Source of the DNA: an uncultured Rikenella sp.
GTDB taxonomy: Bacteria; Bacteroidota; Bacteroidia; Bacteroidales; VadinHA17
DNA: 64,000 nucleotides
Assembly (NCBI GenBank): GCA_964411345.1
Contig: CAYPKP010000002.1
Coordinates: 67,312 to 131,311 of the forward strand
Direction: 5' to 3'
In this document: one piece after another, positions 1-64,000 of the stretch
Numbering within the stretch: position 1 is the first letter of the stretch
How the letters are laid out: the number at the start of each line of letters is the position of its first letter
Notes under the pieces: generated by a model
Seen by the model: only the letters and a program-made list of their open reading frames with translations
What the model was told of the DNA's origin: nothing
Database searches by the model: none
Made by a program: the position numbers and the translations under genes

Positions 1-481
1 TGTTGACGGTATCAGCCACCATATCCACAATCGGTGTCTCCGGTGTGCCGCTGACTCCGTCCCACTCATTCTCCCTGAAGCCATAGGCAACAAGGTCGAT
101 TGAGGTCATGAAGCTGCCCGACAGGTCCCACAGTGATGCCCTCAGTACCTGTCTGAATGATTCGTGCCCCAGGGTCCAGACGGCGCCGATATCCTGTCCG
201 GAAGAGACATAATGACGTTCCTGTGAGATTGATCCGCCTCCCTGGACAGGCTCGAAAACAACCCTTATCGAATCGATTCTCGCCGTCGTATTTGTGTATA
301 CCTGGAACCATGCTGACACCTCAAGCGACTCTCCCGCCAGTAACCTGGACTCCTGTCTGTTGTAATAAGAGAACTGGTAGTTCTCCAGTATTCTGCGTGA
401 AGGATCTTCAGTGCATGAGGCCATGGCGACCATCATGAGTATAACAAACAATGTCCTTCTCCCGGCATAACATTGTTCCAT
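1..481 (-). CDS. lipoprotein of unknown function (3' end runs off the left edge of the window)
   Basis: Absent from the ORF track because no stop lies in the window. I read the minus-strand register whose codons occupy 479-481 down to 2-4 and found no tta/cta/tca triplet. The ATG (cat at 479-481) gives MEQCYAGRRTLFVILMMVAMASCTEDPSRR..., i.e. a basic n-region, a hydrophobic core and a lipobox-like MASC. No family recognised. Confidence 0.55.
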   Translation of the reverse strand, partial: MEQCYAGRRTLFVILMMVAMASCTEDPSRRILENYQFSYYNRQESRLLAGESLEVSAWFQVYTNTTARIDSIRVVFEPVQGGGSISQERHYVSSGQDIGAVWTLGHESFRQVLRASLWDLSGSFMTSIDLVAYGFRENEWDGVSGTPETPIVDMVADTVN

Positions 482-525
482 AATACGTTTTATGGTCCGG
501 CTGTTCATATCTCTCATCCTGATCT

Positions 526-1926
526 TCATCTGTAAAGAGGAACCTGCACTCCCGCCCGCAGTGTCAGGGCACTGTTTCTTATATATGCATCCTTTGCATT
601 GCCGGGCTCAGGGAATCCACTGGATTCCAGATTGAGAACCCCGGTAAATCCGTGCCTGTATTCTACACCGATATCGAGTTTGAGGTTGCCGTGCAGAGGT
701 ATGGCTACTCCCGCCGCCGCCAGCCACCCGAAGTCGTTCCTCCTGGTCAGTTCAGTAAGGTCATCATGGATCGTAGTCTCTTCGACAGTATAGGATCCGC
801 TGCTGCCGGTTTCCTGAATTGCGGTTCCGGTACAGCGGGCATTGAGTCTGGCAGCAAAGTATGGTCCGGTGCTCAGGGAGAAGGTCTCATTTCTCCCTAT
901 GTGAAAGTCCAGCAAAGCCGGTATGACGGCATAATCAATACTCACCCTGCTGTCAACGTCATAGTCGGGATAGCCATATGCTGACCAGACATGATGGAGG
1001 TAAAAAACATCACTCGAGTCACGCATCGAATAACCCTGCCTTTCAAGGGTCACCCCGGTGCGAAACCATGTCTTTGACCCGGTGATCCTGAAGTTCATCA
1101 TGAAGCCTGCCGACGGTCCTGCAAGGGAAGAGTACTTCTCCTTCAGTATGTCTCCCGAGTTCCATGAGTAATTTGCTCCTGTCCTCCATGTAAGATATAT
1201 ATCATCATTGACCTCTGACGCATCCTTTTTCGGGTCCTCATCCGCAACCGCGCGTTCATCACCGGTCACCCCCAGCCTCCAGATCAGTCCGACGGTCAGG
1301 TCCGTTGACCCGTGTTTCCTGTCAGGCACATTGATCAGAAATCTCCGTCCGGTATTGTATCTACCCCTCACAAAAAGATCAAGGTTATCATGCAGCGGGT
1401 AGTCTAGTCTCATCATGTATGTATAGCCGTAATCGTTCCTGAGAGAATCATCTGAATAGTTATACCATCCGTAATCAACGTCCTGATCCACGGTGAAGGA
1501 GTAGTAGGCACCGGCTCCCAGTGTCAGCGTCGGGTTTGAGGGAATGGTCACCGTAAGCTGCAGGGGCAGGGTGACGAAACTGTAGTTGGAACTCTCTATC
1601 TTGCCTGTATAAGGAGGCATCCAGATAGACGGATACATAAGGTAGATGGCATCGGGGTAATAGTAAGTGTCATACCGGTGATACTCATAGTAAACTGTCG
1701 AATAGTCGACACCTGCGTTCAGCCCCAGTGTCGGGGTCATCTGCCAGCCGGCAAAGAGTCCTGCCGCAGGCCCCGGTTTGGCCTTCCAGTGACCGTAGGT
1801 GGTGGTACTGTGAAGGTCTGAGAAATTGATGCCGGAACCGGCACCCAGATAGAACTTCTGGGGATAAAGGGCTGTGGCCGTGAAACTGAGCAGTAAGACC
1901 AACACAATCTGAAGAGATCTTTTCAT
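526..1926 (-). CDS. outer-membrane beta-barrel protein (family not identified)
   Basis: ORF 526..2037 trimmed to the internal ATG (cat 1924-1926), which yields the signal peptide MKRSLQIVLVLLLSFTATALYPQ. The rest is Gly/Tyr/aromatic-rich with alternating-hydrophobicity strands up to the C terminus (...LTLRAGVQVPLYR). The two halves look like repeated barrel units. Confidence 0.65.
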   Translation of the reverse strand: MKRSLQIVLVLLLSFTATALYPQKFYLGAGSGINFSDLHSTTTYGHWKAKPGPAAGLFAGWQMTPTLGLNAGVDYSTVYYEYHRYDTYYYPDAIYLMYPSIWMPPYTGKIESSNYSFVTLPLQLTVTIPSNPTLTLGAGAYYSFTVDQDVDYGWYNYSDDSLRNDYGYTYMMRLDYPLHDNLDLFVRGRYNTGRRFLINVPDRKHGSTDLTVGLIWRLGVTGDERAVADEDPKKDASEVNDDIYLTWRTGANYSWNSGDILKEKYSSLAGPSAGFMMNFRITGSKTWFRTGVTLERQGYSMRDSSDVFYLHHVWSAYGYPDYDVDSRVSIDYAVIPALLDFHIGRNETFSLSTGPYFAARLNARCTGTAIQETGSSGSYTVEETTIHDDLTELTRRNDFGWLAAAGVAIPLHGNLKLDIGVEYRHGFTGVLNLESSGFPEPGNAKDAYIRNSALTLRAGVQVPLYR

Positions 1927-2092
1927 GGTCAGGATATCAGGGTTGTTTAGTCTGTCTGCCACAAAAACCGTGCCCGCAGCCATCATATCCTGCAAAGAAT
2001 GTCGCGAAACATTAAACAGCCCCGGGCCGGACTGCAAAACAATTCTTTTTATTAATTTTAGTTCTCTAAACTATGAACCATAAATCATTACC

Positions 2093-3727
2093 ATGAGCCA
2101 GAAATATTCTGTCAGTCCCAACGGCGAGAAGTTTGCGTTGCCGAAGCCGGAGGATTATAAAGCTGAGTTTGAAAGCATTAAGAAGCGTGTCGAAAAAGAA
2201 CGTGCCAAAGGCCGCGAGATAGTTGTCGTCATGGGCGTCGGCTTCGTGGGAGCCGTCATGGCTGCTATTGTTGCCGATACCGTCGACAAGAAAGGAAAGC
2301 CGTCGAAGTTTGTGATAGGGATGCAGCGTCCCAGTGCCCGCAGTTTCTGGAAGATACCGATGCTCAACCGCGGTGTCTCACCCGTGAAGGCCGAGGACCC
2401 CGAGGTAGACCCGATGATCGAACGCTGCGTGAATGAGAAGAAGACGCTGATGGCAACATACACCTATGATGTTCTGAAGCTGGCCGATGTGGTTGTTGTG
2501 GATGTGCAGTGCGACTACATCAAGGAGGAGCTCGGCAACGTGCGTGCCGGCCAGACCGATATGGCAGCCCTGGAGGCCTCGCTGGCAGTTATCGCTGAGC
2601 ATATACCCCCGGGGGCGCTGGTGCTGATAGAGACTACCGTAGCGCCTGGCACCACCGAGCAGGTGGCATACCCGATAATGAAAAAGGCATTCAGGAAGCG
2701 TGGCATAAAGAGTGATCCGCTGCTGGCTCACAGCTATGAGAGGGTGATGCCCGGACGTAATTATGTGGCCAGCATACGCGATTTCTGGAGGGTATGCAGC
2801 GGCATCAACGAGGAGGCCAGAAAGCGCGTGGTGAAGTTCCTCACCGAAGTGCTGAACACCGAGAAGTTCCCCCTGACGGTGATGGACCGCCCCATTGAAT
2901 CGGAGACGGCAAAGATAGTGGAGAACAGCTACCGTGCCACCATACTGGCGTTTCTGGACGAGTGGAGCCTCTTCGCAGAACGCAACGGCGTCGACCTTAT
3001 AAAGGTGATAAAGGCCATTAAGATGAGGCCGACACACAGCAACATGATCTTCCCCGGGCCGGGCATAGGCGGCTACTGTCTTCCCAAGGACGGCGGACTG
3101 GGCGTATGGGCATACAAGCACATCCTGGGCTTTGAGGATGACATCTTCCGCATCACTCCCATGGCAATAGATATCAATGATACCCGCGGACTGCACGTGG
3201 GGCAGCTCACCCGCGACGCCCTCCGCAACATGGGCAAGCCTATAGCAGCATCGGACGTGCTGGTGCTGGGAGCTGCATACCGTGAGGATGTGGGCGACAC
3301 GCGCTACAGCGGATCAGAGATCGTCATCCGCAAGCTGGCGGAGATGGGTGCCGAGATCAGAGTCCATGACCCCTACGTGGAACACTGGTGGGAGTTTGAA
3401 CAGCAGGACAGCTACCCGGCGGAGGGACAGAGCAAGGCGCAGTTCTTCCGCAACCAGGAGAAGCTGAAGGAGATAAGGATAGAGCAGAACCTCGACACAG
3501 CCCTTAAGGGTGCCGAGGCAGTAATACTCGCCGTGCCGCACGCCGCCTACCTGGACCTCGACCCCGACATGGTGGTGAAGAAGATAGGACAGCCGGCCGC
3601 CATCATCGACTGCTTCGGGATACTGAGCGATGAAAAAATAAAAAGGTACTTTCAGCTGGGCTGCGAGGTGAAGGGACTGGGAAGGGGACATATACAGAGG
3701 ATCAAGGAGGAGACGCGCAAGTCGTGA
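2093..3727 (+). CDS. nucleotide-sugar dehydrogenase (UDP-glucose/GDP-mannose dehydrogenase family), unusually long (544 aa)
   Basis: Rossmann motif VVVMGVGFVGAVMAAIVAD and the catalytic-Cys motif GIGGYCLPKDG typical of the UDPG/MGDP dehydrogenase family. It has a ~40-aa N-terminal extension and is longer than the usual 390-450 aa. Confidence 0.85.
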   Translation: MSQKYSVSPNGEKFALPKPEDYKAEFESIKKRVEKERAKGREIVVVMGVGFVGAVMAAIVADTVDKKGKPSKFVIGMQRPSARSFWKIPMLNRGVSPVKAEDPEVDPMIERCVNEKKTLMATYTYDVLKLADVVVVDVQCDYIKEELGNVRAGQTDMAALEASLAVIAEHIPPGALVLIETTVAPGTTEQVAYPIMKKAFRKRGIKSDPLLAHSYERVMPGRNYVASIRDFWRVCSGINEEARKRVVKFLTEVLNTEKFPLTVMDRPIESETAKIVENSYRATILAFLDEWSLFAERNGVDLIKVIKAIKMRPTHSNMIFPGPGIGGYCLPKDGGLGVWAYKHILGFEDDIFRITPMAIDINDTRGLHVGQLTRDALRNMGKPIAASDVLVLGAAYREDVGDTRYSGSEIVIRKLAEMGAEIRVHDPYVEHWWEFEQQDSYPAEGQSKAQFFRNQEKLKEIRIEQNLDTALKGAEAVILAVPHAAYLDLDPDMVVKKIGQPAAIIDCFGILSDEKIKRYFQLGCEVKGLGRGHIQRIKEETRKS

Positions 3728-3883
3728 CCCCCGTGCTTCCGGGCTTAAAATGAGACCTTCAGTCCTGACCCTTCGGCGGAGGTGAGATGATATCCGGAAC
3801 GTGTGGACCCGCAACAGTATAACCGAACAATCCGGAAATGATGAGATGGAGAGAAAAAATGCGAAACCCCAAAACAGGTTATC

Positions 3884-4735
3884 ATGAATAGAAAGGTAAA
3901 TGAACTGTATGATGAATACCGCGACGGGAGAGTGAGCCGGCGGGAATTCATGAAGAAGCTTGCCGTGGTCACCGGAGGCACGGCTGCTGCGGTAATAATC
4001 CTTCCCGGCTGCAACGGTGCGGCTGCCAGCCGGCAGAAATCCGGAGCCATAAATCTTATCAATGAATTCATCACCTATCCGGGAGCCACCGGGGAGATGA
4101 GAGCCTATCTCTCCATGCCGGAGGGCAGGGAGAAGCTGCCGGGAGTGATAGTAATTCATGAGAACAGGGGGCTGGTGCCCCACATTCAGGATGTCAACAG
4201 GCGCATGGCCATGGAGGGTTTCATTGCCCTGGCACCTGATGCCATCTCACCTCTCGGCGGGACGCCGGAAGACCAGGACAAGGGCCGTGAGCTTATAGGC
4301 CAGCTCAACCGTGAGGAGACGGTGAAGAACTTTGTTGCCGCAGTAAAATATCTCGAGACCCATCCCCGATCCACTGGCAAGGTTGGCTGTACAGGCTTCT
4401 GCTGGGGCGGAGCCATGACCAACCAGGTGGCGGTCAACTCTCCTGACCTCGACGCTGCCGTTCCCTATTATGGTTCAACCCCGGCACCCGAAGACGTGCC
4501 AAGGATTAAGGCAAAGATAATGGCGCACTACGCTGGCGACGATGAGCGTATCAACGCCGGCATACCCGCCTTCGAGGAGGCGCTGAAGCAGGCAGGTATT
4601 GAGTACCAGATATTCATCTACGAAGGCACCCGGCATGCCTTCAACAATGACACCGGCGAGCGATACAACAAGGAGGCTGCCGATCTTGCATGGGGCAGGA
4701 CAGTCAATTTCTTCAAGGATCAGCTGGGAAGCTAG
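3884..4735 (+). CDS. dienelactone hydrolase family protein with twin-arginine signal
   Basis: Tat-like SRREFMKKLAVVTGGTAAAVIILPGC, then VIVIHENRGL, the nucleophile motif GCTGFCWGG and HAFNND, as in dienelactone hydrolases. Its TAG stop (4733-4735) shares the tetranucleotide CTAG with the stop of the convergent gene (4732-4734). Confidence 0.8.
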   Translation: MNRKVNELYDEYRDGRVSRREFMKKLAVVTGGTAAAVIILPGCNGAAASRQKSGAINLINEFITYPGATGEMRAYLSMPEGREKLPGVIVIHENRGLVPHIQDVNRRMAMEGFIALAPDAISPLGGTPEDQDKGRELIGQLNREETVKNFVAAVKYLETHPRSTGKVGCTGFCWGGAMTNQVAVNSPDLDAAVPYYGSTPAPEDVPRIKAKIMAHYAGDDERINAGIPAFEEALKQAGIEYQIFIYEGTRHAFNNDTGERYNKEAADLAWGRTVNFFKDQLGS

Positions 4736-5871
4736 CGGTCACCTCTCCAGAGGCGGGCCACCTCTTCCACGAAAGGCAGGCAATGGTTGAAGAAATGTTT
4801 GTAACCTTCGCACAGGTAGTTTAATCCCGGCTCGCCGTCAGGGGTTCTTATAAACCGGTTTTTCGGACACTCGCCGTTACAACAATCCCGTACTTCGCAT
4901 TCGCGACAGTAATATGGCAGCGACCTGAACTTGTCCTCACCGAATGCCTTCTGACGGGGATGGTCAAGCATCTCCGCGAGAGAGAGGTCAGTTATGTTTC
5001 CTATCCGGTGAGCGGCATCCACGTAGTGGTCGCACATGTAAAAGTCGCCGTTCATCTCCACCACCGGCACCGCGCCGCATTCAATCCTGAAGATGCAGAG
5101 GGTATGCTCCTGCCTGAATGCGGTTCTCAGGGCCTCCTCAAAGATCTGAACCTTTACCCGGCCGATATCCTTCTCAATCCATTCATCAAAGATCACTTCA
5201 AGAAATTTACCGAACTCAAGTGGCCTGACACTCTGCGGTGTCGCTCTGCCTGAGCCCCTGCCATCCTCCTCAACCAACGGCAGGAAGGTTATATACTGTG
5301 CTCCCAGTTCCCTGAAAAACCGGTATATCTCAAGAGGGTTATCCACATTGTCGTTGCTTACCACACAGAGGAATTCGTGCGGCACGTTGTATTGCTTCAG
5401 TATCTCCAGACCTCTCATCGCCTCCCTGAATGTCCCGCTGCCGTCAACACGGGTCCTGTTGATGTTATGATACCTCTCCGGCCCGTCAATGCTGAGGCCG
5501 ACATAAAAATTCTCCCTGCCCAGAAACCTGCCCCACTCATCATTTATCAACGTTCCGTTGGTCTGGATGCCGTTGCGCACCGTGCTTCCTTCCGGCATGT
5601 ACGCCTCCTCGATGGTCACCGCCTTTCTGAAGAAATCAAGACCTGCCACGGCGGGCTCACCTCCGTGCCAGGAGAAGAATATTTCCGGCTCCGTGGAGGC
5701 CTCAATATGCTGACGTATATACCGTTCCAGCATCTCATCACTCATACGGCTGCCTGGCACGGCTCGGCCAACACCATGTTTTTCAAGATAATAGCAGTAT
5801 GAGCAGTGCAGGTTGCACCTGGCGCCAACCGGTTTGACAAAAACCTGAAATTCCCGTGATACTGAGGCCAT
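4732..5871 (-). CDS. radical SAM/SPASM maturase, anaerobic sulfatase-maturating enzyme-like
   Basis: CNLHCSYCYY (CxxxCxxC radical SAM cluster) plus a Cys-rich C-terminal SPASM-like region (CDHY...CRECEVRDCCNGECPKNR). The start is trimmed to ATG at 5871 (cat 5869-5871, MASVSREFQVFVKP...), which removes the overlap with thrC. Confidence 0.75.
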   Translation of the reverse strand: MASVSREFQVFVKPVGARCNLHCSYCYYLEKHGVGRAVPGSRMSDEMLERYIRQHIEASTEPEIFFSWHGGEPAVAGLDFFRKAVTIEEAYMPEGSTVRNGIQTNGTLINDEWGRFLGRENFYVGLSIDGPERYHNINRTRVDGSGTFREAMRGLEILKQYNVPHEFLCVVSNDNVDNPLEIYRFFRELGAQYITFLPLVEEDGRGSGRATPQSVRPLEFGKFLEVIFDEWIEKDIGRVKVQIFEEALRTAFRQEHTLCIFRIECGAVPVVEMNGDFYMCDHYVDAAHRIGNITDLSLAEMLDHPRQKAFGEDKFRSLPYYCRECEVRDCCNGECPKNRFIRTPDGEPGLNYLCEGYKHFFNHCLPFVEEVARLWRGDR

Positions 5872-5896
5872 GGCTGAGGTTAGTGTATAATTGCGT

Positions 5897-7198
5897 TTAA
5901 CAGGTTGAATATCTGTCGGACAGGAAATCGGCAAGATGCCCGGACCCTGACTTCATGACCAGCGACTTCTTCTCACCCTTCAGGAACCTGCGGAGGCTCT
6001 CCGGGATCCCCACCTCCTTTTCTATCAGGGGCTCCACGGCACCGGTGAACTTCCCAGGATGCGCGGTCTCAACGAATATGCCGCATTTTTCAGGATGACA
6101 CCTCAGGTAACTGTCAAGCCCCAGGCTGGCCACCGCTCCGTGAGGGTCAAGGATATATCCTGTTCCTGCAAACTCCGTCCTGATATGGTCTCTGATCTGT
6201 CCGTCATCGAACCAGTAGCCGGATATGGCCTCTCTGATGCTTCGGAAGTCATCATCAAACAAACGCGTAAGCCTGGGGAAGTTGCCGGGATTTCCTACAT
6301 CCATCGCGCTGGCGATGGTCTGCAAGCTTCCGGCAGGGGTATAGAGACCGGAAGAGAGGTATTCCGGCACCACTTTGTTGATATTCGTTGCCGCCACCAG
6401 GTGGTCAATGCCGAGTCCTGACCGCCATGCCATGGCCGCTGCGGTGATATTGCCGAAATTGCCGCTCGGCACTGATATCACCTGACCGGCACCGGCACGG
6501 CCTACAGCGTAGTAGTAGTAAAAGCTCTGCGGTATCAGCCTGGCAATGTTTATGGAGTTGGCTGAGGTAAGCCTGATTCCGTCGCCGGCATCCTTTGTTG
6601 TCAGGGCACCTTTAACCATCGCCTGGCAGTCGTCAAAGGTACCTTCAACCTCTATGGCTGTGATGTTCTGTCCCAGCGTTGCCATCTGGTTCTCCTGCAG
6701 GAGACTCACCTTGCCCGAGGGATAGAGTATTATGACGTCGACCCCCTCCACCCCCAGGAAGCTGGAGGCTATCGCACCTCCGGTGTCGCCTGAGGTGGCA
6801 ACGAGCACCACCGTCCTCATGCCGTCATGTGATGCGAAATAGCTGAAGCAGCCGGCCATGAACCTGGCTCCGAAGTCCTTGAAAGCCGCAGTGGGACCGT
6901 GGAACAGCTCCAGCACCTGCTTCCTGCCGTCAATCTCTCTCATTACGACGGGGAAGTCAAACGCCCCTGCACATATCCGTTCCAGCTCCCCGGCCGGGAT
7001 GTCGTTCCCCACATACCTGGCGCCGACCTCAACGGCTATCTCCGTCAGCGTGAGCTCCGGAAGGCGTTCAAAGAACGACTGTTCCATCACCGGTATTCTC
7101 TCCGGCATGAACAGACCCATGTCGGATGATATACTCCGCATCACCGCATCGCGGAATCCTGCTTTCTCACGTGGATCTTTGAGGTTATAGTAGCGCAT
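5897..7198 (-). CDS. thrC: threonine synthase
   Basis: 433 aa. PLP-lysine motif TAAFKDFGARF, SGDTGGA and SGNFGN motifs, and overall ThrC length. It lies directly downstream of thrB. Confidence 0.9.
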   Translation of the reverse strand: MRYYNLKDPREKAGFRDAVMRSISSDMGLFMPERIPVMEQSFFERLPELTLTEIAVEVGARYVGNDIPAGELERICAGAFDFPVVMREIDGRKQVLELFHGPTAAFKDFGARFMAGCFSYFASHDGMRTVVLVATSGDTGGAIASSFLGVEGVDVIILYPSGKVSLLQENQMATLGQNITAIEVEGTFDDCQAMVKGALTTKDAGDGIRLTSANSINIARLIPQSFYYYYAVGRAGAGQVISVPSGNFGNITAAAMAWRSGLGIDHLVAATNINKVVPEYLSSGLYTPAGSLQTIASAMDVGNPGNFPRLTRLFDDDFRSIREAISGYWFDDGQIRDHIRTEFAGTGYILDPHGAVASLGLDSYLRCHPEKCGIFVETAHPGKFTGAVEPLIEKEVGIPESLRRFLKGEKKSLVMKSGSGHLADFLSDRYSTC

Positions 7199-7218
7199 CT
7201 TCGGATCTGTTTGAATCT

Positions 7219-8145
7219 TCAGCAGATTATCGCACCCCGGCTGCTGACCGGTGAGAGGTAAGCCTTGAATCCGGTACCCTGGTCATGCATCACCCTGCTC
7301 ATGCTCTCCATCACTGAGATGGCTGAGGCTTCTCCCCTGCAGAGAGCAAACACCGAGGGTCCCGAGCCGGAGATGCCGGCACCCAGAGCCCCGCTCTCCT
7401 GGGCAATTCTCTTCATCGGGCTGAAACCCGGTATCAGTCCTGCCCTCCTGGGCTCGGCAACAAAATCCTCAAGTGACCTGCTGATCAGCTCATAGTCCTC
7501 GCCGTAGAGCCCGGCGACGAGACCACCTACATTGCCCCACTGTCTTACAGCCGTCTCCAGCGGGAGCTGCCGGTCAAGCAGTCGGCGTGCCACCGAGGTC
7601 CTCACCTCGGCATCCGGCAGTATGACCACAACGAAGAGCTCCGGCGGCAGATGCAGCTGTACAACGTCAAGCGGATCATAGCAGCGCACAAGGGTTATCC
7701 CACCAAAAAGCGACGGCGCCACATTGTCGGCATGAGGGGAGCCCGATGCGAGCCTCTCGCCCTCCATGGCAAATCCTACCAGCTCGATGAGAGAGAAGGC
7801 ATTGTCAAACAGCAGGTTGGCACCGTAAGCCGCAGCGGCCGCACTGGCGGCGCTTGAGCCTATGCCGCTGCCGGGATGAATTCCCTTTTCAATGATGACC
7901 CTGAAACCTGCCGTAACACCCATGGCCGTGGACATGGCACGGAGTACAGGCCCGACCACATTCTCCTCCGGATCGAGGCTCAGGGTGTCGCAGCCCCTGA
8001 TGCCGGCAATCTCAATTTTTCCCGTTTCCGTCAGCTCCAGCTCAACAGTGTCAAAGGGCTCATTGATGGCCAACCCCAGCACGTCAAACCCGCAGTTCAG
8101 GTTAGAAACGGTGGCAGGCGCCTTTACCCTTACTCTCCTTCCCAT
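7219..8145 (-). CDS. thrB: homoserine kinase
   Basis: 308 aa. GHMP-kinase ATP motif PGSGIGSSAASAAAA, an N-terminal APATVSNLNCGFDVLG, and a position upstream of thrC. Confidence 0.9.
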   Translation of the reverse strand: MGRRVRVKAPATVSNLNCGFDVLGLAINEPFDTVELELTETGKIEIAGIRGCDTLSLDPEENVVGPVLRAMSTAMGVTAGFRVIIEKGIHPGSGIGSSAASAAAAAYGANLLFDNAFSLIELVGFAMEGERLASGSPHADNVAPSLFGGITLVRCYDPLDVVQLHLPPELFVVVILPDAEVRTSVARRLLDRQLPLETAVRQWGNVGGLVAGLYGEDYELISRSLEDFVAEPRRAGLIPGFSPMKRIAQESGALGAGISGSGPSVFALCRGEASAISVMESMSRVMHDQGTGFKAYLSPVSSRGAIIC

Positions 8146-8171
8146 TTTTGTCAGTTTGTGATCTGCATATG

Positions 8172-8179
8172 CAAAAATA
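8172..8179 (-). promoter_or_regulatory. candidate Bacteroidota -7 box (TATTTTTG) for thrB
   Basis: The plus strand reads caaaaata, i.e. TATTTTTG on the minus strand, matching the TAnnTTTG consensus. It lies 27 nt upstream of the thrB ATG in a divergent intergenic region. Confidence 0.45.
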
Positions 8180-8221
8180 CCTTAAGCCGCAACATTCAGG
8201 GCATTCTATGCGTATTATTTC

Positions 8222-8229
8222 TACTTTTG
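8222..8229 (+). promoter_or_regulatory. candidate Bacteroidota -7 box (TACTTTTG) for the CotH-family gene
   Basis: TACTTTTG matches TAnnTTTG, 22 nt upstream of the ATG at 8251. Confidence 0.45.
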
Positions 8230-8250
8230 GATCATCACCCGGCTTCACCT

Positions 8251-10284
8251 ATGATAAGAAACTGCATAAATATCTTTCTGCTGACGGTCATATCCCTGAC
8301 AATGACGGGGCAGACACTGACCAACAGCAACCTGCCGATTGTCATCATCACCACTGACGGAGGGGCAACGATACCTGACGAGCCCAAGGTCAAGGCGTCG
8401 ATGAAGCTGATCTACCGCGGGCCGGGAGAACGCAACTATGTGACTGACAGGGACAATCCGGCTTTTCTCGATTATGACGGCCGCATTGGCATTGAGATAA
8501 GAGGATCATCATCCCAGGTTTCCCCGAAGAAGAATTACGGCTTCACCACCCGCATGGCTGATGATGTGACGAACAATAATGTGAGTCTCCTCGGGATGCC
8601 GGAAGAGAACGACTGGATACTGGGAGGGATGGTATTTGACACTGCGCTTGTACGCGATTACCTGTGCCACCGTCTCTATGAGAGGCTAGGCAACTATGCA
8701 TCGAGAGCCAGATACTGCGAGGTGATCATCAATAATACCTACGTTGGACTTTACATCCTGCAGGAGAAGCTGAAGGCCGACGACAACAGGATAGACGTTA
8801 TCAAGATAAAGAGTACCGACAATACACTTCCGGATCTCTCCGGAGGTTATATCACCAAGGCTGACAAGCTTACCGGAGGTGATACTCCCGCATGGATAAT
8901 GTATTCATTCCAGAATTCTGTTGTTGATTACATTCACGAGTTGCCCAAGCCGGAAAATGCTACCGCAGCCCAGACCGCCTATATCAAGGGAGAGTTTTTC
9001 AGGCTCGAGGCAGCGGCAGGAAACAATGACATCTCCGTCATCAACGGATACCCGGCGATAATCGATATCCCCTCCTTCATCGATTTCATGATCGTCAATG
9101 AATTCGCCTCCAATCCTGATGCCTACCAGTACAGCACCTACTTCCACAAGGAGAGGAACGGCAAGCTCCGGGCGGGACCGGTATGGGATCTGGACCTCTC
9201 CTTCGGCAACGACCTCTTTCAGTGGAGTCTTGACAGGAGCAAGACATACCTGTGGTACTTTGAGGATTACTATTACAACAACGGCTCAAGGTTCTGGCGT
9301 GATCTCTTTCATAACACCCAGTACAGATGTTATCTCTCGCGACGATGGAATGAGGTTATCCAGACAGGGCAGCCTTTTAACGGGGTCTCACTTGATGGTT
9401 TCATCGACAGTACGGTGGCGCATATCTCCGAGGCCGTTGCCAGGGAGTACCAGCGGTGGGGCAAGATCGGAAGCCATGCACAGCGCATTGCCGACATCAA
9501 AACGTTTATGGCAGCCCGTACTGACTGGATAACCTCCAACATAGGTTCATACAGCGCCTGCAGCGATGTGACCGTACCACGGCTGGTGATAACGAAGATA
9601 ATGTATCATCCGCAGACCACCACCCAGTTCCCCGACGAAGAAGAGCTGGAGTTCATCGAGATAAGGAACAGCGGCACCACAACCGTGAACCTGAGCGGAG
9701 TTTATTTCCCGGGTACGGGCTTCGTCTACCGGTTTCCTGCCAGCTCCACCCTGGCACCGGGGCTCTCGGTAATACTGGCCAGCAATGCATCACTCTTTGA
9801 GTCGGCATACGGTTTCGCCCCCTTCGGGCAGTTCACCAAGCACCTTTCGAACAAGGGCGAGCCGCTGATCCTCGCAGATGCCTTCGGCAATGTGATAGAC
9901 TATGTTGAATATTCAGACCAGTATCCCTGGCCTGACGCTGACGGCAACGGGTACTACCTGAAACTCACTTCTACGGACCTTGACAACAGTCTGGCAGAGA
10001 GCTGGACAGCATCAAACGAGGTTATCACGTCAATCGAAGTGCCATATGATCCGGCAACCGTTTCCATTTTCCCGAATCCCTTCAGGGAGACACTCTACAT
10101 AACCGGTGAGTCAGTGATAACATCGGTCGATATCTATGACATTAACGGCAGGCTGGTGCTGTCGCAGCCGGGAGGCAGTGAAAGGTGCCAGGTTCATGCC
10201 GGCAGGCTTGCAGCCGGCACCTATATCATCAGGGTCACATCTGGTGACAGGTACTACAGTGACAAGATTGTAAAGAGGCAGTGA
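8251..10284 (+). CDS. secreted CotH kinase-family protein with lamin-tail domain and T9SS C-terminal sorting domain
   Basis: The track ORF (7876..) runs antisense through thrB. I trimmed it to ATG 8251 (MIRNCINIFLLTVISLTMTGQ signal peptide). CotH-like core: ...YCEVIINNTYVGLYILQEK..., GPVWDLDLSFGN. LTD-like region: LEFIEIRNSG...LSNKGEPLILADAFGNVIDYVEY. T9SS CTD-like tail: SIFPNPFRETLYI...VDIYDINGRLV...GTYIIRV. Confidence 0.75.
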   Translation: MIRNCINIFLLTVISLTMTGQTLTNSNLPIVIITTDGGATIPDEPKVKASMKLIYRGPGERNYVTDRDNPAFLDYDGRIGIEIRGSSSQVSPKKNYGFTTRMADDVTNNNVSLLGMPEENDWILGGMVFDTALVRDYLCHRLYERLGNYASRARYCEVIINNTYVGLYILQEKLKADDNRIDVIKIKSTDNTLPDLSGGYITKADKLTGGDTPAWIMYSFQNSVVDYIHELPKPENATAAQTAYIKGEFFRLEAAAGNNDISVINGYPAIIDIPSFIDFMIVNEFASNPDAYQYSTYFHKERNGKLRAGPVWDLDLSFGNDLFQWSLDRSKTYLWYFEDYYYNNGSRFWRDLFHNTQYRCYLSRRWNEVIQTGQPFNGVSLDGFIDSTVAHISEAVAREYQRWGKIGSHAQRIADIKTFMAARTDWITSNIGSYSACSDVTVPRLVITKIMYHPQTTTQFPDEEELEFIEIRNSGTTTVNLSGVYFPGTGFVYRFPASSTLAPGLSVILASNASLFESAYGFAPFGQFTKHLSNKGEPLILADAFGNVIDYVEYSDQYPWPDADGNGYYLKLTSTDLDNSLAESWTASNEVITSIEVPYDPATVSIFPNPFRETLYITGESVITSVDIYDINGRLVLSQPGGSERCQVHAGRLAAGTYIIRVTSGDRYYSDKIVKRQ

Positions 10285-10285
10285 T

Positions 10286-11701
10286 CTACCAAATATAGGT
10301 TCCGACGGCACCGCCGTCAAGGGTAAGAGGAACGGAGAAGCCCCTGTACCTTACATTGAAATTTCTTTTTGAAGGAGTGGTGTTGAGCACTATCAGCACC
10401 TTCCTGCCGTCCGCAGTCATGAATCCCACATTTGGCAGCCCCCCGGGCATGTTGGTGGATACCCGCACTGAACCAGGTCTGACATGCCTGGCGGCATGGG
10501 CGAGGATGTAATATGCCGGGTTTCTCTTTACGCTGTTGCCGTCCAGGGTCACGGTACCGAGACACCTGTCGCACCCTCCCTCTGTATGAGGGTCATATGA
10601 CGGGTCGGAGGCCAGGTTCCATTCAAGGACGTTCCTGCACCAGTTGCGCGTTGCGCCTATGATCAGGTTTTCGACATGCCATTTGATATCCTCGGCCATG
10701 TTCCCGGGTCCTCCAACCCACTGCTCGGTGAAGTAGAGGTTCTTTGAAGGCCAGGCCTCATGCACGGCAGTGAGATCGTCAATGGAGCCGCCATAGAGGT
10801 GGAAGGCAGAGCCGTCAATATACTGTCTGGCCCCCGCGTCGTTGAGTACGGCAAGCGGGTAGTCGGTCCTGTCGGCATTGTGATCATAGATGATGATCTT
10901 CGTAGTGATGCCGGCAGCCGCAAATGCAGGCCCGAGATTTTCCCTGATAAAAAGAGCCTGGTCCTCAGCCGTCATCACCATGCTCGGGTTGTTGCCGCCG
11001 TGCAGGGGCTCATTCTGGACGGTGATGGCATCTATGTCTATACCCTCGGCCTTCATGGCCTGGATATATTTTACAAAATAGGTGGCATAGGCATCAAACC
11101 ACTCACGCTTCAGGCTCCCTCCCACAGAGGCGTTGTTGCTCTTCATCCACAGCGGAGCTGACCATGGTGAGCCCATGATCTTAATTGAAGGATTTATGGC
11201 CAGTATCTCTTTAAGGACAGGTATCAGGTCCTCCCTCTCAGGATCGATGCTGAACCTCTCCATCAGCGGGTCGGTCTCTCCCGCAGGCAGGTCATTATAG
11301 GAGAAGACCCTGTCGCTCAGGTCAGAGGCACCGATGCTTATCCTGAGGTAGCTGATCCCGATACCGTTGTCCTCAGTGGAGAAGAGCTCCCCAAGCAGCT
11401 CTCCGCGGGCCTCCGGCGTCATCTGGTTAAGCAGGATGGCACTGCCGCCTGTAAGGCAGTTGCCAAATCCGTCGATCTCCTGGTATGTTTCCGCAGTGTC
11501 AACGACAATAGCCGGGTCATTGTTGGAAGCCGTGAGAAACTCCAGCTTGCCGTCATGCTTCTCAAAGAGAACATCCTTCTGGGGAGAGGTGATCCACGCT
11601 TCCACAGTTATTCCGGTACCCTCCCCGGTGTCCGGACCGTTTTCCGGAGACCTGTTGCAACTGATGATGAGAAGGGCAAAAATGAATGGCAATATCTTCA
11701 T
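10286..11701 (-). CDS. glycoside hydrolase family 30 lipoprotein (likely beta-1,6-glucanase/debranching)
   Basis: Lipoprotein signal MKILPFIFALLIISCN. GH30 signatures GSPWSAPLWMK, ITVQNEP and YFTEQW. It sits within the beta-glucan locus. Confidence 0.8.
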   Translation of the reverse strand: MKILPFIFALLIISCNRSPENGPDTGEGTGITVEAWITSPQKDVLFEKHDGKLEFLTASNNDPAIVVDTAETYQEIDGFGNCLTGGSAILLNQMTPEARGELLGELFSTEDNGIGISYLRISIGASDLSDRVFSYNDLPAGETDPLMERFSIDPEREDLIPVLKEILAINPSIKIMGSPWSAPLWMKSNNASVGGSLKREWFDAYATYFVKYIQAMKAEGIDIDAITVQNEPLHGGNNPSMVMTAEDQALFIRENLGPAFAAAGITTKIIIYDHNADRTDYPLAVLNDAGARQYIDGSAFHLYGGSIDDLTAVHEAWPSKNLYFTEQWVGGPGNMAEDIKWHVENLIIGATRNWCRNVLEWNLASDPSYDPHTEGGCDRCLGTVTLDGNSVKRNPAYYILAHAARHVRPGSVRVSTNMPGGLPNVGFMTADGRKVLIVLNTTPSKRNFNVRYRGFSVPLTLDGGAVGTYIW

Positions 11702-11709
11702 CGGTGAAA

Positions 11710-12549
11710 TTATTTGACCTGGTAAACCCTGACGTAATCAACTACCATTGACCGCGGGAAGATGGAGTCGTCAACACCCTGCACTCCTCCCCAGTTTCCT
11801 CCGACAGCCACGTTGAGCAGCAGGTGAAACCGTTTGTTGAAAGGCCACACCTTATATCCGGTTCCCTCGTTCTGAAATGTAAAGTAGTGCTTGTCATCAA
11901 CATATCCCCTGATCTCCTTCAGGTCCCACTCAATGGCATAAACATGGAAATCGGTATAGCACGTTGAAACAGTAGTCTTTGATGATTTCTGTGTCCCGAT
12001 GGTATGATTGTAAGATTCCGTGTGCACTGATGCGTGGATTACATAGGGTTCATAGCCCACGTTTTCCATTATGTCTATCTCACCGCTGGCAGGCCATCCG
12101 CCGTACTCCCAGTCGGTGGGCAGCATCCATATTGCCGGCCACATTCCCCTGCCGTCGGGAATTTTTGCCTTCACCTCCACCCTGCCGTACAGCCAGTCGC
12201 CCTTGCCTTTCGTCCGCAGCCTCGCAGATGTATAGTCAAAGCCCTCATAATCCTCCCTGTGGGCGGTGATGTAAAGAAAGCCGTCCCTGACCTCGGCATT
12301 CGCCAGCCTGCCGGCAGTATAATACTGCAATTCATTATTGCCCCATCCGGAGGCATTGCCGTCAACGTCATAGCCCCACTTGTTCGCATCAGGCAGGCCT
12401 GTGTTACTGAACTCATCGCTCCACACCAGCACAAGTTGACCGGTGTTTGGGTTATCCGGATATTCTTCAGGGTCGTTTTCACCGCTGCACCCTGTCATCA
12501 GAAGGAAAACCGGCAAGAAGACCGATACTATTATTGGCATAAGTTTCAT
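11710..12549 (-). CDS. glycoside hydrolase family 16 lipoprotein (laminarinase-type endo-beta-1,3-glucanase)
   Basis: Lipobox LLMTGCSG followed by an acidic stretch (ENDPEE). GH16 catalytic motif SGEIDIMEN (ExDxxE) and WPAIWMLP. Confidence 0.9.
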   Translation of the reverse strand: MKLMPIIVSVFLPVFLLMTGCSGENDPEEYPDNPNTGQLVLVWSDEFSNTGLPDANKWGYDVDGNASGWGNNELQYYTAGRLANAEVRDGFLYITAHREDYEGFDYTSARLRTKGKGDWLYGRVEVKAKIPDGRGMWPAIWMLPTDWEYGGWPASGEIDIMENVGYEPYVIHASVHTESYNHTIGTQKSSKTTVSTCYTDFHVYAIEWDLKEIRGYVDDKHYFTFQNEGTGYKVWPFNKRFHLLLNVAVGGNWGGVQGVDDSIFPRSMVVDYVRVYQVK

Positions 12550-12658
12550 CTGTGTATAATTTGATATCTGGAGGTCATATGCACCCCCCTTGTTTGCCGG
12601 GCATTTTCATTACTGCCTGTGTTTTTCAGAACCGGAGGATTCATCTCTTCAGATTATG

Positions 12659-14917
12659 CTACCTGATGATAAAATCAGCATGGAGCCCCTCGTCTGAATT
12701 CGGTCCTACCCATACATCAAACTCACCAGGCTCAGTGACAGTCTCTTTGCCATTGAAGAAGGCCAGGTCAGCAGCTGTGAGGGTAAACTCCACCTCCGCC
12801 GTCTCCCCTTTGGGTATGGTAATTCTCCTGTACCCCTTCAGCTCCCTGATCGGGCGGGTTATGCTGCCCACCCTGTCACGGATATAGAGCTGGACTATCT
12901 CAGCGGCATCCCGCTCACCGCTGTTGTTCACCTTTGCCTTTACTGTTATTGAACCTGCTGTGCTCATCTCATCATCAGACAGTTCAAGATCACTGTAGGT
13001 GAAGGTTGTATAGCTGAGTCCGTACCCGAAAGGCAACAGCGGTGTATAGCCGTAATCGAGATGGAAAGACTCGTATCCGAGTGAGCTCTGCGGATTCTCA
13101 ACAGGGATCTCGTCTATGGGTGTCCATGTCTCGTCCGAGGCAGGCCTGCCGGTGTTTTTCCGGTAATAGTAGAACGGAATCTGACCCTCACCCTTGACGA
13201 AGGTCACCGGAAGCTTGCCCGAGGGGGATTCCTTTCCGAAAATAAGGTCGGCAAGTGCCGGGCCTGCCATCGTCCCTCCGTGCCAGGCGTAGAGAAGGGC
13301 ATCAGACTCCTTCAGCTCATCACCTATTGCCAGTGGCCTGCCGGCCATCACAATGACGACCAGTGGCTTGCCCGTTGCGGCCAGGGCCGTAAGCAGCTCG
13401 CTCTGAGCGCCCGGCAGATCTATGTTGCCCCGGGACTGCCCCTCTCCTGACAGTATCCACTCCTCACCGATGAACAGGAGGATGGCGTCGGATCTTTCGG
13501 CCGCAGCAACGGCGGCACCGAACTGATCTCTCTTCCTGTCGCGGCTGTATTTCAATCCCTGGACATAACTGACCCTTTTTTCGCCAATCAGATCCCTGAT
13601 GGCCTCCAGGGGAGTGACCGAGTTCTCCGGCCGGCCGTCGAAGCTCCAGGTGCCCATCTGGTCACGCGGGGCATCGGCAAGCGGGCCTATTACGGCCAGT
13701 GATCTGATCTCTGCCTCTGAAAGAGGAAGCGTGCCGTTATCGTTCTTCAGCATCACCGTGCTCTCTCTTGCTACCTTGCGGGCATGCTCAAGGAAGGAAG
13801 GATCGAGGATCCTCTTCTCTGCCTCCGGATCAACATAGGGATTCTCAAATAATCCAAGCTTGTATTTCACCCTCAGTATGTTTTTCACAGCACCGTCAAT
13901 CTGCTGCATGGTGATCTTCTTCTCCTCCAGCAATGCCTTGATGTTGTCAAAATATGTGGTGGTAGCCATCTCCATATCCAGGCCGGCAACAATGGCTTTA
14001 GCGGCAGCATCCTTCTCGTCAACGGCATATCCCTGATCAACAATCTGCGGGACCGATGCCCAGTCGCTGATGACAAGTCCGTCGAATCCCCACTCATCAC
14101 GCAGTATCTGTTTCAGGATAAACTCATTTGCCGAAACAGGAACACCGTTCAGTTCGTTGAACCCGGACATGAATGTCAGGGCACCTGCATCCTTTGCGGC
14201 CCTGAACGGTTTCAGAACCACATTGCGCAGCACCGGCTCCGAAATATAGGTGGTATTGTAATCACGTCCTGCCTCCGCGAAACCGTAACCCGCATAGTGC
14301 TTGGCACATGCCGCCACGGAGGCGGGGTCAGTGAGACTGTCACCCTGCAGGCCCTGAACCATTGCATATGCCAGTGTGGAAGCCAGATAGGGATCCTCAC
14401 CGAGCCCTTCAGCTACCCTGCCCCACCTGGGATCCCACGTAATGTCAATCATGGGCGCAAACGCCCAGTTGATTCCCTGTGTCGAGGCCTCGGACGCTGC
14501 AATACGATAAGCCTCCTTCACTGACTCAGGATTCCAGGATGCGGCCATCCCAAGAGGGATAGGGAAGATGGTGCGATAGCCGTGGATGACATCCCGGCCA
14601 ATCAGAAGTGGTATCCCAAGCCTGCTCTCTTCAACGGCAATGCGCTGGGCCTCATTGACCTTGTCGGGTCCGAGGTAGTTGAGCAGCGAACCGAACCTGC
14701 CGTCGCGGATAGCTTGCTTAAATTTCTCATTATCACTGAAATATCCATCGAACAGCTGTGACATCTGGCCTATCTTCTCATCAAGTGTCATACGGGCAAC
14801 CATCTTTTCAGCCCTGGCATCAGCGTCGTCCTTTACAGGGGCTCCTCTCTTGCATGAAAAGGTCAGGCAGGCGGTAAGCAGGAACAGCAGTACAAGTGAA
14901 GGTTTAAAGTTATTCAT
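12659..14917 (-). CDS. glycoside hydrolase family 3 beta-glucosidase
   Basis: 752 aa with a signal peptide. GH3 nucleophile region GLVISDW, plus KHYAGYG and the overall BglX-like two-domain + FnIII-like length. Confidence 0.9.
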   Translation of the reverse strand: MNNFKPSLVLLFLLTACLTFSCKRGAPVKDDADARAEKMVARMTLDEKIGQMSQLFDGYFSDNEKFKQAIRDGRFGSLLNYLGPDKVNEAQRIAVEESRLGIPLLIGRDVIHGYRTIFPIPLGMAASWNPESVKEAYRIAASEASTQGINWAFAPMIDITWDPRWGRVAEGLGEDPYLASTLAYAMVQGLQGDSLTDPASVAACAKHYAGYGFAEAGRDYNTTYISEPVLRNVVLKPFRAAKDAGALTFMSGFNELNGVPVSANEFILKQILRDEWGFDGLVISDWASVPQIVDQGYAVDEKDAAAKAIVAGLDMEMATTTYFDNIKALLEEKKITMQQIDGAVKNILRVKYKLGLFENPYVDPEAEKRILDPSFLEHARKVARESTVMLKNDNGTLPLSEAEIRSLAVIGPLADAPRDQMGTWSFDGRPENSVTPLEAIRDLIGEKRVSYVQGLKYSRDRKRDQFGAAVAAAERSDAILLFIGEEWILSGEGQSRGNIDLPGAQSELLTALAATGKPLVVIVMAGRPLAIGDELKESDALLYAWHGGTMAGPALADLIFGKESPSGKLPVTFVKGEGQIPFYYYRKNTGRPASDETWTPIDEIPVENPQSSLGYESFHLDYGYTPLLPFGYGLSYTTFTYSDLELSDDEMSTAGSITVKAKVNNSGERDAAEIVQLYIRDRVGSITRPIRELKGYRRITIPKGETAEVEFTLTAADLAFFNGKETVTEPGEFDVWVGPNSDEGLHADFIIR

Positions 14918-14987
14918 TGATCAGTCACATATAATTTACCAATAACAGGTCAGTGTGCCTGCCTTGAACAGCAACACAATGACCGGG

Positions 14988-14995
14988 CAAATTTA
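14988..14995 (-). promoter_or_regulatory. candidate -7 box (TAAATTTG) for the GH3-GH16-GH30 sub-operon
   Basis: The plus strand reads caaattta, i.e. TAAATTTG on the minus strand, 71 nt upstream of the GH3 ATG and immediately downstream of a hairpin. Confidence 0.4.
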
Positions 14996-15001
14996 ACAAT
15001 T

Positions 15002-15030
15002 TATGCCTGACATCAGCAGCAACAGGCATA
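15002..15030 (-). terminator. hairpin downstream of the phosphorylase-like gene (weak terminator candidate)
   Basis: tatgcctg (15002-15009) pairs with caggcata (15023-15030): an 8-bp stem and 13-nt loop. On the minus strand it is followed by AATTGTTAAATTT, only moderately T-rich. Confidence 0.3.
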
Positions 15031-15179
15031 TGAACAGGAGGTCAGTGACTGGTTTGTGCCCGGCAGAACAGCTGGCGGGACAGGTCGATAATGCTGGCAA
15101 CATGGATTATTGCCTTCAGCAGGGATTGTTGATGCCGACAGTGTGTCCGTCTGTCATGAGGGATAATGCCTGGAGCTGT

Positions 15180-18100
15180 TCAGGAATGAGGCTTTACCGT
15201 TACAATGACATGTTTTATCTCCCCGGTTCTGTTGAAGATCATATTGCTGCACTGGTGATCGAGTGCAGCACCCTCCGCTCTCACAACCCTGCCATCATAA
15301 AATACCACCTCTGTTTCGTTGCGTTCACCGGGGGTATAGACTACCGGCACCTGGCAGAAAGTAAAGGCAATCTGGCTGGCCGTCAGACCAAGATTCTCAC
15401 TCCTGCCACTGACAGATGTATATGTGAACTGTCCGTCACAATCGTGAAGTTCATCATAATTCAGCAGTGAGGTGTCGAACCTGACCCTGCCTGTCTCCAC
15501 AACAACTCCAAGCTCCCTCATCCTGGATATGAAGTCTTCCTTAACCTGTCCGGTCATTCCTGGCTGTCTGGCACCGGAATTACCCGGGGTATGAGAATAG
15601 GCATCGGTGGGAAATGCTCCGTATTTTTCAGGCGGTTTATGTACCCCGATGCCTGCCTTTATATCATAATAGTGATCTCTCAGCCCGGCAGATATCTCGC
15701 TGCCGGCACCCTCGTCGATTGATCTGAAGAAACACTCCTGGGCTGCGAGCAGCAGCTTGGATACCATGTGCCAGTAGATACTTCCCAGGCCTTCATAGGC
15801 ATAAAAGGTGCCCGATCTTCCGGTGAATGACTGATGGTCGAACACCTCCTCATAAATCTTAAGAACCAGCGACTTTTCCTTCTGGACCAGCTTACCGTAG
15901 GAGCGGGCGTCAAGTGAACCGAGTGCCGACTCCAGTAGTCCGGCGTTGCGGAAACTGCGGTGGAAATGGACTGTTCCGGCCTTGTCGCGCACGACAACGG
16001 AGGTCTCACCGTCAGCCACCAACCTGGACAGCAGCTCTGACTCCTCAACCCTGGCTGCCGGGATATTGTTCTTCTCCGTAAACCTTGTCAGCTGCCTGTC
16101 GGGATAGAGCAGATAACTGTACTGGTCACTCCTGAACAGGTCAGACTGCCTTAGTGCGTCAAGCACCTCCAGGGCCTCGGCAGATGTCAGATAACCTGCG
16201 CTGAGCACTGCCACCTGTCCTTCCAGCATCTTGTACAGGTGACGGACGGTTACAGTGTCACCACTGTCAAATGAGACCAGGTTATAGGAGTGATACAAAC
16301 CGTCATCGCGTCTGTTCCTTCGTATTGATTCATCGGCATATTCAAGTGTCAGGCCGAGGAACCGTGAGAGCTGCTTCATGTTTACCGGAGCTTTCCTTCC
16401 GGAGAAGGCATGTCCGTAGACCGTCCGGCGGTATCTTGTACCCGCCTCACCCATGGCATCGGCAAATCTGCGGCGCTCCCGGTCGGAAAATCCCTCTTTC
16501 AGAAGAGATACTCTCTCCTCAAGTATCCCCAGCACACTGTCGAACAGTCCTTTAACCTCTTCGGAGACTTCCACGGATGAGAGATCAGAACGGTTGATGA
16601 TATTCTGCCAGAAATGCAAAAACCTCCTCAGGTAGCAAAGGGTCACCATTGATGCACCGTTACCTACCAGTGCATTGTTGGCATCATTCCACTCCGGCCG
16701 CTGAGTGTTAAGCCAGATCCCGGCCTCAGGTATGAAATTCACCAGCTTGGCCAGCAGCAGCACCAGTATCTTCTCTGCAAGATTCACGTGATAAACTGTC
16801 TTGCCGTCAATACTCAACAGGCGGCCGTCAGACCCTATATCCTCAACGCGGGCGCTGATTCCGGCATTCAGCTCCTTGTCGAAGTCGATGGTATTCTTCG
16901 GATCACGGACAATATCCGCATAGGGCTTTATGCGATATGGCACATTTGCATAGGCAAAATGCTCATTTGCCAGCATCCGGCCAATTTTGCCGGGGTGGTA
17001 CATGTCAGACAGTTCGGCAAGCTTCTGCAGGTAAATTATCTGGTGATCGCCCCAATAGCCTATATAAGCCCACGGATCATCAGGATCGGGGGCCTCCCAG
17101 TCGATTCCGTTGCGCGTGATGCGATAGGGATTATAGCCATCGGGTGTGGTGGCGTTCAGGAATTTGCTGATGATGCTTTCAATGAATTCCGGGAATGAAA
17201 TGGAGAGGGCCTCCCAGTTCTGAAAGATATCCCTCCAGTTTCCCTGGAAATCAAATTTCGGAGTGCCATCTTCATTTCTGCTGTCAATTGAGAACTGATT
17301 CCAGGGACGGCTGGGATCACCGTGCCGGCGGCTGAAAGTCAGGGGCAGGTATTCGCTGAAAATTCTGATTAAGCCGGGATTTCCGCTCTGCCGTGCGCGG
17401 TGGTTCATCTCCTGCAGGGTGATCTCCGCCCCTTTTGCCGGCAGGAGGGATTCTGCCTCAGCCATTATCCGTTTGTCACTCTTGCCGATAAAATTCAGCA
17501 GGTCCTCCACGTTAACGGAGTAGTTGTTGAGGTAGATGCCTCCGCGCATGATATTGAAGAGTGTATTGGAGAAATGGCGTGCCGTACAGAGATCATCACT
17601 GCTCTTCTGCATTCCGTCAGCCGATGCAACGAATGAGACCAGCCTGTCTGTGCCTTTGCTGATGTCTGCTTCAACCAGCTCAACAATGTGTTTCTCATCC
17701 CTGAGGAACCGATCAAGGTTTGCCACATCGGCACTGCCCTGGTCAACCTCACAGACCATTATCCACTCCTCCGGGTGGTGACCCTCCATCAAAATGTCTG
17801 TATGGAGGAGATATGCACCCCTTGTTGCCCTGATGTCAGTTTCGGTCTGAACGGGATTGCCCTTCTTAAATCTGTCAACCTGCCTGTCGGAAAGGAGCAC
17901 TTTGTTCTCTTTCAAACCGCATGACCATACCGTTGTGGCTATCAGGGATTCGCTCGGCTCCGCCTTGTCAACAGGTATGGAGCTGAGCATGAACAACCCA
18001 AGCTTCGTATCTTCGATAAGCTCGCTCTTCTTGTAGCCGTCAAGCAGGTTGCTGTATTCATTCTGAAAATTATAGTCAGCCCCGGCCGGCAGGATATTGA

Positions 18101-18644
18101 GTATGCCATCCAGGAGACGTACCCTGACCGGCTCCCCGGTAATGTTTACAAGCCTTGATTTGCGGACGAATCCGTATTTGTCACTCGTATACCACCCGTA
18201 TTGAAATTCCAGTCCCAGATCCAGGTTTCTCTCCAGAAAGACGATCTTGTTGCCGTGGGTACTTTTTAGCAGGCTCCGCTCTCTGCGGTACATGTTCCCC
18301 AGCTCTTTGGAGAACGGCTGCCAGAGGAAGGTGTCTGCACCTCTCTGGGCCAGGATAACGGTTTTGCTTCCCGTCAGGCCGCAGTAGTCATGAATTTTAT
18401 CATCAGTGTAGTACGGGAAGAGAGCATGATCACGGTCTTTTCTTCCCGCTGTCAGTGATCCGTTACTCGAAATAAACAACCAGTGATCGGAGTCACTGAC
18501 CACCGTCATGAAGAAATCCGGCATCTGGTCATAGCCGGCTATACGGTAAAACTCTTCGCCTTCAATATCTGTGAAGCTGCCCCGGACTATTTCATCCGGA
18601 TCAATCAGGACACTCTGGCCCAGCTGTATCTTCTCTCTTTCCAT
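15180..18644 (-). CDS. large cytoplasmic GH94-clan glycan phosphorylase-like protein (candidate beta-1,3-glucan phosphorylase, GH149/GH161-like)
   Basis: 1154 aa with no signal peptide. GNWRDIFQNWEAL and RPEWNDANNAL resemble, from memory, the RDxxQD and DWND catalytic-region motifs of GH94-type (alpha/alpha)6 phosphorylases. Size and context (MFS, GH17, GH16, GH30, GH3) fit what is described for GH149. The CDS is secure; the product assignment is inference. Confidence 0.5.
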   Translation of the reverse strand: MEREKIQLGQSVLIDPDEIVRGSFTDIEGEEFYRIAGYDQMPDFFMTVVSDSDHWLFISSNGSLTAGRKDRDHALFPYYTDDKIHDYCGLTGSKTVILAQRGADTFLWQPFSKELGNMYRRERSLLKSTHGNKIVFLERNLDLGLEFQYGWYTSDKYGFVRKSRLVNITGEPVRVRLLDGILNILPAGADYNFQNEYSNLLDGYKKSELIEDTKLGLFMLSSIPVDKAEPSESLIATTVWSCGLKENKVLLSDRQVDRFKKGNPVQTETDIRATRGAYLLHTDILMEGHHPEEWIMVCEVDQGSADVANLDRFLRDEKHIVELVEADISKGTDRLVSFVASADGMQKSSDDLCTARHFSNTLFNIMRGGIYLNNYSVNVEDLLNFIGKSDKRIMAEAESLLPAKGAEITLQEMNHRARQSGNPGLIRIFSEYLPLTFSRRHGDPSRPWNQFSIDSRNEDGTPKFDFQGNWRDIFQNWEALSISFPEFIESIISKFLNATTPDGYNPYRITRNGIDWEAPDPDDPWAYIGYWGDHQIIYLQKLAELSDMYHPGKIGRMLANEHFAYANVPYRIKPYADIVRDPKNTIDFDKELNAGISARVEDIGSDGRLLSIDGKTVYHVNLAEKILVLLLAKLVNFIPEAGIWLNTQRPEWNDANNALVGNGASMVTLCYLRRFLHFWQNIINRSDLSSVEVSEEVKGLFDSVLGILEERVSLLKEGFSDRERRRFADAMGEAGTRYRRTVYGHAFSGRKAPVNMKQLSRFLGLTLEYADESIRRNRRDDGLYHSYNLVSFDSGDTVTVRHLYKMLEGQVAVLSAGYLTSAEALEVLDALRQSDLFRSDQYSYLLYPDRQLTRFTEKNNIPAARVEESELLSRLVADGETSVVVRDKAGTVHFHRSFRNAGLLESALGSLDARSYGKLVQKEKSLVLKIYEEVFDHQSFTGRSGTFYAYEGLGSIYWHMVSKLLLAAQECFFRSIDEGAGSEISAGLRDHYYDIKAGIGVHKPPEKYGAFPTDAYSHTPGNSGARQPGMTGQVKEDFISRMRELGVVVETGRVRFDTSLLNYDELHDCDGQFTYTSVSGRSENLGLTASQIAFTFCQVPVVYTPGERNETEVVFYDGRVVRAEGAALDHQCSNMIFNRTGEIKHVIVTVKPHS

Positions 18645-19638
18645 AATGATTCAGATAATTGCTGAATGATGGTTTTGGCCGGCGGTTTTCGTAATAGACA
18701 CCCCAGTGTTTTTCCACTTCATCCGGTTCTGAACTGTCTCCTCCTCCCTTCCACGGTTCATCAAACGCCTCAAAGAGGAAGGTGGTTACCCGGTGTTTTA
18801 CTATCCAGTCGTGCAGTTGGATCAGATACTGTTCCTGGGCATCCAGGCCTACTGCACCCCTGATTAGGGAAGCCTGCTCTCCGGGCCCGGTCTTGCTGGC
18901 ATTGTAGCTCGTTGCCCAGCCCGCCTCTCCGATTATATTTACCTTGCCGGGATGCATCGCCAGAACCTCCCTGAAATATACCCTGTCCATCCATTCAATG
19001 GCAGTATCCAGTTCAATGCCGTTCCACATGGCATACATATGTGTGACAATAAAGTCTATCTCATCAGCCACCTTCTTACTGTCAAATGTAATCCAAAAAC
19101 TGTAATCATCGGCTGTGGCTACCGGTACCGTGGTACTATTTCTGACAAGCCTGATATACCGGATTAAATCCTGCTGGTCCATTCTGTGGGCTGACCAGGT
19201 TACCTGCGTCTCATTTCCCACGCTCACGGCAGTGACAATGTCAGGATATTCATTTGCCAGTTCGATCCCCTTCATGGCCTGTGCGATGTTTTCCTCTCTC
19301 CGCCCGGGCAGCCCGGTTTCATTCTCCAGCCAGACACCCAGCATCACCTTTATGGGAAGATGCTTCCTCCTGATAACCTTCAGTATTCTGGCAGAGTCAT
19401 CATCAGAGCCGTAAAGCCTGATCAGGTTCCAGTGATTCTGAATTATCAGCAGGTCCTCCTCTATCTCAGTGGCCGAGGGGCCTTTTACGCCGGGCGCCTG
19501 ACCTCTGCGGTAACAGCCGTAGGAGACCGCTTCTCCTACCCATCTGCCTTTCAGACAGGGCTCGAATCTGCGAACTGCAAAGGGATCCTGCCTTGCAAAG
19601 GAGGATCCCGAATTACGAACCGGAGAGTTCTTGTTCAT
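18601..19638 (-). CDS. glycoside hydrolase family 17 (beta-1,3-glucanase/transglycosylase), no signal peptide
   Basis: GH17 motifs VSVGNETQV (acid/base Glu) and IGEAGWATS (nucleophile Glu). The N terminus MNKNSPVRNSGSSFARQDPFAVRR has no hydrophobic segment. Its 3' end overlaps the next gene's start by 44 nt. Confidence 0.8.
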   Translation of the reverse strand: MNKNSPVRNSGSSFARQDPFAVRRFEPCLKGRWVGEAVSYGCYRRGQAPGVKGPSATEIEEDLLIIQNHWNLIRLYGSDDDSARILKVIRRKHLPIKVMLGVWLENETGLPGRREENIAQAMKGIELANEYPDIVTAVSVGNETQVTWSAHRMDQQDLIRYIRLVRNSTTVPVATADDYSFWITFDSKKVADEIDFIVTHMYAMWNGIELDTAIEWMDRVYFREVLAMHPGKVNIIGEAGWATSYNASKTGPGEQASLIRGAVGLDAQEQYLIQLHDWIVKHRVTTFLFEAFDEPWKGGGDSSEPDEVEKHWGVYYENRRPKPSFSNYLNHYGKREDTAGPECPD

Positions 19639-19664
19639 GAAAAAAGGATCTTATGAAAGGAAAA

Positions 19665-21329
19665 CTAAAGCTGCACCCGCACCGTCTGGACAGAATTTGC
19701 AACAATGGTTATGTCAGCATACTGATCCTCTATCTGAAGCTTGTACGAAATATCTCTCTTCGTCGTATTCAACAGCTGCACACTCAGAACATTGTCAGCA
19801 TTAAGGGTGGCACATGCATGCAGGTCGTCTTCGCCCAGTCCTGCACCGTTATTGTATGTCTGCACTGCCCTGTCTCCCGGCCTGATCGTTTTGCTGAACT
19901 GGGCCAGCACGTAATATACGGGTGTATAGTAAATATGGCCTGTATCAGTGTTTATCATTATCGGGGCACCGCAGAAGTTGCCCACGTGATTCGGTCCGCC
20001 TGCATGGTCAAGCACAACGTTCCAGTCGATCCAGCCAGCCAGCCAGTGATCAATACTGACAATTATGTTCCTTGCATAACGGTGTACCGGAGTATATGCC
20101 GGATGGTCTTCGGCCGTGACTCCCGCCCAGGTTGCTGAATAAGCCCAGTCCGTGGCATTGTCGTTCCACCAGAACAAATCATTGTCAAACCAATCCTTCT
20201 CCATGAAACGGTCCGGATCGGTAATGCCCTGGGGAGCCGGTTTGCCCAGGTCATCGATACAGCCTTCAGTATGTATGATCTTCTTATCCGGGAACTTTGC
20301 ATTGACGGTTTCAAAGACATCTTCATAAACCCGGAATGTACTCTCGTACCAGTGAACCGCTGTGCCGTATACATATTCAGATGTCTCGCCATCGGCCAGT
20401 ATCACATCTGTCCAGTCCTCAATACCGTCCCTGTTCTGGTCGTAGATGAGCAACCTCACCTCAGCATTGTCTCCTGATTTCAGTTTCGGCCCCAGGTAGT
20501 TCCTGACAAACGCATTCTGGGTCTCAGGCGTGAAATGCATGCTCTCCCACTGACCGTTGTTGCCGTGCGGTTCATTGACGGGTGTAATGCCCCAGATATC
20601 CACTCCCTCGGATCTGTATTCGTCAAGGTATCTTACAAGATAGTCGGCATAGGCCTCCTCGTACTCTTTCCTGAGACTGCCACCGGTTCCCTGGTAGTTG
20701 TTTTCCGGGGAGCCCTTTATATACCAGTCATCAATATCCTTCATCCAGGGCGGGGCAGTCCATGCAGATGCCACTATCCTCAACTCCTTGTCATCCTGCT
20801 GTTTCTTGATATCCATGGCCTCCCTGATCATGGGCAGCAGATCATAGTCTTCATCCTTTATCCCGGGAAATTCATCCTTGCCGAATCCCTCTTTGTCAGG
20901 TGCGATGCTGAACGACTCCAGCCTGACATCTCCCTCCCTGTCGAGGTATGAATATTTCCCCTTGACAGAAAAGTCACATGCCCCTATATGAGTTCTTGTC
21001 AGTGAAAAGTTTGCTCCCTCCTCACCGAATATCCTTCTCATGACCTCCAGGCGTTCAGCCGGGTCGAGATGTGCAAGTACAAAGGCCGAGGACTCAGTAA
21101 AGGACGAACCGATCCCGTCCATTGTCTGTTTAAGGACATCAGGTTCTATCCGGATAACGGTGCCCGTGGGTTCTCCCCTGACAAAGTTCACATTATCCTT
21201 AACAGCTATTTTGTCACCGCTCTCCGAGGTGACGTAAATCTCTTTCGTCTTCAACAGACCGGGGTCACATGATTGCATAACGGCTGCTAAGATAAACAGT
21301 AGTGAAAAAAAGTAAATTTTGTGTTTCAT
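19665..21329 (-). CDS. glycoside hydrolase family 30 lipoprotein
   Basis: Trimmed to ATG 21329 (cat 21327-21329), giving MKHKIYFFSLLFILAAVMQSCD (lipobox). GH30 signatures SAWTAPPWMK, ITPVNEP and IIHTEGC. Confidence 0.8.
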   Translation of the reverse strand: MKHKIYFFSLLFILAAVMQSCDPGLLKTKEIYVTSESGDKIAVKDNVNFVRGEPTGTVIRIEPDVLKQTMDGIGSSFTESSAFVLAHLDPAERLEVMRRIFGEEGANFSLTRTHIGACDFSVKGKYSYLDREGDVRLESFSIAPDKEGFGKDEFPGIKDEDYDLLPMIREAMDIKKQQDDKELRIVASAWTAPPWMKDIDDWYIKGSPENNYQGTGGSLRKEYEEAYADYLVRYLDEYRSEGVDIWGITPVNEPHGNNGQWESMHFTPETQNAFVRNYLGPKLKSGDNAEVRLLIYDQNRDGIEDWTDVILADGETSEYVYGTAVHWYESTFRVYEDVFETVNAKFPDKKIIHTEGCIDDLGKPAPQGITDPDRFMEKDWFDNDLFWWNDNATDWAYSATWAGVTAEDHPAYTPVHRYARNIIVSIDHWLAGWIDWNVVLDHAGGPNHVGNFCGAPIMINTDTGHIYYTPVYYVLAQFSKTIRPGDRAVQTYNNGAGLGEDDLHACATLNADNVLSVQLLNTTKRDISYKLQIEDQYADITIVANSVQTVRVQL

Positions 21330-21376
21330 GACAGATGAATTCAAAATGCCGGCAATAGCTCCGGACGTTTCAGTGA

Positions 21377-22264
21377 TCATACATATTTCAGGTTCCCGTC
21401 CTTGTCCCAGATACCCCAGAAGGCTCCCACATCTCCTTCCTTTTCAATCTTCCAGGCTTCGTCAAAGCTGGAGAAATACATAATCTCGATTTTCTCCTGC
21501 AGGCTCCACTTCTGTGTGTTGATGAAATACCGGAGGGCATTGTCCGTGGAAGGCTCAGATGCCCTGAAGGCCTTTCCCTTATCCGGCCATCCCGTCTCAC
21601 TGATAACCACCCTCTTTCCCCTGGCAGCCTGGATCACGCTGAAGTACATGTTTTTCATGTAGACCAGTGAATAGTCAATATGGCAGCCTTCCCAGAAGGG
21701 ATAGCAGTTGATGAACAGCACATCGCACGCTTCAGTGATTGCCGGCCTGTTGACAAATTCGTAATAGGCATCAACGTAACCCACACTGGCCTGCGGCACC
21801 TGCTGCTTAACCCTGTGAATATAGTCGAGCAATTCCTGCTCCGTCAGTTCACCGCGGTACAGGACTTCGTTTCCTACAGCCACGAGGTCCGCATCTCCTT
21901 GCCTTACGACCCTGATCAGGTTCTCTATCTCCTCTTCGTTATGTTCCCTGTCATCACCAAGCCATGCTCCAGCCATTACCTTAAGGCCATACTCCCTCGC
22001 AATCCGCGGAATATTTTCATGACCGTCGGTGCAGGAAAATGTCCTGATCCAGGAGGTATACGGTTTAATGATTTCCATCCTCTTCCGGATCTGTTCCTCA
22101 CTGACGATGCTGCCTGGTGCCTGACCCTCAACATAGGAGCTGAAACAGAGACCGTGAATCCCATTCTCAAGGAAATCCCTGAACAGCTTCTTCAGGTCGG
22201 CAGTTGATTTGTTGCTGAAGTCCTCTCCCGTGAGAGAGAGGTATTTGTCGCTTCTGTATGACAT
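21377..22264 (-). CDS. glycoside hydrolase family 17, no signal peptide
   Basis: VAVGNEVLY and VVISETGWPDKG are the GH17 acid/base and nucleophile motifs. The N terminus MSYRSDKYLSLTGEDFSNK has no signal peptide. Confidence 0.85.
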   Translation of the reverse strand: MSYRSDKYLSLTGEDFSNKSTADLKKLFRDFLENGIHGLCFSSYVEGQAPGSIVSEEQIRKRMEIIKPYTSWIRTFSCTDGHENIPRIAREYGLKVMAGAWLGDDREHNEEEIENLIRVVRQGDADLVAVGNEVLYRGELTEQELLDYIHRVKQQVPQASVGYVDAYYEFVNRPAITEACDVLFINCYPFWEGCHIDYSLVYMKNMYFSVIQAARGKRVVISETGWPDKGKAFRASEPSTDNALRYFINTQKWSLQEKIEIMYFSSFDEAWKIEKEGDVGAFWGIWDKDGNLKYV

Positions 22265-22457
22265 ATTATCTGGTTTTATCGTTATGACTGAAATATTGTT
22301 AAGTGTCTGTTACTGAAATCTTCTCTGAAGTTAAAATATTTTGTTATACCTTTTGGTCCCTGTCATCAACTGTTGATAATTTCATTTGGCTCTGACTGTA
22401 AGCCGGAGAAGATGACAGGCAAGCAATGCCGGCATGATCTGAGACCCGGCCCCGTGT

Positions 22458-23888
22458 CTAGAGCTCTCCCCTCCTGGCTACCAGCTCTGCCTTAATCTCC
22501 CTGGCCTTCTCTTCCGTGAGGTCATACTTCCACATCACCAGGATGGCCAGAAAGGCAGTGATTGCCGGAATCGCAATATCAGCAATCCTCAGTTTGGTCA
22601 GCGTCTCTGCAGCCTGAACGGCAGCATTCTGGTCAAATCCGACCAGTTTCAGCACGAGACCTCCCAGAACGAGGGCCAGTGCCTGTCCCAGCTTCACCAT
22701 CCACCAGTATATGGCGCCAAATGTTCCCTCCTTGCGGGGCATTCCGTTATTCAGTTCGTCAAGGTCGCACACGTCTGCCGTCATGCTCATCATCAGCGTA
22801 AACAAGCCTCCGATTCCGAATACCATAAGGGGAAGCGGCATGAATATCAGCCAGGGATTTACCGGGTTGAATCCCCACCATTTCAGAGAATAACCTATAA
22901 TTGAAATAAAGGTGGAGATAATAAATGCGTTTCGTTTACCCACCCTGTTGGAAATGGCGGAAATAACAGGAATCACGAGGAATGCGGTTATTATTGCCGA
23001 TACGGTGGAGAACCATGCCGGCCAGTTTCCTGCCAGACCATAGTCGCCCTTGAACATGTAAAATACAATGATGAAATAGCTGAACGACGCCACCAGCTGA
23101 AACCCGTTGAATACAAGAAAGGTTGCCGCACATAGCCTCATAAAAGGGATATTCTTTGATACCTGGGCGATCCCCTTGAAGAGACTCATGAGGTTGGAAA
23201 ACAGGGTTTTATAAGTAATCTTGACTCTGCCTTCCATTTTAGAGGCATCTATTCCCTTACAGAAAATCGCAGGCAGTATGCCAAGGACGACACAGACCCC
23301 TCCCACAATCATTGAGAGTTTATTGACTCCGATGGCCTGATTTTCAAACAGGTTTGGGTTTGCAATCAGCACCCAGAACCAGGGCACGATCATCCATGCC
23401 ACCTGGCCCAGAGTCTGGGAGAATGCCATCAGTCGTGTACGTTCATTGTAGTCTGACGTCATTTCGTAACCCAGTCCGATCAGGGGAGTGGAAAAGATGG
23501 TATTTCCTGTCAGGTAAATGAGTGAGAAAATCAGGAAATACCAGAAGTTGTACGTCTGGGAATTATCGGGAGAGAGCTGCCAAAGGACTGCGAACAGCAC
23601 CCCGCTCAGGATGGCTCCGGCAAAAATGTAGGGTCTTCTGCGGCCAAATTTCGACCTTGTGTTGTCGGAGATAAAACCCATAATAGGGTCTGTAATCGCA
23701 TCATAAAAACGTGGAAGTCCGCCAAGCAAGCCCGCCAGGAAGGGATCCATCCCGAAGGCAGTAAGTAAAAAGAACATAAAGACTCCAAGTGCTCCAGGCA
23801 GCAGGTTGTTAACCAGATGGCCGGCACCAAAAGCGGCTTTCTGAACAATGGGTACTTTGTCCTTAGCAGCTGTTACATAATGACTCAT
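22458..23888 (-). CDS. MFS-type glycoside-pentoside-hexuronide (GPH) family sugar:cation symporter
   Basis: About 12 predicted TM segments and the GPH hallmark DAITDPIMGFISDNTRSKFGRRRPYI after TM2. Confidence 0.85.
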   Translation of the reverse strand: MSHYVTAAKDKVPIVQKAAFGAGHLVNNLLPGALGVFMFFLLTAFGMDPFLAGLLGGLPRFYDAITDPIMGFISDNTRSKFGRRRPYIFAGAILSGVLFAVLWQLSPDNSQTYNFWYFLIFSLIYLTGNTIFSTPLIGLGYEMTSDYNERTRLMAFSQTLGQVAWMIVPWFWVLIANPNLFENQAIGVNKLSMIVGGVCVVLGILPAIFCKGIDASKMEGRVKITYKTLFSNLMSLFKGIAQVSKNIPFMRLCAATFLVFNGFQLVASFSYFIIVFYMFKGDYGLAGNWPAWFSTVSAIITAFLVIPVISAISNRVGKRNAFIISTFISIIGYSLKWWGFNPVNPWLIFMPLPLMVFGIGGLFTLMMSMTADVCDLDELNNGMPRKEGTFGAIYWWMVKLGQALALVLGGLVLKLVGFDQNAAVQAAETLTKLRIADIAIPAITAFLAILVMWKYDLTEEKAREIKAELVARRGEL

Positions 23889-24000
23889 AAGAATAAGATT
23901 ACGGTAAGACGTTCAACACTCAAGCCAATTCCGGGAAAACCCGGATATGCTGACCGCAAAAGCAAAGTCACTCTCCTCCGGGTCACCGCATAAAAATATT

Positions 24001-24813
24001 CTATTTATCGTTCACTTCGGTATATACCCTGACGTAATCAACATACATCGTCTGGGGAAACGGTGTATCGGAGGTCGGAAACCCAACATAATCACCGCCG
24101 ACAGCCACATTAAGAATTATGAAGAAAGGGTTATCGAAGACCCACTCACCTGTCAGATCACCGGGTTCAATAGCCTGATAAAGCACATCATCAACAAAAT
24201 AGTGTATGAAATTCTCGCCCCATTCTACTGCAAAAAGATGATAATCAACATCAAACCTGTTGTTTGCATACCCGTAGCTCTTTGTTATTGCGGCACCTCC
24301 CGAATAGCCGGGTCCGTGAACGCTGCCATGTATCAGGTTGGGTTGCTGACCGCGGTATTCCATGATATCAATCTCACCGCACTGTGGCCACGGATTGGTT
24401 TCGATGTCAGCACCCAGCATCCAGAAAGCCGGCCATATGCCAGGGCCCCACGGCAGTTTTATCCGGGCTTCAAAGCGACCGTAGGCCTGTTCAAATTTCC
24501 CCTGCGTCTTGATCCTTGCCGAGGTGAAGGTACCGCCGTTGTTGATTGCGGTAATTTTCAGCGATCCGTCAGCGACCACCACGTTCTGCGCATCGTTGGT
24601 GTAGGCTTGCAGTTCATTGTTGCCCCAGCCGCCTCCTCCGAGGTCAAATGCCCATTTTGATCCGTCAGGAGCTCCGTCGGTATCAAACTCATCCTGCCAG
24701 ACCAGCTGATATGTGCGATCCTCCAGTCCTGAGTTGTTCTCACAAGCTCCCAGCATGAAAAGAGCTGCCAGGAAGAGGATTCCCCTGATAATTAATAGAT
24801 TATTTGATTTCAT
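24001..24813 (-). CDS. glycoside hydrolase family 16 lipoprotein (laminarinase-type)
   Basis: Lipobox FMLGACENN. GH16 catalytic motif CGEIDIMEY, plus WPAFWMLG. Confidence 0.9.
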   Translation of the reverse strand: MKSNNLLIIRGILFLAALFMLGACENNSGLEDRTYQLVWQDEFDTDGAPDGSKWAFDLGGGGWGNNELQAYTNDAQNVVVADGSLKITAINNGGTFTSARIKTQGKFEQAYGRFEARIKLPWGPGIWPAFWMLGADIETNPWPQCGEIDIMEYRGQQPNLIHGSVHGPGYSGGAAITKSYGYANNRFDVDYHLFAVEWGENFIHYFVDDVLYQAIEPGDLTGEWVFDNPFFIILNVAVGGDYVGFPTSDTPFPQTMYVDYVRVYTEVNDK

Positions 24814-24908
24814 TCTTAATGGTTTTACCTGTTTGTGAATCTTGTTTCTCAGATAAGCTGAGGCCTCAGTGTTCAGGATGTTGATGCTGAAGCCTCAGCC
24901 AATCAGGG

Positions 24909-27900
24909 TTATTTCCAGAGATAGATGTTATCATACCATACATTGGTCAGGTTGGCGGTAGTAATCCCGATCTGGGCTACGTTGCTTCTTGTAAGGTTAC
25001 CTGCGACAACCCCTCCAAGGGCGGTGATATCAACATCCACGGAGACCCAGGTACCCGCAACTATGGCAGGTGTTGTTCCCGTGTTGATGTTGACTTCCAG
25101 GGCAGAAGCCTCCCCTGTGCCACCTGCAAAATCAACCAGTTTTACATTGAAGACATCACCGGTAAGGTTGGTATCATCCGTATAGAAATCGAAATGGATA
25201 TGTGTGAAGGAGGAGAGGTCCTGCCTGTTGGCAGAAAAATCAATTCCGTGACAGTCTACTCCGGCATTCTTCTTCAGGGTATTGTTACCGTCGATTGACA
25301 CCTGGGTGACAGCTGAGCCTCCGCACCATCCGGCATCAAAGTTTCCAATGGTGATGTTGGTATAGGCATCACTGTAGATGGATACCACATTGGCGGCGCT
25401 GCGTGCAGGCGGCGTAGGAGCTGCAGCAGTCGGTCCCGTGGCCGTGCTGCCGCCGTCATTGTAGAAATAGAAATTGTCTATCCAGACGGTGGTGGCGCCG
25501 GAAGGCTGTCCCACAAAGATATACTGTGCCAGGTGAGCCCTCGTCGTCAGGCCGGCGAAATCACTCAGCGGTATGTCATAGCTGACCCACACACCCGTTG
25601 CAGGTGAGGCATAGTCCTTCTGGTGTTCCACATCATCACCGCCCCCGAATGCCCCGTCGGCACCAAAGTCAACAAGCTTGACACTGAAGCTGGTGTAGTC
25701 GGCAGACCATACATCAAGGTGCACGTGGGTCATCGACGTAGCGTCAATGGTCGATGAGGTGGTCTCCACACCGACAAAATTGAGCGCAGAATATTTCTTC
25801 GTCGGATTACCGGCTACAGACACCTCCTCATAGGTCGCAGCAGACCAGTCGGTTCTCCAGGTGTCCACCGTAACGTTGGCGTAGGCACCGCTGAACAGGG
25901 AGATTACATCATCAGTATTCCTTGCAGGAGGCGTCGGCGCCGCAGCTGCCGGCTCTGTTGCCGTGCTGCCGCCCTCATTGTAGAAGTAGATATTGTCTAT
26001 CCAGACGGTGGTGGCGCCGGAAGGCTGTCCCACAAAAATATACTGTGCCAGGTGAGCCCTCGTCGTCAGGCCGGCGAAATCACTCAGCGGTATGTCATAG
26101 CTGACCCACACACCCGTTGCAGGTGAGGCATAGTCCTTCTGGTGTTCCACATCATCACCGCCCCCGAATGCCCCGTCGGCACCAAAGTCAACAAGCTTGA
26201 CACTGAAGCTGGTGTAGTCGGCAGACCATACATCAAGGTGCACGTGGGTCATCGACGTAGCGTCAATGGTCGATGAGGTGGTCTCCACACCGACAAAATT
26301 GAGCGCAGAATATTTCTTCGTCGGATTACCGGCTACAGACACCTCCTCATAGGTCGCAGCAGACCAGTCGGTTCTCCAGGTGTCCACCGTAACGTTGGCG
26401 TAGGCACCGCTGAACAGGGAGATTACATCATCAGTATTCCTTGCAGGAGGCGTCGGCGCCGCAGCTGCCGGCTCTGTGCCCGTGCCGCCACCCGATTTGT
26501 AGAAGTAGATGTTGTCCACATAGACAGTGCTCAGATTGCTTGAAAGCACCATCTGGGCAAGATCCGATCTTGTCTGGTCTCCGGCAAAGGCCGTTATCGG
26601 GACATCCACCGAAACCCATGAACCTTTTGCCAGTGCCGGAACATCTCCGCTGGCAGTATGGACAATGGTGAGTATATGGCTTGAAGCCTCTGCGGCACCG
26701 CCACCGAAATCAACATTCTTTATTGAAAGTGACTTCGAGACAACCTCATCGGGAGTCCAGATATCAATATGGAAATGAGTCATTCCCGAGGCATCAAACT
26801 TGTTGCTGCTGAAGTCAATACCTGCGAAATTGGTGAATGAATACTTCTTCACATCATCACCTGCAACCTGCACATCTGCAACATCCGAATCATCCCATTC
26901 TGCTGACCATGTTGAGACAGTTCTGTTTGTATATGCGTTGCTGAAAAGAGATATTACATCAGCAGCATCCCTTGCAGGCGGCACCGGGGCAGCCACGGCC
27001 GGCCCACCCGCTGTTCCTCCTCCGGAGGTGTAGAAGTATAAATTATCAAGATAAATATCACCGTTGCCGTCGAACTTCAGCTGAATAATATCGGCAAGAT
27101 CAACCGGAGAGAAGGCAGTCAGCGGAATATCAACACTTGTCCATCCTGTTGTTGGCACCGTGAGTGTATAGTCCTCTTCCACAGCTGGCGTTCCGGGACT
27201 TATCAGCCAGACTTTAAGTCCTGTTGAGTTTGCTGTCCAGAAGTCCAGGTGCAGATACTCCATACCTGTGACATTCTGACTGGCTGCCAGCTGTATGCCC
27301 TGGTAATTCAGTCCGGCAAACTTCAGTGTATTGTTACCAGCTACCTGAATTTCAGAGACCACAGTAACCTGGCCCCAGTCGGGGTAGTCGGTGCCTTCAA
27401 GATTGGTGTAGGCATCTCCGTAGATGGAGATCACATCAGCCGCATCCCTGGCCGGAGGCGCTGGTGCAGCCTCAGTGGGTACTGTAGGTGTACCTCCTCC
27501 GTTACCGTAGAGATAGACATTGTCAAGGTAGAAGCCCGACAGGGATGATCCCAGGCGTTCAAGAATTATCTGTGCCAGTTTGCTCCTGGAGGAGAGTCCG
27601 GCCAGAGGAATGTCAACACTGATCCAGCTTTGCGAAGCCAGCGGGCCGGCAATCTCATAAACAAGAGTTGGGTCATTGCCATCGAGGGCTCCGTCGGGAC
27701 CCATATCCACCAGCTTTATTGCAAGTTTGTCTGTAGCAGCCACCGCATTCGGAATCCAGATGTCCATATGCAGGTGTGTCATGGTGCTGGCATCTATTGT
27801 CGGCGATGTAAACTGAATTCCCACAAAATTGAAATTGGTATAGAAGAGCACATCATCATCACCTACCTTGAAATCTGCTGAAGTGGTAGTCTGGTAAGGC

Positions 27901-28901
27901 TGCCAGTATCCGTTGTAGAAATCAACCGGCACGTTAACGTATTGATTGCTGAAGATGGAAATAACATCTTCCTGGTCCTGTGCGGGCACCGGGGCGTGTG
28001 TAAAATCACCCGAGGAATTGACAGTCAGTGATCCCATGGCATCCGTACCGCCGGCAGTGGCAGTGATAACGGCTGTTCCTTCACTAAGTACCGAAACCAG
28101 TCCTGTTGCATCCACGCTTGCCACACTCGCATTTGAAGAGACAAAAGTAAAATATGCAGGTGCCGCATTGACTGTCTGGTCGATTCCGGTGGGCATACTG
28201 AAGGATACTCCCAGTCCGCCAACGGGAAACTTCAGTCCGTTCACGGCCGATTCAACCTCATCATTTCCTCCCAGTATCATCGGCTTCCGGTGAGCGATGG
28301 TGCCAAGCTTCTCAAACTTCACCTCATCAATCCAGAATGTATATCCCAGGCCCTCTTCGGGACCTTCGGAATAGAAAAACATGCCCTTCTCCTGCTTCAG
28401 CCTGGAGGGATCAGGTATCGGGATGATGTATTTCTTCCAGTTGGTATTTACAGCGACATTCTGCATTGAGACGAGGTACTTTGATTCCCCGAGGTCATTG
28501 CCGAAGCCAACCAGGTCAATGCTGGCTGATTTTGAAGCTTTGGCCCAGAAGGTCAGTGCATCGTAGCCTGAGAGATCACGTCCCACGTTTGTAAAGTAAG
28601 TACCGCCGGCATAAGCCCCCAGCGGATCCTCAAAGTCAGGCACCTCGAATCTCATCGATGCCGAACCCTCATATTTAACCTCCTTGTCAACATCAAAAGC
28701 GGTTACCTTGGAACCGCCAAATGCTGCATAGTTGAGTCCGGCGCTGAAACCGTCGATGAAAACTTCGGGTGTGGTGGGATAGGAAGCAAGCTCCAGTTCA
28801 TCAAAATCCCTTGTACAGCTGCCGGAGCCCGCGAGCACCATGGCAGCGATAAGGAGAACTGCTGACCAGTTATATTTCTTGTTTTTCATTTTAGTCTCCA
28901 T
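24909..28901 (-). CDS. 1330-aa multi-module surface lipoprotein (candidate surface glycan-binding protein; 7 CBM-like beta-sandwich modules + Big_2-like domain)
   Basis: Lipobox LAGSGSCTRDFDELE (alternative ATG at 28889). The N-terminal module ends WIDEVKFEK. A Big_2-like segment follows (SNASVASVDATGLVSVLSEGTAVITATAGG). Then come six ~170-aa modules, each ending (Y/W)xDN(I/V/L/F)Y(L/F)(Y/W) and joined by GGG...AAAPTPPAR(D/N)xxDVIS(L/I)(F/Y) linkers. The position after susD/PKD and before GH16 fits an SGBP. Confidence 0.7.
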   Translation of the reverse strand: METKMKNKKYNWSAVLLIAAMVLAGSGSCTRDFDELELASYPTTPEVFIDGFSAGLNYAAFGGSKVTAFDVDKEVKYEGSASMRFEVPDFEDPLGAYAGGTYFTNVGRDLSGYDALTFWAKASKSASIDLVGFGNDLGESKYLVSMQNVAVNTNWKKYIIPIPDPSRLKQEKGMFFYSEGPEEGLGYTFWIDEVKFEKLGTIAHRKPMILGGNDEVESAVNGLKFPVGGLGVSFSMPTGIDQTVNAAPAYFTFVSSNASVASVDATGLVSVLSEGTAVITATAGGTDAMGSLTVNSSGDFTHAPVPAQDQEDVISIFSNQYVNVPVDFYNGYWQPYQTTTSADFKVGDDDVLFYTNFNFVGIQFTSPTIDASTMTHLHMDIWIPNAVAATDKLAIKLVDMGPDGALDGNDPTLVYEIAGPLASQSWISVDIPLAGLSSRSKLAQIILERLGSSLSGFYLDNVYLYGNGGGTPTVPTEAAPAPPARDAADVISIYGDAYTNLEGTDYPDWGQVTVVSEIQVAGNNTLKFAGLNYQGIQLAASQNVTGMEYLHLDFWTANSTGLKVWLISPGTPAVEEDYTLTVPTTGWTSVDIPLTAFSPVDLADIIQLKFDGNGDIYLDNLYFYTSGGGTAGGPAVAAPVPPARDAADVISLFSNAYTNRTVSTWSAEWDDSDVADVQVAGDDVKKYSFTNFAGIDFSSNKFDASGMTHFHIDIWTPDEVVSKSLSIKNVDFGGGAAEASSHILTIVHTASGDVPALAKGSWVSVDVPITAFAGDQTRSDLAQMVLSSNLSTVYVDNIYFYKSGGGTGTEPAAAAPTPPARNTDDVISLFSGAYANVTVDTWRTDWSAATYEEVSVAGNPTKKYSALNFVGVETTSSTIDATSMTHVHLDVWSADYTSFSVKLVDFGADGAFGGGDDVEHQKDYASPATGVWVSYDIPLSDFAGLTTRAHLAQYIFVGQPSGATTVWIDNIYFYNEGGSTATEPAAAAPTPPARNTDDVISLFSGAYANVTVDTWRTDWSAATYEEVSVAGNPTKKYSALNFVGVETTSSTIDATSMTHVHLDVWSADYTSFSVKLVDFGADGAFGGGDDVEHQKDYASPATGVWVSYDIPLSDFAGLTTRAHLAQYIFVGQPSGATTVWIDNFYFYNDGGSTATGPTAAAPTPPARSAANVVSIYSDAYTNITIGNFDAGWCGGSAVTQVSIDGNNTLKKNAGVDCHGIDFSANRQDLSSFTHIHFDFYTDDTNLTGDVFNVKLVDFAGGTGEASALEVNINTGTTPAIVAGTWVSVDVDITALGGVVAGNLTRSNVAQIGITTANLTNVWYDNIYLWK
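25441..26478. repeat. near-perfect tandem duplication, 2 x 519 nt, in frame inside the 1330-aa gene
   Basis: 25481-25957 and 26000-26476 (offset 519 nt = 173 codons) are identical by eye except 25518 g versus 26037 a. A few more mismatches lie at the 5' edges (25461-25480 versus 25980-25999). Confidence 0.9.
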
Positions 28902-28907
28902 TTATGG

Positions 28908-31900
28908 TTACATGCCTATATTGAAATGCAGATAAGTCCTGATCTCCCATTCATTGCCCCTGGGATAACCCGGCACCGTGGGGTCACAGATCATATCTCC
29001 GTTTACGTCTATGTTTTTCGTCGGACAGTAGCGGGGTGAATACTGATCAAGAGAACGCCAGTTGAAACGTATTCCTATCCGTGTCTGTGGCAGGTCGACC
29101 CATTTGGGTTTTGCCACGAAGGTTGACAGGTCAGCCTTTATCTGAAGGGGGTATGTCAGGTTGAAGTCGCGGTGATAGTCATATGGACCCCAATCGTTGA
29201 CCTTGACCATCGAAATCAGCTTTGCCTTTTTGTATATCATTCTGAGATCTCCGCCGTACCGACGTATCAGTCGTTCGTCGCTCCCGTTTGATTCAGCGGT
29301 CCCCGCAAAGAGATTGGCAATTAATCCCAGGTTGGGTGTTGGCTTGGAGACTATCCGGGAGTATGCTTCCCAGAGGTCGCGTGCCGGCGGCGCGCCGTCA
29401 AATGCAAAGGTAGCGCGTCCGTCTGCCAGTATGCCTATGGCAGCATCCTGGGTTGTCGGGTGGTGGCGGTAGACGAATCCGGCGCTGATCGCGAACGGAG
29501 CATCTTCACTCTCGTCATTATCCCATTCGTACATCCAGGTAGCGGGTGTCGGGTCATAGGTTAACAGGAACTCTCCCGCAACCGTCTCCCTGTTGTGCCT
29601 TACGGCAAAGGGATCATCCAGAATGTTCCTGGCTCTTCCCGGAGCCGGCACATCTCCCGGCACCGGACCAATGACCGGCTTCTGCCACAGGAAGTTGGGA
29701 GCAAACTGGAAATCACCTACCAGCACGGTCAGACCAGTCAGAAAGTTGAACTGGTTTCCGCTTCCGCTGTCCTTGAGCCTCCATCCCGTAAAGGTCTTCG
29801 TGTAGTCGGCACCCCCACCGGCCACCAGTCCCATGGCAGCTCCCTGGGCATACCAGTTTACAGGTCCGGCGGAGAGAGTCAGTTTGGCCTTGCCGCCCCA
29901 GGTGTCATTGGAATTGATCTTATCCTCATAAACGGTGTAGTTGCCTGGCTCTCCTTCCACCAACTGGAACGTCTCTCCCACTCTCGGCTGGCCTGCCCAT
30001 ATACCTCCAAGTTCCAGTCCTACGGGCCCCATCTGCCTTTTGATATGCAGTGTGGTTCTTCGCGTCGGCGGTGAGGGTATGGCAAATGAGCTTACCGCCG
30101 GTGCCTGTTCATCAAGGTCCTCATGATAAATCCCCGTCAGGTCAAACCCGGCAAGCGTCCTGCTGTATTTTACCAGGACGGCAGGGTTGGCTCCCCACCA
30201 GAGCTCCGGCCCGAAGGCAACCTTCAGACCATCCAGTGCCCTCTTACCGTCAATCTCAAAGCCGAAAGGCGCCTCACCGTTGTATATATCCATATTCGGA
30301 CCGTAGTTGGCCTCCGGATAGAGGCCGAAGAAGTCGCCCTCATAGCCCCAGTGATAGTGACCGGTGCGGTAGAAGCTGGTAAAGTCAAACATTTTGGCAT
30401 TCCAGGTAAACTCAGCACTGTATACTTTAACACGGTTCAATGCAGAGAGCATCAGATTGCCGTCATCGGTATTAACCTCGCGGGCACGGCCCCTGTTCTC
30501 ATAGAAGATCTCATCTATCGGATTCTCCGCGATATTGCCCAGAACGTTTATGGCAACCTTCCCGCGAAGGTTGGGGGCAGGATTTGCTTCCACGTCGACA
30601 TAGAACGACTGCATGTGATCGAAGCCCAGTTCATCCGGGTATTTCAGGGCTCCCGGAACAGGGTCAACCGGCGTTGATATCCTGCTGCCCCCTGTACTGA
30701 ATGTTGACAATTCGGCTCTAAGCCCGCTGACCCGCACTTTTTTGACCTGCTCGCCGACCAGTGTAGCTTTGTCTCCTCTCGCCCGGAGGACGGCATCGCT
30801 CAGTTCAATGCCTGAAAAGTGCCTGTCAAGCGATTCGGGTGTGACTCCGTCATCATAGGGATTCACGGTGTGAACCTCCTTCAGTGCATAATATGCCGCC
30901 CGGGGGTAGAGCTGGTAAAGCCCCCGTTCATTTGTCGGACCCTTGGCGCAGATACCAAACCACTCCTCATTCATGTTGTTCTCACCCGGCACATAATCGT
31001 TGAGATAACCGCCGTTGGCCCAGGAGGCATGGTTGTCATGAACGTCGAGGTCCGTGGTCTGGCCATATTTCCACCAGCCGTCGCTGAACTGGAACGTGAA
31101 GCCTCCGATGCAGTTACCGGCTTTGCCGAGACCTGCTGCATTGGCATAGATCTCCTTCCAGTTTTCTACCATGTAGTAGGCCTGGGACTGCTGGTCTTCA
31201 TCATTTTCAACGGCATTGAATGCATCAGCACCAAACTCCGTGAACATGATCGGAATGTCGAGTACATCCTTCACTCTCTGGAATGCATCACCAAAAGATG
31301 CTCCCCTGTACATGTTCACGCCAAATATCTCAACATCAGTGCACTCTTCCGCGATGATATCCAGGAAAAGCAGATCACCGTTACAGATTGCAACGGGATG
31401 CGTCCTGTCAATATCCGCCATTACATTCACTGCTTCATTAAAGAGCTTGTACATATGACGTGCCCTGGTGGTCGACTTTCTGTCCTCCACCGGGATATCC
31501 TCCGTTTCGGCTCCCTCCCAGAAAAGACCATAGTTGTTTTCATTGCCCAGCAGAAACATCAGCAATCCGGGCGTATCCTTGTAGTCGTTTACCATCTCCT
31601 TTACCTCGGAAAGGAGCAGCTCGCGAACGCGCGGATCTGAGTACTCGGTGTTAGGAACCCACTGGCCGCTCAGGGTGAGACCATACCGCCCGAACGAATG
31701 ATTTAGCATTGTGTAGATGCCATAATTCCTGTAGATGTATTCGATCCATCGGGCCGGGACCCCGGTGTACTGTCGTATGGCATTCACACCCATATTCCTC
31801 AGAAGCGACATCTCTGCATCGAGGGCAGCCTTTATGACGTCGTCAGACTGCTTCCACAGACTGTAGGTCACAGTCGTTCCTATGGGAAAATAATCCCAGT

Positions 31901-32054
31901 TCATACCGTTGATCATAAAATCCTGGCCGTTGACTGCCAGCTTGATTTCGTCATCCTGCCTTACCACAGTAACCCTGTCAGCCTGCGCATTCATGGCTGA
32001 TGTTACTGTAAATAAAACAATTAGAAATCGCAGAAACAGGAGATTTTTTTTCAT
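28908..32054 (-). CDS. clan GH-A glycoside hydrolase domain fused to a ~600-aa C-terminal beta-barrel-like region
   Basis: SPI-type signal MKKNLLFLRFLIVLFTVTSAMNAQA with no lipobox. Residues ~30-420 carry LLGNENNYG (N171-E172) and IMFTEFGADAF (E273), the spacing and motifs of a clan GH-A TIM barrel, plus GFTFQFSDGWW as in GH2-type catalytic domains. Residues ~440-1048 are Gly/aromatic-rich amphipathic strands up to ...NEWEIRTYLHFNIGM. Confidence 0.6.
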   Translation of the reverse strand: MKKNLLFLRFLIVLFTVTSAMNAQADRVTVVRQDDEIKLAVNGQDFMINGMNWDYFPIGTTVTYSLWKQSDDVIKAALDAEMSLLRNMGVNAIRQYTGVPARWIEYIYRNYGIYTMLNHSFGRYGLTLSGQWVPNTEYSDPRVRELLLSEVKEMVNDYKDTPGLLMFLLGNENNYGLFWEGAETEDIPVEDRKSTTRARHMYKLFNEAVNVMADIDRTHPVAICNGDLLFLDIIAEECTDVEIFGVNMYRGASFGDAFQRVKDVLDIPIMFTEFGADAFNAVENDEDQQSQAYYMVENWKEIYANAAGLGKAGNCIGGFTFQFSDGWWKYGQTTDLDVHDNHASWANGGYLNDYVPGENNMNEEWFGICAKGPTNERGLYQLYPRAAYYALKEVHTVNPYDDGVTPESLDRHFSGIELSDAVLRARGDKATLVGEQVKKVRVSGLRAELSTFSTGGSRISTPVDPVPGALKYPDELGFDHMQSFYVDVEANPAPNLRGKVAINVLGNIAENPIDEIFYENRGRAREVNTDDGNLMLSALNRVKVYSAEFTWNAKMFDFTSFYRTGHYHWGYEGDFFGLYPEANYGPNMDIYNGEAPFGFEIDGKRALDGLKVAFGPELWWGANPAVLVKYSRTLAGFDLTGIYHEDLDEQAPAVSSFAIPSPPTRRTTLHIKRQMGPVGLELGGIWAGQPRVGETFQLVEGEPGNYTVYEDKINSNDTWGGKAKLTLSAGPVNWYAQGAAMGLVAGGGADYTKTFTGWRLKDSGSGNQFNFLTGLTVLVGDFQFAPNFLWQKPVIGPVPGDVPAPGRARNILDDPFAVRHNRETVAGEFLLTYDPTPATWMYEWDNDESEDAPFAISAGFVYRHHPTTQDAAIGILADGRATFAFDGAPPARDLWEAYSRIVSKPTPNLGLIANLFAGTAESNGSDERLIRRYGGDLRMIYKKAKLISMVKVNDWGPYDYHRDFNLTYPLQIKADLSTFVAKPKWVDLPQTRIGIRFNWRSLDQYSPRYCPTKNIDVNGDMICDPTVPGYPRGNEWEIRTYLHFNIGM

Positions 32055-32223
32055 ACTATTCAGGTTTGAGATTATCTGCTAACTTTTTTGTTTCTCATGA
32101 TGGCGGCCATTCATTCAACTGCCTCCTGCATCATGAGCTGAAACAGCGTTACAAGTAAGTTAAAAGTTGTTTCAAGTCCTGCTGTCTGATAGAAAGAAAA
32201 ATACATCATAAGCCGTCAAAATA

Positions 32224-32240
32224 TACATCAATACTACATC
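32224..32240 (-). promoter_or_regulatory. promoter-like element shared with the susC upstream region
   Basis: The minus strand reads GATGTAGTATTGATGTA. The susC upstream region has TGTAGTATTTTTGATGTA at 42241-42258. The embedded TAGTATTG is one mismatch from TAnnTTTG. It lies 170 nt upstream of the ATG at 32054, inside an AT-rich island. Confidence 0.4.
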
Positions 32241-32490
32241 ATATATTTATTATGTGTCTATTATACTATGCTTTATCAATTATTTTAAGCGTCACTGGCT
32301 CATCATACAGTAAAAACCTGTACATCAAAAGGAGAAAAGAAGAACGCGAAAGGAGGAGCAGGATAACTGGGCGGTGATGTATAAACGAAGAAGAGGAGGA
32401 GAGCAGATTTACATCAGATGATAGACCGGAGCAGCACGCCGGACTGGCCCTTGACATGCATCGGACAATCCCCGGAACCGTGCCCTGGAT

Positions 32491-32611
32491 CTGCAGAAGA
32501 TAATCCGACGTAATCCTGTGCCTCATATCCGCATAACATAATCCACGGGAATCCCGCCTCGGTTCTGCACAAGATAATCCGCCGTAATCCTGTGCCTCGG
32601 TTCTGCACAAG
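32491..32611. repeat. intergenic direct repeats (34-mers and 17-mers) rich in GGATTA units
   Basis: 32491-32524 ctgcagaagataatccgacgtaatcctgtgcctc and 32565-32598 ctgcacaagataatccgccgtaatcctgtgcctc differ at 2 positions. cctcggttctgcacaag occurs at both 32557-32573 and 32595-32611. Confidence 0.9.
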
Positions 32612-32633
32612 TCAAAATCCTCCGGGTCCTCCC

Positions 32634-35573
32634 TCAGATCTGCATCAGATAATCAACCAGATTAACACTCTGATCAAGCTTCAGCTTTTTCCTCAGCCGA
32701 TACCTGCTGATCTCAACGCCTCGTACCGAGATATTCATCAGGGGGGCAATCTCCTTGGTTGTAACATTCATCCTCAGGTAGCTGCAGAGTCTCAGTTCAC
32801 CGGGGGTTAGCTCCGGATGAAGGTTCCTTAGCCGGGAATGGAACTCCTGATGGACTTCATCAAAGTAACGGTCAAAGACCTCCCAGCTCTTTTCATTCTG
32901 TATATCACGGTCTATCTTACGGCTGATCTTTTTCAGATCAGCTGCCACAGACTCATTCCTGGCATTCTGGATCAAAACTGACAGTTCCTGTTTAAGGGAA
33001 TTAAGGAACTTGTTCTTCTGTATTATGTGATAGGCAGCCGATGTCAGCTCCTTGTTCTTATGCTTCATCTCAGACTGCAACCTTTCGTTCTTGAGTTGCA
33101 TCACCTCTGCTTCTGCTGCCAGTTTCTGCTCCTCAAGGGTCTGCTCGGCCTTTTTGAATGCATCGATCTGCCTGTTCTTCTCCTGTAACCTCACCCTCTC
33201 TATTCTTCTCAGATATAGGTATGTTGAGGCCAGGATGGCGCCGGAAAACAGGAGAAAATAGAGGATCAGCGCCTTGATTGACCTGGAGAAGGGAGGTTCA
33301 ACAGTAAAGCAAAAACGATCCTCAGCACTCACATTCCCGTATATGTTTCTCGCTTTCACCTCGAAACAGTAATCACCCTCGTGCAGATTGGTGTACTCCT
33401 TGCTGTTTGACATTGACCAGTCTGACCACTCATCATCAAAATCCGTCAGGCGATAGCTGTACTCAATGTGTCCGGTATTCTCCATATCCGGAGAGTTGAA
33501 CCTGAAGGAGATATTGTTCCACGCGTAGGGCAATGCAAACTGTTCATCAATTTCATGCTCAGCAAGATGTGAGTTGCCGGAGAAATAGTATAATGAATCC
33601 TCGCCCTTTGAGGAAACAGTGACCCTGTTCACGTAGACGTACATCTCATCGAAGTAGTTCTTGTAGATTGACGGGTCATAGTGAACCAGTCCTTTCTGTG
33701 TGCCTATGAATATATTGGCCGGATCCTGGATATAGATATTGTCAAACGGTGAAACACGGGTATCATTGAGGTCCAGAAACGGTGTCGAGATATTGGTAAA
33801 TGTTCCGTCCTCCAGAAGTCTGAATACACCCATCCCCTCACGGGCTGAATACCACAGATTACGGTTTTGATCTTCCTTCAGGAAATAGATAAGAGTGAAG
33901 TCACTGAAGAAATCATTCAGCTCTTCGGGTTTATAGAAAAGCGCTGTCTGCTCGTCAAACTGGTAAATCCCCTCGCTGGTTGAGATGAAAAATTCGCCTG
34001 ATCTGGCATGCAGAATGTAGGGCAGCGACTCAGGCAGATTGCTGGTGCCCCTGTATTCCTTCACATAGACAACAGAGTCAAGGCTTTCATTGAGATGGAT
34101 CCGGAAGAGTCCCAGGTACCCATGGCTCATCCAGAGCCGGTTGTCATCACCCAAAATCAGGTCCTTGGATGAGACCTCAAACCCCTGAACCCTGTTTCTG
34201 AACCTCCATCTTCCATCCCTGCCTTTTTCAAGGATTATCAATCCGTCATAGGTGCCACTGAGCAGCAGGTTGTCACGACCCGGGATCGGCTTGAAGTTCC
34301 AGACACCCCTGCTGTTGGTAAGCTTCGTGGATTTTGTCCCTTCAATTGAATATGCCCCGTTGTGATGCCCGCAAAGAAGCTGTCCGCCCGCTACTGTCAG
34401 ATCCCAGACCTGTCCTTCCATGCCTTCAACAAGGTCATACTCGATGTTTATGTGGCTTCTGATCTTGCCAAGCTCCTTGGTAAAGAGACCCTGGTTGGTT
34501 CCGATATAGAATCTGCCGTTATGGATTGCAGTGGCGTAAGTGGCAGCAATATTGAAATTGTCATTAATAACTGATGTCGGGAGACTTGACTTGAGAAAAT
34601 CAATCCCGATGTCAAGTCCAAGCCAGACATTATCCTGACGGTCAACAAACAGTGACAGAACGGTGTTGTTTTGCAGGCCGTTGGATCTGCTCAGATGTTC
34701 CTGAATCTCCCCTCTCTCATTCACCACAAACAGTCCGCTCTTTATGGTTCCGAACAGGTAGGTGCTATTTTGAACTGACCCGCAATAAAGCTTGGATGTT
34801 TTAAGCTCTCCGGAAATTTCGGTATCCCAGGGTTTCATGATCCGGCCTGAGAGCACAAAGAGCCCGTTGTTCATTGTTCCAACAAGAAGATCGTTCGCAT
34901 TTACCGGAGTGAGTGACTGAATTTCATCCTGAGAGAACAGGCGGTCATCAGTTACAGTCTCAAGGCCGCCGTCAACCAGCATCCTCAGTCCCACCCCTAT
35001 CTCAACTACATAATAATTATTATTGACGTAGAAGGAGTTGCCGAACCTCTCCACGGGCCTGATAACATGAACAGCGTTGTTCTTGTAGATGAAGATGGAT
35101 TCAAAACTCTGGAAAACGACCCCGAACCTGGTCTGGTAAATGTTCCATACATCATCAAAATTCCTGGCATTTTCGGGTATAAGATGATTCAGGGAACTAT
35201 ATATGATTCCTGCTTCGGCTGATCTTTCAAGAACGCCTATTTCGTTATATGCACCGACATACAACCTGTTGTCAGAACCGAATGCCAGCGACCTTACAAT
35301 CGAACTGTTGGATACAGGAAATGTCTCCCAGTCCTCCCCGTCAAATCGCAGTATACCGTTATTATTGGCGACATAGATATTTCCCTGCTTATCATCAACG
35401 ATATTCCAGTTCTGGGTCCCCCCCCTGTACTCATTTCTGTCTATGTTCCATATTTCCGGGACCCCGATGGATTTAAACTGGCCGGAGAGGCTAAGCGTGG
35501 GGAATATAGCCAGCACCAAAATTATTCTCCTGCAGTCAGACAGTAACATGGCTGTAAATGATTGAACTGTCAT
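32634..35573 (-). CDS. membrane-spanning sensor-regulator: periplasmic beta-propellers + Y_Y_Y domain, one TM helix, coiled coil, LuxR/GerE-type HTH (no kinase or receiver domain)
   Basis: 979 aa. The N-terminal ~750 aa have the repeated propeller pattern of two-component-regulator propeller/Y_Y_Y proteins (...YSYRLTDFDDEWSDW...). TM helix ALILYFLLFSGAILASTYLYL. C-terminal LTPGELRLCSYLRMNVTTKEIAPLMNISVRGVEISRYRLRKKLKL is a LuxR-type HTH. No H-box or HATPase motifs seen. Confidence 0.8.
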   Translation of the reverse strand: MTVQSFTAMLLSDCRRIILVLAIFPTLSLSGQFKSIGVPEIWNIDRNEYRGGTQNWNIVDDKQGNIYVANNNGILRFDGEDWETFPVSNSSIVRSLAFGSDNRLYVGAYNEIGVLERSAEAGIIYSSLNHLIPENARNFDDVWNIYQTRFGVVFQSFESIFIYKNNAVHVIRPVERFGNSFYVNNNYYVVEIGVGLRMLVDGGLETVTDDRLFSQDEIQSLTPVNANDLLVGTMNNGLFVLSGRIMKPWDTEISGELKTSKLYCGSVQNSTYLFGTIKSGLFVVNERGEIQEHLSRSNGLQNNTVLSLFVDRQDNVWLGLDIGIDFLKSSLPTSVINDNFNIAATYATAIHNGRFYIGTNQGLFTKELGKIRSHINIEYDLVEGMEGQVWDLTVAGGQLLCGHHNGAYSIEGTKSTKLTNSRGVWNFKPIPGRDNLLLSGTYDGLIILEKGRDGRWRFRNRVQGFEVSSKDLILGDDNRLWMSHGYLGLFRIHLNESLDSVVYVKEYRGTSNLPESLPYILHARSGEFFISTSEGIYQFDEQTALFYKPEELNDFFSDFTLIYFLKEDQNRNLWYSAREGMGVFRLLEDGTFTNISTPFLDLNDTRVSPFDNIYIQDPANIFIGTQKGLVHYDPSIYKNYFDEMYVYVNRVTVSSKGEDSLYYFSGNSHLAEHEIDEQFALPYAWNNISFRFNSPDMENTGHIEYSYRLTDFDDEWSDWSMSNSKEYTNLHEGDYCFEVKARNIYGNVSAEDRFCFTVEPPFSRSIKALILYFLLFSGAILASTYLYLRRIERVRLQEKNRQIDAFKKAEQTLEEQKLAAEAEVMQLKNERLQSEMKHKNKELTSAAYHIIQKNKFLNSLKQELSVLIQNARNESVAADLKKISRKIDRDIQNEKSWEVFDRYFDEVHQEFHSRLRNLHPELTPGELRLCSYLRMNVTTKEIAPLMNISVRGVEISRYRLRKKLKLDQSVNLVDYLMQI

Positions 35574-35659
35574 TTATCGGGCGGATTCATCTCCGGGCAA
35601 TAAAATAAAAAGAGTCATTGCCTGCCCGCTCAAAGGCAGGCAATGACTTGCATAATCAA

Positions 35660-37399
35660 CTATTTATGGATACCCTCCACATGAGGTCCTGACAATTCGT
35701 CAAAGTAGAATGAATGGGTGCCGTCACCCACGCCGGGATTGCACATGATCCTCACCACATTGTAAAAGTCATGGTTGAAATTGTCATCCGCGACGATGTT
35801 TGATGTGAAGATATCTCCTGTCCAGTCCCATCCGGCGCCAACACCGTTGAAGTCATACTCTGCCACTTCCCAGGTGTTGTCCTTCTGGATTGTATATATC
35901 AGGTCATAGGTTCCCGTCTGCCATGCATTGCCGCCCTTGTCGGTATTTTCCAGCTTCAGGAGTATCTGATCCCCGGCTTTCCCGTAGACCATGACCTTGA
36001 ATACCTGTTGCAGCCTGAGGTCAAACCTGAAGCCCGCGCTTAGCTGCATATAGGCATTGGCCCACTGGTTGTTGGTCTTGGTGTAGTAAGCCACCTTTGC
36101 CGATTTGTTCGGATATTCCTTGTACGGGTTGTCAACAGTGGTGACACTGCAATCCTGTCCCAGCACCGGGAAGACCTGCACCTCGCTGAAATCGTTGTAA
36201 ACGATCATCATGTCAAGCAGGAACTCCACATATGCCGAGTTGTTGTTGGCCAGCACAACCTGCTGAGTACCGGTGAGCACCCCGAGGCTGGAGTTGATCT
36301 TTGCAGTAACGTTATATGTGCCTTTACGCATGTATACATGATTTACCACCTCATCCTTGCCTCCGGTAACCTCATCACTGCCGTCACCGAAGTTCCAGGT
36401 GATGCCGGTAACACTCTGGCCTGCCGGAATAGAGTAGTCCGTAACAGAGCAGGCTACATTGTTATCAGTGCCCTCCGTTGCGTTAACTGTATAGGTTATC
36501 GTAGGTTTCACATAGCCGGCCGGTATTAACTGATAATGCCAGGCATTTCCATCACCTCCTATGGCAACCATAACCAGCAGGTTTTCTTCAATATTCAGGA
36601 TCTCATACTTCCCGCCTACAGCTCCTACATCAAAAATTGGGAATATCGGTTTTGTGCTCGACAATGTGAGGTATGATTTTCCGCCGCTTTCCTCAATGAA
36701 CCAGGTTCCGGGTTCAGGAGTAAAAGTAACTTCATAGTCAGTATCATTCTGAACAGGGTTGCTGTATGCCGGATCAGAAATCCTGAAGTCTTTGACATAA
36801 CTCTTACCCTTGTTCAGGTATGTTGCAGCAAATCCGTCAATTTTGAAGTTGATCAGATCATCATACAATACCTTAACGCCCTGTTTTGCCAGAGGAGCGG
36901 CTGACCACCATTCAAGTCCGGCGCCACCGGGAGCTCCGACACCGAGGTGGCCCTGAGCCATGCTGTCCAGCGCCCAGGTTTTACCATCGAGGTCATCAAT
37001 ACCACCTGACAGGAAAATGAATTTAGGATCGGTGAATATTGCATAATCTGTTTCAGTCTGGGTCAGCATCTTGGTGATCGTGGCCATACCACCCCTCGTG
37101 ATCAGGGTCAGCTTTACAGTATAGTCCCCGGGCATCGGATACCTGACAACATTTGACTTGCCGCTTCCCTTGGCTCCGTTGCCGAAGTCCCATGAGGCAA
37201 TACCGGTAACGGATGAGGTGTTTGTGATCACAAAGTTGAATTCGTCACTTCCTGGTGCAATGGAGAAATCAAGCTGGTCAGCCGTCGGAGGATTCCCGAT
37301 ATCGGGCTTATCCGCCAGCTGAGGTTCACAGGCAGTTATCATCAGCAATAGTGCCAGGACGCCTGTCAGTCCGGATAAATGTTTATACAGTTTCATCAT
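35660..37399 (-). CDS. PKD-domain surface lipoprotein (candidate SGBP downstream of susD)
   Basis: Lipobox LLMITACEPQLADKPD. Two PKD-like segments (WDFGNGAKGSGKSNVVRYPMPGDYTVKLTLI and WNFGDGSDEVTGGKDEVVNHVYMRKGTYNVTAKI). It is located immediately after susD. Confidence 0.75.
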   Translation of the reverse strand: MMKLYKHLSGLTGVLALLLMITACEPQLADKPDIGNPPTADQLDFSIAPGSDEFNFVITNTSSVTGIASWDFGNGAKGSGKSNVVRYPMPGDYTVKLTLITRGGMATITKMLTQTETDYAIFTDPKFIFLSGGIDDLDGKTWALDSMAQGHLGVGAPGGAGLEWWSAAPLAKQGVKVLYDDLINFKIDGFAATYLNKGKSYVKDFRISDPAYSNPVQNDTDYEVTFTPEPGTWFIEESGGKSYLTLSSTKPIFPIFDVGAVGGKYEILNIEENLLVMVAIGGDGNAWHYQLIPAGYVKPTITYTVNATEGTDNNVACSVTDYSIPAGQSVTGITWNFGDGSDEVTGGKDEVVNHVYMRKGTYNVTAKINSSLGVLTGTQQVVLANNNSAYVEFLLDMMIVYNDFSEVQVFPVLGQDCSVTTVDNPYKEYPNKSAKVAYYTKTNNQWANAYMQLSAGFRFDLRLQQVFKVMVYGKAGDQILLKLENTDKGGNAWQTGTYDLIYTIQKDNTWEVAEYDFNGVGAGWDWTGDIFTSNIVADDNFNHDFYNVVRIMCNPGVGDGTHSFYFDELSGPHVEGIHK

Positions 37400-37417
37400 T
37401 CTTCAGTTTTAAGTAAT

Positions 37418-39028
37418 TCATAACCCCACGTAGGCCGGAACCATCTGCTTGAGTACGCCTGCGTTCATATTCCTGATCTCGCCGGCAGGAATCGGGAACA
37501 TACCCCATGAGTCGGCTTTGAAGCTACGGTTTCCGAAGTCAGCTGCATTTGGAGTACCTGAGGGAACCACGAAGCTTGCGTTGACCATCTGCTCGGAGTA
37601 GGCGAGTCCTCTCCTGAGGAGATCCCACTTCCTGAGCCCCTCGCCCCCGAATTCCACACGTCTTTCATGGTAGATGTCATCAAGGGTTATGGTAACCTTG
37701 GCTGCTGCTTCACCCAGAGCCCTGGTCCTTACCCTGTTATAATACCCTGCAGCCTTGCCGGGATCATCTACCAGCCATACCTCTGCTGCCATCAGCAGCA
37801 CATCGGCAAACCTGATATCCATATGGTTGCGCGGGAAGTTATGACTCGGATCGCCGCCCGAGCCCTGGTAGTCAGCACGCGCCATATACTTCCTGTTGAA
37901 GTAGCCGGTGTTCATGAAGGCCCGGTTATAATCGGTCAGGAGCGTTTCGGCATCATAGAGGGTGACATATTTCCTCGGGTCGCCGGGTTCAAATGCATCA
38001 GCCAGGCTCCATGTGGGAATGGAAAATGACCATCCCGGGAAAACGGTGGCGTCACCCTGGGGGTTACGCACACTGATCCATACGGATGAGAAGTTGCCGT
38101 TTATGTTCCAGCCTCCCCAGTCGCCTGATTTTGCCTTGTCCGAATACTGAATCTCGAGAACAGCTTCATTGTTGTTCTGGTTATCCCAATCGAACAGGTC
38201 GGCATAGTCAGGCACAAGTGAATACTGTTCACTGAGGATCACCTGGTCGAGGGCCGACTGCACCCATGCCTTGTTGATGGTTGTGGTTCCGTCACCCCAC
38301 TGTTCTGCCGTAAGACCCAGTCCGCTTATGGCACTCATGCCTGTGTGATAGAGGTATATGCGTGCTGCAAGTGCCTGTGCGGCGCCTTTGGATACCCGCC
38401 CTTTCTCTGCTGCAGTGACGGTCACCGGCAATGCTTCAACGGCATCAAGAAGATCTGAAGCTATCAGGGTAAAGATATCGTTCGGAGTGCTCTGTTCAAC
38501 GTTCTTGTACTCTTCCACATCGGGTAGTACCTCAGTTATCATGGGCACCCATCCGTAATGACGGACCAGGTCCCAGTAGAAGTATGCCCTCAGGAACTTG
38601 ACTTCACCCTCAAAACGTGCCTTGAGGCCGTCTGTCTCCCATGCTATATCCTCCTGCTTCTGCAGGTAGAGGTTCGCCCTGTAGATACCTGAATAGCAAC
38701 GGTTCCAGAGATCAGAAGATGAGTTGTTCTCAGGTTCCATCTTGAACATCTCCATATCCTGCCACTGGCTCATGTCCGAAGCATCGGATCCGCCGCAGAA
38801 AGCATCGTCGGACCATATATCCGACATGGTGGGAACAAACTGCCAGTTCTGTACGGAGTATGCATCATATACCGCCGTGACAGCGAGGAAGGCATCTCCC
38901 TCAGTTTTGTAGTAGTTGGCTTCTACCTGGCCGGTCTTGGGCTCAAGCTCAAGGAACTCCTGGGTACACGATGAGCCTGCAACCATCACAGCCAGAAAGA
39001 AGAGACCATATAATATTGACTTTTTCAT
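37418..39028 (-). CDS. susD: SusD/RagB family nutrient-binding outer-membrane lipoprotein
   Basis: Trimmed to ATG 39028 (cat 39026-39028), giving MKKSILYGLFFLAVMVAGSSCTQEF. SusD-like TPR-rich sequence (RAYFYWDLVRHYG, RIYLYH...), starting 19 nt downstream of susC. Confidence 0.9.
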   Translation of the reverse strand: MKKSILYGLFFLAVMVAGSSCTQEFLELEPKTGQVEANYYKTEGDAFLAVTAVYDAYSVQNWQFVPTMSDIWSDDAFCGGSDASDMSQWQDMEMFKMEPENNSSSDLWNRCYSGIYRANLYLQKQEDIAWETDGLKARFEGEVKFLRAYFYWDLVRHYGWVPMITEVLPDVEEYKNVEQSTPNDIFTLIASDLLDAVEALPVTVTAAEKGRVSKGAAQALAARIYLYHTGMSAISGLGLTAEQWGDGTTTINKAWVQSALDQVILSEQYSLVPDYADLFDWDNQNNNEAVLEIQYSDKAKSGDWGGWNINGNFSSVWISVRNPQGDATVFPGWSFSIPTWSLADAFEPGDPRKYVTLYDAETLLTDYNRAFMNTGYFNRKYMARADYQGSGGDPSHNFPRNHMDIRFADVLLMAAEVWLVDDPGKAAGYYNRVRTRALGEAAAKVTITLDDIYHERRVEFGGEGLRKWDLLRRGLAYSEQMVNASFVVPSGTPNAADFGNRSFKADSWGMFPIPAGEIRNMNAGVLKQMVPAYVGL

Positions 39029-39047
39029 ATTTCTGTTGTTTTGCATG

Positions 39048-42000
39048 TTAGAATGTAACACTGATACCGGTCATGATGGTACGGGGCTGCGGATAAATAC
39101 CGCGGTCAATGCCGTTGTCAAACACTCCTCCTCCGATTTCCGGATCATAACCCGTGTATTTGGTGAAGGTGTAGAGATTCTCTGCTGAGACGTAGAGACG
39201 CAGTTTGCTGATGCTGACAGCATCAGTCAGGCTCTTTGGCAGAGTATAGCCCAGCGTTATGTTCCTCAGTCTGACAAAGCTGCCATCCTGGATGTAGAAG
39301 TCGCTGACCGTCTTTCCGTTCAGGTTGTTGTCCACAAAAGTGACGCGCGGATAGAAGTCCGAAGTTCCTTCGCCGGTCCAGCGGTTCAGCCATTCGGCTT
39401 TGTAGTTGGTGCCGTTCATGTCGTACCTCCTGGTGGCACTGTAGATCTCCTGTCCCAGGGCTGCATACAAGAACATGTTGAAGTCGAACCCGTACATCTC
39501 GGCGCTAAGGTTAAGCCCTCCGGTAAAATCAGGGAACGGACTGCCTATCTGAACCCTGTCGGCGTCACTGATGGTACCGTCCTTGTTCTCATCGACAAAT
39601 TTAATATCACCGGGCTGGGCGTTGGGCTGTATCTTCGATCCGGTGGAGCTGACGTAGGAGTTAATCTCTTCCTGGGTCTGGAAGATCCCGTCTGTCTTCA
39701 CTCCGTAGAAGACTCCCATTGGAGTGCCTATCTCTGCATATATTATGCCGCTCTGACCGAAGCCACCGTCACCGCCCTGAAGCCTTTTCTCGGCGTTCTG
39801 AATGTCAAGCACTTCACTTTTGTTGAAAGCGCCGTTGACCGAAGCACTGAGGTAGAGTTCGCCAAACTGCCTGCGGTAGCTGATCTCTGCCTCGATACCG
39901 GAGTTCTGTACAGAACCGCCGTTGATGATCGGGGCCGAGTTGCCAACGAGCATCGGAACAGGTGCCGTTACCAGCCAGTCCTTGGTCTTCTTGATATAAT
40001 AGTCAAGAGTGACGGTCAGACTCGTGCCGAGGGTTGTAAGGTCGATACCGAAGTTCGTCTGCTCGGATGTCTCCCACTTCAGTGAGGGGTTGGCTATCCT
40101 GGTAGGCTGCGTGCCGTTGTATTGCGTCTTGCTGTCACCGAAATAATAGATGTTCTGGTTTCCGATGACCGATGTATACCCGAAGTCTCCGATGCTCTCA
40201 TTACCGTTCTGGCCCCAGCTGGCCCTTAACTTCAGAACATCAATGAAATTGGTGAGGTTATCCATGAACGGCTCCCGCGAGATCACCCATCCAACAGATG
40301 CAGAGGGAAAATATCCGTATTTGTTCTCGTCGCCGAACCTCGATGAGCCGTCACGCCTGATTGTGGCAGTCAGCATATAGCGGTCGAGCAGGTCATAATT
40401 GACACGGGCAAACAGTGATGCAACGGTATGCTCCGAATACCCGCCGCCTGCATTTGCACTTTCCGGGTCAGTGGCATTGTCAAGGTATGAATGCTCAAAA
40501 TCGTCAAAGATCAGATCGTTCTTTGAACCCCACAGATTTTCATACATATCCTTGAATGCGGTAGTACCCGCCATAAGAGTCAGGTTATGGACGTCAAACG
40601 ACTTGGAGTAGGTAAGCACATTCTCGAAGTTCCACCTCGAATAGATGTCAATGCCTTTGTAGGCTTTGTCAATGACGCTGAAGTGCATTGCATCAAGATA
40701 GTATTCCGGAGTGTAGGTGTCGGTGTTGACCATGGCATATTCACCGCCGAATGATGTCCGGAACACGAGTCCTTCAAGCGCCCTGGCAATCTTGCCAAAA
40801 TCAAATTCCCCGTAAAGGTTGCCTATTAATTTATATGTCCTCGTATTGGAGTTGTTGTAACTGATCATGGCAATGGGGTTCGTGATCTCCTGCAATCCGA
40901 TGCCATAGGCCTCCGGTGTTGCCCATGATCCGTCTGAGAACATCACCGGCACTATGGGAGGCATATTCAGCGCCTGGTTGAGTCCCAGCCCGAAGCGGTC
41001 GTTGGTGGCTATACCCTTGCTGGTGATGCCGACAAGGTTCACGTTGCCGCCCAGCTTGAAGAATCCGAATGTGCCGGCTGCATTAAGCCTGTAGCCGATT
41101 TTCTCAAAGTTGGATTTCCCCTTTGCCACAATACCGTCCTGGCTGAAGTAGTTTATTGATGATGAGTATTCCAGCTTGTCGCTCCCTCCCATGAATGAAA
41201 GTGAATGGTTTTGTTTGGGGGCGTTGTAGTAGAACATCTCATCCTGCCAGTCTGTATCAGCGGTGAAGCCCTCAATCTGTGCGGCGGTGAATTTTGGTCC
41301 CAGTCCGCCGTTGATGGATGCTTCATTGGTAAGCATGATATACTCATCAGCATTGAGCATGGGAATCTTCTTCCATGGATTCTGGAAACCATAGTAACCG
41401 TCGTATGAGACTGTGAGCCTTGTGTCTGTACGCCCGGTCTTTGTAGTAATGAGCACAACACCGTTTGCACCGCGGGCACCGTAGATGGCTGCCGAGGCAG
41501 CATCCTTCAGGACTTCGATGGATTCAATGTCGGATGCATTGAGGAAATCGGTTCCTGCACCGCTCATGGGAAGGCCGTCAATGATGTATAGAGGCTCGGC
41601 ATCACCGTTGGTGCCGGCACCCCTGATGCGCACGGAGATCTGCGATCCGGGCTGACCGGAATTGGCAGTAATGACCACCCCGGCAGTCTTTCCCTGCAAT
41701 GCCTGAGTGACACGCATGTCTGCCGCCTTGCGCAGATCATCACCGTCGACCTTTGCAATAGCCCCGGTGACGAGGCTCTTTTTCTGAGTGCCGTAGCCCA
41801 CTACAACTATCTCGTCAATCAGCTCCACATCAGGGGCCATGACGATATCATAAGCAGCGCTCTCCGTCACTACTATCTCCTGCGTCTTCATTCCCACAAA
41901 GGAGAAGACGACCGTTGAGTTCATGGGTACATTGTCAAGAGTGTAGTACCCGTTGATGTCAGTCATTGTTCCGGTTGTAGTGCCCTTTACGAAAACACTC

Positions 42001-42119
42001 ACACCCGGAATCGACTGACCGTCGTCAGCTGACGTTACAACCCCCTTTATCTGCACTCCCTGAGCATTCAGCCCCAGGGTAAATGCAATCAATAAAAGGG
42101 TCATGATTGTCTGTTTCAT
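39048..42119 (-). CDS. susC: SusC/RagA family TonB-dependent outer-membrane transporter
   Basis: 1023 aa. CarboxypepD_reg-like N terminus (IKGVVTSADDGQSIPGVSVFVKGTTTGTMTDINGYYTL), plug region IVVVGYGTQKKSLVTGA, and a C-terminal ...IMTGISVTF. Confidence 0.95.
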   Translation of the reverse strand: MKQTIMTLLLIAFTLGLNAQGVQIKGVVTSADDGQSIPGVSVFVKGTTTGTMTDINGYYTLDNVPMNSTVVFSFVGMKTQEIVVTESAAYDIVMAPDVELIDEIVVVGYGTQKKSLVTGAIAKVDGDDLRKAADMRVTQALQGKTAGVVITANSGQPGSQISVRIRGAGTNGDAEPLYIIDGLPMSGAGTDFLNASDIESIEVLKDAASAAIYGARGANGVVLITTKTGRTDTRLTVSYDGYYGFQNPWKKIPMLNADEYIMLTNEASINGGLGPKFTAAQIEGFTADTDWQDEMFYYNAPKQNHSLSFMGGSDKLEYSSSINYFSQDGIVAKGKSNFEKIGYRLNAAGTFGFFKLGGNVNLVGITSKGIATNDRFGLGLNQALNMPPIVPVMFSDGSWATPEAYGIGLQEITNPIAMISYNNSNTRTYKLIGNLYGEFDFGKIARALEGLVFRTSFGGEYAMVNTDTYTPEYYLDAMHFSVIDKAYKGIDIYSRWNFENVLTYSKSFDVHNLTLMAGTTAFKDMYENLWGSKNDLIFDDFEHSYLDNATDPESANAGGGYSEHTVASLFARVNYDLLDRYMLTATIRRDGSSRFGDENKYGYFPSASVGWVISREPFMDNLTNFIDVLKLRASWGQNGNESIGDFGYTSVIGNQNIYYFGDSKTQYNGTQPTRIANPSLKWETSEQTNFGIDLTTLGTSLTVTLDYYIKKTKDWLVTAPVPMLVGNSAPIINGGSVQNSGIEAEISYRRQFGELYLSASVNGAFNKSEVLDIQNAEKRLQGGDGGFGQSGIIYAEIGTPMGVFYGVKTDGIFQTQEEINSYVSSTGSKIQPNAQPGDIKFVDENKDGTISDADRVQIGSPFPDFTGGLNLSAEMYGFDFNMFLYAALGQEIYSATRRYDMNGTNYKAEWLNRWTGEGTSDFYPRVTFVDNNLNGKTVSDFYIQDGSFVRLRNITLGYTLPKSLTDAVSISKLRLYVSAENLYTFTKYTGYDPEIGGGVFDNGIDRGIYPQPRTIMTGISVTF

Positions 42120-42127
42120 AGATTTGA

Positions 42128-42154
42128 ATTAGAGGTTAGAGATTAGAGGTTAGA
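42128..42154. repeat. 13-nt tandem direct repeat in the susC 5' leader
   Basis: attagaggttaga occurs at 42128-42140 and again at 42142-42154 (period 14). It lies 9-35 nt upstream of the susC ATG. The mRNA sense is UCUAACCUCUAAU x2. Confidence 0.85.
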
Positions 42155-42240
42155 TTTATGTTGTAATTCCTGTCTCGCCGGCCAGGCCTTAGAGATTGTG
42201 TAAATATACATTACTGATTACTCTGAAACATAGAATGCAT

Positions 42241-42258
42241 TACATCAAAAATACTACA
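42241..42258 (-). promoter_or_regulatory. susC promoter candidate (-7 box TATTTTTG within TGTAGTATTTTTGATGTA)
   Basis: The plus strand reads tacatcaaaaatactaca, and caaaaata (42246-42253) is TATTTTTG on the minus strand. It lies 122 nt upstream of the susC ATG in an AT-rich island. Its flanks match the element at 32224-32240. Confidence 0.5.
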
Positions 42259-42397
42259 ACAGCTATTGTTGGCCAACTCATCAGTTATCAATTATGTCAT
42301 ATATTATAATACTGATATAAAGTGTGTTAATACACAGCAATTAGTATGATGACTTACATCTGATAATAAAAAATGATACTACAAAGGGGATCTCACT

Positions 42398-45295
42398 CTA
42401 TAAATTGAGGATATGTGTGGTAAGATTTGTATCCCTGCCAATACCCATCTTTTTTCTTACCCTGTAGCGGCAGATCTCCACACCTCGTACAGAAATATTC
42501 ATCAGTGGAGCTATCTCTTTGGTTGTGATATTCATCTTAAGGAAGGCACATAGCCTCAACTCTGTAGGTGTAAGGGTCGGGTACCTGGCCTTGAGGCGGT
42601 CAAGGAACTCCTCGTGAACTTCATCAAACGCTTTTGTGAACACCTCCATCTGTTTATTGCTGTCTACCTCCCTGCTTATCCTGGAATAGAGATCGCCTAT
42701 CCTGCTCCCGGCTGCATCATCACCGCAGATTGATCTGAGGATAGAGACCTCCTTCTTCAGCGATTGGAGAAATTCATTTTTCCTGACCAGGTTCATGGCC
42801 TCATTGGCAAGCTCCTTGTCGCGTTGAATCATCTCGGCCCTGAGCTTCTCATTCCGAATGCTGATAATCTCCTTCTCCGACTCAAGGGCCTGCCTGATGT
42901 ACTCCTGCTCCTTCGCTTCATAAATTCGCTGACTGTTTATACGCTCCCTTCTCCTCGACAGCTCGATGCGCCAGTTGACGAATCTTACAAGAAACAGGAC
43001 AGCGCTCAGCAACGCAACAATATAGGTCACATAAGCCACCGGAGACTTGTACCAGGGGTGTTCAATGACAAACTCCAGTCCGTCAGGCAGGCTTTCAGTT
43101 CCCAGCATGTCTCTCGCCTTCACCCTGAAGGTGTATCTGCCGTCCGGCAGGTTGGAATACTCCTTGGTGAAGGACCTCTCCCACGCTGACCACTTATCGT
43201 CAAATCCCTCCAGCATGCAGCTGTATTCAGTTTTGCCCGGGTTTGCATAAAGAGGCGACGCAAAAGTGAACCTCATCACATTATTGTGAAACCTGAAACC
43301 GGGTGGGTTAGAGCGGCTCTCTTCCCGGCCTGACCCTATGCCGGAGTAAAACACCGTATCCTGATGCAAAGCCTCTGCCTTTACAATATATGCCGAAAAC
43401 TCCCGGGGGCCTGATTCTTCATTCCGGGAAGAATAGTGGGCAAAACCGTCTTCCGTGCCAAAGAAGAGATGATCTGACGAATATGAATAGACCCATTCGA
43501 AACCGAGGATGAACTTGCCGGAGAGAGGAAGGAATGGAGTTGCTATATGCTTGTAGGTGCCGTCTTCCTGTAACCTGAACACCCCTGCCCTGTTTTCGGA
43601 AACATACCAGATATTCCCGTCGCTGTCCTCTGTAAGGTGAGAGAACCCCACAACCGGACTGAGGAGCCTGTTAAGACGGACAGAGCCAGCGAACCTGTCC
43701 TCCTCAGGCAGATACTCAAATAATCCGGCCTCGGTCAGGACAACTATCTTACCTCTTATCATGCTGATGACAAGACCATAGTCTGACGGAAGGCCATCAC
43801 TTGAGTTATAGAACCTGTAAGAGGAGACACTGTCCGGCCTGCTGCCCAGGCGAACCCTGAAGATGCCCTTGAAGCCGTGGCTCATCCAGAGATCTCCGGC
43901 CTCATCCTCCTCGAACACCCGGAATGATTCACCAAAGCCACCTACCCTCCCGGCAAACTTCCATGATCCTTCCGTCCACCTGAAGAGAATGAGACCGCTG
44001 AAGGTACCCCCGGCCAGGTAGCCGGGATGACTTTTAAGTTCATGATACTTCCACCCTCCCGGAATATCGCTGATCAGCCGGGCCCGGTCCCCTTCCACAA
44101 TGAAGGTTCCCTTGTTATGGCCACAAAAGAGTATACCCCTGTGGATACTCAGGTGCCATACCTGACCGTCGGTTCCCCCGATCATCCTGTAATCCTCCTC
44201 CTCACCCGCTCTTCGCCACGGCTTCACGTACAGTCCCTGGTTGGTCCCGAAGTAAATATTGCCGTCGTGAATTATGCTGGCATAGCCGGCACCAAAACCC
44301 TCGGAACTCTGTATGAAGGTGACCGGGGAATTGATGGTCAGATAGTCTATTCCCCTGTTCAGCAGAAGCCAGAGATTACCTGAACGGTCCGAAAAGACAT
44401 TCAGGATCGTATTATCCTGCAATCCCCCTTTTTTATTGATCTGCCGGGTAATGTTTCCGTCACTGTCGGCTATCATCAGGCCGTTGAGTATTGTACCGAA
44501 AGCATAGTGATCATCCTGCAGCCTGGCTGCACTGAATATCTGGTCACGCATCAGCGTCCTGCTGGCAGGCACATCCCATCTTACAAGCTTCCGGCCGTCA
44601 TAGATATAAAGTCCCCTGTCAGGTGTAGAGACAAGTATCTCGTCGCCTTCACCCTTCGGCATCAGTGAGGTGACCTCTTCACCTGCCAGTACAGAGCACC
44701 CCTCAATCTTTGACAGTGCGGTGCCGTTATATTCCATCAGCCCGTTCTCCGCATCGTTGAAGATCAGCCTGCCCCGGACAGTGAAGGTGTTCTGAAATCT
44801 CGAGGGTGCCTGCAGCACGGCAACGGGACTACCCTCCCTGAAGAAATAGGCTGCATCATAGGTCTGAAAAACAATTTTATCCCTGTACTGGCAGATATGC
44901 CAGACATCGTCAAAATTCCGGTTCTCTTCAGGGATTAAATCCCGCAGTGACCGAAATGACATCTGCCCGTTTTCTGACCATTCCATTTTTCCCAGGTCAT
45001 TATAGGCGCCGATGTATATATCTCCCTGCCCGTCAATGAATACTGACCTCACCATAGACCTGTTGGGCATGGCATAAATCTGCCACTGCTCGCCGTCAAA
45101 TACCAGGAGTCCGTCATTGTTGGCAAAGTACATGAATCCCTTGCCGTCCTGTGCGGCTCCCCAGTTCTGGGTGCCGCCCCGGTACTCATCCTTGGGGAAA
45201 TTACGTATGTACGGGGTGCCGATATTCTTTATCTCCCCTGAAGCCACCAGGCTGACAAGGAACAACAGCAGCACCGTTGCGCTTCGCCGGAACAC
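42398..45295 (-). CDS. paralogous propeller/Y_Y_Y - TM - LuxR-HTH sensor-regulator
   Basis: 965 aa with the same architecture as 32634..35573 and clear paralogy (e.g. EYRGGTQNWG..FANNDGLLVFDGEQWQ versus EYRGGTQNWN..VANNNGILRFDGEDWE). TM helix YVTYIVALLSAVLFLV. C-terminal LTPTELRLCAFLKMNITTKEIAPLMNISVRGVEICRYRVRKKMGI. Apparent GTG start (cac 45293-45295). Confidence 0.8.
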   Translation of the reverse strand: MFRRSATVLLLFLVSLVASGEIKNIGTPYIRNFPKDEYRGGTQNWGAAQDGKGFMYFANNDGLLVFDGEQWQIYAMPNRSMVRSVFIDGQGDIYIGAYNDLGKMEWSENGQMSFRSLRDLIPEENRNFDDVWHICQYRDKIVFQTYDAAYFFREGSPVAVLQAPSRFQNTFTVRGRLIFNDAENGLMEYNGTALSKIEGCSVLAGEEVTSLMPKGEGDEILVSTPDRGLYIYDGRKLVRWDVPASRTLMRDQIFSAARLQDDHYAFGTILNGLMIADSDGNITRQINKKGGLQDNTILNVFSDRSGNLWLLLNRGIDYLTINSPVTFIQSSEGFGAGYASIIHDGNIYFGTNQGLYVKPWRRAGEEEDYRMIGGTDGQVWHLSIHRGILFCGHNKGTFIVEGDRARLISDIPGGWKYHELKSHPGYLAGGTFSGLILFRWTEGSWKFAGRVGGFGESFRVFEEDEAGDLWMSHGFKGIFRVRLGSRPDSVSSYRFYNSSDGLPSDYGLVISMIRGKIVVLTEAGLFEYLPEEDRFAGSVRLNRLLSPVVGFSHLTEDSDGNIWYVSENRAGVFRLQEDGTYKHIATPFLPLSGKFILGFEWVYSYSSDHLFFGTEDGFAHYSSRNEESGPREFSAYIVKAEALHQDTVFYSGIGSGREESRSNPPGFRFHNNVMRFTFASPLYANPGKTEYSCMLEGFDDKWSAWERSFTKEYSNLPDGRYTFRVKARDMLGTESLPDGLEFVIEHPWYKSPVAYVTYIVALLSAVLFLVRFVNWRIELSRRRERINSQRIYEAKEQEYIRQALESEKEIISIRNEKLRAEMIQRDKELANEAMNLVRKNEFLQSLKKEVSILRSICGDDAAGSRIGDLYSRISREVDSNKQMEVFTKAFDEVHEEFLDRLKARYPTLTPTELRLCAFLKMNITTKEIAPLMNISVRGVEICRYRVRKKMGIGRDTNLTTHILNL

Positions 45296-45356
45296 AGTAT
45301 CTCTTTTAGTCAGGCAATTTATAATTTTATCGGCATCCTGCGAGATGCATTTTCCC

Positions 45357-45364
45357 TATTTTTG
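45357..45364 (+). promoter_or_regulatory. candidate -7 box (TATTTTTG) upstream of / overlapping the annotated start of the polyferredoxin gene
   Basis: TATTTTTG at 45357-45364 overlaps the TTG (45362) used by the ORF track. If this box is functional, the true start is further downstream (e.g. GTG 45371). Confidence 0.3.
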
Positions 45365-46351
45365 CGATCTGTGAAAATTATACGGGACAAATATTCACTT
45401 CCGCTTCTTGCAGCATCGCTGACAGTGTTCATCCTGCTGCCCGTCCAGCTCGTAACAGAGCCGCCACTGCTGCTGCTCGAGAGATTATTCCCCGGCGGAG
45501 GATTCCTTCAGATACTTCTCATAGCTGCTTTCGCATTCATCATGGAATACAATATGCTGATCACGGAAAGGTCAGGGTGGTGGCGCCGATTCTCATGGTC
45601 TCTCTTCTCGGTGATCTTCTTTCTCCAGCTCACACTCGGGATCGCCGTTGACAAAATATTCCTGATGACCGGCCACCTTCACCTGCCCGTTCCGGCCCTG
45701 ATAATTTCGGGCCCGATCTACCGTGGCAGTTTCTCGGTCATGACACTGATCTTCCTCAGTGCCGTCTTCCTTTCAGGTCCGGCATGGTGCAGCCAGTACT
45801 GTTACTTCGGAGCTATTGACTCGGCACTGGCCGGACCAAAGAGTCCGGTTTCAGAACGTCGCACCCGCAGGGCACTGAGGTACACCTTCCTGGCACTTTC
45901 AGTAGCTGTAGCCTTGCTGCTGAGAATTATCGGAGCCTCCGGCGAGACGGCGCTGGCTGCCGGAATCATCACAGGTGTGGCAGGACTTCTGATAATATTC
46001 TTCATTTCGCGCAGGGAGAAAAAAATGATCCACTGTACCGTCTGGTGCCCCGTGGGAACACTGGTCAGCCGGCTCAGGTTTGTCAGCCCGTTCCGGCTGA
46101 AGATAAGTAATGACTGCACCAGATGCATGAAGTGTTCCACTCTTTGCAGATACGATGCCCTGACGAGGGAAGACATTGCGCAACTTAAACCTGGAAACAC
46201 ATGCACCCTCTGCGGTGACTGCATCTCAGCATGCAGATCCTCATCAATTCATTATCATTTTCCAAAAATGTCACCTTCCGCCGCCAGAAAGCTATATATC
46301 ACCGTCACCGTGGTCATCTACTCGCTGGTGCTGGCGCTGGCAAGGATTTGA
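45362..46351 (+). CDS. NapH/MauN-like integral-membrane polyferredoxin (4Fe-4S)
   Basis: Several TM helices. CxxxC(P)-type motifs AWCSQYCYFG and HCTVWCPVG. Two ferredoxin motifs, CTRCMKCSTLC and CTLCGDCISAC. Start uncertain (TTG 45362 or GTG 45371). Confidence 0.7.
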   Translation: MRSVKIIRDKYSLPLLAASLTVFILLPVQLVTEPPLLLLERLFPGGGFLQILLIAAFAFIMEYNMLITERSGWWRRFSWSLFSVIFFLQLTLGIAVDKIFLMTGHLHLPVPALIISGPIYRGSFSVMTLIFLSAVFLSGPAWCSQYCYFGAIDSALAGPKSPVSERRTRRALRYTFLALSVAVALLLRIIGASGETALAAGIITGVAGLLIIFFISRREKKMIHCTVWCPVGTLVSRLRFVSPFRLKISNDCTRCMKCSTLCRYDALTREDIAQLKPGNTCTLCGDCISACRSSSIHYHFPKMSPSAARKLYITVTVVIYSLVLALARI

Positions 46352-46391
46352 ATATAGCCTGCCCAATTGGTTGATTATTTTTATTTTTAGG

Positions 46392-46399
46392 TATATTTG
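46392..46399 (+). promoter_or_regulatory. candidate -7 box (TATATTTG) for pdaD
   Basis: TATATTTG matches TAnnTTTG, 49 nt upstream of ATG 46448. Confidence 0.4.
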
Positions 46400-46447
46400 C
46401 CATGATCCGGAATAACCCGGCATGTAACCTAAACATTGTTGCGCAAG

Positions 46448-46975
46448 ATGGTCAAAGTCACCAATAACAGGATCCCGCATGAATTTTTTGTAACCAAGGG
46501 TTCGGGATGCAGCGAGTATGCCCTCCATCCCGGATCATACCATATGGCACTGTATGATGCGGGCATCGCCGAATACAATATCATGAACTACTCGTCAGTG
46601 CTGCCTGCTACGGCGAAACTGCTGACACTCGATGAGATCGACATGCCACCGTACGGCTCCGAATTGTGCAGCATCATGGCAGTGGCTAACGGGTATTACG
46701 GTGAACACATTTCTGCAGGGGTGATATTTGCCTGGATGTATACTGACGAAACCTGCGAGGAGAAGGTAGGCGGACTGGTCTGCGAACTGGCAGGCTACTT
46801 CGATATGGAAGCCCTTGAGGAGAGACTCTACACCGTCCTCAATGATCTCCATGACAGGACCTTCTCACAGTACTACCTCGGTGAACCTACCGTCATCAGG
46901 GAGTCACTGACGATAGACAAGAGATATGGAACAGCTCTGGTGGCACTTTGCTTCATAAATTTCACCCAGGCATGA
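46448..46975 (+). CDS. pdaD: pyruvoyl-dependent arginine decarboxylase
   Basis: Trimmed to ATG 46448 (MVKVTNNRIPHEFFVTKGSG...). Size (~175 aa) and the motifs FFVTKGSG and NYSSVLP (self-cleavage Ser-Ser region) are typical of PvlArgDC/PdaD. Confidence 0.75.
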   Translation: MVKVTNNRIPHEFFVTKGSGCSEYALHPGSYHMALYDAGIAEYNIMNYSSVLPATAKLLTLDEIDMPPYGSELCSIMAVANGYYGEHISAGVIFAWMYTDETCEEKVGGLVCELAGYFDMEALEERLYTVLNDLHDRTFSQYYLGEPTVIRESLTIDKRYGTALVALCFINFTQA

Positions 46976-47035
46976 TGGCATGAGGCATTGCACCTGGCTG
47001 ACAAAACCAAACCTGACCGGTAACAACAGCCTGCC

Positions 47036-47590
47036 ATGAGCAGACCCTGCAAGATTATCAGTTTCTTCCTGCCACCGCCACGCTGGCGCATACCGGTCAT
47101 AGTGACCCTGGGCATCTTTACAGGTCTCTTTTTCTTCCTGCTGAAGATATCAAATGCAACCTCATATCTCTCTGATGATCCCAGGGTCTGCATCAACTGC
47201 CACATCATGACGCCGCAGTTCGCCACCTGGTCACACAGTGCACACCGCGCCGTCACTGACTGCAACGAGTGCCATGTGCCCCATGACAGCTTCATAAGAA
47301 AATATTACTTCAAGGCCTCCGACGGCCTGCGGCACTCTGCGGTCTTCACCCTGCGCAACGAACCACAGGCCATATATATCAGGGAAGCAGGCAGAAAAGT
47401 GGTCCAGGAAAACTGCCTCCGCTGTCACGCCTCACTCTTCAGTGACGGTCCCGGCATGCCTGCCGAAGCCCTTACGGGCAGGCGAGAAAGGCAGTGCCTC
47501 GACTGTCACCGCTACACGCCGCACGACAGGGTTAACAGCATCTCTTCAACACCCTTCGCCATAACCCCTGCCCTCAGGGATAACCTTTAG
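47036..47590 (+). CDS. nrfH: cytochrome c nitrite reductase small subunit, NapC/NirT-type tetrahaem quinol dehydrogenase
   Basis: An N-terminal TM helix plus four CxxCH motifs (CINCH, CNECH, CLRCH, CLDCH). It lies immediately upstream of nrfA. Confidence 0.9.
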   Translation: MSRPCKIISFFLPPPRWRIPVIVTLGIFTGLFFFLLKISNATSYLSDDPRVCINCHIMTPQFATWSHSAHRAVTDCNECHVPHDSFIRKYYFKASDGLRHSAVFTLRNEPQAIYIREAGRKVVQENCLRCHASLFSDGPGMPAEALTGRRERQCLDCHRYTPHDRVNSISSTPFAITPALRDNL

Positions 47591-47612
47591 CCAACTCTCA
47601 ATACTCATACCC

Positions 47613-49079
47613 ATGACAAGCATTAAGGAAGCAATATCAGACAAACCGTGGCTGGGCTGGCTGCTGTTCCTGGCAACCGTAGCAGTGGTGTTCCTCCTCG
47701 GCATGCTCGCATCATCAGTTGTTGAAAGACGCAGTGAAGCCAGGTACGCCTACCGCCCTCCGACAGACCTGCAGCCCTTTGAGACCGATAACAGTGTCTG
47801 GGGAAAGTTCTATCCTCGTGAATACCAGTCGTGGCTGATGACCGCCGACACCTCCTTCAGGAGCAAACATGCCGGCAGCAAGCCGCTTGATATCCTGGCC
47901 ACTGATCCAGAGCTGGTCGTGCTCTGGGCAGGCTACTCATTCTCAAAGGATTACAAACAGGCAAGAGGACACTACTATGCCATTGAGGACAACAGGAACA
48001 CTCTTCGGACCGGTGGTCCCCTGACGCCTGATGCCGGCCCCCAGCCAGCAACATGCTGGACATGCAAGAGTCCTGACGTGCCTCGCATGATAAACCAGAT
48101 GGGTGCCGAGAGCTTCTACAGCTCCACATGGGCGGCACTCGGACCGGAGATTACCAACACCATCGGTTGCGGCGACTGTCATGATCCTGCTGACATGACA
48201 CTCACCATCACGCGCCCGGCACTCAGGGAAGCCTTTGAACGCCAGGGCCGCAACATCAGTGATGCGGGCCACCAGGAGATGCGCAGCCTCGTCTGTGCCC
48301 AGTGCCATGTGGAGTACTATTTCAGGGGGGAGGGCAAATACCTCACCTTCCCGTGGGACGAAGGGATGACTGCCGACAGGATGGAGGAGTATTATGACAG
48401 TTACGGATTCGCCGACTGGACTCATGCCATCAGCAAGGCCCCGATGCTGAAGGCGCAGCACCCTGACTATGAGCTGTTCAAAACAGGCATTCACGCGCAG
48501 CGCGGCGTGGCCTGCGCCGACTGCCACATGCCATTCATCGCTGAGGGAGGAGTTAAATATACCAGTCATCATGTGCAGAGCCCGCTGAATATGATCTCCT
48601 CTACATGCGCCGTATGCCACAGGCAGAGCGAGGAGGAGCTCATGAACAATGTATATGAAAGACAGGATAAGATTGCGGCCCTGAGAAACTACCTTGAAGA
48701 CATCCTTGTTGTGGCGCATTATGAAGCCAGGGCTGCATGGGAGGCAGGAGCCGATGAGGAGACAATGGAGCCCGTACTAAGGCTCATCAGGCAGGCACAG
48801 TGGAGGTGGGATTTCTGCGCCGCCAGCCACGGCGGATCATTCCACGCCCCCATTGAGATGGCATCGGTGCTGAGCAACGGCATCATGAAGGGCCTCGAAG
48901 CGCGGATAGACCTCGCATCAATACTGACCGGCAAGGGAATCCGGGATGTCACTGTTCCCGACATCTCTTCCAAGGCTGCCGCCCAGAAATCGATCGGCCT
49001 CGATATGGAAGCCCTGATAAGGGAGAAGGAGCAGTTCAAAAAAGAGATACTGCCACTCTGGGATAAGGCCGCCGTCTGA
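47613..49079 (+). CDS. nrfA: ammonia-forming cytochrome c nitrite reductase, pentahaem
   Basis: The diagnostic CxxCK active-site haem motif (CWTCK) plus four CxxCH motifs (CGDCH, CAQCH, CADCH, CAVCH). 488 aa with an N-terminal membrane/signal segment. Confidence 0.92.
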   Translation: MTSIKEAISDKPWLGWLLFLATVAVVFLLGMLASSVVERRSEARYAYRPPTDLQPFETDNSVWGKFYPREYQSWLMTADTSFRSKHAGSKPLDILATDPELVVLWAGYSFSKDYKQARGHYYAIEDNRNTLRTGGPLTPDAGPQPATCWTCKSPDVPRMINQMGAESFYSSTWAALGPEITNTIGCGDCHDPADMTLTITRPALREAFERQGRNISDAGHQEMRSLVCAQCHVEYYFRGEGKYLTFPWDEGMTADRMEEYYDSYGFADWTHAISKAPMLKAQHPDYELFKTGIHAQRGVACADCHMPFIAEGGVKYTSHHVQSPLNMISSTCAVCHRQSEEELMNNVYERQDKIAALRNYLEDILVVAHYEARAAWEAGADEETMEPVLRLIRQAQWRWDFCAASHGGSFHAPIEMASVLSNGIMKGLEARIDLASILTGKGIRDVTVPDISSKAAAQKSIGLDMEALIREKEQFKKEILPLWDKAAV

Positions 49080-49113
49080 AAAGGCATGGTATGAAAATCG
49101 AAAATACGGCATT

Positions 49114-50937
49114 ATGACAGGCAATCACAAGTTGTTCCCTGCAGTGCTTACCCTCTTCCTGATGCTGCTCTCAGCTGCAGCTTCGGGGCAGGGTGGCAGA
49201 CATACATTTGCCCTTGGCGGGGAAGAGTTCCTGCTCGACGGCAAGCCTTTCCGCATCATCAGCGGAGAGATGCACCCCGGAAGGATCCCTTCGGAATACT
49301 GGCAGCACCGCATTCAGATGGCAAAGGCCATGGGCTGCAATACTGTCTCTGCCTACCTCTTCTGGAACCATCATGAAGCCCGGGAAGGAATTTACGACTT
49401 TCATACGGGCAACCGTGATATTTCGCGCTTCATTGCCACTGCTGCCGAAGAGGGGATGTGGGTTATCATAAGGCCGGGACCGTATGTCTGCGCCGAGTGG
49501 GAGTTCGGAGGGATACCTCCCTACCTGCTTCGCAACCCGGAGCTCAGGGTAAGGTGCATGGATCCGCATTACATGAGAGCCGCGGAGAGGTACATCTCAC
49601 GGCTGGCGGATGTGCTGCGTCCCCATCTCATCACCAACGGCGGACGGGTGCTGATGGTGCAGATAGAGAACGAATACGGCAGCTACGGCAACGACAGGAA
49701 CTACATGAAGGCGTTGAAGGATATCTGGGAAAAATGCGGCATCGACGTTCCCTTCTTTACCGGTGACGGGCCAACGACATACATGCTTGAGGCGGGCACT
49801 CTGCCCGGCTGCGCGGTAGGACTCGATTCGGGCAGCAGTGAAGAGGACTTTGAGCTGGCACGCAGGATGAACCCCGGCGTGCCTGTCTTCTCCAGCGAGA
49901 CCTATCCCGGCTGGCTGACACACTGGGGTGAAGAGTGGGCAAGGCCTGACACTGCGGCACTGCTGCGCGAGGTGAAGTTCCTGATGGACACCCGCAAATC
50001 ATTTAACTTCTACGTGATACACGGCGGCACCAACTTCGGCTTTACCGCAGGGGCCAACTCCGGAGGCAAGGGTTATGAACCCGACCTTACCAGCTACGAT
50101 TATGATGCACCCATTGATGAGCAGGGAAGAGCAACACCCAAGTACATGGCTCTGAGGAAACTGATTGGCTCATACCTCCCGAAGAGAGCCAAGCTTCCCC
50201 CAATCCCGGAGCCTGTTCCATCCATGAGCTTCCCCGAAACGGATCTTATGCCAATGACCTCCGTATGGGACAACATGCCCGCCCCGGTGCACTCGGTGCA
50301 GCCCCGGCCATTTGAGATGTATGGCCAGGACTACGGATTCATGCTCTATTCAACCCGGCTGGTCGGGCACAAGGGCGGAAAACTGAATGTCATTGACCTC
50401 CATGATTATGCAACCGTCTTCCTTGACGGCAAGTATATGGGAACCCTTGACCGCCGCCTGGGCATACAAACTATTGATCTCCCGCGTGGTGAGAGCCCAT
50501 ATCCTCTGCTTGAAATTTTTGTCGAAGGGATGGGACGCATAAACTTTGCCCACGCGATGACAGACCGCAAGGGCATAACCGACAGGGTGACACTGAACGG
50601 GATGACACTAATGAACTGGGAAGTCTACGGATATCCGATGAATGAGGAATTCATCACCGGGCTGCAGCCGTCAGCAGGCTCCACGGAGAAACCCGGCATC
50701 TTCTTCAGGGGCACATTTGACCTTGAGGCTACGGCAGACACTTTTATCGACATGACCAACTTCGTCAAGGGGTTTGTATGGGTCAACGGACATAACCTGG
50801 GAAGATTCTGGGAGATAGGCCCGCAGACCAGGCTCTACTGTCCGGCCCCCTGGCTCAGAAGCGGTGAGAATGAGATCATCATTTTCGACATGCACAAGAC
50901 CACCCCGGGAAGCGTCAGAGGATTCCCGTCAATGTAG
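49114..50937 (+). CDS. glycoside hydrolase family 35 beta-galactosidase
   Basis: Signal peptide, then GH35 signatures GEMHPGRIP, RPGPYVCAEWEFGGIP and MVQIENEYGSYG. Confidence 0.9.
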   Translation: MTGNHKLFPAVLTLFLMLLSAAASGQGGRHTFALGGEEFLLDGKPFRIISGEMHPGRIPSEYWQHRIQMAKAMGCNTVSAYLFWNHHEAREGIYDFHTGNRDISRFIATAAEEGMWVIIRPGPYVCAEWEFGGIPPYLLRNPELRVRCMDPHYMRAAERYISRLADVLRPHLITNGGRVLMVQIENEYGSYGNDRNYMKALKDIWEKCGIDVPFFTGDGPTTYMLEAGTLPGCAVGLDSGSSEEDFELARRMNPGVPVFSSETYPGWLTHWGEEWARPDTAALLREVKFLMDTRKSFNFYVIHGGTNFGFTAGANSGGKGYEPDLTSYDYDAPIDEQGRATPKYMALRKLIGSYLPKRAKLPPIPEPVPSMSFPETDLMPMTSVWDNMPAPVHSVQPRPFEMYGQDYGFMLYSTRLVGHKGGKLNVIDLHDYATVFLDGKYMGTLDRRLGIQTIDLPRGESPYPLLEIFVEGMGRINFAHAMTDRKGITDRVTLNGMTLMNWEVYGYPMNEEFITGLQPSAGSTEKPGIFFRGTFDLEATADTFIDMTNFVKGFVWVNGHNLGRFWEIGPQTRLYCPAPWLRSGENEIIIFDMHKTTPGSVRGFPSM

Positions 50938-51001
50938 CGGACAATCCTTCCGGTTTCATCCCTGTCCGGTTATCTCATCCGTCAGGTGACGCAGGAAGAA
51001 G

Positions 51002-52042
51002 CTAATTTATTCCCGTGACAGCAGCCAGCAGGTAATATATCCCGGCAGCCAGCAGCATAGAAACGGGGATTGTAAGCAGCCATGCATAGAGCAGGTTTAT
51101 TGTGACACCCCAGCGAACGGCGGTGATCCTTTTTGTCAGCCCCACCCCCATGATGGCACCCGTGATGGTATGAGTCGTGCTCACGGGAATGCCAAAGGCT
51201 TCGGTACCAAAGAGCAGTACCGCTCCTGCGGTCTCAGCAGCGACACCCTCGAAGGGAGTCAGCTTGGTGATCTTTGTGCCCATGGTCTTGACAATCCTCC
51301 AGCCTCCTATGAGAGTACCCAGCGCTATTGCCGAATAACAGCCCAGGACTATCCAGTGCGGTATGTCATGAACCTTGCCGTCGACCATCTCAATATGTGC
51401 CCAGTGCGGAACCTCCTGCATGCCGTGAAAGTAAACCATGAGTGCAGCAGCAATGATCCCCATCACCTTCTGTGCATCATTGCCGCCATGACCCAGGCTG
51501 AAGAGTGCGGATGAGAGAAGCTGAAAACCCTTGAACCTCTTTTCCAGGCGGAATGGATTGCCTTTCCGGCTTACCCAGAGAAGTATGATAGAAAGTATAT
51601 ATGACATGATCATGCCAAGCAGGGGGGCCAGGAAGATGAATGCCGCTATCACCGCTATCTTGCCCGTATGCACAACATCCCAGCCGGTATATGCTATCGC
51701 TGCTCCGGCGAAACCTCCGACGAGAGTGTGGGAGGAACTGGAGGGTATACCCAGGTACCAGGTGAGAAGATTCCAAATTATGGCAGCCATGATGCCTGCC
51801 AGGATGACCATCAGCGTTATGGCCGAGGTGTCAACGATCTTGGCAATGGTGTCGACAATATTCAATTCGAAAACGAGATAGGCCAGCCAGTTGAACGAGG
51901 CGGCCCACACCACCGCCTGAAAGGGCGTAAGCACCTTGGTTGATACCACCGTGGCTATTGAGTTGGCCGCATCGTGGAAGCCGTTGATAAGGTCAAAGGC
52001 GAAAGCCAGGACTATGATGATGATCAGAATAGTGAAATCCAT
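51002..52042 (-). CDS. inorganic phosphate transporter, PiT family
   Basis: Duplicated PiT signature: GFHDAANSIATVVST near the N terminus and GHGGNDAQK in the second half. Polytopic membrane protein. Confidence 0.9.
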   Translation of the reverse strand: MDFTILIIIIVLAFAFDLINGFHDAANSIATVVSTKVLTPFQAVVWAASFNWLAYLVFELNIVDTIAKIVDTSAITLMVILAGIMAAIIWNLLTWYLGIPSSSSHTLVGGFAGAAIAYTGWDVVHTGKIAVIAAFIFLAPLLGMIMSYILSIILLWVSRKGNPFRLEKRFKGFQLLSSALFSLGHGGNDAQKVMGIIAAALMVYFHGMQEVPHWAHIEMVDGKVHDIPHWIVLGCYSAIALGTLIGGWRIVKTMGTKITKLTPFEGVAAETAGAVLLFGTEAFGIPVSTTHTITGAIMGVGLTKRITAVRWGVTINLLYAWLLTIPVSMLLAAGIYYLLAAVTGIN

Positions 52043-52053
52043 CAGGTGCTCGG

Positions 52054-52701
52054 TTAGGCAATTTTGATAATCACGGAGGAGAGAATGTCGGCGACATCGT
52101 CACATCTGTCAACCGCCTTCTCGAGAGCTGCAAGCACATCCTTCTTCTTGATCAGCTCAATGGCATCACTCTCCTCCTGGAAAAGTTTAGCCAGGTACCT
52201 GTGGTTAATATCATCAGCATGCTCCTCCAGTTCTCCTATCTTCCGGCAGTTATCCCTGTACTTGCTCAGGTTAAGCACATCACGCAGGCCGTTGAAGGCT
52301 GTGTTGATCTCTATGGATGCATCCCGGATCACCTCAGCCATCTCAAGGAATTCGGCAGGTATCTCCCTTATCTTATAGAGATGTGCCTGCTTGGCAGCAC
52401 TGTGTGTCAGATCCAGGACAGAGTCGGTGGCATGAATAAGCTCAAAGATATCCTCACGGTCGAAGGGGGTGATGAAGGTCCCGCTCAGAGCCTTGTAAAG
52501 ATTCTTTGCGATCTGGTCACCGACCAGCTCCGCCTCCTTTATCTTCTGCCCCAGGGCCTCCCTCCTCCCGGGTGAAGGTTCATTCATGAATTCAACCAGC
52601 AGTTCGGCACCTACAATCAGGTTGGCAGAAGCATCCTTGAAGAGAGGATAAAACTTGCCCTCCCGGGGTGCAAGAAAAGAGAATACCTTGTCGAGTTTCA
52701 T
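52054..52701 (-). CDS. DUF47 / PhoU-like phosphate-transport regulator-related protein
   Basis: 215-aa helical protein directly upstream of PiT (11-nt gap), the conserved DUF47-PiT pairing. Sequence (…FITPFDREDI…) is typical of the family. Confidence 0.75.
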   Translation of the reverse strand: MKLDKVFSFLAPREGKFYPLFKDASANLIVGAELLVEFMNEPSPGRREALGQKIKEAELVGDQIAKNLYKALSGTFITPFDREDIFELIHATDSVLDLTHSAAKQAHLYKIREIPAEFLEMAEVIRDASIEINTAFNGLRDVLNLSKYRDNCRKIGELEEHADDINHRYLAKLFQEESDAIELIKKKDVLAALEKAVDRCDDVADILSSVIIKIA

Positions 52702-52731
52702 CTGATTTGTGAGTATGGTTTTTCAATGAGA

Positions 52732-52739
52732 CAAAAATA
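52732..52739 (-). promoter_or_regulatory. candidate -7 box (TATTTTTG) for DUF47-PiT
   Basis: The plus strand reads caaaaata, i.e. TATTTTTG on the minus strand, 31 nt upstream of ATG 52701. Confidence 0.45.
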
Positions 52740-52859
52740 TAGTAATGACTTTAGTCCGGAAAGAACATTTGAGGGTAATTTTCTGAAAGAACTGATTTTT
52801 ATCCTAAACTTAGGCTAACATTCGCTATATTAGCACATCAAATTCCACATAAGCACTTC

Positions 52860-54260
52860 ATGAAGCTGACATTCTACGGGGCTGCACGCGAGGTGACGGG
52901 CAGCAAGATTCTTATTGAAACAGAACACGGGAAAAACATCCTGCTCGATTGCGGGCAGTTCCAGGGAAAGGGCCTGGAGACAGAGGAGATGAACAGGGCA
53001 GTGCCGTTCCCTCCCGACTCAGTTGACCATGTCATACTGTCACACGCCCATATAGACCATTCAGGGCTTATTCCATTTCTGTACCGCAACGGTTTCACCG
53101 GATCAGTGATCTGCACGAATGCCACCCGGGATCTCTGTTCCATAATGCTTGCCGATTCGGGAAAGATACAGGAGTATGATACCAGGTACTTCAACAGGAA
53201 AAGGGCAAAAAAGAATCTCCCCCCTGTTGATCCTCTGTACACACAGGCTGATGCTGTGGCCTCAATGCATCTCTTTATCGGAGTGGCATATGACCGCAAG
53301 TTCCGCATAGACGACTTCACCACGGTCAGATTCACCAATACCGGACACATGCTTGGCAGCGGGGTGGTAACTCTTGAACTGAGGGAGAGGGACGGCATCA
53401 AACGACTGGCATATACCGGTGACATCGGAAGACCTTCAAACAGGATACTGAAGAGTCCTGAGCCATTTCCCCAGGCTGACATACTCATTACCGAGTCGAC
53501 CTACGGCGACCGTCTCCACCCTTCTGCCGAGGAATCTGACGAGGAGCTTTTCAGGGTGGTACGTCATACATGCGTCGAGAAGAGGGGCAAGCTGATCATC
53601 CCCGCCTTCAGTGTCGGCCGCACACAGGAGGTAGTCTACTCGCTCAATTCATTATATAACGCCGGCAGACTGCCCAGGGTGGATATCTATGTCGACAGCC
53701 CCCTCTCGGTCAATGCCACGAACATATTCCGCCTGCACACCGAGTGCTTCAACAGCGATGTACGGGAGGTGATGCTCTCCGACCCTGACCCGTTCGGGTT
53801 CAACTCACTCTTTTACATAACCGAGGTTGAACATTCAAAGAGGCTTAATGATGTCAGGGAACCGGTCATCATCATCTCATCATCGGGAATGATGGAGGCC
53901 GGGCGCGTCAAGCATCACCTGGCAAACAGCATAAGCAACCCTGCCAATACTGTCCTGGCTGTCGGCTACTGTGCTCCTTCAACACTCGGAGCCAGAATAC
54001 TGGGAGGTGCCGAAGAGGTCTCCATACACGGTAACAGCTACCAGGTGAGGGCAGATATTGAAAAGATTGAGTCATACTCCGGCCACGGAGATTACCGGGA
54101 GATGGCTGACTACCTCTCATGCCAGAACAGCTCAGGGCTGCAAAAGGTATTCCTGGTGCACGGCGAATATGAGACCCAGGTTAAATATCAGTCATATCTC
54201 GAGTCAAAGGGATTCAGAAACATTGAGATCCCTGCATACGGAAAATCTTTTTCAGTGTGA
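52860..54260 (+). CDS. MBL-fold metallo-hydrolase of the beta-CASP (RNA-metabolising) type
   Basis: HxHxDH motif (LSHAHIDHSG), TESTYGD and a C-terminal ...YSGHGD..VHGE, typical of beta-CASP ribonuclease-like proteins. Confidence 0.8.
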   Translation: MKLTFYGAAREVTGSKILIETEHGKNILLDCGQFQGKGLETEEMNRAVPFPPDSVDHVILSHAHIDHSGLIPFLYRNGFTGSVICTNATRDLCSIMLADSGKIQEYDTRYFNRKRAKKNLPPVDPLYTQADAVASMHLFIGVAYDRKFRIDDFTTVRFTNTGHMLGSGVVTLELRERDGIKRLAYTGDIGRPSNRILKSPEPFPQADILITESTYGDRLHPSAEESDEELFRVVRHTCVEKRGKLIIPAFSVGRTQEVVYSLNSLYNAGRLPRVDIYVDSPLSVNATNIFRLHTECFNSDVREVMLSDPDPFGFNSLFYITEVEHSKRLNDVREPVIIISSSGMMEAGRVKHHLANSISNPANTVLAVGYCAPSTLGARILGGAEEVSIHGNSYQVRADIEKIESYSGHGDYREMADYLSCQNSSGLQKVFLVHGEYETQVKYQSYLESKGFRNIEIPAYGKSFSV

Positions 54261-54297
54261 TTTATACAATATTCCTTTCAGAGTCGTTCTGAAAATC

Positions 54298-54305
54298 TAT
54301 TTTTG
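54298..54305 (+). promoter_or_regulatory. candidate -7 box (TATTTTTG) for the NhaD-like gene
   Basis: TATTTTTG lies 19 nt upstream of ATG 54324, which argues against the TTG 54303 start in the ORF track. Confidence 0.4.
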
Positions 54306-54323
54306 CACAAAAAATTCCGCGTC

Positions 54324-55790
54324 ATGTTCATAGCAATGGTCATTCTCTTCGTGCTGGGTTACCTGGCCATCGCCCTGGAGCATCCTCTCAAGATAGAGAA
54401 GGCTGCCAGTGCGCTTATTCTCGGTTCCGTACTCTGGGCTCTGTATGCTCTTTTCAGTGAGCAGATCCTTGCCCTGGGCTTCTCTCCCTCATGGGAAGAG
54501 ATGAAGATGATGGCCGCTGAGCTCATCCGGAACGTAATGCCGGTTATGAATGCTGACGCGTTCGCTACATGTCCCTTCAATGAGACGGTGGAGCTGGCCT
54601 CCCATCCCAATGCTTTTGTCAAGTTTGAACTGGCACATCACCTGGTGGAAACCGCTGAGATACTCTTCTTCCTCTTCGGCGCCATGACCATTGTAGAGGT
54701 GATCGACCAGCACCAGGGCTTTACCGTCATCACCAACAAGATCTCCACAAACAGCAAGGTAAAGCTGCTGTGGATACTGGGCATCCTGACATTCTTCATG
54801 TCAGCTGTCCTTGACAACCTTACCACCACCATCGTGATGATAGCGCTTCTCAGGAAGCTTATATCCGACAAGCCGACACGCTGGATCTACGCAAGCATGA
54901 TCGTAATATCGGCCAACTCCGGCGGTGCATGGTCTCCGATCGGCGACGTCACGACCATCATGCTGTGGATTGGCGGCCAGATAACCACCGTCAACATTAT
55001 TCTCAAGGTGATTATCCCGAGCCTTGTAAGCATGGTCGTACCGCTGACCATACTCTCATTCATGGTCTCGGGCAATGTGACCCGGCCCGAAAGACCTGCT
55101 TACGCAGGTGAGCTGACCACCCCCTTTGAGAGGACATTCATACTCATCCTGGGCGTCTGCATGCTGCTGTTCGTGCCCGTCTTCAAGACTGTCACACATC
55201 TCCCGCCATATGTGGGTATGCTCTTCGGTCTGGGTATTCTCTGGCTTGTCTCGGAGATCATGCACCGCGACAAGGAGGATGAGATCAGGAAGAAACTCAC
55301 GATCTACCATATTGTCAAGAAGGTTGACACCCCGACAATATTCTTTTTTCTCGGCATTCTCTCCGCAGTGGCTGCCCTCCAGAGTGCAGGTCAGCTAAGC
55401 CTGCTTGCAGGATGGCTCGATGAGAAGCTGGGCAACATATACCTGATAAACCTTGCCATCGGGGCCCTCTCGGCCGTCGTTGACAACGTACCGCTTGTAG
55501 CCGGCGCCATGGGCATGTATGATGTGGTCACGCCTGACATGCTGCGTATGGCTGCCGATCCGGCCTATGCCTCATTCTTCGTTCAGGACGGTCTCTTCTG
55601 GGAGTTCCTGGCCTACTGTGCCGGAACGGGCGGAAGCATGCTGATAATAGGCTCCGCCGCCGGTGTGGCAGCCATGGGTCTTGAGCGCATTGACTTCATA
55701 TGGTATATGAAGAAGATATCATTGCTGGCCCTCTCCGGATACCTCGCCGGTGCCGGCGCATACTGGCTGCAGGCACAGCTTATTCACTGA
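54324..55790 (+). CDS. NhaD/ArsB-superfamily Na+/H+ antiporter-like permease
   Basis: Trimmed to ATG 54324 (MFIAMVILFVLGYLAIALEH...). Polytopic, with MSAVLDNLTTTIVM and SAVVDNVPLVAGAM repeats characteristic of the ArsB/NhaD ion-transporter superfamily. Confidence 0.7.
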   Translation: MFIAMVILFVLGYLAIALEHPLKIEKAASALILGSVLWALYALFSEQILALGFSPSWEEMKMMAAELIRNVMPVMNADAFATCPFNETVELASHPNAFVKFELAHHLVETAEILFFLFGAMTIVEVIDQHQGFTVITNKISTNSKVKLLWILGILTFFMSAVLDNLTTTIVMIALLRKLISDKPTRWIYASMIVISANSGGAWSPIGDVTTIMLWIGGQITTVNIILKVIIPSLVSMVVPLTILSFMVSGNVTRPERPAYAGELTTPFERTFILILGVCMLLFVPVFKTVTHLPPYVGMLFGLGILWLVSEIMHRDKEDEIRKKLTIYHIVKKVDTPTIFFFLGILSAVAALQSAGQLSLLAGWLDEKLGNIYLINLAIGALSAVVDNVPLVAGAMGMYDVVTPDMLRMAADPAYASFFVQDGLFWEFLAYCAGTGGSMLIIGSAAGVAAMGLERIDFIWYMKKISLLALSGYLAGAGAYWLQAQLIH

Positions 55791-55812
55791 GGTTGAAAAA
55801 AATATTTTGACA

Positions 55813-55848
55813 AAGGGCTTCATCGGATGGTGAAGCCCTTTATATTTG
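55813..55848 (+). terminator. intrinsic terminator after the NhaD-like gene
   Basis: aagggcttca (55813-55822) pairs with tgaagccctt (55831-55840): a 10-bp perfect stem and 8-nt loop, followed by TATATTTG. Confidence 0.8.
55841..55848 (+). promoter_or_regulatory. candidate -7 box (TATATTTG) for the second permease
   Basis: TATATTTG lies 55 nt upstream of ATG 55903 and overlaps the terminator tail. Confidence 0.35.
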
Positions 55849-55902
55849 CATCCTCTAATCCTGCTCACGGGTACAGATAAACCAACCTTAATCTTTCCTG
55901 AG

Positions 55903-57069
55903 ATGTTTCTGATCCAGAACTTTGAGTTCGTGCTCTTTGCGCTTACTCTCGTGGGAGTGGCACTCTTCCACAAGAAGACTATGTGGGTAGCCCTGACCGG
56001 CATGACCCTTATCATCATCTACAAGCTGATCTTCAATGACCCGGCTGACCCGTTTCTTCTTTTTCATCACCTCGGGGAGGAAGGAAGGACCCTGATCAAC
56101 CTGATGGGTTTACTTTTAGGATTCGCGCTGCTCTCTAAACAATTCGAGGAATCACATGTTCCCGACCTGCTTCCAAACTACCTCAGCGGAGGATGGCCCG
56201 GAGCTTTCTCGCTCCTGTTGATGATCACCGTACTCTCTTCATTCCTTGACAACATAGCGGCCGCCCTTATAGGCGGAACAATAGCACTGGTGGTCTTCAG
56301 GGGAAGGGTGCACATCGGTTACGTGGCTGCAATCGTGGCATCCAGCAATGCAGGGGGAGCAGGCAGCGTTATCGGCGATACAACCACAACGCTCATGTGG
56401 ATCGACGGAGTCCCTGCACTGAATGTCATCCATGCATATATTGCAGTAATACCGGCCCTTATCGCATTCGGGATACCTCTCTCAATAATCCAGACCAGAT
56501 TCCAGCCCATACAGAATGATGCCACCCCGGGGATAAAACTCAACCACCGCAAGATACTGGTGGTGATCATGATCCTGGCCGGGGCCATAACTACAAATAT
56601 CTTACTGGACTTTCCCGCTGCAGGAGTATGGATCGGGATACTCCTTGGAGCCCTGTTCACCACAACACCCTGGGGCGAACTGAAGAATTCACTTAAAGGT
56701 ACCGTCTTTCTGCTGTCGCTGGTCTTTTCTGCTTCCATGATGCCGGTGGAGACGCTTCCTTCTGCCTCATGGCAGACAAGCCTTGTCCTGGGATTTGTCT
56801 CCTCCTTTTTTGATAACATTCCCCTCACCAAGCTGGCTCTTGAACAGGGAGGATACGACTGGGGAATGCTGGCCTATGCAGTCGGATTCGGAGGATCGAT
56901 GATCTGGTTCGGATCATCGGCAGGTGTCGCAATAACCAATAAATTTCCGGAAGGAAGATCCGTTGCCAGGTGGGTCAGGAGCGGCTGGTGGATCGCGGCT
57001 GCATATGTGGTAGGCTTTCTGGTTCTGCTGGCCATATGGGGATGGGAACCGGTAATGGAATATAAATAG
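55903..57069 (+). CDS. ArsB/NhaD-superfamily (citrate-transporter-like) permease
   Basis: Trimmed to ATG 55903 (MFLIQNFEFVLFALTLVGVALFH...). Polytopic, with SSFLDNIAAALIGG and SSFFDNIPLTKLAL motif pairs. Confidence 0.65.
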   Translation: MFLIQNFEFVLFALTLVGVALFHKKTMWVALTGMTLIIIYKLIFNDPADPFLLFHHLGEEGRTLINLMGLLLGFALLSKQFEESHVPDLLPNYLSGGWPGAFSLLLMITVLSSFLDNIAAALIGGTIALVVFRGRVHIGYVAAIVASSNAGGAGSVIGDTTTTLMWIDGVPALNVIHAYIAVIPALIAFGIPLSIIQTRFQPIQNDATPGIKLNHRKILVVIMILAGAITTNILLDFPAAGVWIGILLGALFTTTPWGELKNSLKGTVFLLSLVFSASMMPVETLPSASWQTSLVLGFVSSFFDNIPLTKLALEQGGYDWGMLAYAVGFGGSMIWFGSSAGVAITNKFPEGRSVARWVRSGWWIAAAYVVGFLVLLAIWGWEPVMEYK

Positions 57070-57080
57070 TATGAAAAAAT

Positions 57081-57100
57081 CAGGCCGGAACCCCGGCCTG
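57081..57100. terminator. GC-rich hairpin between convergent genes
   Basis: caggccgg aacc ccggcctg: an 8-bp stem flanked by an A-run on the plus strand (a T-run on the minus strand). It could serve either convergent gene. Confidence 0.5.
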
Positions 57101-57110
57101 CTGATGTCAG

Positions 57111-57149
57111 TAAAGAAAAAGAGGCTGCCCGATCCGGACAGCCTCTTCT
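57111..57149 (-). terminator. intrinsic terminator of the RRM-protein gene
   Basis: The minus strand reads AAGAGGCTG-tccggatcggg-CAGCCTCTT followed by TTTCTTTA: a 9-bp stem beginning 13 nt after the TAG stop. Confidence 0.75.
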
Positions 57150-57159
57150 GGTTTATACC

Positions 57160-57462
57160 CTAGTATCTCTGCTCATCCCTGTCACGAAAATCGCGACGGG
57201 GCCTGAAAGGCTTCTTCTCTGCCTTGGGCTCAGACTTCTTAACGATGATCTGACTGCCATCGAGCTCTGAATTGTTGAGTTTTTCGATAGCCTCATAACC
57301 GGCACGGTCATCAGCCATCTCTACGAAACCATAACGCTTGGAAAAGCCGGTCTCACGGTCCATAATAACTTTTGCGGAGATAACCTCTCCAAATTTGCTG
57401 AAAAGTTCCTGAAGGTCTTCTGCTTTGGTAACAGAACTCAGCTTGGCGACAAAAATGTTCAT
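57160..57462 (-). CDS. RNA-binding protein with RRM (RNP-1/RNP-2) domain
   Basis: Trimmed to ATG 57462 (cat 57460-57462). RNP-2 MNIFVAKL and RNP-1 KRYGFVEM motifs, with a basic C-terminal tail. Confidence 0.85.
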   Translation of the reverse strand: MNIFVAKLSSVTKAEDLQELFSKFGEVISAKVIMDRETGFSKRYGFVEMADDRAGYEAIEKLNNSELDGSQIIVKKSEPKAEKKPFRPRRDFRDRDEQRY

Positions 57463-57553
57463 CTGAAAATTAATTAAATGTTTATTAAACAATAAAAACA
57501 ACAGGCCGGGGCACATGCAACCATTGCAGCCTCTTCAGACCTGCTATTCAACA

Positions 57554-57561
57554 CAAAGGTA
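57554..57561 (-). promoter_or_regulatory. candidate -7 box (TACCTTTG) for the RRM-protein gene
   Basis: The plus strand reads caaaggta, i.e. TACCTTTG on the minus strand, 92 nt upstream of the ATG (a long leader). Confidence 0.35.
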
Positions 57562-57805
57562 TTTAAATATTTTTAACATTTGCAAATTAATTCAATTATT
57601 TGAAAATGATGCAATGAGAGAAGCCGTTGCTGCCTACTGCCTGCTCAGGGGAGTTTCATCAAGCCACTCTTGAAGTTTAGAGAATACTGTCTCTTGCTGT
57701 TCCGCCGAAAGGTTTCCTGGCCGCGTTCCGTGTGCACCCCCTTCCTTTACTATCTTCCCGCACCTGTTGTTGTTCCCGGGATCTGCCGCCGTTGATGACC
57801 GCTGA

Positions 57806-59611
57806 TTATACTCTTGCCAGTGGAGCTGTTTTTCTGCTCAACCACTCTCTCTCTTCAGGTTTAAGCCTGTCAGCCAGCATGTTAAATACCATCCTGTGGT
57901 AATCGTTGAGCCACTCAAGCTCCGCATCACCAAGCAGCGACAGATCTGTCAGTGTCCGGTCTATATAACAGAGTGTAACAGTCTCAAATCTCAGGAAATG
58001 GCCGTAATCACTCTCCCTGTCGCTGACGCAGAGCAGCAGGTTTTCAGTCCTGAAGCCGTATTTTCCCTCCAGGTAGACTGCCGGTTCATCCGAGGTAACC
58101 ATGCCCGGTTCAATTACGGTCTTCAGATCTCCTGTGGCAGCCGGGCCAATGGTCTGGGGTCCTTCATGCACATTGAGGAAGCTGCCCACCCCGTGGCCGG
58201 TACCGTGACCGTAGTTAAGCCCGTTGTCCCACAGGGCCTTGCGTGCCAGCAGTTCGAGCTGGTATCCGCGTGTGCCGTGTGGAAACCTTGCCATGGCAAG
58301 GTCAATGGTGCCCCGCAGAGCCAGGGTAAAGTGTAAGCGCATCTCAGCGTCGGGTTGGCCCAGAGCAATGGTCCTGGTGATGTCAGTGGTTCCGCCGTAG
58401 TACTGGCCGCCTGAATCCAGCAGGAAGATCCCTGACTGCTCCAGAACGGCATCACTGTCGGGCGACGGAACATAGTGCGGCAGGGCTGCATGACCGTTGA
58501 AGGCAGCGATGGTGGCAAAGGAGGGGCCTGTACATCCCTCCTGCTCCATCCGCAGGGACTCAAGCTTCGCCGAGGCGGAGAGCTCCGTTATCCTTTCCCT
58601 GCCAATGCTCTTCTCAAGCCAGATGAAAAAACGGGTGAGGGCCACACCGTCCCTGATCATCACCTCCCGCAGGTTCTTTATCTCAGTTTCATTCCTGACG
58701 GCCTTGAGACGGGTGGGAATGCTCAGGTCATGAATGACCCTTACGGCTCCTGTCAGAGCTCCGCCCAGCGCTGCCGATGTGGTTGAAGGGGAGAGCAGCA
58801 GGCTGCTGCCGGCAGGAAGCGACCTCAGTACCGATCCTATGATATCATACGGTAGAAGCACCACCCCGTCACGGTCGAATGCCGCCTTCATGGAAGAGGG
58901 TATCTTGCCCTCGTCGGCAAAGAGTATAACCTGATCATTACTTACAATGGCAAACGCCAACAGCAGCGGGCTGTATGTAATGTCCCTGCCCCGTATGTTG
59001 AGAAGCCACATCACGTCATCACAGGCCGTGAGCAGCTGGTAGTCCACGCCCATTGCCTTCATCCTCTCCCGCACACGGTCTATCTTTTCGCTCCGGCTCT
59101 CGCCGGCAAATTCCAAAGGCAGCCCGAAAGCTTCCTCATCCGGCAACGGTGGCCTGTCATGCCATACCGGCGTGACGAGGTCACCACTGAGGGACAGCCT
59201 GATACCCTTCTCCTTCAGCTGCCCGCGGAGAAGGCCGGCAACAGAGACAGAGATCAGTCGTCCGTCAACGGCTACCCGGCTTCCACGCTTCATCCTTTCC
59301 GCAAGCCAGTCTATGTATTCCGGCGTATGGGGTACCTTAAGCCTGACAAGTTCAAATCCCGAATTCCTGAGCTGTTCTGCCGCCTGTATAAAATAGCGGC
59401 TGTCAGTCCAGAGACCGGCAAATTTCGCCGTAACAACCACAGTGCCGGCAGAGCCCGAGAAGCCTGTAAGCCATCTGATCACCCTCCAGTGATCAGGGAC
59501 ATACTCGCCGAGATGGGGATCGGCAGAGGGTACTATCAGGGCATCAACACCCCGTTTCTTCATCACCGCACGAACGGCAGCAAGGCGACTCCTGCAAGGA
59601 TTTGCATTCAT
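57806..59611 (-). CDS. Xaa-Pro aminopeptidase (aminopeptidase P, peptidase M24B)
   Basis: 601 aa. Creatinase-like N-terminal domains plus M24 metal-ligand motifs (LLDSGGQY, TDITRT, HGTGHGVGSFLNVHEGP). Confidence 0.85.
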   Translation of the reverse strand: MNANPCRSRLAAVRAVMKKRGVDALIVPSADPHLGEYVPDHWRVIRWLTGFSGSAGTVVVTAKFAGLWTDSRYFIQAAEQLRNSGFELVRLKVPHTPEYIDWLAERMKRGSRVAVDGRLISVSVAGLLRGQLKEKGIRLSLSGDLVTPVWHDRPPLPDEEAFGLPLEFAGESRSEKIDRVRERMKAMGVDYQLLTACDDVMWLLNIRGRDITYSPLLLAFAIVSNDQVILFADEGKIPSSMKAAFDRDGVVLLPYDIIGSVLRSLPAGSSLLLSPSTTSAALGGALTGAVRVIHDLSIPTRLKAVRNETEIKNLREVMIRDGVALTRFFIWLEKSIGRERITELSASAKLESLRMEQEGCTGPSFATIAAFNGHAALPHYVPSPDSDAVLEQSGIFLLDSGGQYYGGTTDITRTIALGQPDAEMRLHFTLALRGTIDLAMARFPHGTRGYQLELLARKALWDNGLNYGHGTGHGVGSFLNVHEGPQTIGPAATGDLKTVIEPGMVTSDEPAVYLEGKYGFRTENLLLCVSDRESDYGHFLRFETVTLCYIDRTLTDLSLLGDAELEWLNDYHRMVFNMLADRLKPEEREWLSRKTAPLARV

Positions 59612-59622
59612 ACTGTCCGGGA

Positions 59623-61785
59623 TCAGTATTCTTCTATGCCAAAGAAATGCTTCAGCCAGAAGCGATTTCCCTCATTGGTCATGAAGATCCTCTTGGGGCC
59701 GCCCCATCCGTGACGTTCGCCTGGATATATCATCATTTCAAACGGCTTGTTCAGGTCCTGCAGGGTGGTCACAAGCCATATAGTATTCTGCATGTGCACG
59801 TTATCGTCAATATCTCCGTGACGCAGAAGCAACCTGCCCCTGAGATTCTCCGCATAGGTAAGCACCGAGCCGTTCCTGTACCCTTCCGGATTATCTTCCG
59901 GGGTGTCCATGTATCTCTCGGTATATACATTATCATAGAGTCTCCAGTCCGTAACCGAATAGTCGGCAATGCCATGAGTCCAGTAATCAGCTCCTGCCGT
60001 AAGAGCCATGCAGGTCACGTACCCGCCGTATGAGCCGCCGGTAATACCCATCCGTGAGGGGTCCGCCCAGGGCTGTTCCCGAAGCCACCTTACGGCATCG
60101 GAGTAGTCTGAGATCTCCCACCTGCCAAGCGAGCGGTGCATGTAGTCCAGTCCCCGCTTGCCGAATGTACCCGATCCGCGGTGGTCAACATTTATGGTTA
60201 CGATTCCGTTCTCAGCATACCAGCGTGGCTGGTAGCCCACCCACCTGTTGCGGATGCTCCCGGCGTCAGGGCCACCGTAGATGGTGAATATCACCGGGTA
60301 TCTCTTTGCCGGATCGAAGCTGACGGGATAGGTGATCAGGGCGGGCATGTCAAAGAGACCGTCAGCACTCCTGATGGTCACCAGTTCCTGCCTCTGATGC
60401 ATCCCGGCATCAAAAGCGGGTGAGTCAGCGGTGTGGATGGTACGCACCTTCCTGCCTCTCCTGTCAATAAGATCTATGCTGCCAGGACTCTCAAGGCTGC
60501 TCCAGCTGTCGAGGAACCATGAGCCCCCCGGTGAGACTGAAGCCGAATGATAGCCTCGGCCGTCTGTGACCTTCAGCAGCCTCGTTCCGTCAAGCCTGAC
60601 CCGGTACAGGTGGTTGTCAAGGGCATCAGGACCGGTACCGTTAAAGTATATCTCCCCGCGGGCCTCATCAACCTTCACAATGGAGTTCACCTTCCAGTCG
60701 AAATCGGTGATCTGTGACCTGAGCACTCCATCCCATCCGTACCAGTAGAGATTGTACCAGTCGTTGCGGTAACTCCTGACAATAAATCCGCTTCCGTCGC
60801 TCATCACGTGGATATCCTCGAAGAAATCGACCCATGTCGGCCTCGTCTCCCTGTATACCTCCGTGTAATCACCGGTGGTCACATCGGCGAGTATGAAGCG
60901 CATATCGTTCTGGTCACGGTTCAGCACCTGTACCATCAGCTTCTGACCGTCAGGTGTCCATGACGGCCATGCAATATACTGGTCTGTCTCTTCATCGGTT
61001 TTGACCCAGGTCGTCTCTCCCGTTGAAAGATCCACCACTCCCATCTTCACTTTCGGGTTGGGATCACCGGCTTTAGGGTATGCGGTTATTTCCACCTCAC
61101 CACGGGGACCGTCGCTATCCTCCAGCCTGTTCAGGTAATACTCGGGCACGGGGCTGTCATCAGTATGCAGGTATGCAATGCGTGCTGCATCAGGCGACCA
61201 CCAGAAGGCCGCATACCTCGATGCCCTGCCAAGGATCTCCTCGTAGTAGACCCATGAAGCCCAGCCGTTGTAGATTTTCTCATCTGCATCAAAAGTCAGT
61301 CTTGTCTCCTTTCCGGCGTCAAGGTCATATACATACAGATCCTTCTGCTTTGTGTAGGCAATCTTCCTGTCGCCGGGGGCAAACCTCATGTTAACCTCCC
61401 GGCCGCTGTCTTCCGTAAGCCTTACACCTGTGCTGACGCTGCCGTCAAAATACCAGAGATCATTTTCGCGTAACACCACAAGAGACTTCATGTCTGAAGC
61501 AACTGCCACATCAGGCCCCGGCTCAACGCCTTCAGGCAGCATATCCCTGAGCTTCTCCATGTCGCTTTTGTAGTCAGTGACAGCCACTGACCTGCCTGTC
61601 CTGCAGTTATACTCTGAAATCACGGGCTTCTTTTCCTCATCAAGGGTACGGACAAGCATCCGGTTGTCATCAATCCACCTGATAAGTCCCGGTTGCTGAT
61701 CTGAAAAGCCAGGCCGCTGCCCGGAAAGGGTCATGGTAACAATCAGCAGTAACGAAAACTGGATAATCCTGAACATCTGTTGCAT
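59623..61785 (-). CDS. dipeptidyl-peptidase IV (peptidase S9B)
   Basis: 720 aa with a signal peptide and a DPP-IV-like propeller region. Catalytic triad context GITGGSYGGY (Ser), HGDIDDNVH (Asp), PGERHGW (His). Confidence 0.88.
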   Translation of the reverse strand: MQQMFRIIQFSLLLIVTMTLSGQRPGFSDQQPGLIRWIDDNRMLVRTLDEEKKPVISEYNCRTGRSVAVTDYKSDMEKLRDMLPEGVEPGPDVAVASDMKSLVVLRENDLWYFDGSVSTGVRLTEDSGREVNMRFAPGDRKIAYTKQKDLYVYDLDAGKETRLTFDADEKIYNGWASWVYYEEILGRASRYAAFWWSPDAARIAYLHTDDSPVPEYYLNRLEDSDGPRGEVEITAYPKAGDPNPKVKMGVVDLSTGETTWVKTDEETDQYIAWPSWTPDGQKLMVQVLNRDQNDMRFILADVTTGDYTEVYRETRPTWVDFFEDIHVMSDGSGFIVRSYRNDWYNLYWYGWDGVLRSQITDFDWKVNSIVKVDEARGEIYFNGTGPDALDNHLYRVRLDGTRLLKVTDGRGYHSASVSPGGSWFLDSWSSLESPGSIDLIDRRGRKVRTIHTADSPAFDAGMHQRQELVTIRSADGLFDMPALITYPVSFDPAKRYPVIFTIYGGPDAGSIRNRWVGYQPRWYAENGIVTINVDHRGSGTFGKRGLDYMHRSLGRWEISDYSDAVRWLREQPWADPSRMGITGGSYGGYVTCMALTAGADYWTHGIADYSVTDWRLYDNVYTERYMDTPEDNPEGYRNGSVLTYAENLRGRLLLRHGDIDDNVHMQNTIWLVTTLQDLNKPFEMMIYPGERHGWGGPKRIFMTNEGNRFWLKHFFGIEEY

Positions 61786-61923
61786 GGTAGTGACTGTGTG
61801 GTTAAGATTTGGTTTACTGCGAACAAATATAAGAAAGTTAGCCTACCCTTTGCTGCGATGATGTTCAGAAGCATATAATGAAAATGCCGGTGTAATTTTT
61901 ACCTTTGTACAAACAAACGATGG

Positions 61924-63198
61924 ATGGCAAGAGAAGGAAAAAGCCACATGACGGCAGAGTGGATGAAGCTCGACAATGCTGCCAAGATCTATCCTGCCAT
62001 CACAGGGTCTGAACTGACGGGCGTTTTCCGCATCTCTGTGTGGCTCACCTCGCCCGTAAACCTGCCTGCACTGAAAAAAGCCTCGGAGGATGCCTCCTCT
62101 GTTTTTCCCCTCTTCAGCGTTGAGCTGTGCAAGGGTTTTTTCTGGTATTACCTCGAATACAATGGCATGGCTCCCAGGGTTATGGCCGACACCGGACCGC
62201 GGTGCCAGCCTTTTCCGCGTACCATGAACGGGGAACTGGTGTACCGTGTGCTGGCACGGGATAATATCATCTCTGTGGAGTTCTTTCATATTCTCACTGA
62301 CGGTGGCGGTGCACTTTTCTTTCTCAAGACGCTGCTGAACCTCTATTTTAAAGAAGCCTGCGGGATATCCGAGGTGCCCTTCCCGGAGGTAAGCGGGGGG
62401 CCCCTTCCGGGCAGCAGCGATGATATGTTCTCCAAAATATATGGCAAAGGCATGCCCAGTCCCCGGGTGCTGCCACGGGCATGGCATCTCCCCTTTCCGC
62501 TAAGGAAAACTCCGCGTTTCAGGGTGACGGAGCTTGCGGTGCCGGCCGACAGGCTTGCGGCACTCACACGGGAGTCAGGCTGCACCATCACTGAATACCT
62601 GGCCTCGGTGCACCTGTTCGTACTTCAGGAGATACGCCATGAGACAGGAAAAGGATCACCCTATATAAGGGTCCAGGTGCCGTTTGACCTGCGCAGGAGA
62701 TATGACTCACCTACACTCCGCAATTTCTCACTCTTCGCCATGCCTGAGATAGACATCCGCCTGGGCCACTATACTTTTGAAGAGATACTCAGGGAGGTAC
62801 AGATCACCATGAAGATCATGACTGACGAGAAGAGGATCAGGCAGGTGATAAGCCGCAATGTATCCAAGGAAAAGAATGCCCTCATCAGGATCATCCCTCT
62901 TTTTATCAAGAGCCCCGTACTGAGGTTTGCCTATAACAGGTTCGGACCCAGCCAGTTCACCAGCACTATCACCAACATGGGGAGGGTGACCCCCGCAGGT
63001 CCTGCGGCAGAGCTGATGCAGGCCATGTCAGTAACCCCGCCCCCGCCCCACAGGGAGATAAAAATCACTGCCGGACTGATAACCCTCGGAACCAATGCAA
63101 TCATTACCTTTGGGACCATCACTGACAACACCGAACTGCAACAGCGATACATAAGGAAGCTCACGGCCGCAGGAGTGCCGGTGAAGCTTCTGCAATAA
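61924..63198 (+). CDS. HxxxDG acyltransferase-like protein (condensation/alcohol-acetyltransferase superfamily), function unknown
   Basis: EFFHILTDGGGALFFLKTLL carries the HxxxDG catalytic motif of CAT/condensation/WS-DGAT-type acyltransferases. 424 aa (alternative ATG at 61948). No signal peptide. Confidence 0.55.
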   Translation: MAREGKSHMTAEWMKLDNAAKIYPAITGSELTGVFRISVWLTSPVNLPALKKASEDASSVFPLFSVELCKGFFWYYLEYNGMAPRVMADTGPRCQPFPRTMNGELVYRVLARDNIISVEFFHILTDGGGALFFLKTLLNLYFKEACGISEVPFPEVSGGPLPGSSDDMFSKIYGKGMPSPRVLPRAWHLPFPLRKTPRFRVTELAVPADRLAALTRESGCTITEYLASVHLFVLQEIRHETGKGSPYIRVQVPFDLRRRYDSPTLRNFSLFAMPEIDIRLGHYTFEEILREVQITMKIMTDEKRIRQVISRNVSKEKNALIRIIPLFIKSPVLRFAYNRFGPSQFTSTITNMGRVTPAGPAAELMQAMSVTPPPPHREIKITAGLITLGTNAIITFGTITDNTELQQRYIRKLTAAGVPVKLLQ

Positions 63199-63213
63199 CC
63201 AATGAACTGAACT

Positions 63214-63897
63214 ATGGCAATATGCAAGAACTGCGGAGTGGACCTCGGAGAAGGAAATGAGAGATGCCCTCTCTGTGAGCCCTCAGACGAAGCAGCCGGA
63301 AGCATGGCATCACCCGCAGACCTTTTCAGACTCTCCAGGATTCAGAATGCAAGACACCTCTACGAGATAATCATGCTGCTCCTTGTCTCCGGCGTCATTA
63401 TCACAACAGCCATTGACGCTGCCTTCGGGAAGGGAATGGGATGGTCTCTCCTGACTGCAACATGCCTGGGTTACCTCATAGCACTGGTGTCAGGCTTCTG
63501 GTTCCTCAGGAAAAACCCCTATTACATGATCTCGGCAACGGCACTCTTTACGCTGCTATTCCTCTGGCTCATCGATATGCTTACCGGAGATACTGAGTGG
63601 TTCTTCCCGATGGCCTGCCCCCTGGTAATATCGGGTGCCGTTCTCTCAGCAGCAGTGATTTATTTCAACTCCTTCTCCAGGTACAGGGGTCTGAACCTGC
63701 TGGCCACAATTCTCATGGCACTGGCTCTGTTTGTACTCATGACCGAATATCTGACCGACAGGATCAGATCATCACAATTTTCTCCGTCATGGTCACTGGT
63801 TGCTGCAGCCTCACTGGTAATCATCGCCATGATCTTCATATTCATACATTACAGGTTGAAGCGGGGCCACAGCCTCGGCCGCATGTTCCACATATGA
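63214..63897 (+). CDS. zinc-ribbon membrane protein of unknown function
   Basis: N-terminal CKNCG...CPLCE (CxxC...CxxC zinc ribbon) followed by about 5 hydrophobic TM segments. It starts 15 nt after the acyltransferase-like gene. Confidence 0.6.
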   Translation: MAICKNCGVDLGEGNERCPLCEPSDEAAGSMASPADLFRLSRIQNARHLYEIIMLLLVSGVIITTAIDAAFGKGMGWSLLTATCLGYLIALVSGFWFLRKNPYYMISATALFTLLFLWLIDMLTGDTEWFFPMACPLVISGAVLSAAVIYFNSFSRYRGLNLLATILMALALFVLMTEYLTDRIRSSQFSPSWSLVAAASLVIIAMIFIFIHYRLKRGHSLGRMFHI

Positions 63898-64000
63898 TGA
63901 AAAGAGATTTAACAGCAACAGTTGCCGGACTCATAATTTCATTGAGCCTCTTCTCGCAGCAGATCAAAACCCCTGAAGAGTTCCTTGGCCATGCCCCCGG
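63894..64000 (+). CDS. secreted protein, N-terminal fragment (runs off the right edge)
   Basis: ATGATGA overlap with the preceding stop (ATG 63894-63896, TGA 63895-63897). Translation MMKRDLTATVAGLIISLSLFSQQIKTPEEFLGHAP is a signal peptide. No stop before the window end. Confidence 0.5.
   Translation, partial: MMKRDLTATVAGLIISLSLFSQQIKTPEEFLGHAP

Follow-up and report, generated by a model that had tools for sequence, protein, structure and literature searches.

An intact open reading frame (ORF), running from ATG to stop on the minus strand at 15180..18644 of the window (the whole 64,000-nt stretch of DNA that was analyzed) and encoding 1154 aa plus a stop codon, very probably specifies a cytoplasmic, inverting GH149 β-1,3-glucan (laminaridextrin) phosphorylase of the EC 2.4.1.97 type that acts in a pathway for imported oligosaccharides. 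As part of this explanation, the predicted product would be an ortholog of Pro_7066 and of EgP1 from Euglena and, by homology to both, would catalyze the Pi-dependent phosphorolysis of β-1,3-gluco-oligosaccharides of DP ≥2 to α-Glc1P. The gene is an unremarkable representative of an established family, and its genomic context has likewise been published; GH149, its structure and mechanism, and its occurrence in laminarin PULs have all been in the literature since 2018-2019, and no new biology is involved.

Family membership was assessed with the NCBIfam equivalog NF058639 ('GH149_beta_1_3'; curated cut-off, 1150 bits) as the GH149 profile. The ORF scored 1619.8 bits and covered model positions 4-1134 of 1134, and a search of the genome with the same model found a single copy, again at 1619.8 bits. 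Among PDB chains, the Pro_7066 structures (6HQ6/6HQ8) matched residues 19-1150 by HMMER with E=0 and 1228.7 bits, at an identity of ∼49% end to end, counted on the printed alignments. The sequence-only reading had proposed a GH94-clan β-1,3-glucan phosphorylase of the GH149/GH161 type; this was right, specifically for GH149, and a comparison with a family model, of the kind that it had suggested as a check, gave this match far above the cut-off. Pro_7066 and EgP1 are both β-1,3-glucan phosphorylases although they share only 45% identity (PMC5827456), so that ∼49% identity to Pro_7066 falls inside the span of assayed activity.

Membership in one of the sister families, either GH161 (acting at DP ≥3, with laminaribiose not cleaved) or GH94 (as a disaccharide-only laminaribiose or cellobiose phosphorylase), is extremely unlikely and was effectively refuted by the profile, PDB and Foldseek scores. 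The three families form one clan (GH-Q) with common catalytic motifs, some database homologs are named 'cellobiose phosphorylase', and the GH161 structure 9qqk did give a weak match (E 7e-15); however, that match amounted to 57 bits in three short stretches, and the next PDB chain, labelled 'cellobiose phosphorylase', to 54 bits, against the 1228.7 bits of GH149, and full-length similarity to GH161 (PapP, 9qqk) was not found. The Pfam models Glyco_hydro_94 and Glyco_transf_36 did not match the ORF, and in a whole-genome search the Pfam GH94 model (PF17167) passed over it and had as its sole match a separate gene. A Pfam scan of the 1154-aa protein likewise returned no match at E≤1, which says nothing against GH149 since Pfam has no GH149 model. 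By sequence homology, then, the ORF belongs to GH149, not GH161. A genuine GH94 gene, of 820 aa, lies elsewhere in the genome on contig C4, and it is this gene that the Pfam GH94 model found.

[quoted passage not shown] On the minus strand, the β-sandwich domain (residues 1-304; 1-303 in Pro_7066) would occupy 17733..18644, the linker (residues 305-342; 304-341 in Pro_7066) 17619..17732, and the regions equivalent to Pro_7066 342-1045 and 1046-1156 would occupy 15510..17618 and 15183..15509, respectively. An AF2 model built from a 31-sequence alignment agrees with this layout in showing predominantly β strands in residues 1-304, helices at 304-316 and 320-340, a mostly helical third region and a β-rich fourth. 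Confidence in the model is low (mean pLDDT 65, pTM 0.48) and is lowest in the invariant active-site segments, probably because the alignment is shallow and its sequences too similar, leaving no covariation there; the assignment of fold and domains is therefore drawn mainly from sequence homology to the crystal structure. Even with this mediocre model, the Foldseek ranking was clear: the predicted structure placed 6HQ6 first (E 7.6e-81, TM 0.55 over 1140 columns, 47% identity), followed by GH161 (E 3.5e-23, 14% identity) and then GH94 (E 1e-14, 10%).

All published active-site residues of Pro_7066 are present in the ORF and are invariant across 31 homologs, with the codons checked for each. The RD motif, R471/D472 (17229..17234, minus strand; R470/D471 in Pro_7066, by alignment to 6HQ6), lies within GNWRDIFQNWEAL (residues 468-480, nt 17205-17243), and the surrounding 'gnwrdifqnweal' is identical between the ORF and 6HQ6; in Pro_7066 this motif recognizes the sugar 1-phosphate in the -1 subsite (PMC6771811). 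The WND catalytic loop, W652/N653/D654 (16683..16691, minus strand; W651/N652/D653 in Pro_7066), lies within RPEWNDANNAL (residues 649-659, nt 16668-16700), where identity to 6HQ6 extends over 'iwlntqrpewndannalvgng', and D654 is the counterpart of D653, the predicted catalytic Asp (PMC6771811). E951 (15792..15794) and H959 (15768..15770), both on the minus strand, carry the same numbers in Pro_7066, in which E951 contacts bicine, a mimic of the Glc1P hydroxyls, and H959 is the predicted phosphate-recognition His (PMC6771811). Both motifs named in the sequence-only reading are present, and they coincide with the RD and WND motifs described for the active site of Pro_7066 (PMC6771811). The GH94 wording given for them was only approximate: where it has RDxxQD and (A/G)DWND, the ORF has RDxxQN and PEWND.

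This conservation bears on a further reading, of almost no probability, in which the gene would be decaying or already inactive and its product a pseudo-enzyme with the fold but not the function. The gene is accessory in the genus, with a match in 9 of 25 genomes (the window's own counted), and two relatives, G012 and G008, have copies interrupted by stop codons; here, however, the frame is intact and full-length, all catalytic residues are kept, the 31 homologs have the same length, and the locus is fully syntenic with that of an intact relative. The nearest named homologs come from 'Bacteroidales bacterium' metagenome-assembled genomes.

Outside the active site, conservation is less complete. 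Pro_7066 has a remote surface site that binds laminarihexaose, a feature of that protein and not necessarily of GH149 as a whole. In the ORF both stacking tyrosines of this site are kept (Y842 and Y993, the latter conserved in <90% of homologs), three residues are conservatively changed (K831R, E990D, E994D), and three of the eight are changed non-conservatively (E838S, E982S, R1062N), so that long-chain targeting may differ from that of Pro_7066. Moreover, since the acceptor subsites (+1 and beyond) have never been seen occupied in GH149, Pro_7066 included (PMC6771811), tolerance for chain length and branching is not readable from the sequence. These substitutions, the structurally uncharacterized acceptor subsites, the identity of only ∼49% to the characterized Pro_7066, and the two leaderless GH17 enzymes encoded immediately upstream all lend something to the reading of a GH149-fold phosphorylase with another preferred substrate (β-1,6-branched laminarin fragments, mixed-linkage β-1,3/1,4 oligosaccharides or another β-glucoside), or one working mainly in the synthetic direction. 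That reading is nevertheless very unlikely, as the equivalog score lies far over its cut-off, the -1 subsite and catalytic residues are identical to those of Pro_7066, Pro_7066 and EgP1 are both β-1,3-specific in spite of their own divergence, and the neighboring GH16, GH17, GH30, GH3 and GH158-like genes make up the canonical laminarin set. The preferred assignment remains a β-1,3-glucan phosphorylase, presumably working in the degradative direction in the cell.

A cytoplasmic location is predicted from the N-terminus (MEREKIQLGQSVLIDPDEIVRGSF...), which is without a hydrophobic leader, in agreement with the earlier claim that the protein has no signal peptide, and begins at a conserved start codon, the pattern M-x-x-x-(K/N)-I-x-L-G opening all 31 homologs. 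By comparison, every exported neighbor (GH3, GH16, GH30, SusC, SusD, the PKD protein, and the 1330-aa and 1048-aa proteins) carries a signal peptide or lipobox. The protein had also been called the largest soluble one of the locus, and it is indeed the longest leaderless one; the 1330-aa lipoprotein at 24909-28901 exceeds it in length but is exported. Only one 19-residue segment of the ORF, beginning at residue 626, is strongly hydrophobic (Kyte-Doolittle 1.76), and a membrane anchor there was considered and rejected: its residues align with their counterparts in the soluble, crystallized Pro_7066 (6HQ6), and so it is no evidence of an anchor.

The surrounding genes form a typical Bacteroidota laminarin-utilization cluster with the canonical set of laminarin CAZymes, in which SusC/SusD, GH16, GH17, GH30 and GH3 genes and a regulator all lie on one strand; GH16, GH17 and GH30 genes are duplicated, and there are two regulators. 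The GH149 gene is the last of a tight GH17-GH30-GH17-GH149 block, the three upstream genes being identified by Pfam matches at 18601..22264 (minus strand). The gaps along the block are -4, 26 and -44 nt, and the block is presumably co-transcribed; a scan of the 262-nt spacer after GH149 with a simple consensus, which does not cover Bacteroidota promoter types, found no terminator or promoter. Behind the MFS_2 (GPH-type) sugar transporter gene at 22458..23888 (minus strand; PF13347, E 3.6e-59), whose product is the probable inner-membrane importer of laminari-oligosaccharides feeding the phosphorylase, the block is followed downstream by exported GH3, GH16 and GH30 genes at 10286..14917 (minus strand; Pfam matches, signal peptides or lipoboxes). 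The upstream part of the PUL (24001..45295, minus strand; Pfam matches) holds GH16, the 1330-aa lipoprotein, a 1048-aa GH158-like protein, two Y_Y_Y/LuxR regulators, the PKD protein, SusD and SusC. Gene order is identical in relative L007 (80% identity); in relative L006 an MFS gene sits immediately upstream of GH149, and other genomes show linkage of GH149 either to MFS or to GH30 and GH17.

Both upstream GH17 proteins are without a signal peptide and would be found in the cytoplasm together with the GH149 enzyme, which may therefore meet remodeled or branched substrates. It is conceivable, although unlikely, that the three enzymes form a cytoplasmic module in which the GH17s, as transglycosylases or debranching enzymes, remodel the imported chains and the GH149 enzyme, with its diverged surface binding site, is specialized for their products, for example branched or longer chains, in which case it would not simply duplicate Pro_7066.

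The likely role, phosphorolysis of laminari-oligosaccharides in the cytoplasm after their import, is consistent with the gene context and with the proposal already made in the literature for Bacteroidota GH149 genes (PMC5827456). In the pathway that these genes suggest, laminarin would be trimmed at the surface and in the periplasm by GH16, GH158-like, GH30 and GH3 enzymes, SusC/SusD would carry the fragments across the outer membrane, and β-1,3-gluco-oligosaccharides would enter the cytoplasm through the MFS_2 transporter. The GH149 enzyme would then use inorganic phosphate to remove single glucose units from the non-reducing end as α-D-glucose-1-phosphate, with D654 of the WND loop as the general acid, the -1 glucose held by R471/D472 and E951, and H959 helping to place the phosphate; judging from Pro_7066, laminaribiose is the expected lower substrate limit of its chain-length range. 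Glc1P would be converted to Glc6P by phosphoglucomutase (the genome carries two PGM/PMM-family genes), sparing the hexokinase ATP for each glucose except the last.

These findings confirm that the source organism, uncultured and of Bacteroidales type, is able to use laminarin, the chief storage glucan of algae, and indicate an energy saving in that imported oligosaccharides would be split with phosphate rather than water, a saving that counts most for sediment bacteria that grow slowly or without oxygen. The GH149 assignment also helps annotation, since many public homologs still carry the name 'hypothetical protein' or 'cellobiose phosphorylase'.

Among known systems, the closest counterpart is Pro_7066, a metagenomic Bacteroidota GH149 β-1,3-oligosaccharide phosphorylase (PDB 6HQ6/6HQ8; PMC5827456, PMC6771811). 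The two proteins are of nearly the same length (1156 versus 1154 aa) and share the four-domain layout with corresponding Dom 1 and Dom 2, identical RD and WND motifs, E951 and H959, the lack of a targeting peptide, and an association with Bacteroidota β-glucan CAZyme clusters; they differ at about half of their residues, and Pro_7066 has been assayed, whereas the activity of the window protein is predicted from its sequence. EgP1 of Euglena gracilis (PMC5827456) belongs to the same family and has the same catalytic motifs, but is set apart by its description as a eukaryotic enzyme with a predicted target peptide and a preference for short acceptors, which probably mobilizes endogenous paramylon rather than imported laminarin. 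GH161 (PapP; 9qqk, 9gy9; PMC6484121) shares clan GH-Q, the overall fold, the reaction chemistry and β-1,3 specificity; however, it is only ∼14% identical to the window protein (57 bits), its enzymes do not cleave laminaribiose, and it occurs mostly in Gram-positive bacteria and heterokonts, usually with ABC transporters. The GH94 laminaribiose, cellobiose and cellodextrin phosphorylases (PsLBP 6GGY, CBP and CDP) have in common with the window protein the (α/α)6 domain, inverting phosphorolysis, the WND catalytic loop, the RD motif and the phosphate-recognition His, but are ∼10% identical, are without Dom 1 and Dom 2, and have a Pfam model that misses the window protein. Finally, the marine GH149 laminarin PULs of Formosa agariphila, Polaribacter, Aurantivirga and Muricauda have the same gene content as the window, namely SusC/SusD, a LuxR-type regulator, GH16, GH17, GH30, GH3, GH158-like, MFS and GH149 genes, whereas the window differs in coming from an uncultured Bacteroidales-type lineage and in its duplicated GH16, GH17 and GH30 genes and its two regulators.

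The minus-strand open reading frame at window positions 15180–18644, which the sequence-only reading had proposed as a GH149/GH161-like beta-1,3-glucan phosphorylase, was recovered at exactly those coordinates, running from ATG to stop and encoding 1154 aa. On inspection, the N-terminus of the protein was without a hydrophobic leader, in line with the earlier statement that no signal peptide is present; moreover, an M-x-x-x-(K/N)-I-x-L-G N-terminus is common to 31 homologs of 1145–1170 aa, so the start codon is considered reliable.

A Pfam scan of the protein returned no model matches, and the NCBIfam equivalog NF058639 (‘1,3-beta-D-glucan phosphorylase, GH149 family’) matched at 1619.8 bits (curated cut-off, 1150 bits), spanning profile positions 4–1134 of 1134. 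The top match among all PDB sequences was Pro_7066, a characterized GH149 enzyme (6HQ6/6HQ8, titled ‘Bacterial beta-1,3-oligosaccharide phosphorylase’; E=0, 1228.7 bits), with query residues 19–1150 aligned to 6HQ6 chain residues 38–1169 at ∼49% identity across 1132 residues, as counted from the printed alignment. A chain named ‘cellobiose phosphorylase’, 9h8v, matched at E 7e-14. When the protein was modeled with AlphaFold2 from a 31-homolog alignment, the quality was only mediocre (mean pLDDT 65, pTM 0.48). Foldseek nevertheless placed 6HQ6 first (E 7.6e-81, TM 0.55, 47% identity); GH161 structures came next (E about 1e-23), ahead of the laminaribiose, cellodextrin, and cellobiose phosphorylases of GH94, and this is the order expected in clan GH-Q. 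Membership in GH161 was rejected because the runner-up PDB sequence matches, led by the GH161 phosphorylase 9qqk (E 7e-15), scored >1000 bits below 6HQ6 and the GH161 structures shared only 14% identity; GH94 was likewise rejected, with ∼10% identity and Foldseek E-values of 1e-14 to 1e-7. Together, the sequence ranking and the structural order therefore assign the protein to GH149, rather than GH161 or GH94.

Active-site residues of Pro_7066 were transferred to the query through HMMER alignments and the codons checked; the 6HQ6 chain numbering equals that of the published structural study (PMC6771811) plus 19, as verified for every residue. In that study, the RD motif (R470/D471) recognizes the sugar 1-phosphate, E951 contacts bicine, a mimic of Glc1P hydroxyls, and H959 is predicted to recognize phosphate (PMC6771811). 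The counterparts are R471/D472, E951, and H959, and the WND loop maps to W652/N653/D654; all seven residues are invariant in the alignment of 31 homologs (57–85% identity to the query). The two segments quoted earlier, GNWRDIFQNWEAL (residues 468–480) and RPEWNDANNAL (residues 649–659), were both found, and from the mapping and this invariance the two motifs proposed there are thus the genuine RD and WND motifs. The original observation was confirmed, and its interpretation was supported and narrowed to GH149. AlphaFold2 confidence was lowest at residues 42–91, 431–476, 645–664, 936–959, and 998–1042, exactly the invariant segments that form the active site; the low values are probably artefactual, arising from a shallow alignment with non-varying columns, and caution against residue-level use of such models.

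In a word-based search, scoring was confined to the 8000 sequences with the most words in common with the query; every one passed E 1e-10, giving at least 8000 matches. The best of those scored were uncultured Bacteroidales MAG proteins (79–86% identity), followed by the Marinilabiliales-type genera Labilibaculum, Ancylomarina, Marinifilum, and Saccharicrinis (∼58–60%); among the matches listed, most were unnamed or labeled ‘hypothetical protein’ and a few ‘cellobiose phosphorylase’. The protein is a well-conserved ortholog, present as one copy in its genome, of a structurally and biochemically characterized enzyme. GH149 matches occurred in nine of 25 genus genomes searched, its own included (10 of 41 overall), and stop codons break two same-genus copies (G012:C32:5196-8603 and G008:C4:280330-283726); the gene is thus accessory, and parts of the genus are losing it. 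The G012 copy is in many fragments. Elsewhere in the genome from which the window comes, a genuine GH94 phosphorylase is encoded (G000:C4:92033-93316; Pfam Glyco_hydro_94, 542.7 bits; 820-aa open frame), which brings the organism's GH-Q clan phosphorylases to two.

Every gene from 10286 to 45295 lies on the minus strand, and the set is a Bacteroidota-type laminarin PUL, comprising, in transcription order, a Y_Y_Y/LuxR regulator, SusC, SusD, a PKD protein, a second Y_Y_Y/LuxR regulator, a 1048-aa clan GH-A protein, a 1330-aa lipoprotein, GH16, an MFS_2 transporter, GH17, GH30, GH17, GH149, GH3, GH16, and GH30. The two regulators (32634–35573 and 42398–45295; GerE) are paralogous. Intergenic distances within the GH17-GH30-GH17-GH149 block are very short (-4, 26, and -44 nt), and its four genes are presumably co-transcribed. 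Clear signal peptide or lipobox starts were found in GH3, both GH16, both GH30, the 1330-aa, 1048-aa, and PKD proteins, SusD, and SusC; only GH149 and the two GH17 proteins (18601–19638 and 21377–22264, on either side of the exported GH30 gene) are leaderless, which suggests that the MFS importer supplies a beta-1,3-glucan module located in the cytoplasm, where GH149 and the GH17 enzymes possibly cooperate. A plus-strand gene with CotH kinase-like, lamin-tail, and T9SS sorting domains (7876–10284) converges on the end of the locus.

Characterized GH149 enzymes release Glc1P by phosphorolysis from beta-1,3-gluco-oligosaccharides with a DP of at least 2, including laminaribiose, which GH161 enzymes cannot cleave; in reverse, glucose and longer chains serve as acceptors. 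By analogy, we infer the same activity and chain-length range here, presumably in the phosphorolytic direction: imported laminari-oligosaccharides would be shortened by one glucose per step with inorganic phosphate, D654 acting as general acid, R471/D472 and E951 holding the -1 glucose, and H959 lying at the phosphate site. The alpha-glucose-1-phosphate could enter glycolysis via phosphoglucomutase (two PGM/PMM-family genes are in the genome), saving one ATP per glycosidic bond cleaved relative to hydrolysis plus a kinase step.

In L007, a syntenic locus from a ‘Bacteroidales bacterium’ MAG (GH149 80% identical), gene order is identical from the 1048-aa gene through the CotH gene, which occupies the identical position beyond the locus; in other relatives, GH149 adjoins GH30 and GH17, or an MFS_2 gene. 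The 44-nt GH17/GH149 overlap (18601–18644) was compared with L007 9880–10085, where GH17 ends in ...NYLKHHEASLSARKRKQT and a stop codon, followed by a 50-nt spacer and the GH149 ATG. The window sequence passes directly from the conserved GH17 core (...SFSNYLNHY) to the start codon of GH149 (AATCATTATGGAA), after which the GH17 frame, out of register with GH149, extends for about 14 codons as far as a TGA. The GH149 N-terminus is unchanged; the overlap looks like the product of a ∼70-nt deletion.

This genomic context has already been described for such genes. Bacteroidetes GH149 genes were reported to lie in PULs alongside GH3/GH30 and GH16/GH17, and in related clusters both a pfam13347 MFS transporter and a cytoplasmic GH17 are encoded (Kuhaudomlarp et al., 2018; PMC5827456); later work counts GH149 among the standard laminarin-PUL families of Formosa agariphila, Polaribacter, Aurantivirga, Prosiliicoccus, and Muricauda. 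The regulators resemble in type the membrane-spanning one-component BguR of F. agariphila laminarin PULs (bioRxiv 10.64898/2026.01.10.698779). The remote surface site that holds laminarihexaose in Pro_7066 (6HQ8) is partly kept in the alignment, with both stacking tyrosines (Y842, Y993) retained and conservative substitutions at K831R, E990D, and E994D, but has diverged from Pro_7066 by the non-conservative substitutions E838S, E982S, and R1062N.

Follow-up and report, generated by a model that had tools for sequence, protein, structure and literature searches.

Based on structure prediction, family profiles and gene context, we describe a protein in which a glycoside hydrolase domain of clan GH-A is covalently joined to a very large predicted outer-membrane beta-barrel, which would be, as far as we found, the first catabolic glycoside hydrolase fused in this way. 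We show that the two parts are fused, how each half folds, which residues are catalytic, how far the protein is conserved, what its gene neighbourhood is and that the barrel exists as an autonomous protein. On balance, we favour the view that this barrel-glucanase is the outer-membrane entry gate of laminarin clusters without SusC/SusD, a reading in which the channel function, the substrate, the membrane side of the enzyme and the coupling of cleavage to passage are all inferred. In the window (the whole 64,000-nucleotide stretch of DNA that was analysed), the gene and its parts are as follows.

28908..32054, minus strand: open reading frame of 1048 aa with an ATG start
31986..32054, minus strand: signal peptide, aa 1-23 (MKKNLLFLRFLIVLFTVTSAMNA, followed by QAD), type I without a lipobox Cys, by direct reading of the sequence
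30804..31985, minus strand: predicted clan GH-A (beta/alpha)8 catalytic domain, GH158-like, aa 24-417, from Pfam, AF2, Foldseek and the family profile
31539..31541, minus strand: codon of E172, predicted acid/base, in the N171-E172 motif after beta4, from invariance and GH158 alignment
31236..31238, minus strand: codon of E273, predicted nucleophile, in TEFG after beta7, from invariance and GH158 alignment
30738..30803, minus strand: helical linker, aa 418-439, leading directly into strand 1 of the barrel, from DSSP of both AF2 models
28911..30737, minus strand: predicted outer-membrane beta-barrel of ~26 strands, aa 440-1048, from AF2, Foldseek, turn pattern and dyad hydropathy
30267..30368, minus strand: loop L3, aa 563-596 (RTGHYHWGYEGDFFGL..EANYGPNMDIYNGEAP), from conservation

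The signal peptide is the sole hydrophobic helix of the protein (the only segment with a 19-residue hydropathy above 1.6), and the linker helix has low pLDDT and low conservation. A promoter/terminator scan of positions 28800-32700 gave counts at the level of shuffled sequence and was uninformative.

Laminarin is among the largest marine carbon fluxes, and its uptake by bacteria is currently explained via SusC/D, from whose expression bloom studies infer glycan use. SusC/D is absent from many laminarin clusters, and the outer-membrane step is there an acknowledged blank, GH149 clusters without susCD-like gene pairs, or without any outer-membrane transporter, having already been noted (PMC5827456). 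If our reading is true, “CAZyme clusters” of this class turn into complete uptake systems, metagenome counts of “GH2” or “GH158” genes in fact count a transporter-enzyme, and a new family of outer-membrane barrels is defined, without a Pfam or PDB representative; the protein is, moreover, a directly testable case of hydrolysis coupled to outer-membrane passage without TonB. The gene itself is not new, since apparently equivalent genes in matching loci have been published as “GH2” (in one paper) or “GH158” (in a preprint, for the matching laminarin PUL of F. agariphila, which is induced by laminarin), with the barrel unmentioned. The first-pass annotation knew of no characterised example. In the literature that we searched (subscription journals not covered), no description of a GH-barrel fusion or of a laminarin porin was found.

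The AF2 secondary structure of the N-terminal domain is the alternating strand/helix pattern of a TIM barrel. Its Pfam match to GH2_C is weak (E 3.8e-5; the score of 23.4 bits only just exceeds the cut-off of 21), and Foldseek places it closest to GH158(Pro), BuGH158 and LaGH157 (E 1e-11 to 1e-10), with GH2 structures also among the top matches. The broad family profile matched BuGH158 at E 7e-11 and GH158(Pro) at E 2e-10; the close-family profile reached only E 0.006 against GH158, and a single-sequence search with the target did not find the GH158 structures. Both N171-E172 and E273 are invariant in two family alignments (E172 and E273 across 50 homologues), E172 aligning with the GNE motif that BuGH158 (N136/E137) and GH158(Pro) (E143) have in common, and E273 with the TEWG/TEFG nucleophile motif of the GH158 structures (catalytic residues as named in PMC7157763 and PMC13195107). 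We conclude that the domain is predicted to belong to clan GH-A, with the GH158 endo-beta-1,3-glucanases as its closest relatives by fold and profile, glucanase activity being an inference. The first-pass annotation, made from the sequence alone, had proposed an SPI-type signal peptide without a lipobox Cys and a TIM barrel with two catalytic Glu, possibly GH158-like, and all of this held, the last by Foldseek and the broad profile. Its motifs were found as quoted (LLGNENNYG at 168, IMFTEFGADAF at 269 and GFTFQFSDGWW at 318), and the absence of the two Glu, which would have refuted it, was checked and not observed.

The domain shares with BuGH158 (PDB 6PAL) and GH158(Pro) (PDB 9ORO) the clan GH-A TIM barrel and an equivalent pair of Asn-Glu acid/base and Glu nucleophile, and, like GH158, it is encoded in a beta-1,3-glucan utilisation locus with adjoining GH16 and glycan-binding lipoproteins. 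Nevertheless, it is remote from GH158 in sequence, carries a type-I signal peptide where BuGH158 has a lipoprotein signal, and is attached to a 610-aa membrane barrel. In the GH158 structures, a C-terminal eight-stranded Ig-like domain packs on alpha7/alpha8 and shapes the active-site cleft; this domain is missing in the target, where (in both AF2 models) the TIM barrel is followed by helices 385-439 and then by the membrane barrel. Additionally, a conserved 50-residue insertion after beta8 (DGWWK...NMNEEWFG) does not occur in GH158 and is common to 9fz9_A, deposited as “GH2 catalytic domain-containing protein”. Membership of GH2 was itself considered and rejected, because the match to GH2_C is only borderline and the N-terminal domains typical of GH2 are lacking (no Pfam match to GH2_N or to the GH2 Ig domains, the TIM barrel beginning ~25 residues past the signal peptide).

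Model prediction assigns the C-terminal half, with high confidence, to an outer-membrane beta-barrel of very large size, whose family has not been described before. Modelled alone, it gave 26 long antiparallel strands (pLDDT 81, pTM 0.79), and the full-length model contains the same 26 strands, but with a pTM of only 0.52. The two AF2 runs are independent and used different alignments; barrel closure, pore size and the position of the GH domain were not checked (no coordinates or PAE). All of the best 50 Foldseek matches in the PDB are outer-membrane barrels (TBDTs, LptD, MtrB, MOMP and Occ), with low TM-scores of 0.3-0.4, the highest being MtrB at 0.41. The strands are mostly connected by 2 residues after even strands and by 6-36 residues after odd ones (9 of the 12 even-to-odd turns have 2-3 residues), which would place both barrel termini at the periplasmic side. 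The dyad hydropathy averages 2.3 on the 26 strands, against 1.2 for 10-mers of the N-domain, and no enrichment of an aromatic girdle was seen at the strand ends (0.122 vs 0.128). For residues 440-1048 there is no sequence family match in Pfam, NCBIfam or PDB, Pfam being equally blank for 43 diverse members. A C-terminal Phe is present in nearly all non-Bacteroidota relatives (36 of 49 aligned sequences), and in the target and its orthologues from Bacteroidota the last residues are YLHFNIG[MKN], where the aromatic residue lies 5 positions from the end, a point against the model that we favour.

The large outer-membrane barrel claimed by the first-pass annotation thus held as an AF2 model with exclusively outer-membrane barrels as fold neighbours, and the five strings that it had read as strands lie at 610, 722, 769, 992 and 1034. 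The result that would have refuted it, a C-terminal half made of soluble beta-sandwich, Ig or CBM domains with the barrel as a modelling artefact, is in our opinion very unlikely. Many PUL glycosidases do carry such domains, and the silence of Pfam is neutral here, but two AF2 runs gave one continuous 26-strand meander with 2-residue turns, no sandwich domain appears among the best 50 fold matches, and the non-Bacteroidota homologues end in Phe and occur as signal peptide plus barrel.

A degenerate TBDT/SusC barrel was also considered and rejected: neither PF07715 (plug) nor PF00593 (barrel) matched any of 43 members, and hhalign against the window's own SusC gave a probability of 0.5%. In strand number and size the predicted barrel is similar to LptD and MtrB (26 strands), with no sequence similarity and with unrelated cargo (LPS for the former, a cytochrome for the latter). 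In those two systems the N-terminal or partner domain is periplasmic and a partner protein fills the lumen; for the target there is no evidence of such a partner, and a small lipoprotein encoded in other phyla (see below) is only a lead. A barrel of ~26 strands would need a gate or plug, and nothing was identified for that role. The loops are the most conserved parts of the barrel. The mean conservation of L3, its most conserved long segment, is 0.82, against 0.52 for the strands (fused and stand-alone members, other phyla included), and L3, L4, 808-823 and 834-853, which abound in Tyr, Trp, Asp and Glu, all exceed the strands in conservation. L3 may be an in-folded constriction or a glycan-binding loop, a role that we only infer.

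The fusion occurs in at least 592 species genomes, mostly of Bacteroidota (62-89% identical), and the C-terminal region is conserved across 516 clusters at 50% identity. The family extends over Bacteroidota, Ignavibacteria, Calditrichota, Balneolales, Rhodothermales, Gammaproteobacteria, Desulfuromonadaceae and Cloacimonadota, all diderm, no monoderm carrier having been found. The barrel also occurs alone: marine Gammaproteobacteria encode stand-alone barrels of 575-610 aa with their own signal peptide, strand 1 directly after it and a terminal Phe. There, the barrel gene is flanked on one side by genes for LacI and an Opp-type ABC oligosaccharide importer and on the other by a GH16 gene, whose product carries a type-I signal peptide and is thus no lipoprotein. 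These barrels have no lipoprotein gene next to them, and no other outer-membrane transporter was found among the called genes in either locus (10 kb upstream, 2-10 kb downstream). Fused versions in other phyla are accompanied by GH3, GH30, a GH149-like gene and ABC or MFS importers, and the non-Bacteroidota fused genes are followed by a gene for a conserved 207-211-aa lipoprotein, for which no similarity was found to the N-terminus of the window's CBM protein or in the Bacteroidota loci.

In the window, the neighbours of the fused gene are the following.

24909..28901, minus strand: CBM lipoprotein of 1330 aa, Big_2 plus five CBM-type modules, SGBP-like, 6 nt downstream of the target
24001..24813, minus strand: GH16 lipoprotein of the surface endo-laminarinase type (Pfam GH16, E 4e-23; lipobox Cys, then ENNSGLED)
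32634..35573, minus strand: BguR-type regulator (Reg_prop, Y_Y_Y and LuxR, no kinase domain, by Pfam), 579 nt upstream

The CBM protein has a lipobox Cys followed by acidic residues, matches Big_2 and CIA30-like families in Pfam, and resembles the laminarin-binding multi-CBM SGBP of 10.1101/2023.09.07.556657. Its gene comes directly after that of the target in 65 of 73 homologous Bacteroidota loci, and GH16 is among the next three genes in 59 of 60, this trio being followed in Bacteroidota by GH149, GH17, GH30 and MFS genes. A homologue of the regulator, of the type described in 10.64898/2026.01.10.698779, adjoins the target gene in many loci. The target occupies the slot of SusC/SusD (after the regulator, before the SGBP and the surface GH), but it has no plug, TonB box, TBDT barrel signature or SusD partner, the enzyme domain standing in place of the plug and N-terminal extension of SusC. 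The first-pass observation that the sub-operon lacks a SusC/D pair held, with SusC present in only 2 of 47 fully flanked homologous loci. In the window, however, a normal pair lies one operon upstream (39048-42119 and 37418-39061), and the barrel is therefore not the sole possible uptake route there.

A protein of this kind could also serve export. In synthase-dependent secretion, an outer-membrane barrel works together with a glycosidase or lyase in the periplasm, and the target could be the outer-membrane part of beta-glucan exopolysaccharide secretion, comparable to AlgE/AlgL, BcsC/BcsZ or PgaA/PgaB; AlgE is indeed among the fold matches. However, in 85 inspected loci no glycosyltransferase or synthase was seen among the identifiable genes, all neighbours are catabolic (GH16, GH3, GH17, GH30, GH149 phosphorylase, importers, LacI or BguR), and the F. 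agariphila laminarin PUL responds to laminarin. We consider export very unlikely and reject it on gene context.

In the model that we favour, the protein would be an integral outer-membrane protein whose C-terminal 610 residues form a TonB-independent barrel of ~26 strands, through which beta-1,3-glucan chains derived from laminarin would pass. The N-terminal 400 residues of the protein would be a retaining GH158-like endo-beta-1,3-glucanase, tethered to strand 1 by a short helix and most probably located at the periplasmic mouth. The multi-CBM lipoprotein would capture laminarin on the surface, where the GH16 lipoprotein would nick it; the chains would enter the barrel past the conserved aromatic and acidic in-folded loops, and the tethered glucanase would cut them as they emerge, keeping the gradient steep and preventing back-diffusion. 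GH17, GH30, GH3, the MFS transporter and the GH149 phosphorylase would complete the breakdown. The self-anchored enzyme-porin suggested by the first-pass annotation remains, in its porin function and in the membrane side of its enzyme, inferred and not shown, as neither localisation nor transport nor activity has experimental data behind it for any family member.

The proposed role is, by inference, that of LamB maltoporin, ScrY, ChiP chitoporin and CymA, i.e. TonB-independent, substrate-specific passage of oligosaccharides through the outer membrane. Such sugar-specific porins are encoded in catabolic operons with an inner-membrane importer, an arrangement that the stand-alone gammaproteobacterial barrel fits. 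Nevertheless, no sequence relation to them was found (Pfam, PDB), they have 14-18 strands against ~26, and no glycoporin is known to us to carry a fused glycoside hydrolase. A transporter-CAZyme fusion in the same laminarin pathway, for which coupling of hydrolysis to transport has been proposed, is the MFS-GH17 protein FbGH17B of Formosa (PMC6246565); unlike the target, it is an inner-membrane alpha-helical transporter with a C-terminal enzyme of another family.

The main alternative is surface display, which remains possible. Here the barrel would be an anchor or secretion device, with the linker helix passing through the lumen as in type V autotransporters and the GH158-like domain outside, beside the GH16 and CBM lipoproteins, uptake being left to SusC/D or general porins. 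The characterised Bacteroides GH158 enzymes favour it, BuGH158 having a lipoprotein signal and being predicted at the cell surface and not in the periplasm, which speaks against the channel model. So does one homologue variant with a CBM4_9 ahead of the GH domain, an arrangement more sensible outside the cell and hence contrary to a periplasmic enzyme. The helix, as in autotransporters, leads directly into strand 1, and the window has its own SusC/D. Against display, passenger-less barrels occur in loci still needing an outer-membrane route, SusC/D is missing from most loci, no autotransporter or POTRA match was found in Pfam (target and diverse members), and the linker helix is poorly conserved. 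To our knowledge, no passenger-secreting barrel approaches ~26 strands (the known ones have 12-16), and a mere anchor is less plausible because it would not need the barrel loops that are the most conserved parts.

A bolder version of the entry-gate model is also possible. In this version the protein would be a self-contained, TonB-independent import machine, with whole laminarin chains (DP 20-30) threading a gated 26-strand channel and the GH158-like enzyme acting at the periplasmic exit, perhaps processively, as reported for GH158(Pro). Cleavage would then work as a Brownian ratchet, giving directional uptake without energy from the inner membrane.

Finally, the barrel could be a docking or assembly platform, a scaffold in the manner of Slam or SusC that holds or exports the CBM protein and GH16, or is capped by them, and whose main task would be the organisation of a surface complex and not the conduction of glycans. 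In favour of this are the 6-nt gap to the CBM gene, the near invariance of the trio, and the lipoprotein encoded after the non-Bacteroidota fused genes, reminiscent of LptD-LptE. We find it unlikely as the main role, given the stand-alone barrels, whose GH16 is not lipid-anchored and which have no lipoprotein gene beside them, and since the fused glucanase is left unexplained; the idea is, in any case, compatible with a channel and does not exclude it. As a separate observation on the CBM gene, TRF (period limit 500 nt) found nothing in it, and direct comparison revealed a duplication of 519 nt.

The open reading frame at window positions 28908..32054 (minus strand, ATG start) encodes a secreted protein of 1048 residues, in which an intact GH158-like catalytic domain is joined to an autonomous outer-membrane barrel, the fold being predicted by model. 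The first-pass annotation had proposed a signal peptide without a lipobox cysteine, and this held, the sole hydrophobic helix being the N-terminal signal sequence (MKKNLLFLRFLIVLFTVTSAMNA followed by QAD). A direct check of the translated sequence also found each of the motifs it had quoted in place:

Residue 168 onwards: LLGNENNYG (Glu at 172)
Residue 269 onwards: IMFTEFGADAF (Glu at 273)
Residue 318 onwards: GFTFQFSDGWW
Residues 610, 722, 769, 992 and 1034 onwards: five Gly/aromatic strings of the C-terminal half

For the N-terminal half, where a GH2-type likeness had been suggested, Pfam has only a marginal match to GH2_C (residues 39-282, E 3.8e-5, 23.4 bits for a cut-off of 21), with no other GH2 domain found in the target by Pfam. 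A single-sequence search of the PDB sequences gave only a weak match, to 9fz9_A (E 0.035, deposited as “GH2 catalytic domain-containing protein”), whose alignment takes in the DGWWK...EEWFG stretch. The full-length AlphaFold2 model (pLDDT 70) has the strand/helix alternation of a TIM barrel over residues 28-322, and a Foldseek comparison of this model with the PDB puts GH158(Pro) (E 1.1e-11), LaGH157 (6.6e-11) and BuGH158 (1.6e-10) first, the GH2 glucuronidases ranking below GH158 and GH157. A profile of 43 diverse family members also matches BuGH158 (E 7e-11) and GH158(Pro) (2e-10), and in the profile alignments the GNE and TEFG motifs of the family fall onto the GNE and TEWG/TEFG motifs of the GH158 structures. 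The catalytic residues are N136/E137 (acid/base) and E220 (nucleophile) in BuGH158 (PMC7157763), and E143 (acid/base) and E229 (nucleophile) in GH158(Pro) (PMC13195107). In our family N171, E172 and E273 show no variation among 50 homologues, nor in a more diverse set, and both catalytic glutamates, the absence of which would have refuted the proposed assignment, are thus present. Based on the intact motifs and on the GH158 fold and profile matches, we therefore consider this domain to be a catalytically intact clan GH-A enzyme, with endo-beta-1,3-glucanases as nearest characterised relatives (activity and substrate are inferred, without assay data). The suggestion that it could be GH158-like held. 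As a GH158 the target would be atypical: its resemblance to the family is only remote, it lacks the Ig-like domain by which the active site of GH158 is completed (helices 385-439 come after the TIM barrel instead), and a strongly conserved insertion follows beta8.

The C-terminal half has no match in NCBIfam, Pfam recognises nothing but the enzyme domain in 43 diverse members, and the family profile matches no PDB sequence in this region; the barrel family is new, without a representative in these three databases. A second AlphaFold2 run on residues 410-1048, with the alignment enlarged by stand-alone and fused homologues from other phyla, gave a mean pLDDT of 81.3 and a pTM of 0.79, and both runs agree on a helix (418-436) followed by 26 long antiparallel strands (440-1046). 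All of the 50 best Foldseek matches of this model are outer-membrane barrels (probability 1.0), among them TonB-dependent transporters, LptD, MOMP, Occ porins, OprC and MtrB. The TM-scores are just 0.3-0.4 (the top one, 0.41, for the 26-strand MtrB), and therefore the barrel has no close structural relative. Dyad hydropathy (alignment average) is 2.3 in the barrel strands, for 1.4 in the strands and 1.2 in 10-residue windows of the enzyme domain; a crude test for aromatic girdles on the barrel strands was negative. Strands 12 and 13 (695-712) are hydrophilic and may form an external hairpin, in which case the true strand number would be 24 instead of 26. We conclude with considerable confidence that the C-terminal half is predicted to be a large outer-membrane barrel of about 26 strands, its closure and pore size not being confirmed from coordinates. 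The rival expectation, a soluble C-terminal half made of beta-sandwich or CBM modules, would have refuted the annotation; AlphaFold2 and Foldseek gave an outer-membrane barrel instead, which makes it very improbable.

The barrel was also considered as a member of the TonB-dependent transporter (TBDT)/SusC group, and this was ruled out: no plug, TonB box or TBDT signature is present, and hhalign against the window's own SusC gives a probability of 0.5%.

The connections after the even-numbered strands are mostly short (2, 3, 6, 2, 2, 2, 2, 2, 20, 2, 2 and 12 residues), and those after the odd-numbered strands, L1 to L13, have 19, 36, 34, 7, 18, 7, 6, 26, 31, 26, 7, 11 and 30 residues. By the classical turn/loop rule of outer-membrane proteins, the short turns and both barrel ends are therefore placed in the periplasm. 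Across distant members, conservation is highest in particular connections and not in the strands (strand mean 0.52), the most conserved segments being:

L3, residues 563-596: conservation 0.82, RTGHYHWGYEGDFFGL..EANYGPNMDIYNGEAP
L4, residues 618-624: conservation 0.85, WWGANP
Segment 834-853: conservation 0.78, DPTP.T..Y.WDND..EDA
End of L9: R..(3)DPFAV..NRE
L8

The other long loops, L1, L5 and L13, are variable. At the 129 positions conserved at 80% or more, the prevailing residues are Gly, Asp, Tyr, Ala, Glu, Asn and Pro, and 75 of these positions lie outside strands. The pattern agrees with a folding of the conserved loops into the lumen, where they would make a constriction or a path that binds sugar, as they do in specific porins; this is inferred, without binding data.

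The fusion is very widespread. At 90% identity, the clusters that match the target number more than 5386, and the best 120 are all full-length (1028-1077 aa, identity 70-96%), named, where a name is given, “glycosidase” or “GH2 TIM barrel-domain containing protein”. With one GTDB genome per species, at least 592 loci carry a homologue, with identities of 62-89%. The carriers include Flavobacteriia (Flavobacterium, Chryseobacterium, Cloacibacterium, Salinimicrobium, Sediminicola), Cytophagia (Algoriphagus), Saprospiria, Chitinophagia, Bacteroidia, Ignavibacteria, Calditrichota and Gracilimonas, and the closest relatives are Bacteroidales and Marinilabiliaceae MAGs (loci L064, 89%; L001, 84%; L015, 80%). 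Over 1048 aa, identity is still 62-70% across classes and even phyla, namely Flavobacteriia, Saprospiria, Bacteroidia, Ignavibacteria and Calditrichota (80 loci, L001-L080). This is unusually high for an outer-membrane protein, and suggests either strong constraint, loops included, or lateral spread of the cassette.

The C-terminal half alone, searched against 1.84 billion representatives, retrieved 516 clusters, mostly of fused proteins (1000-1100 aa). Others are proteins of 570-610 aa in which the signal peptide leads directly into strand 1 and which end in ...Y.F. A word-indexed search with one such sequence placed the stand-alone barrels in marine Gammaproteobacteria (e.g. Marinobacterium sp.), and found fused forms also in Chromatiales, Leucothrix, Desulfuromonadaceae, Cloacimonadota and Rhodothermales; all carrier phyla are diderm. 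A C-terminal Phe is the canonical outer-membrane insertion signal. It is present in 36 of 49 aligned sequences, that is, in nearly all non-Bacteroidota members; the Bacteroidota orthologues end in HFNIG[MKN], not in Phe. The same C-half search returned two architectural variants, P0126 (1351 aa) and P0229 (1218 aa), one of the pair with two tandem GH-A domains ahead of the barrel and the other with a CBM4_9-type module ahead of the GH domain, a feature relevant to the question of the enzyme's location, outside the cell or within it.

In the window, the target lies among the following genes, all on the minus strand:

42398-45295 (-): BguR-type regulator, preceding SusC/D
39048-42119 (-): SusC
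37418-39061 (-): SusD
35660-37399 (-): PKD lipoprotein
32634-35573 (-): second BguR-type regulator, 579-nt gap before the target operon
24909-28901 (-): CBM lipoprotein, 1330 aa, Big_2 and five CBM-type modules, 6-nt gap after the target
24001-24813 (-): GH16 lipoprotein, after the CBM lipoprotein
(-): MFS, GH17, GH30 and GH17-like genes, in this order after the GH16 lipoprotein
15180-18644 (-): GH149 beta-1,3-oligosaccharide phosphorylase, 1154 aa (PDB 6hq6, E = 0, residues 19-1150)
(-): GH3, GH16 and GH30 genes, after the GH149 gene

The GH149 protein has neither a Pfam match nor a signal peptide, and the start of its gene overlaps the upstream GH17-like gene by 44 nt. The two regulators are paralogous (Reg_prop beta-propeller, Y_Y_Y and LuxR HTH), lack kinase and receiver domains, and fit the BguR “membrane-spanning one-component” beta-glucan regulator of a 2026 preprint (10.64898/2026.01.10.698779). 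Both GH17-type genes, 21377-22264 (-) and 18601-19638 (-), lack a signal peptide. The CBM lipoprotein gene contains a tandem duplication of one 519-nt (173-aa) CBM module, 25452-25970 and 25971-26489 (-), with 98.7% nucleotide identity and 169 of 173 amino acids identical, either a very recent expansion or an uncertainty of repeat number in the assembly. Elsewhere, homologues of this lipoprotein measure anything between about 455 and 1377 aa, which means wide variation in the number of modules. On the opposite strand, where the glucan locus ends (7876-10284, +), an 802-aa protein carries CotH kinase-like, lamin-tail and type IX secretion C-terminal sorting domains.

When the ORFs of 80 fetched loci were compared with the window proteins, the CBM lipoprotein gene was the immediate downstream neighbour in 65 of the 73 loci with room for one, GH16 fell within the next three genes in 59 of 60, and a SusC homologue occurred in only 2 of the 47 loci whose flanks each reached 8 kb or more; GH149, a GH17-like gene, GH30 and MFS usually come after. 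These counts define the usual, not universal, cassette: regulator, barrel-glucanase, CBM lipoprotein, GH16, periplasmic/cytoplasmic enzymes and MFS, without SusC/D. Target, CBM lipoprotein and GH16 thus form a conserved trio in a laminarin-catabolic context. The claim that the sub-operon lacks SusC/D is true of the target cassette, the window itself having SusC and SusD farther upstream. The target takes the place of SusC/D in the locus without being a member of that system.

The barrel also exists independently in importer loci. The stand-alone gammaproteobacterial genes are flanked on one side by a LacI regulator and an Opp/Dpp-type ABC importer, and on the other by a GH16 that carries a type-I signal peptide. 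The genes called in the two loci (10 kb upstream, 2-10 kb downstream) include no TonB-dependent receptor. Fused versions outside Bacteroidota have GH3, GH30, a 1161-aa GH149-sized gene and a MalK-type ABC importer nearby (a Tara Oceans contig), or GH16, GH30 and MFS (another phylum). In both, the next gene, after 11-22 nt, encodes a lipoprotein of 207-211 aa, 41% identical between the phyla and without a Pfam match:

L083 (non-Bacteroidota locus), 13092-13727 (+): small lipoprotein
L085 (non-Bacteroidota locus), 13120-13743 (+): small lipoprotein

Neither the window nor the 80 Bacteroidota loci have this lipoprotein, which, by analogy with LptE, might be a plug or lid partner. All contexts are catabolic, all on beta-1,3-glucan, and no glycosyltransferase or synthase was seen among the identifiable genes of the examined loci, both of which speak strongly against the barrel-enzyme serving in export.

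On balance we favour, by a modest margin, the inference that the target is a substrate-specific outer-membrane channel of a new family with a fused glycosidase. It would work like the sugar-specific porins, without being one of them or having homology to glycoporins. In the proposed mechanism, the barrel would be the outer-membrane passage for beta-1,3-glucan chains and the enzyme would hang at the mouth on the periplasmic side. This placement follows from the turn/loop rule, which puts both barrel termini in the periplasm, where outer-membrane proteins normally keep their N-terminal domains. By cutting chains as they leave, the enzyme would make passive passage effectively one-way. A 26-strand barrel may be wide enough for a laminarin chain (pore size is not confirmed) and would need gating, which could come from the conserved loops, from the CBM lipoprotein or, in other phyla, from the small lipoprotein. 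The main rival, which remains possible, is surface display, with the enzyme outside the cell and the linker helix threaded through the barrel. BuGH158 is a lipoprotein with a predicted surface location, and one variant has an N-terminal CBM4_9, both in its favour; against it stand the existence of barrels without passenger, the barrel size and conservation in the loops rather than in the linker. A scaffold or lipoprotein-docking role seems unlikely; it would not exclude a channel. Taken as a whole, a channel with a tethered periplasmic glucanase is the reading to which we incline, narrowly, with transport and topology inferred. A bolder version, hydrolysis-driven, TonB-independent import of whole laminarin chains, would be a new mechanism and can only be entertained as a possibility.

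The fusion is real, belongs to a globally important pathway and would fill an acknowledged gap; its function rests on inference, which cultured strains would allow to be tested directly. GH149 genes of Bacteroidetes have been located either in PULs or in “CAZyme clusters lacking susCD-like gene pairs”, and proteobacterial type I GH149 clusters are without an outer-membrane transporter (PMC5827456). The same gene order is reported in Muricauda, where the first enzyme is called “GH2 beta-glycosidase”, with no mention of SusD or TonB, and of SusC only in a cited title (PMC13188888). The laminarin PUL of Formosa agariphila is listed with GH16_3, GH17, GH30_1, GH149 and GH158, and laminarin, acting through BguR, induces it 70-110-fold (10.64898/2026.01.10.698779); multi-CBM lipoproteins of the present type have been described as laminarin-binding SGBPs (10.1101/2023.09.07.556657). 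A large GH158 structure-function paper describes a TIM barrel and Ig-like domain only (PMC13195107), and neither a barrel fused to GH158/GH2 nor a laminarin porin was found in the full-text literature searched, which did not cover subscription journals. For this pathway the literature does have a transporter-CAZyme fusion, an inner-membrane MFS-GH17 protein (PMC6246565), and in an Ignavibacteriaceae locus with a target homologue (L079) we observed a 1107-aa ORF matching the MFS transporter, possibly a fusion like that of Formosa.
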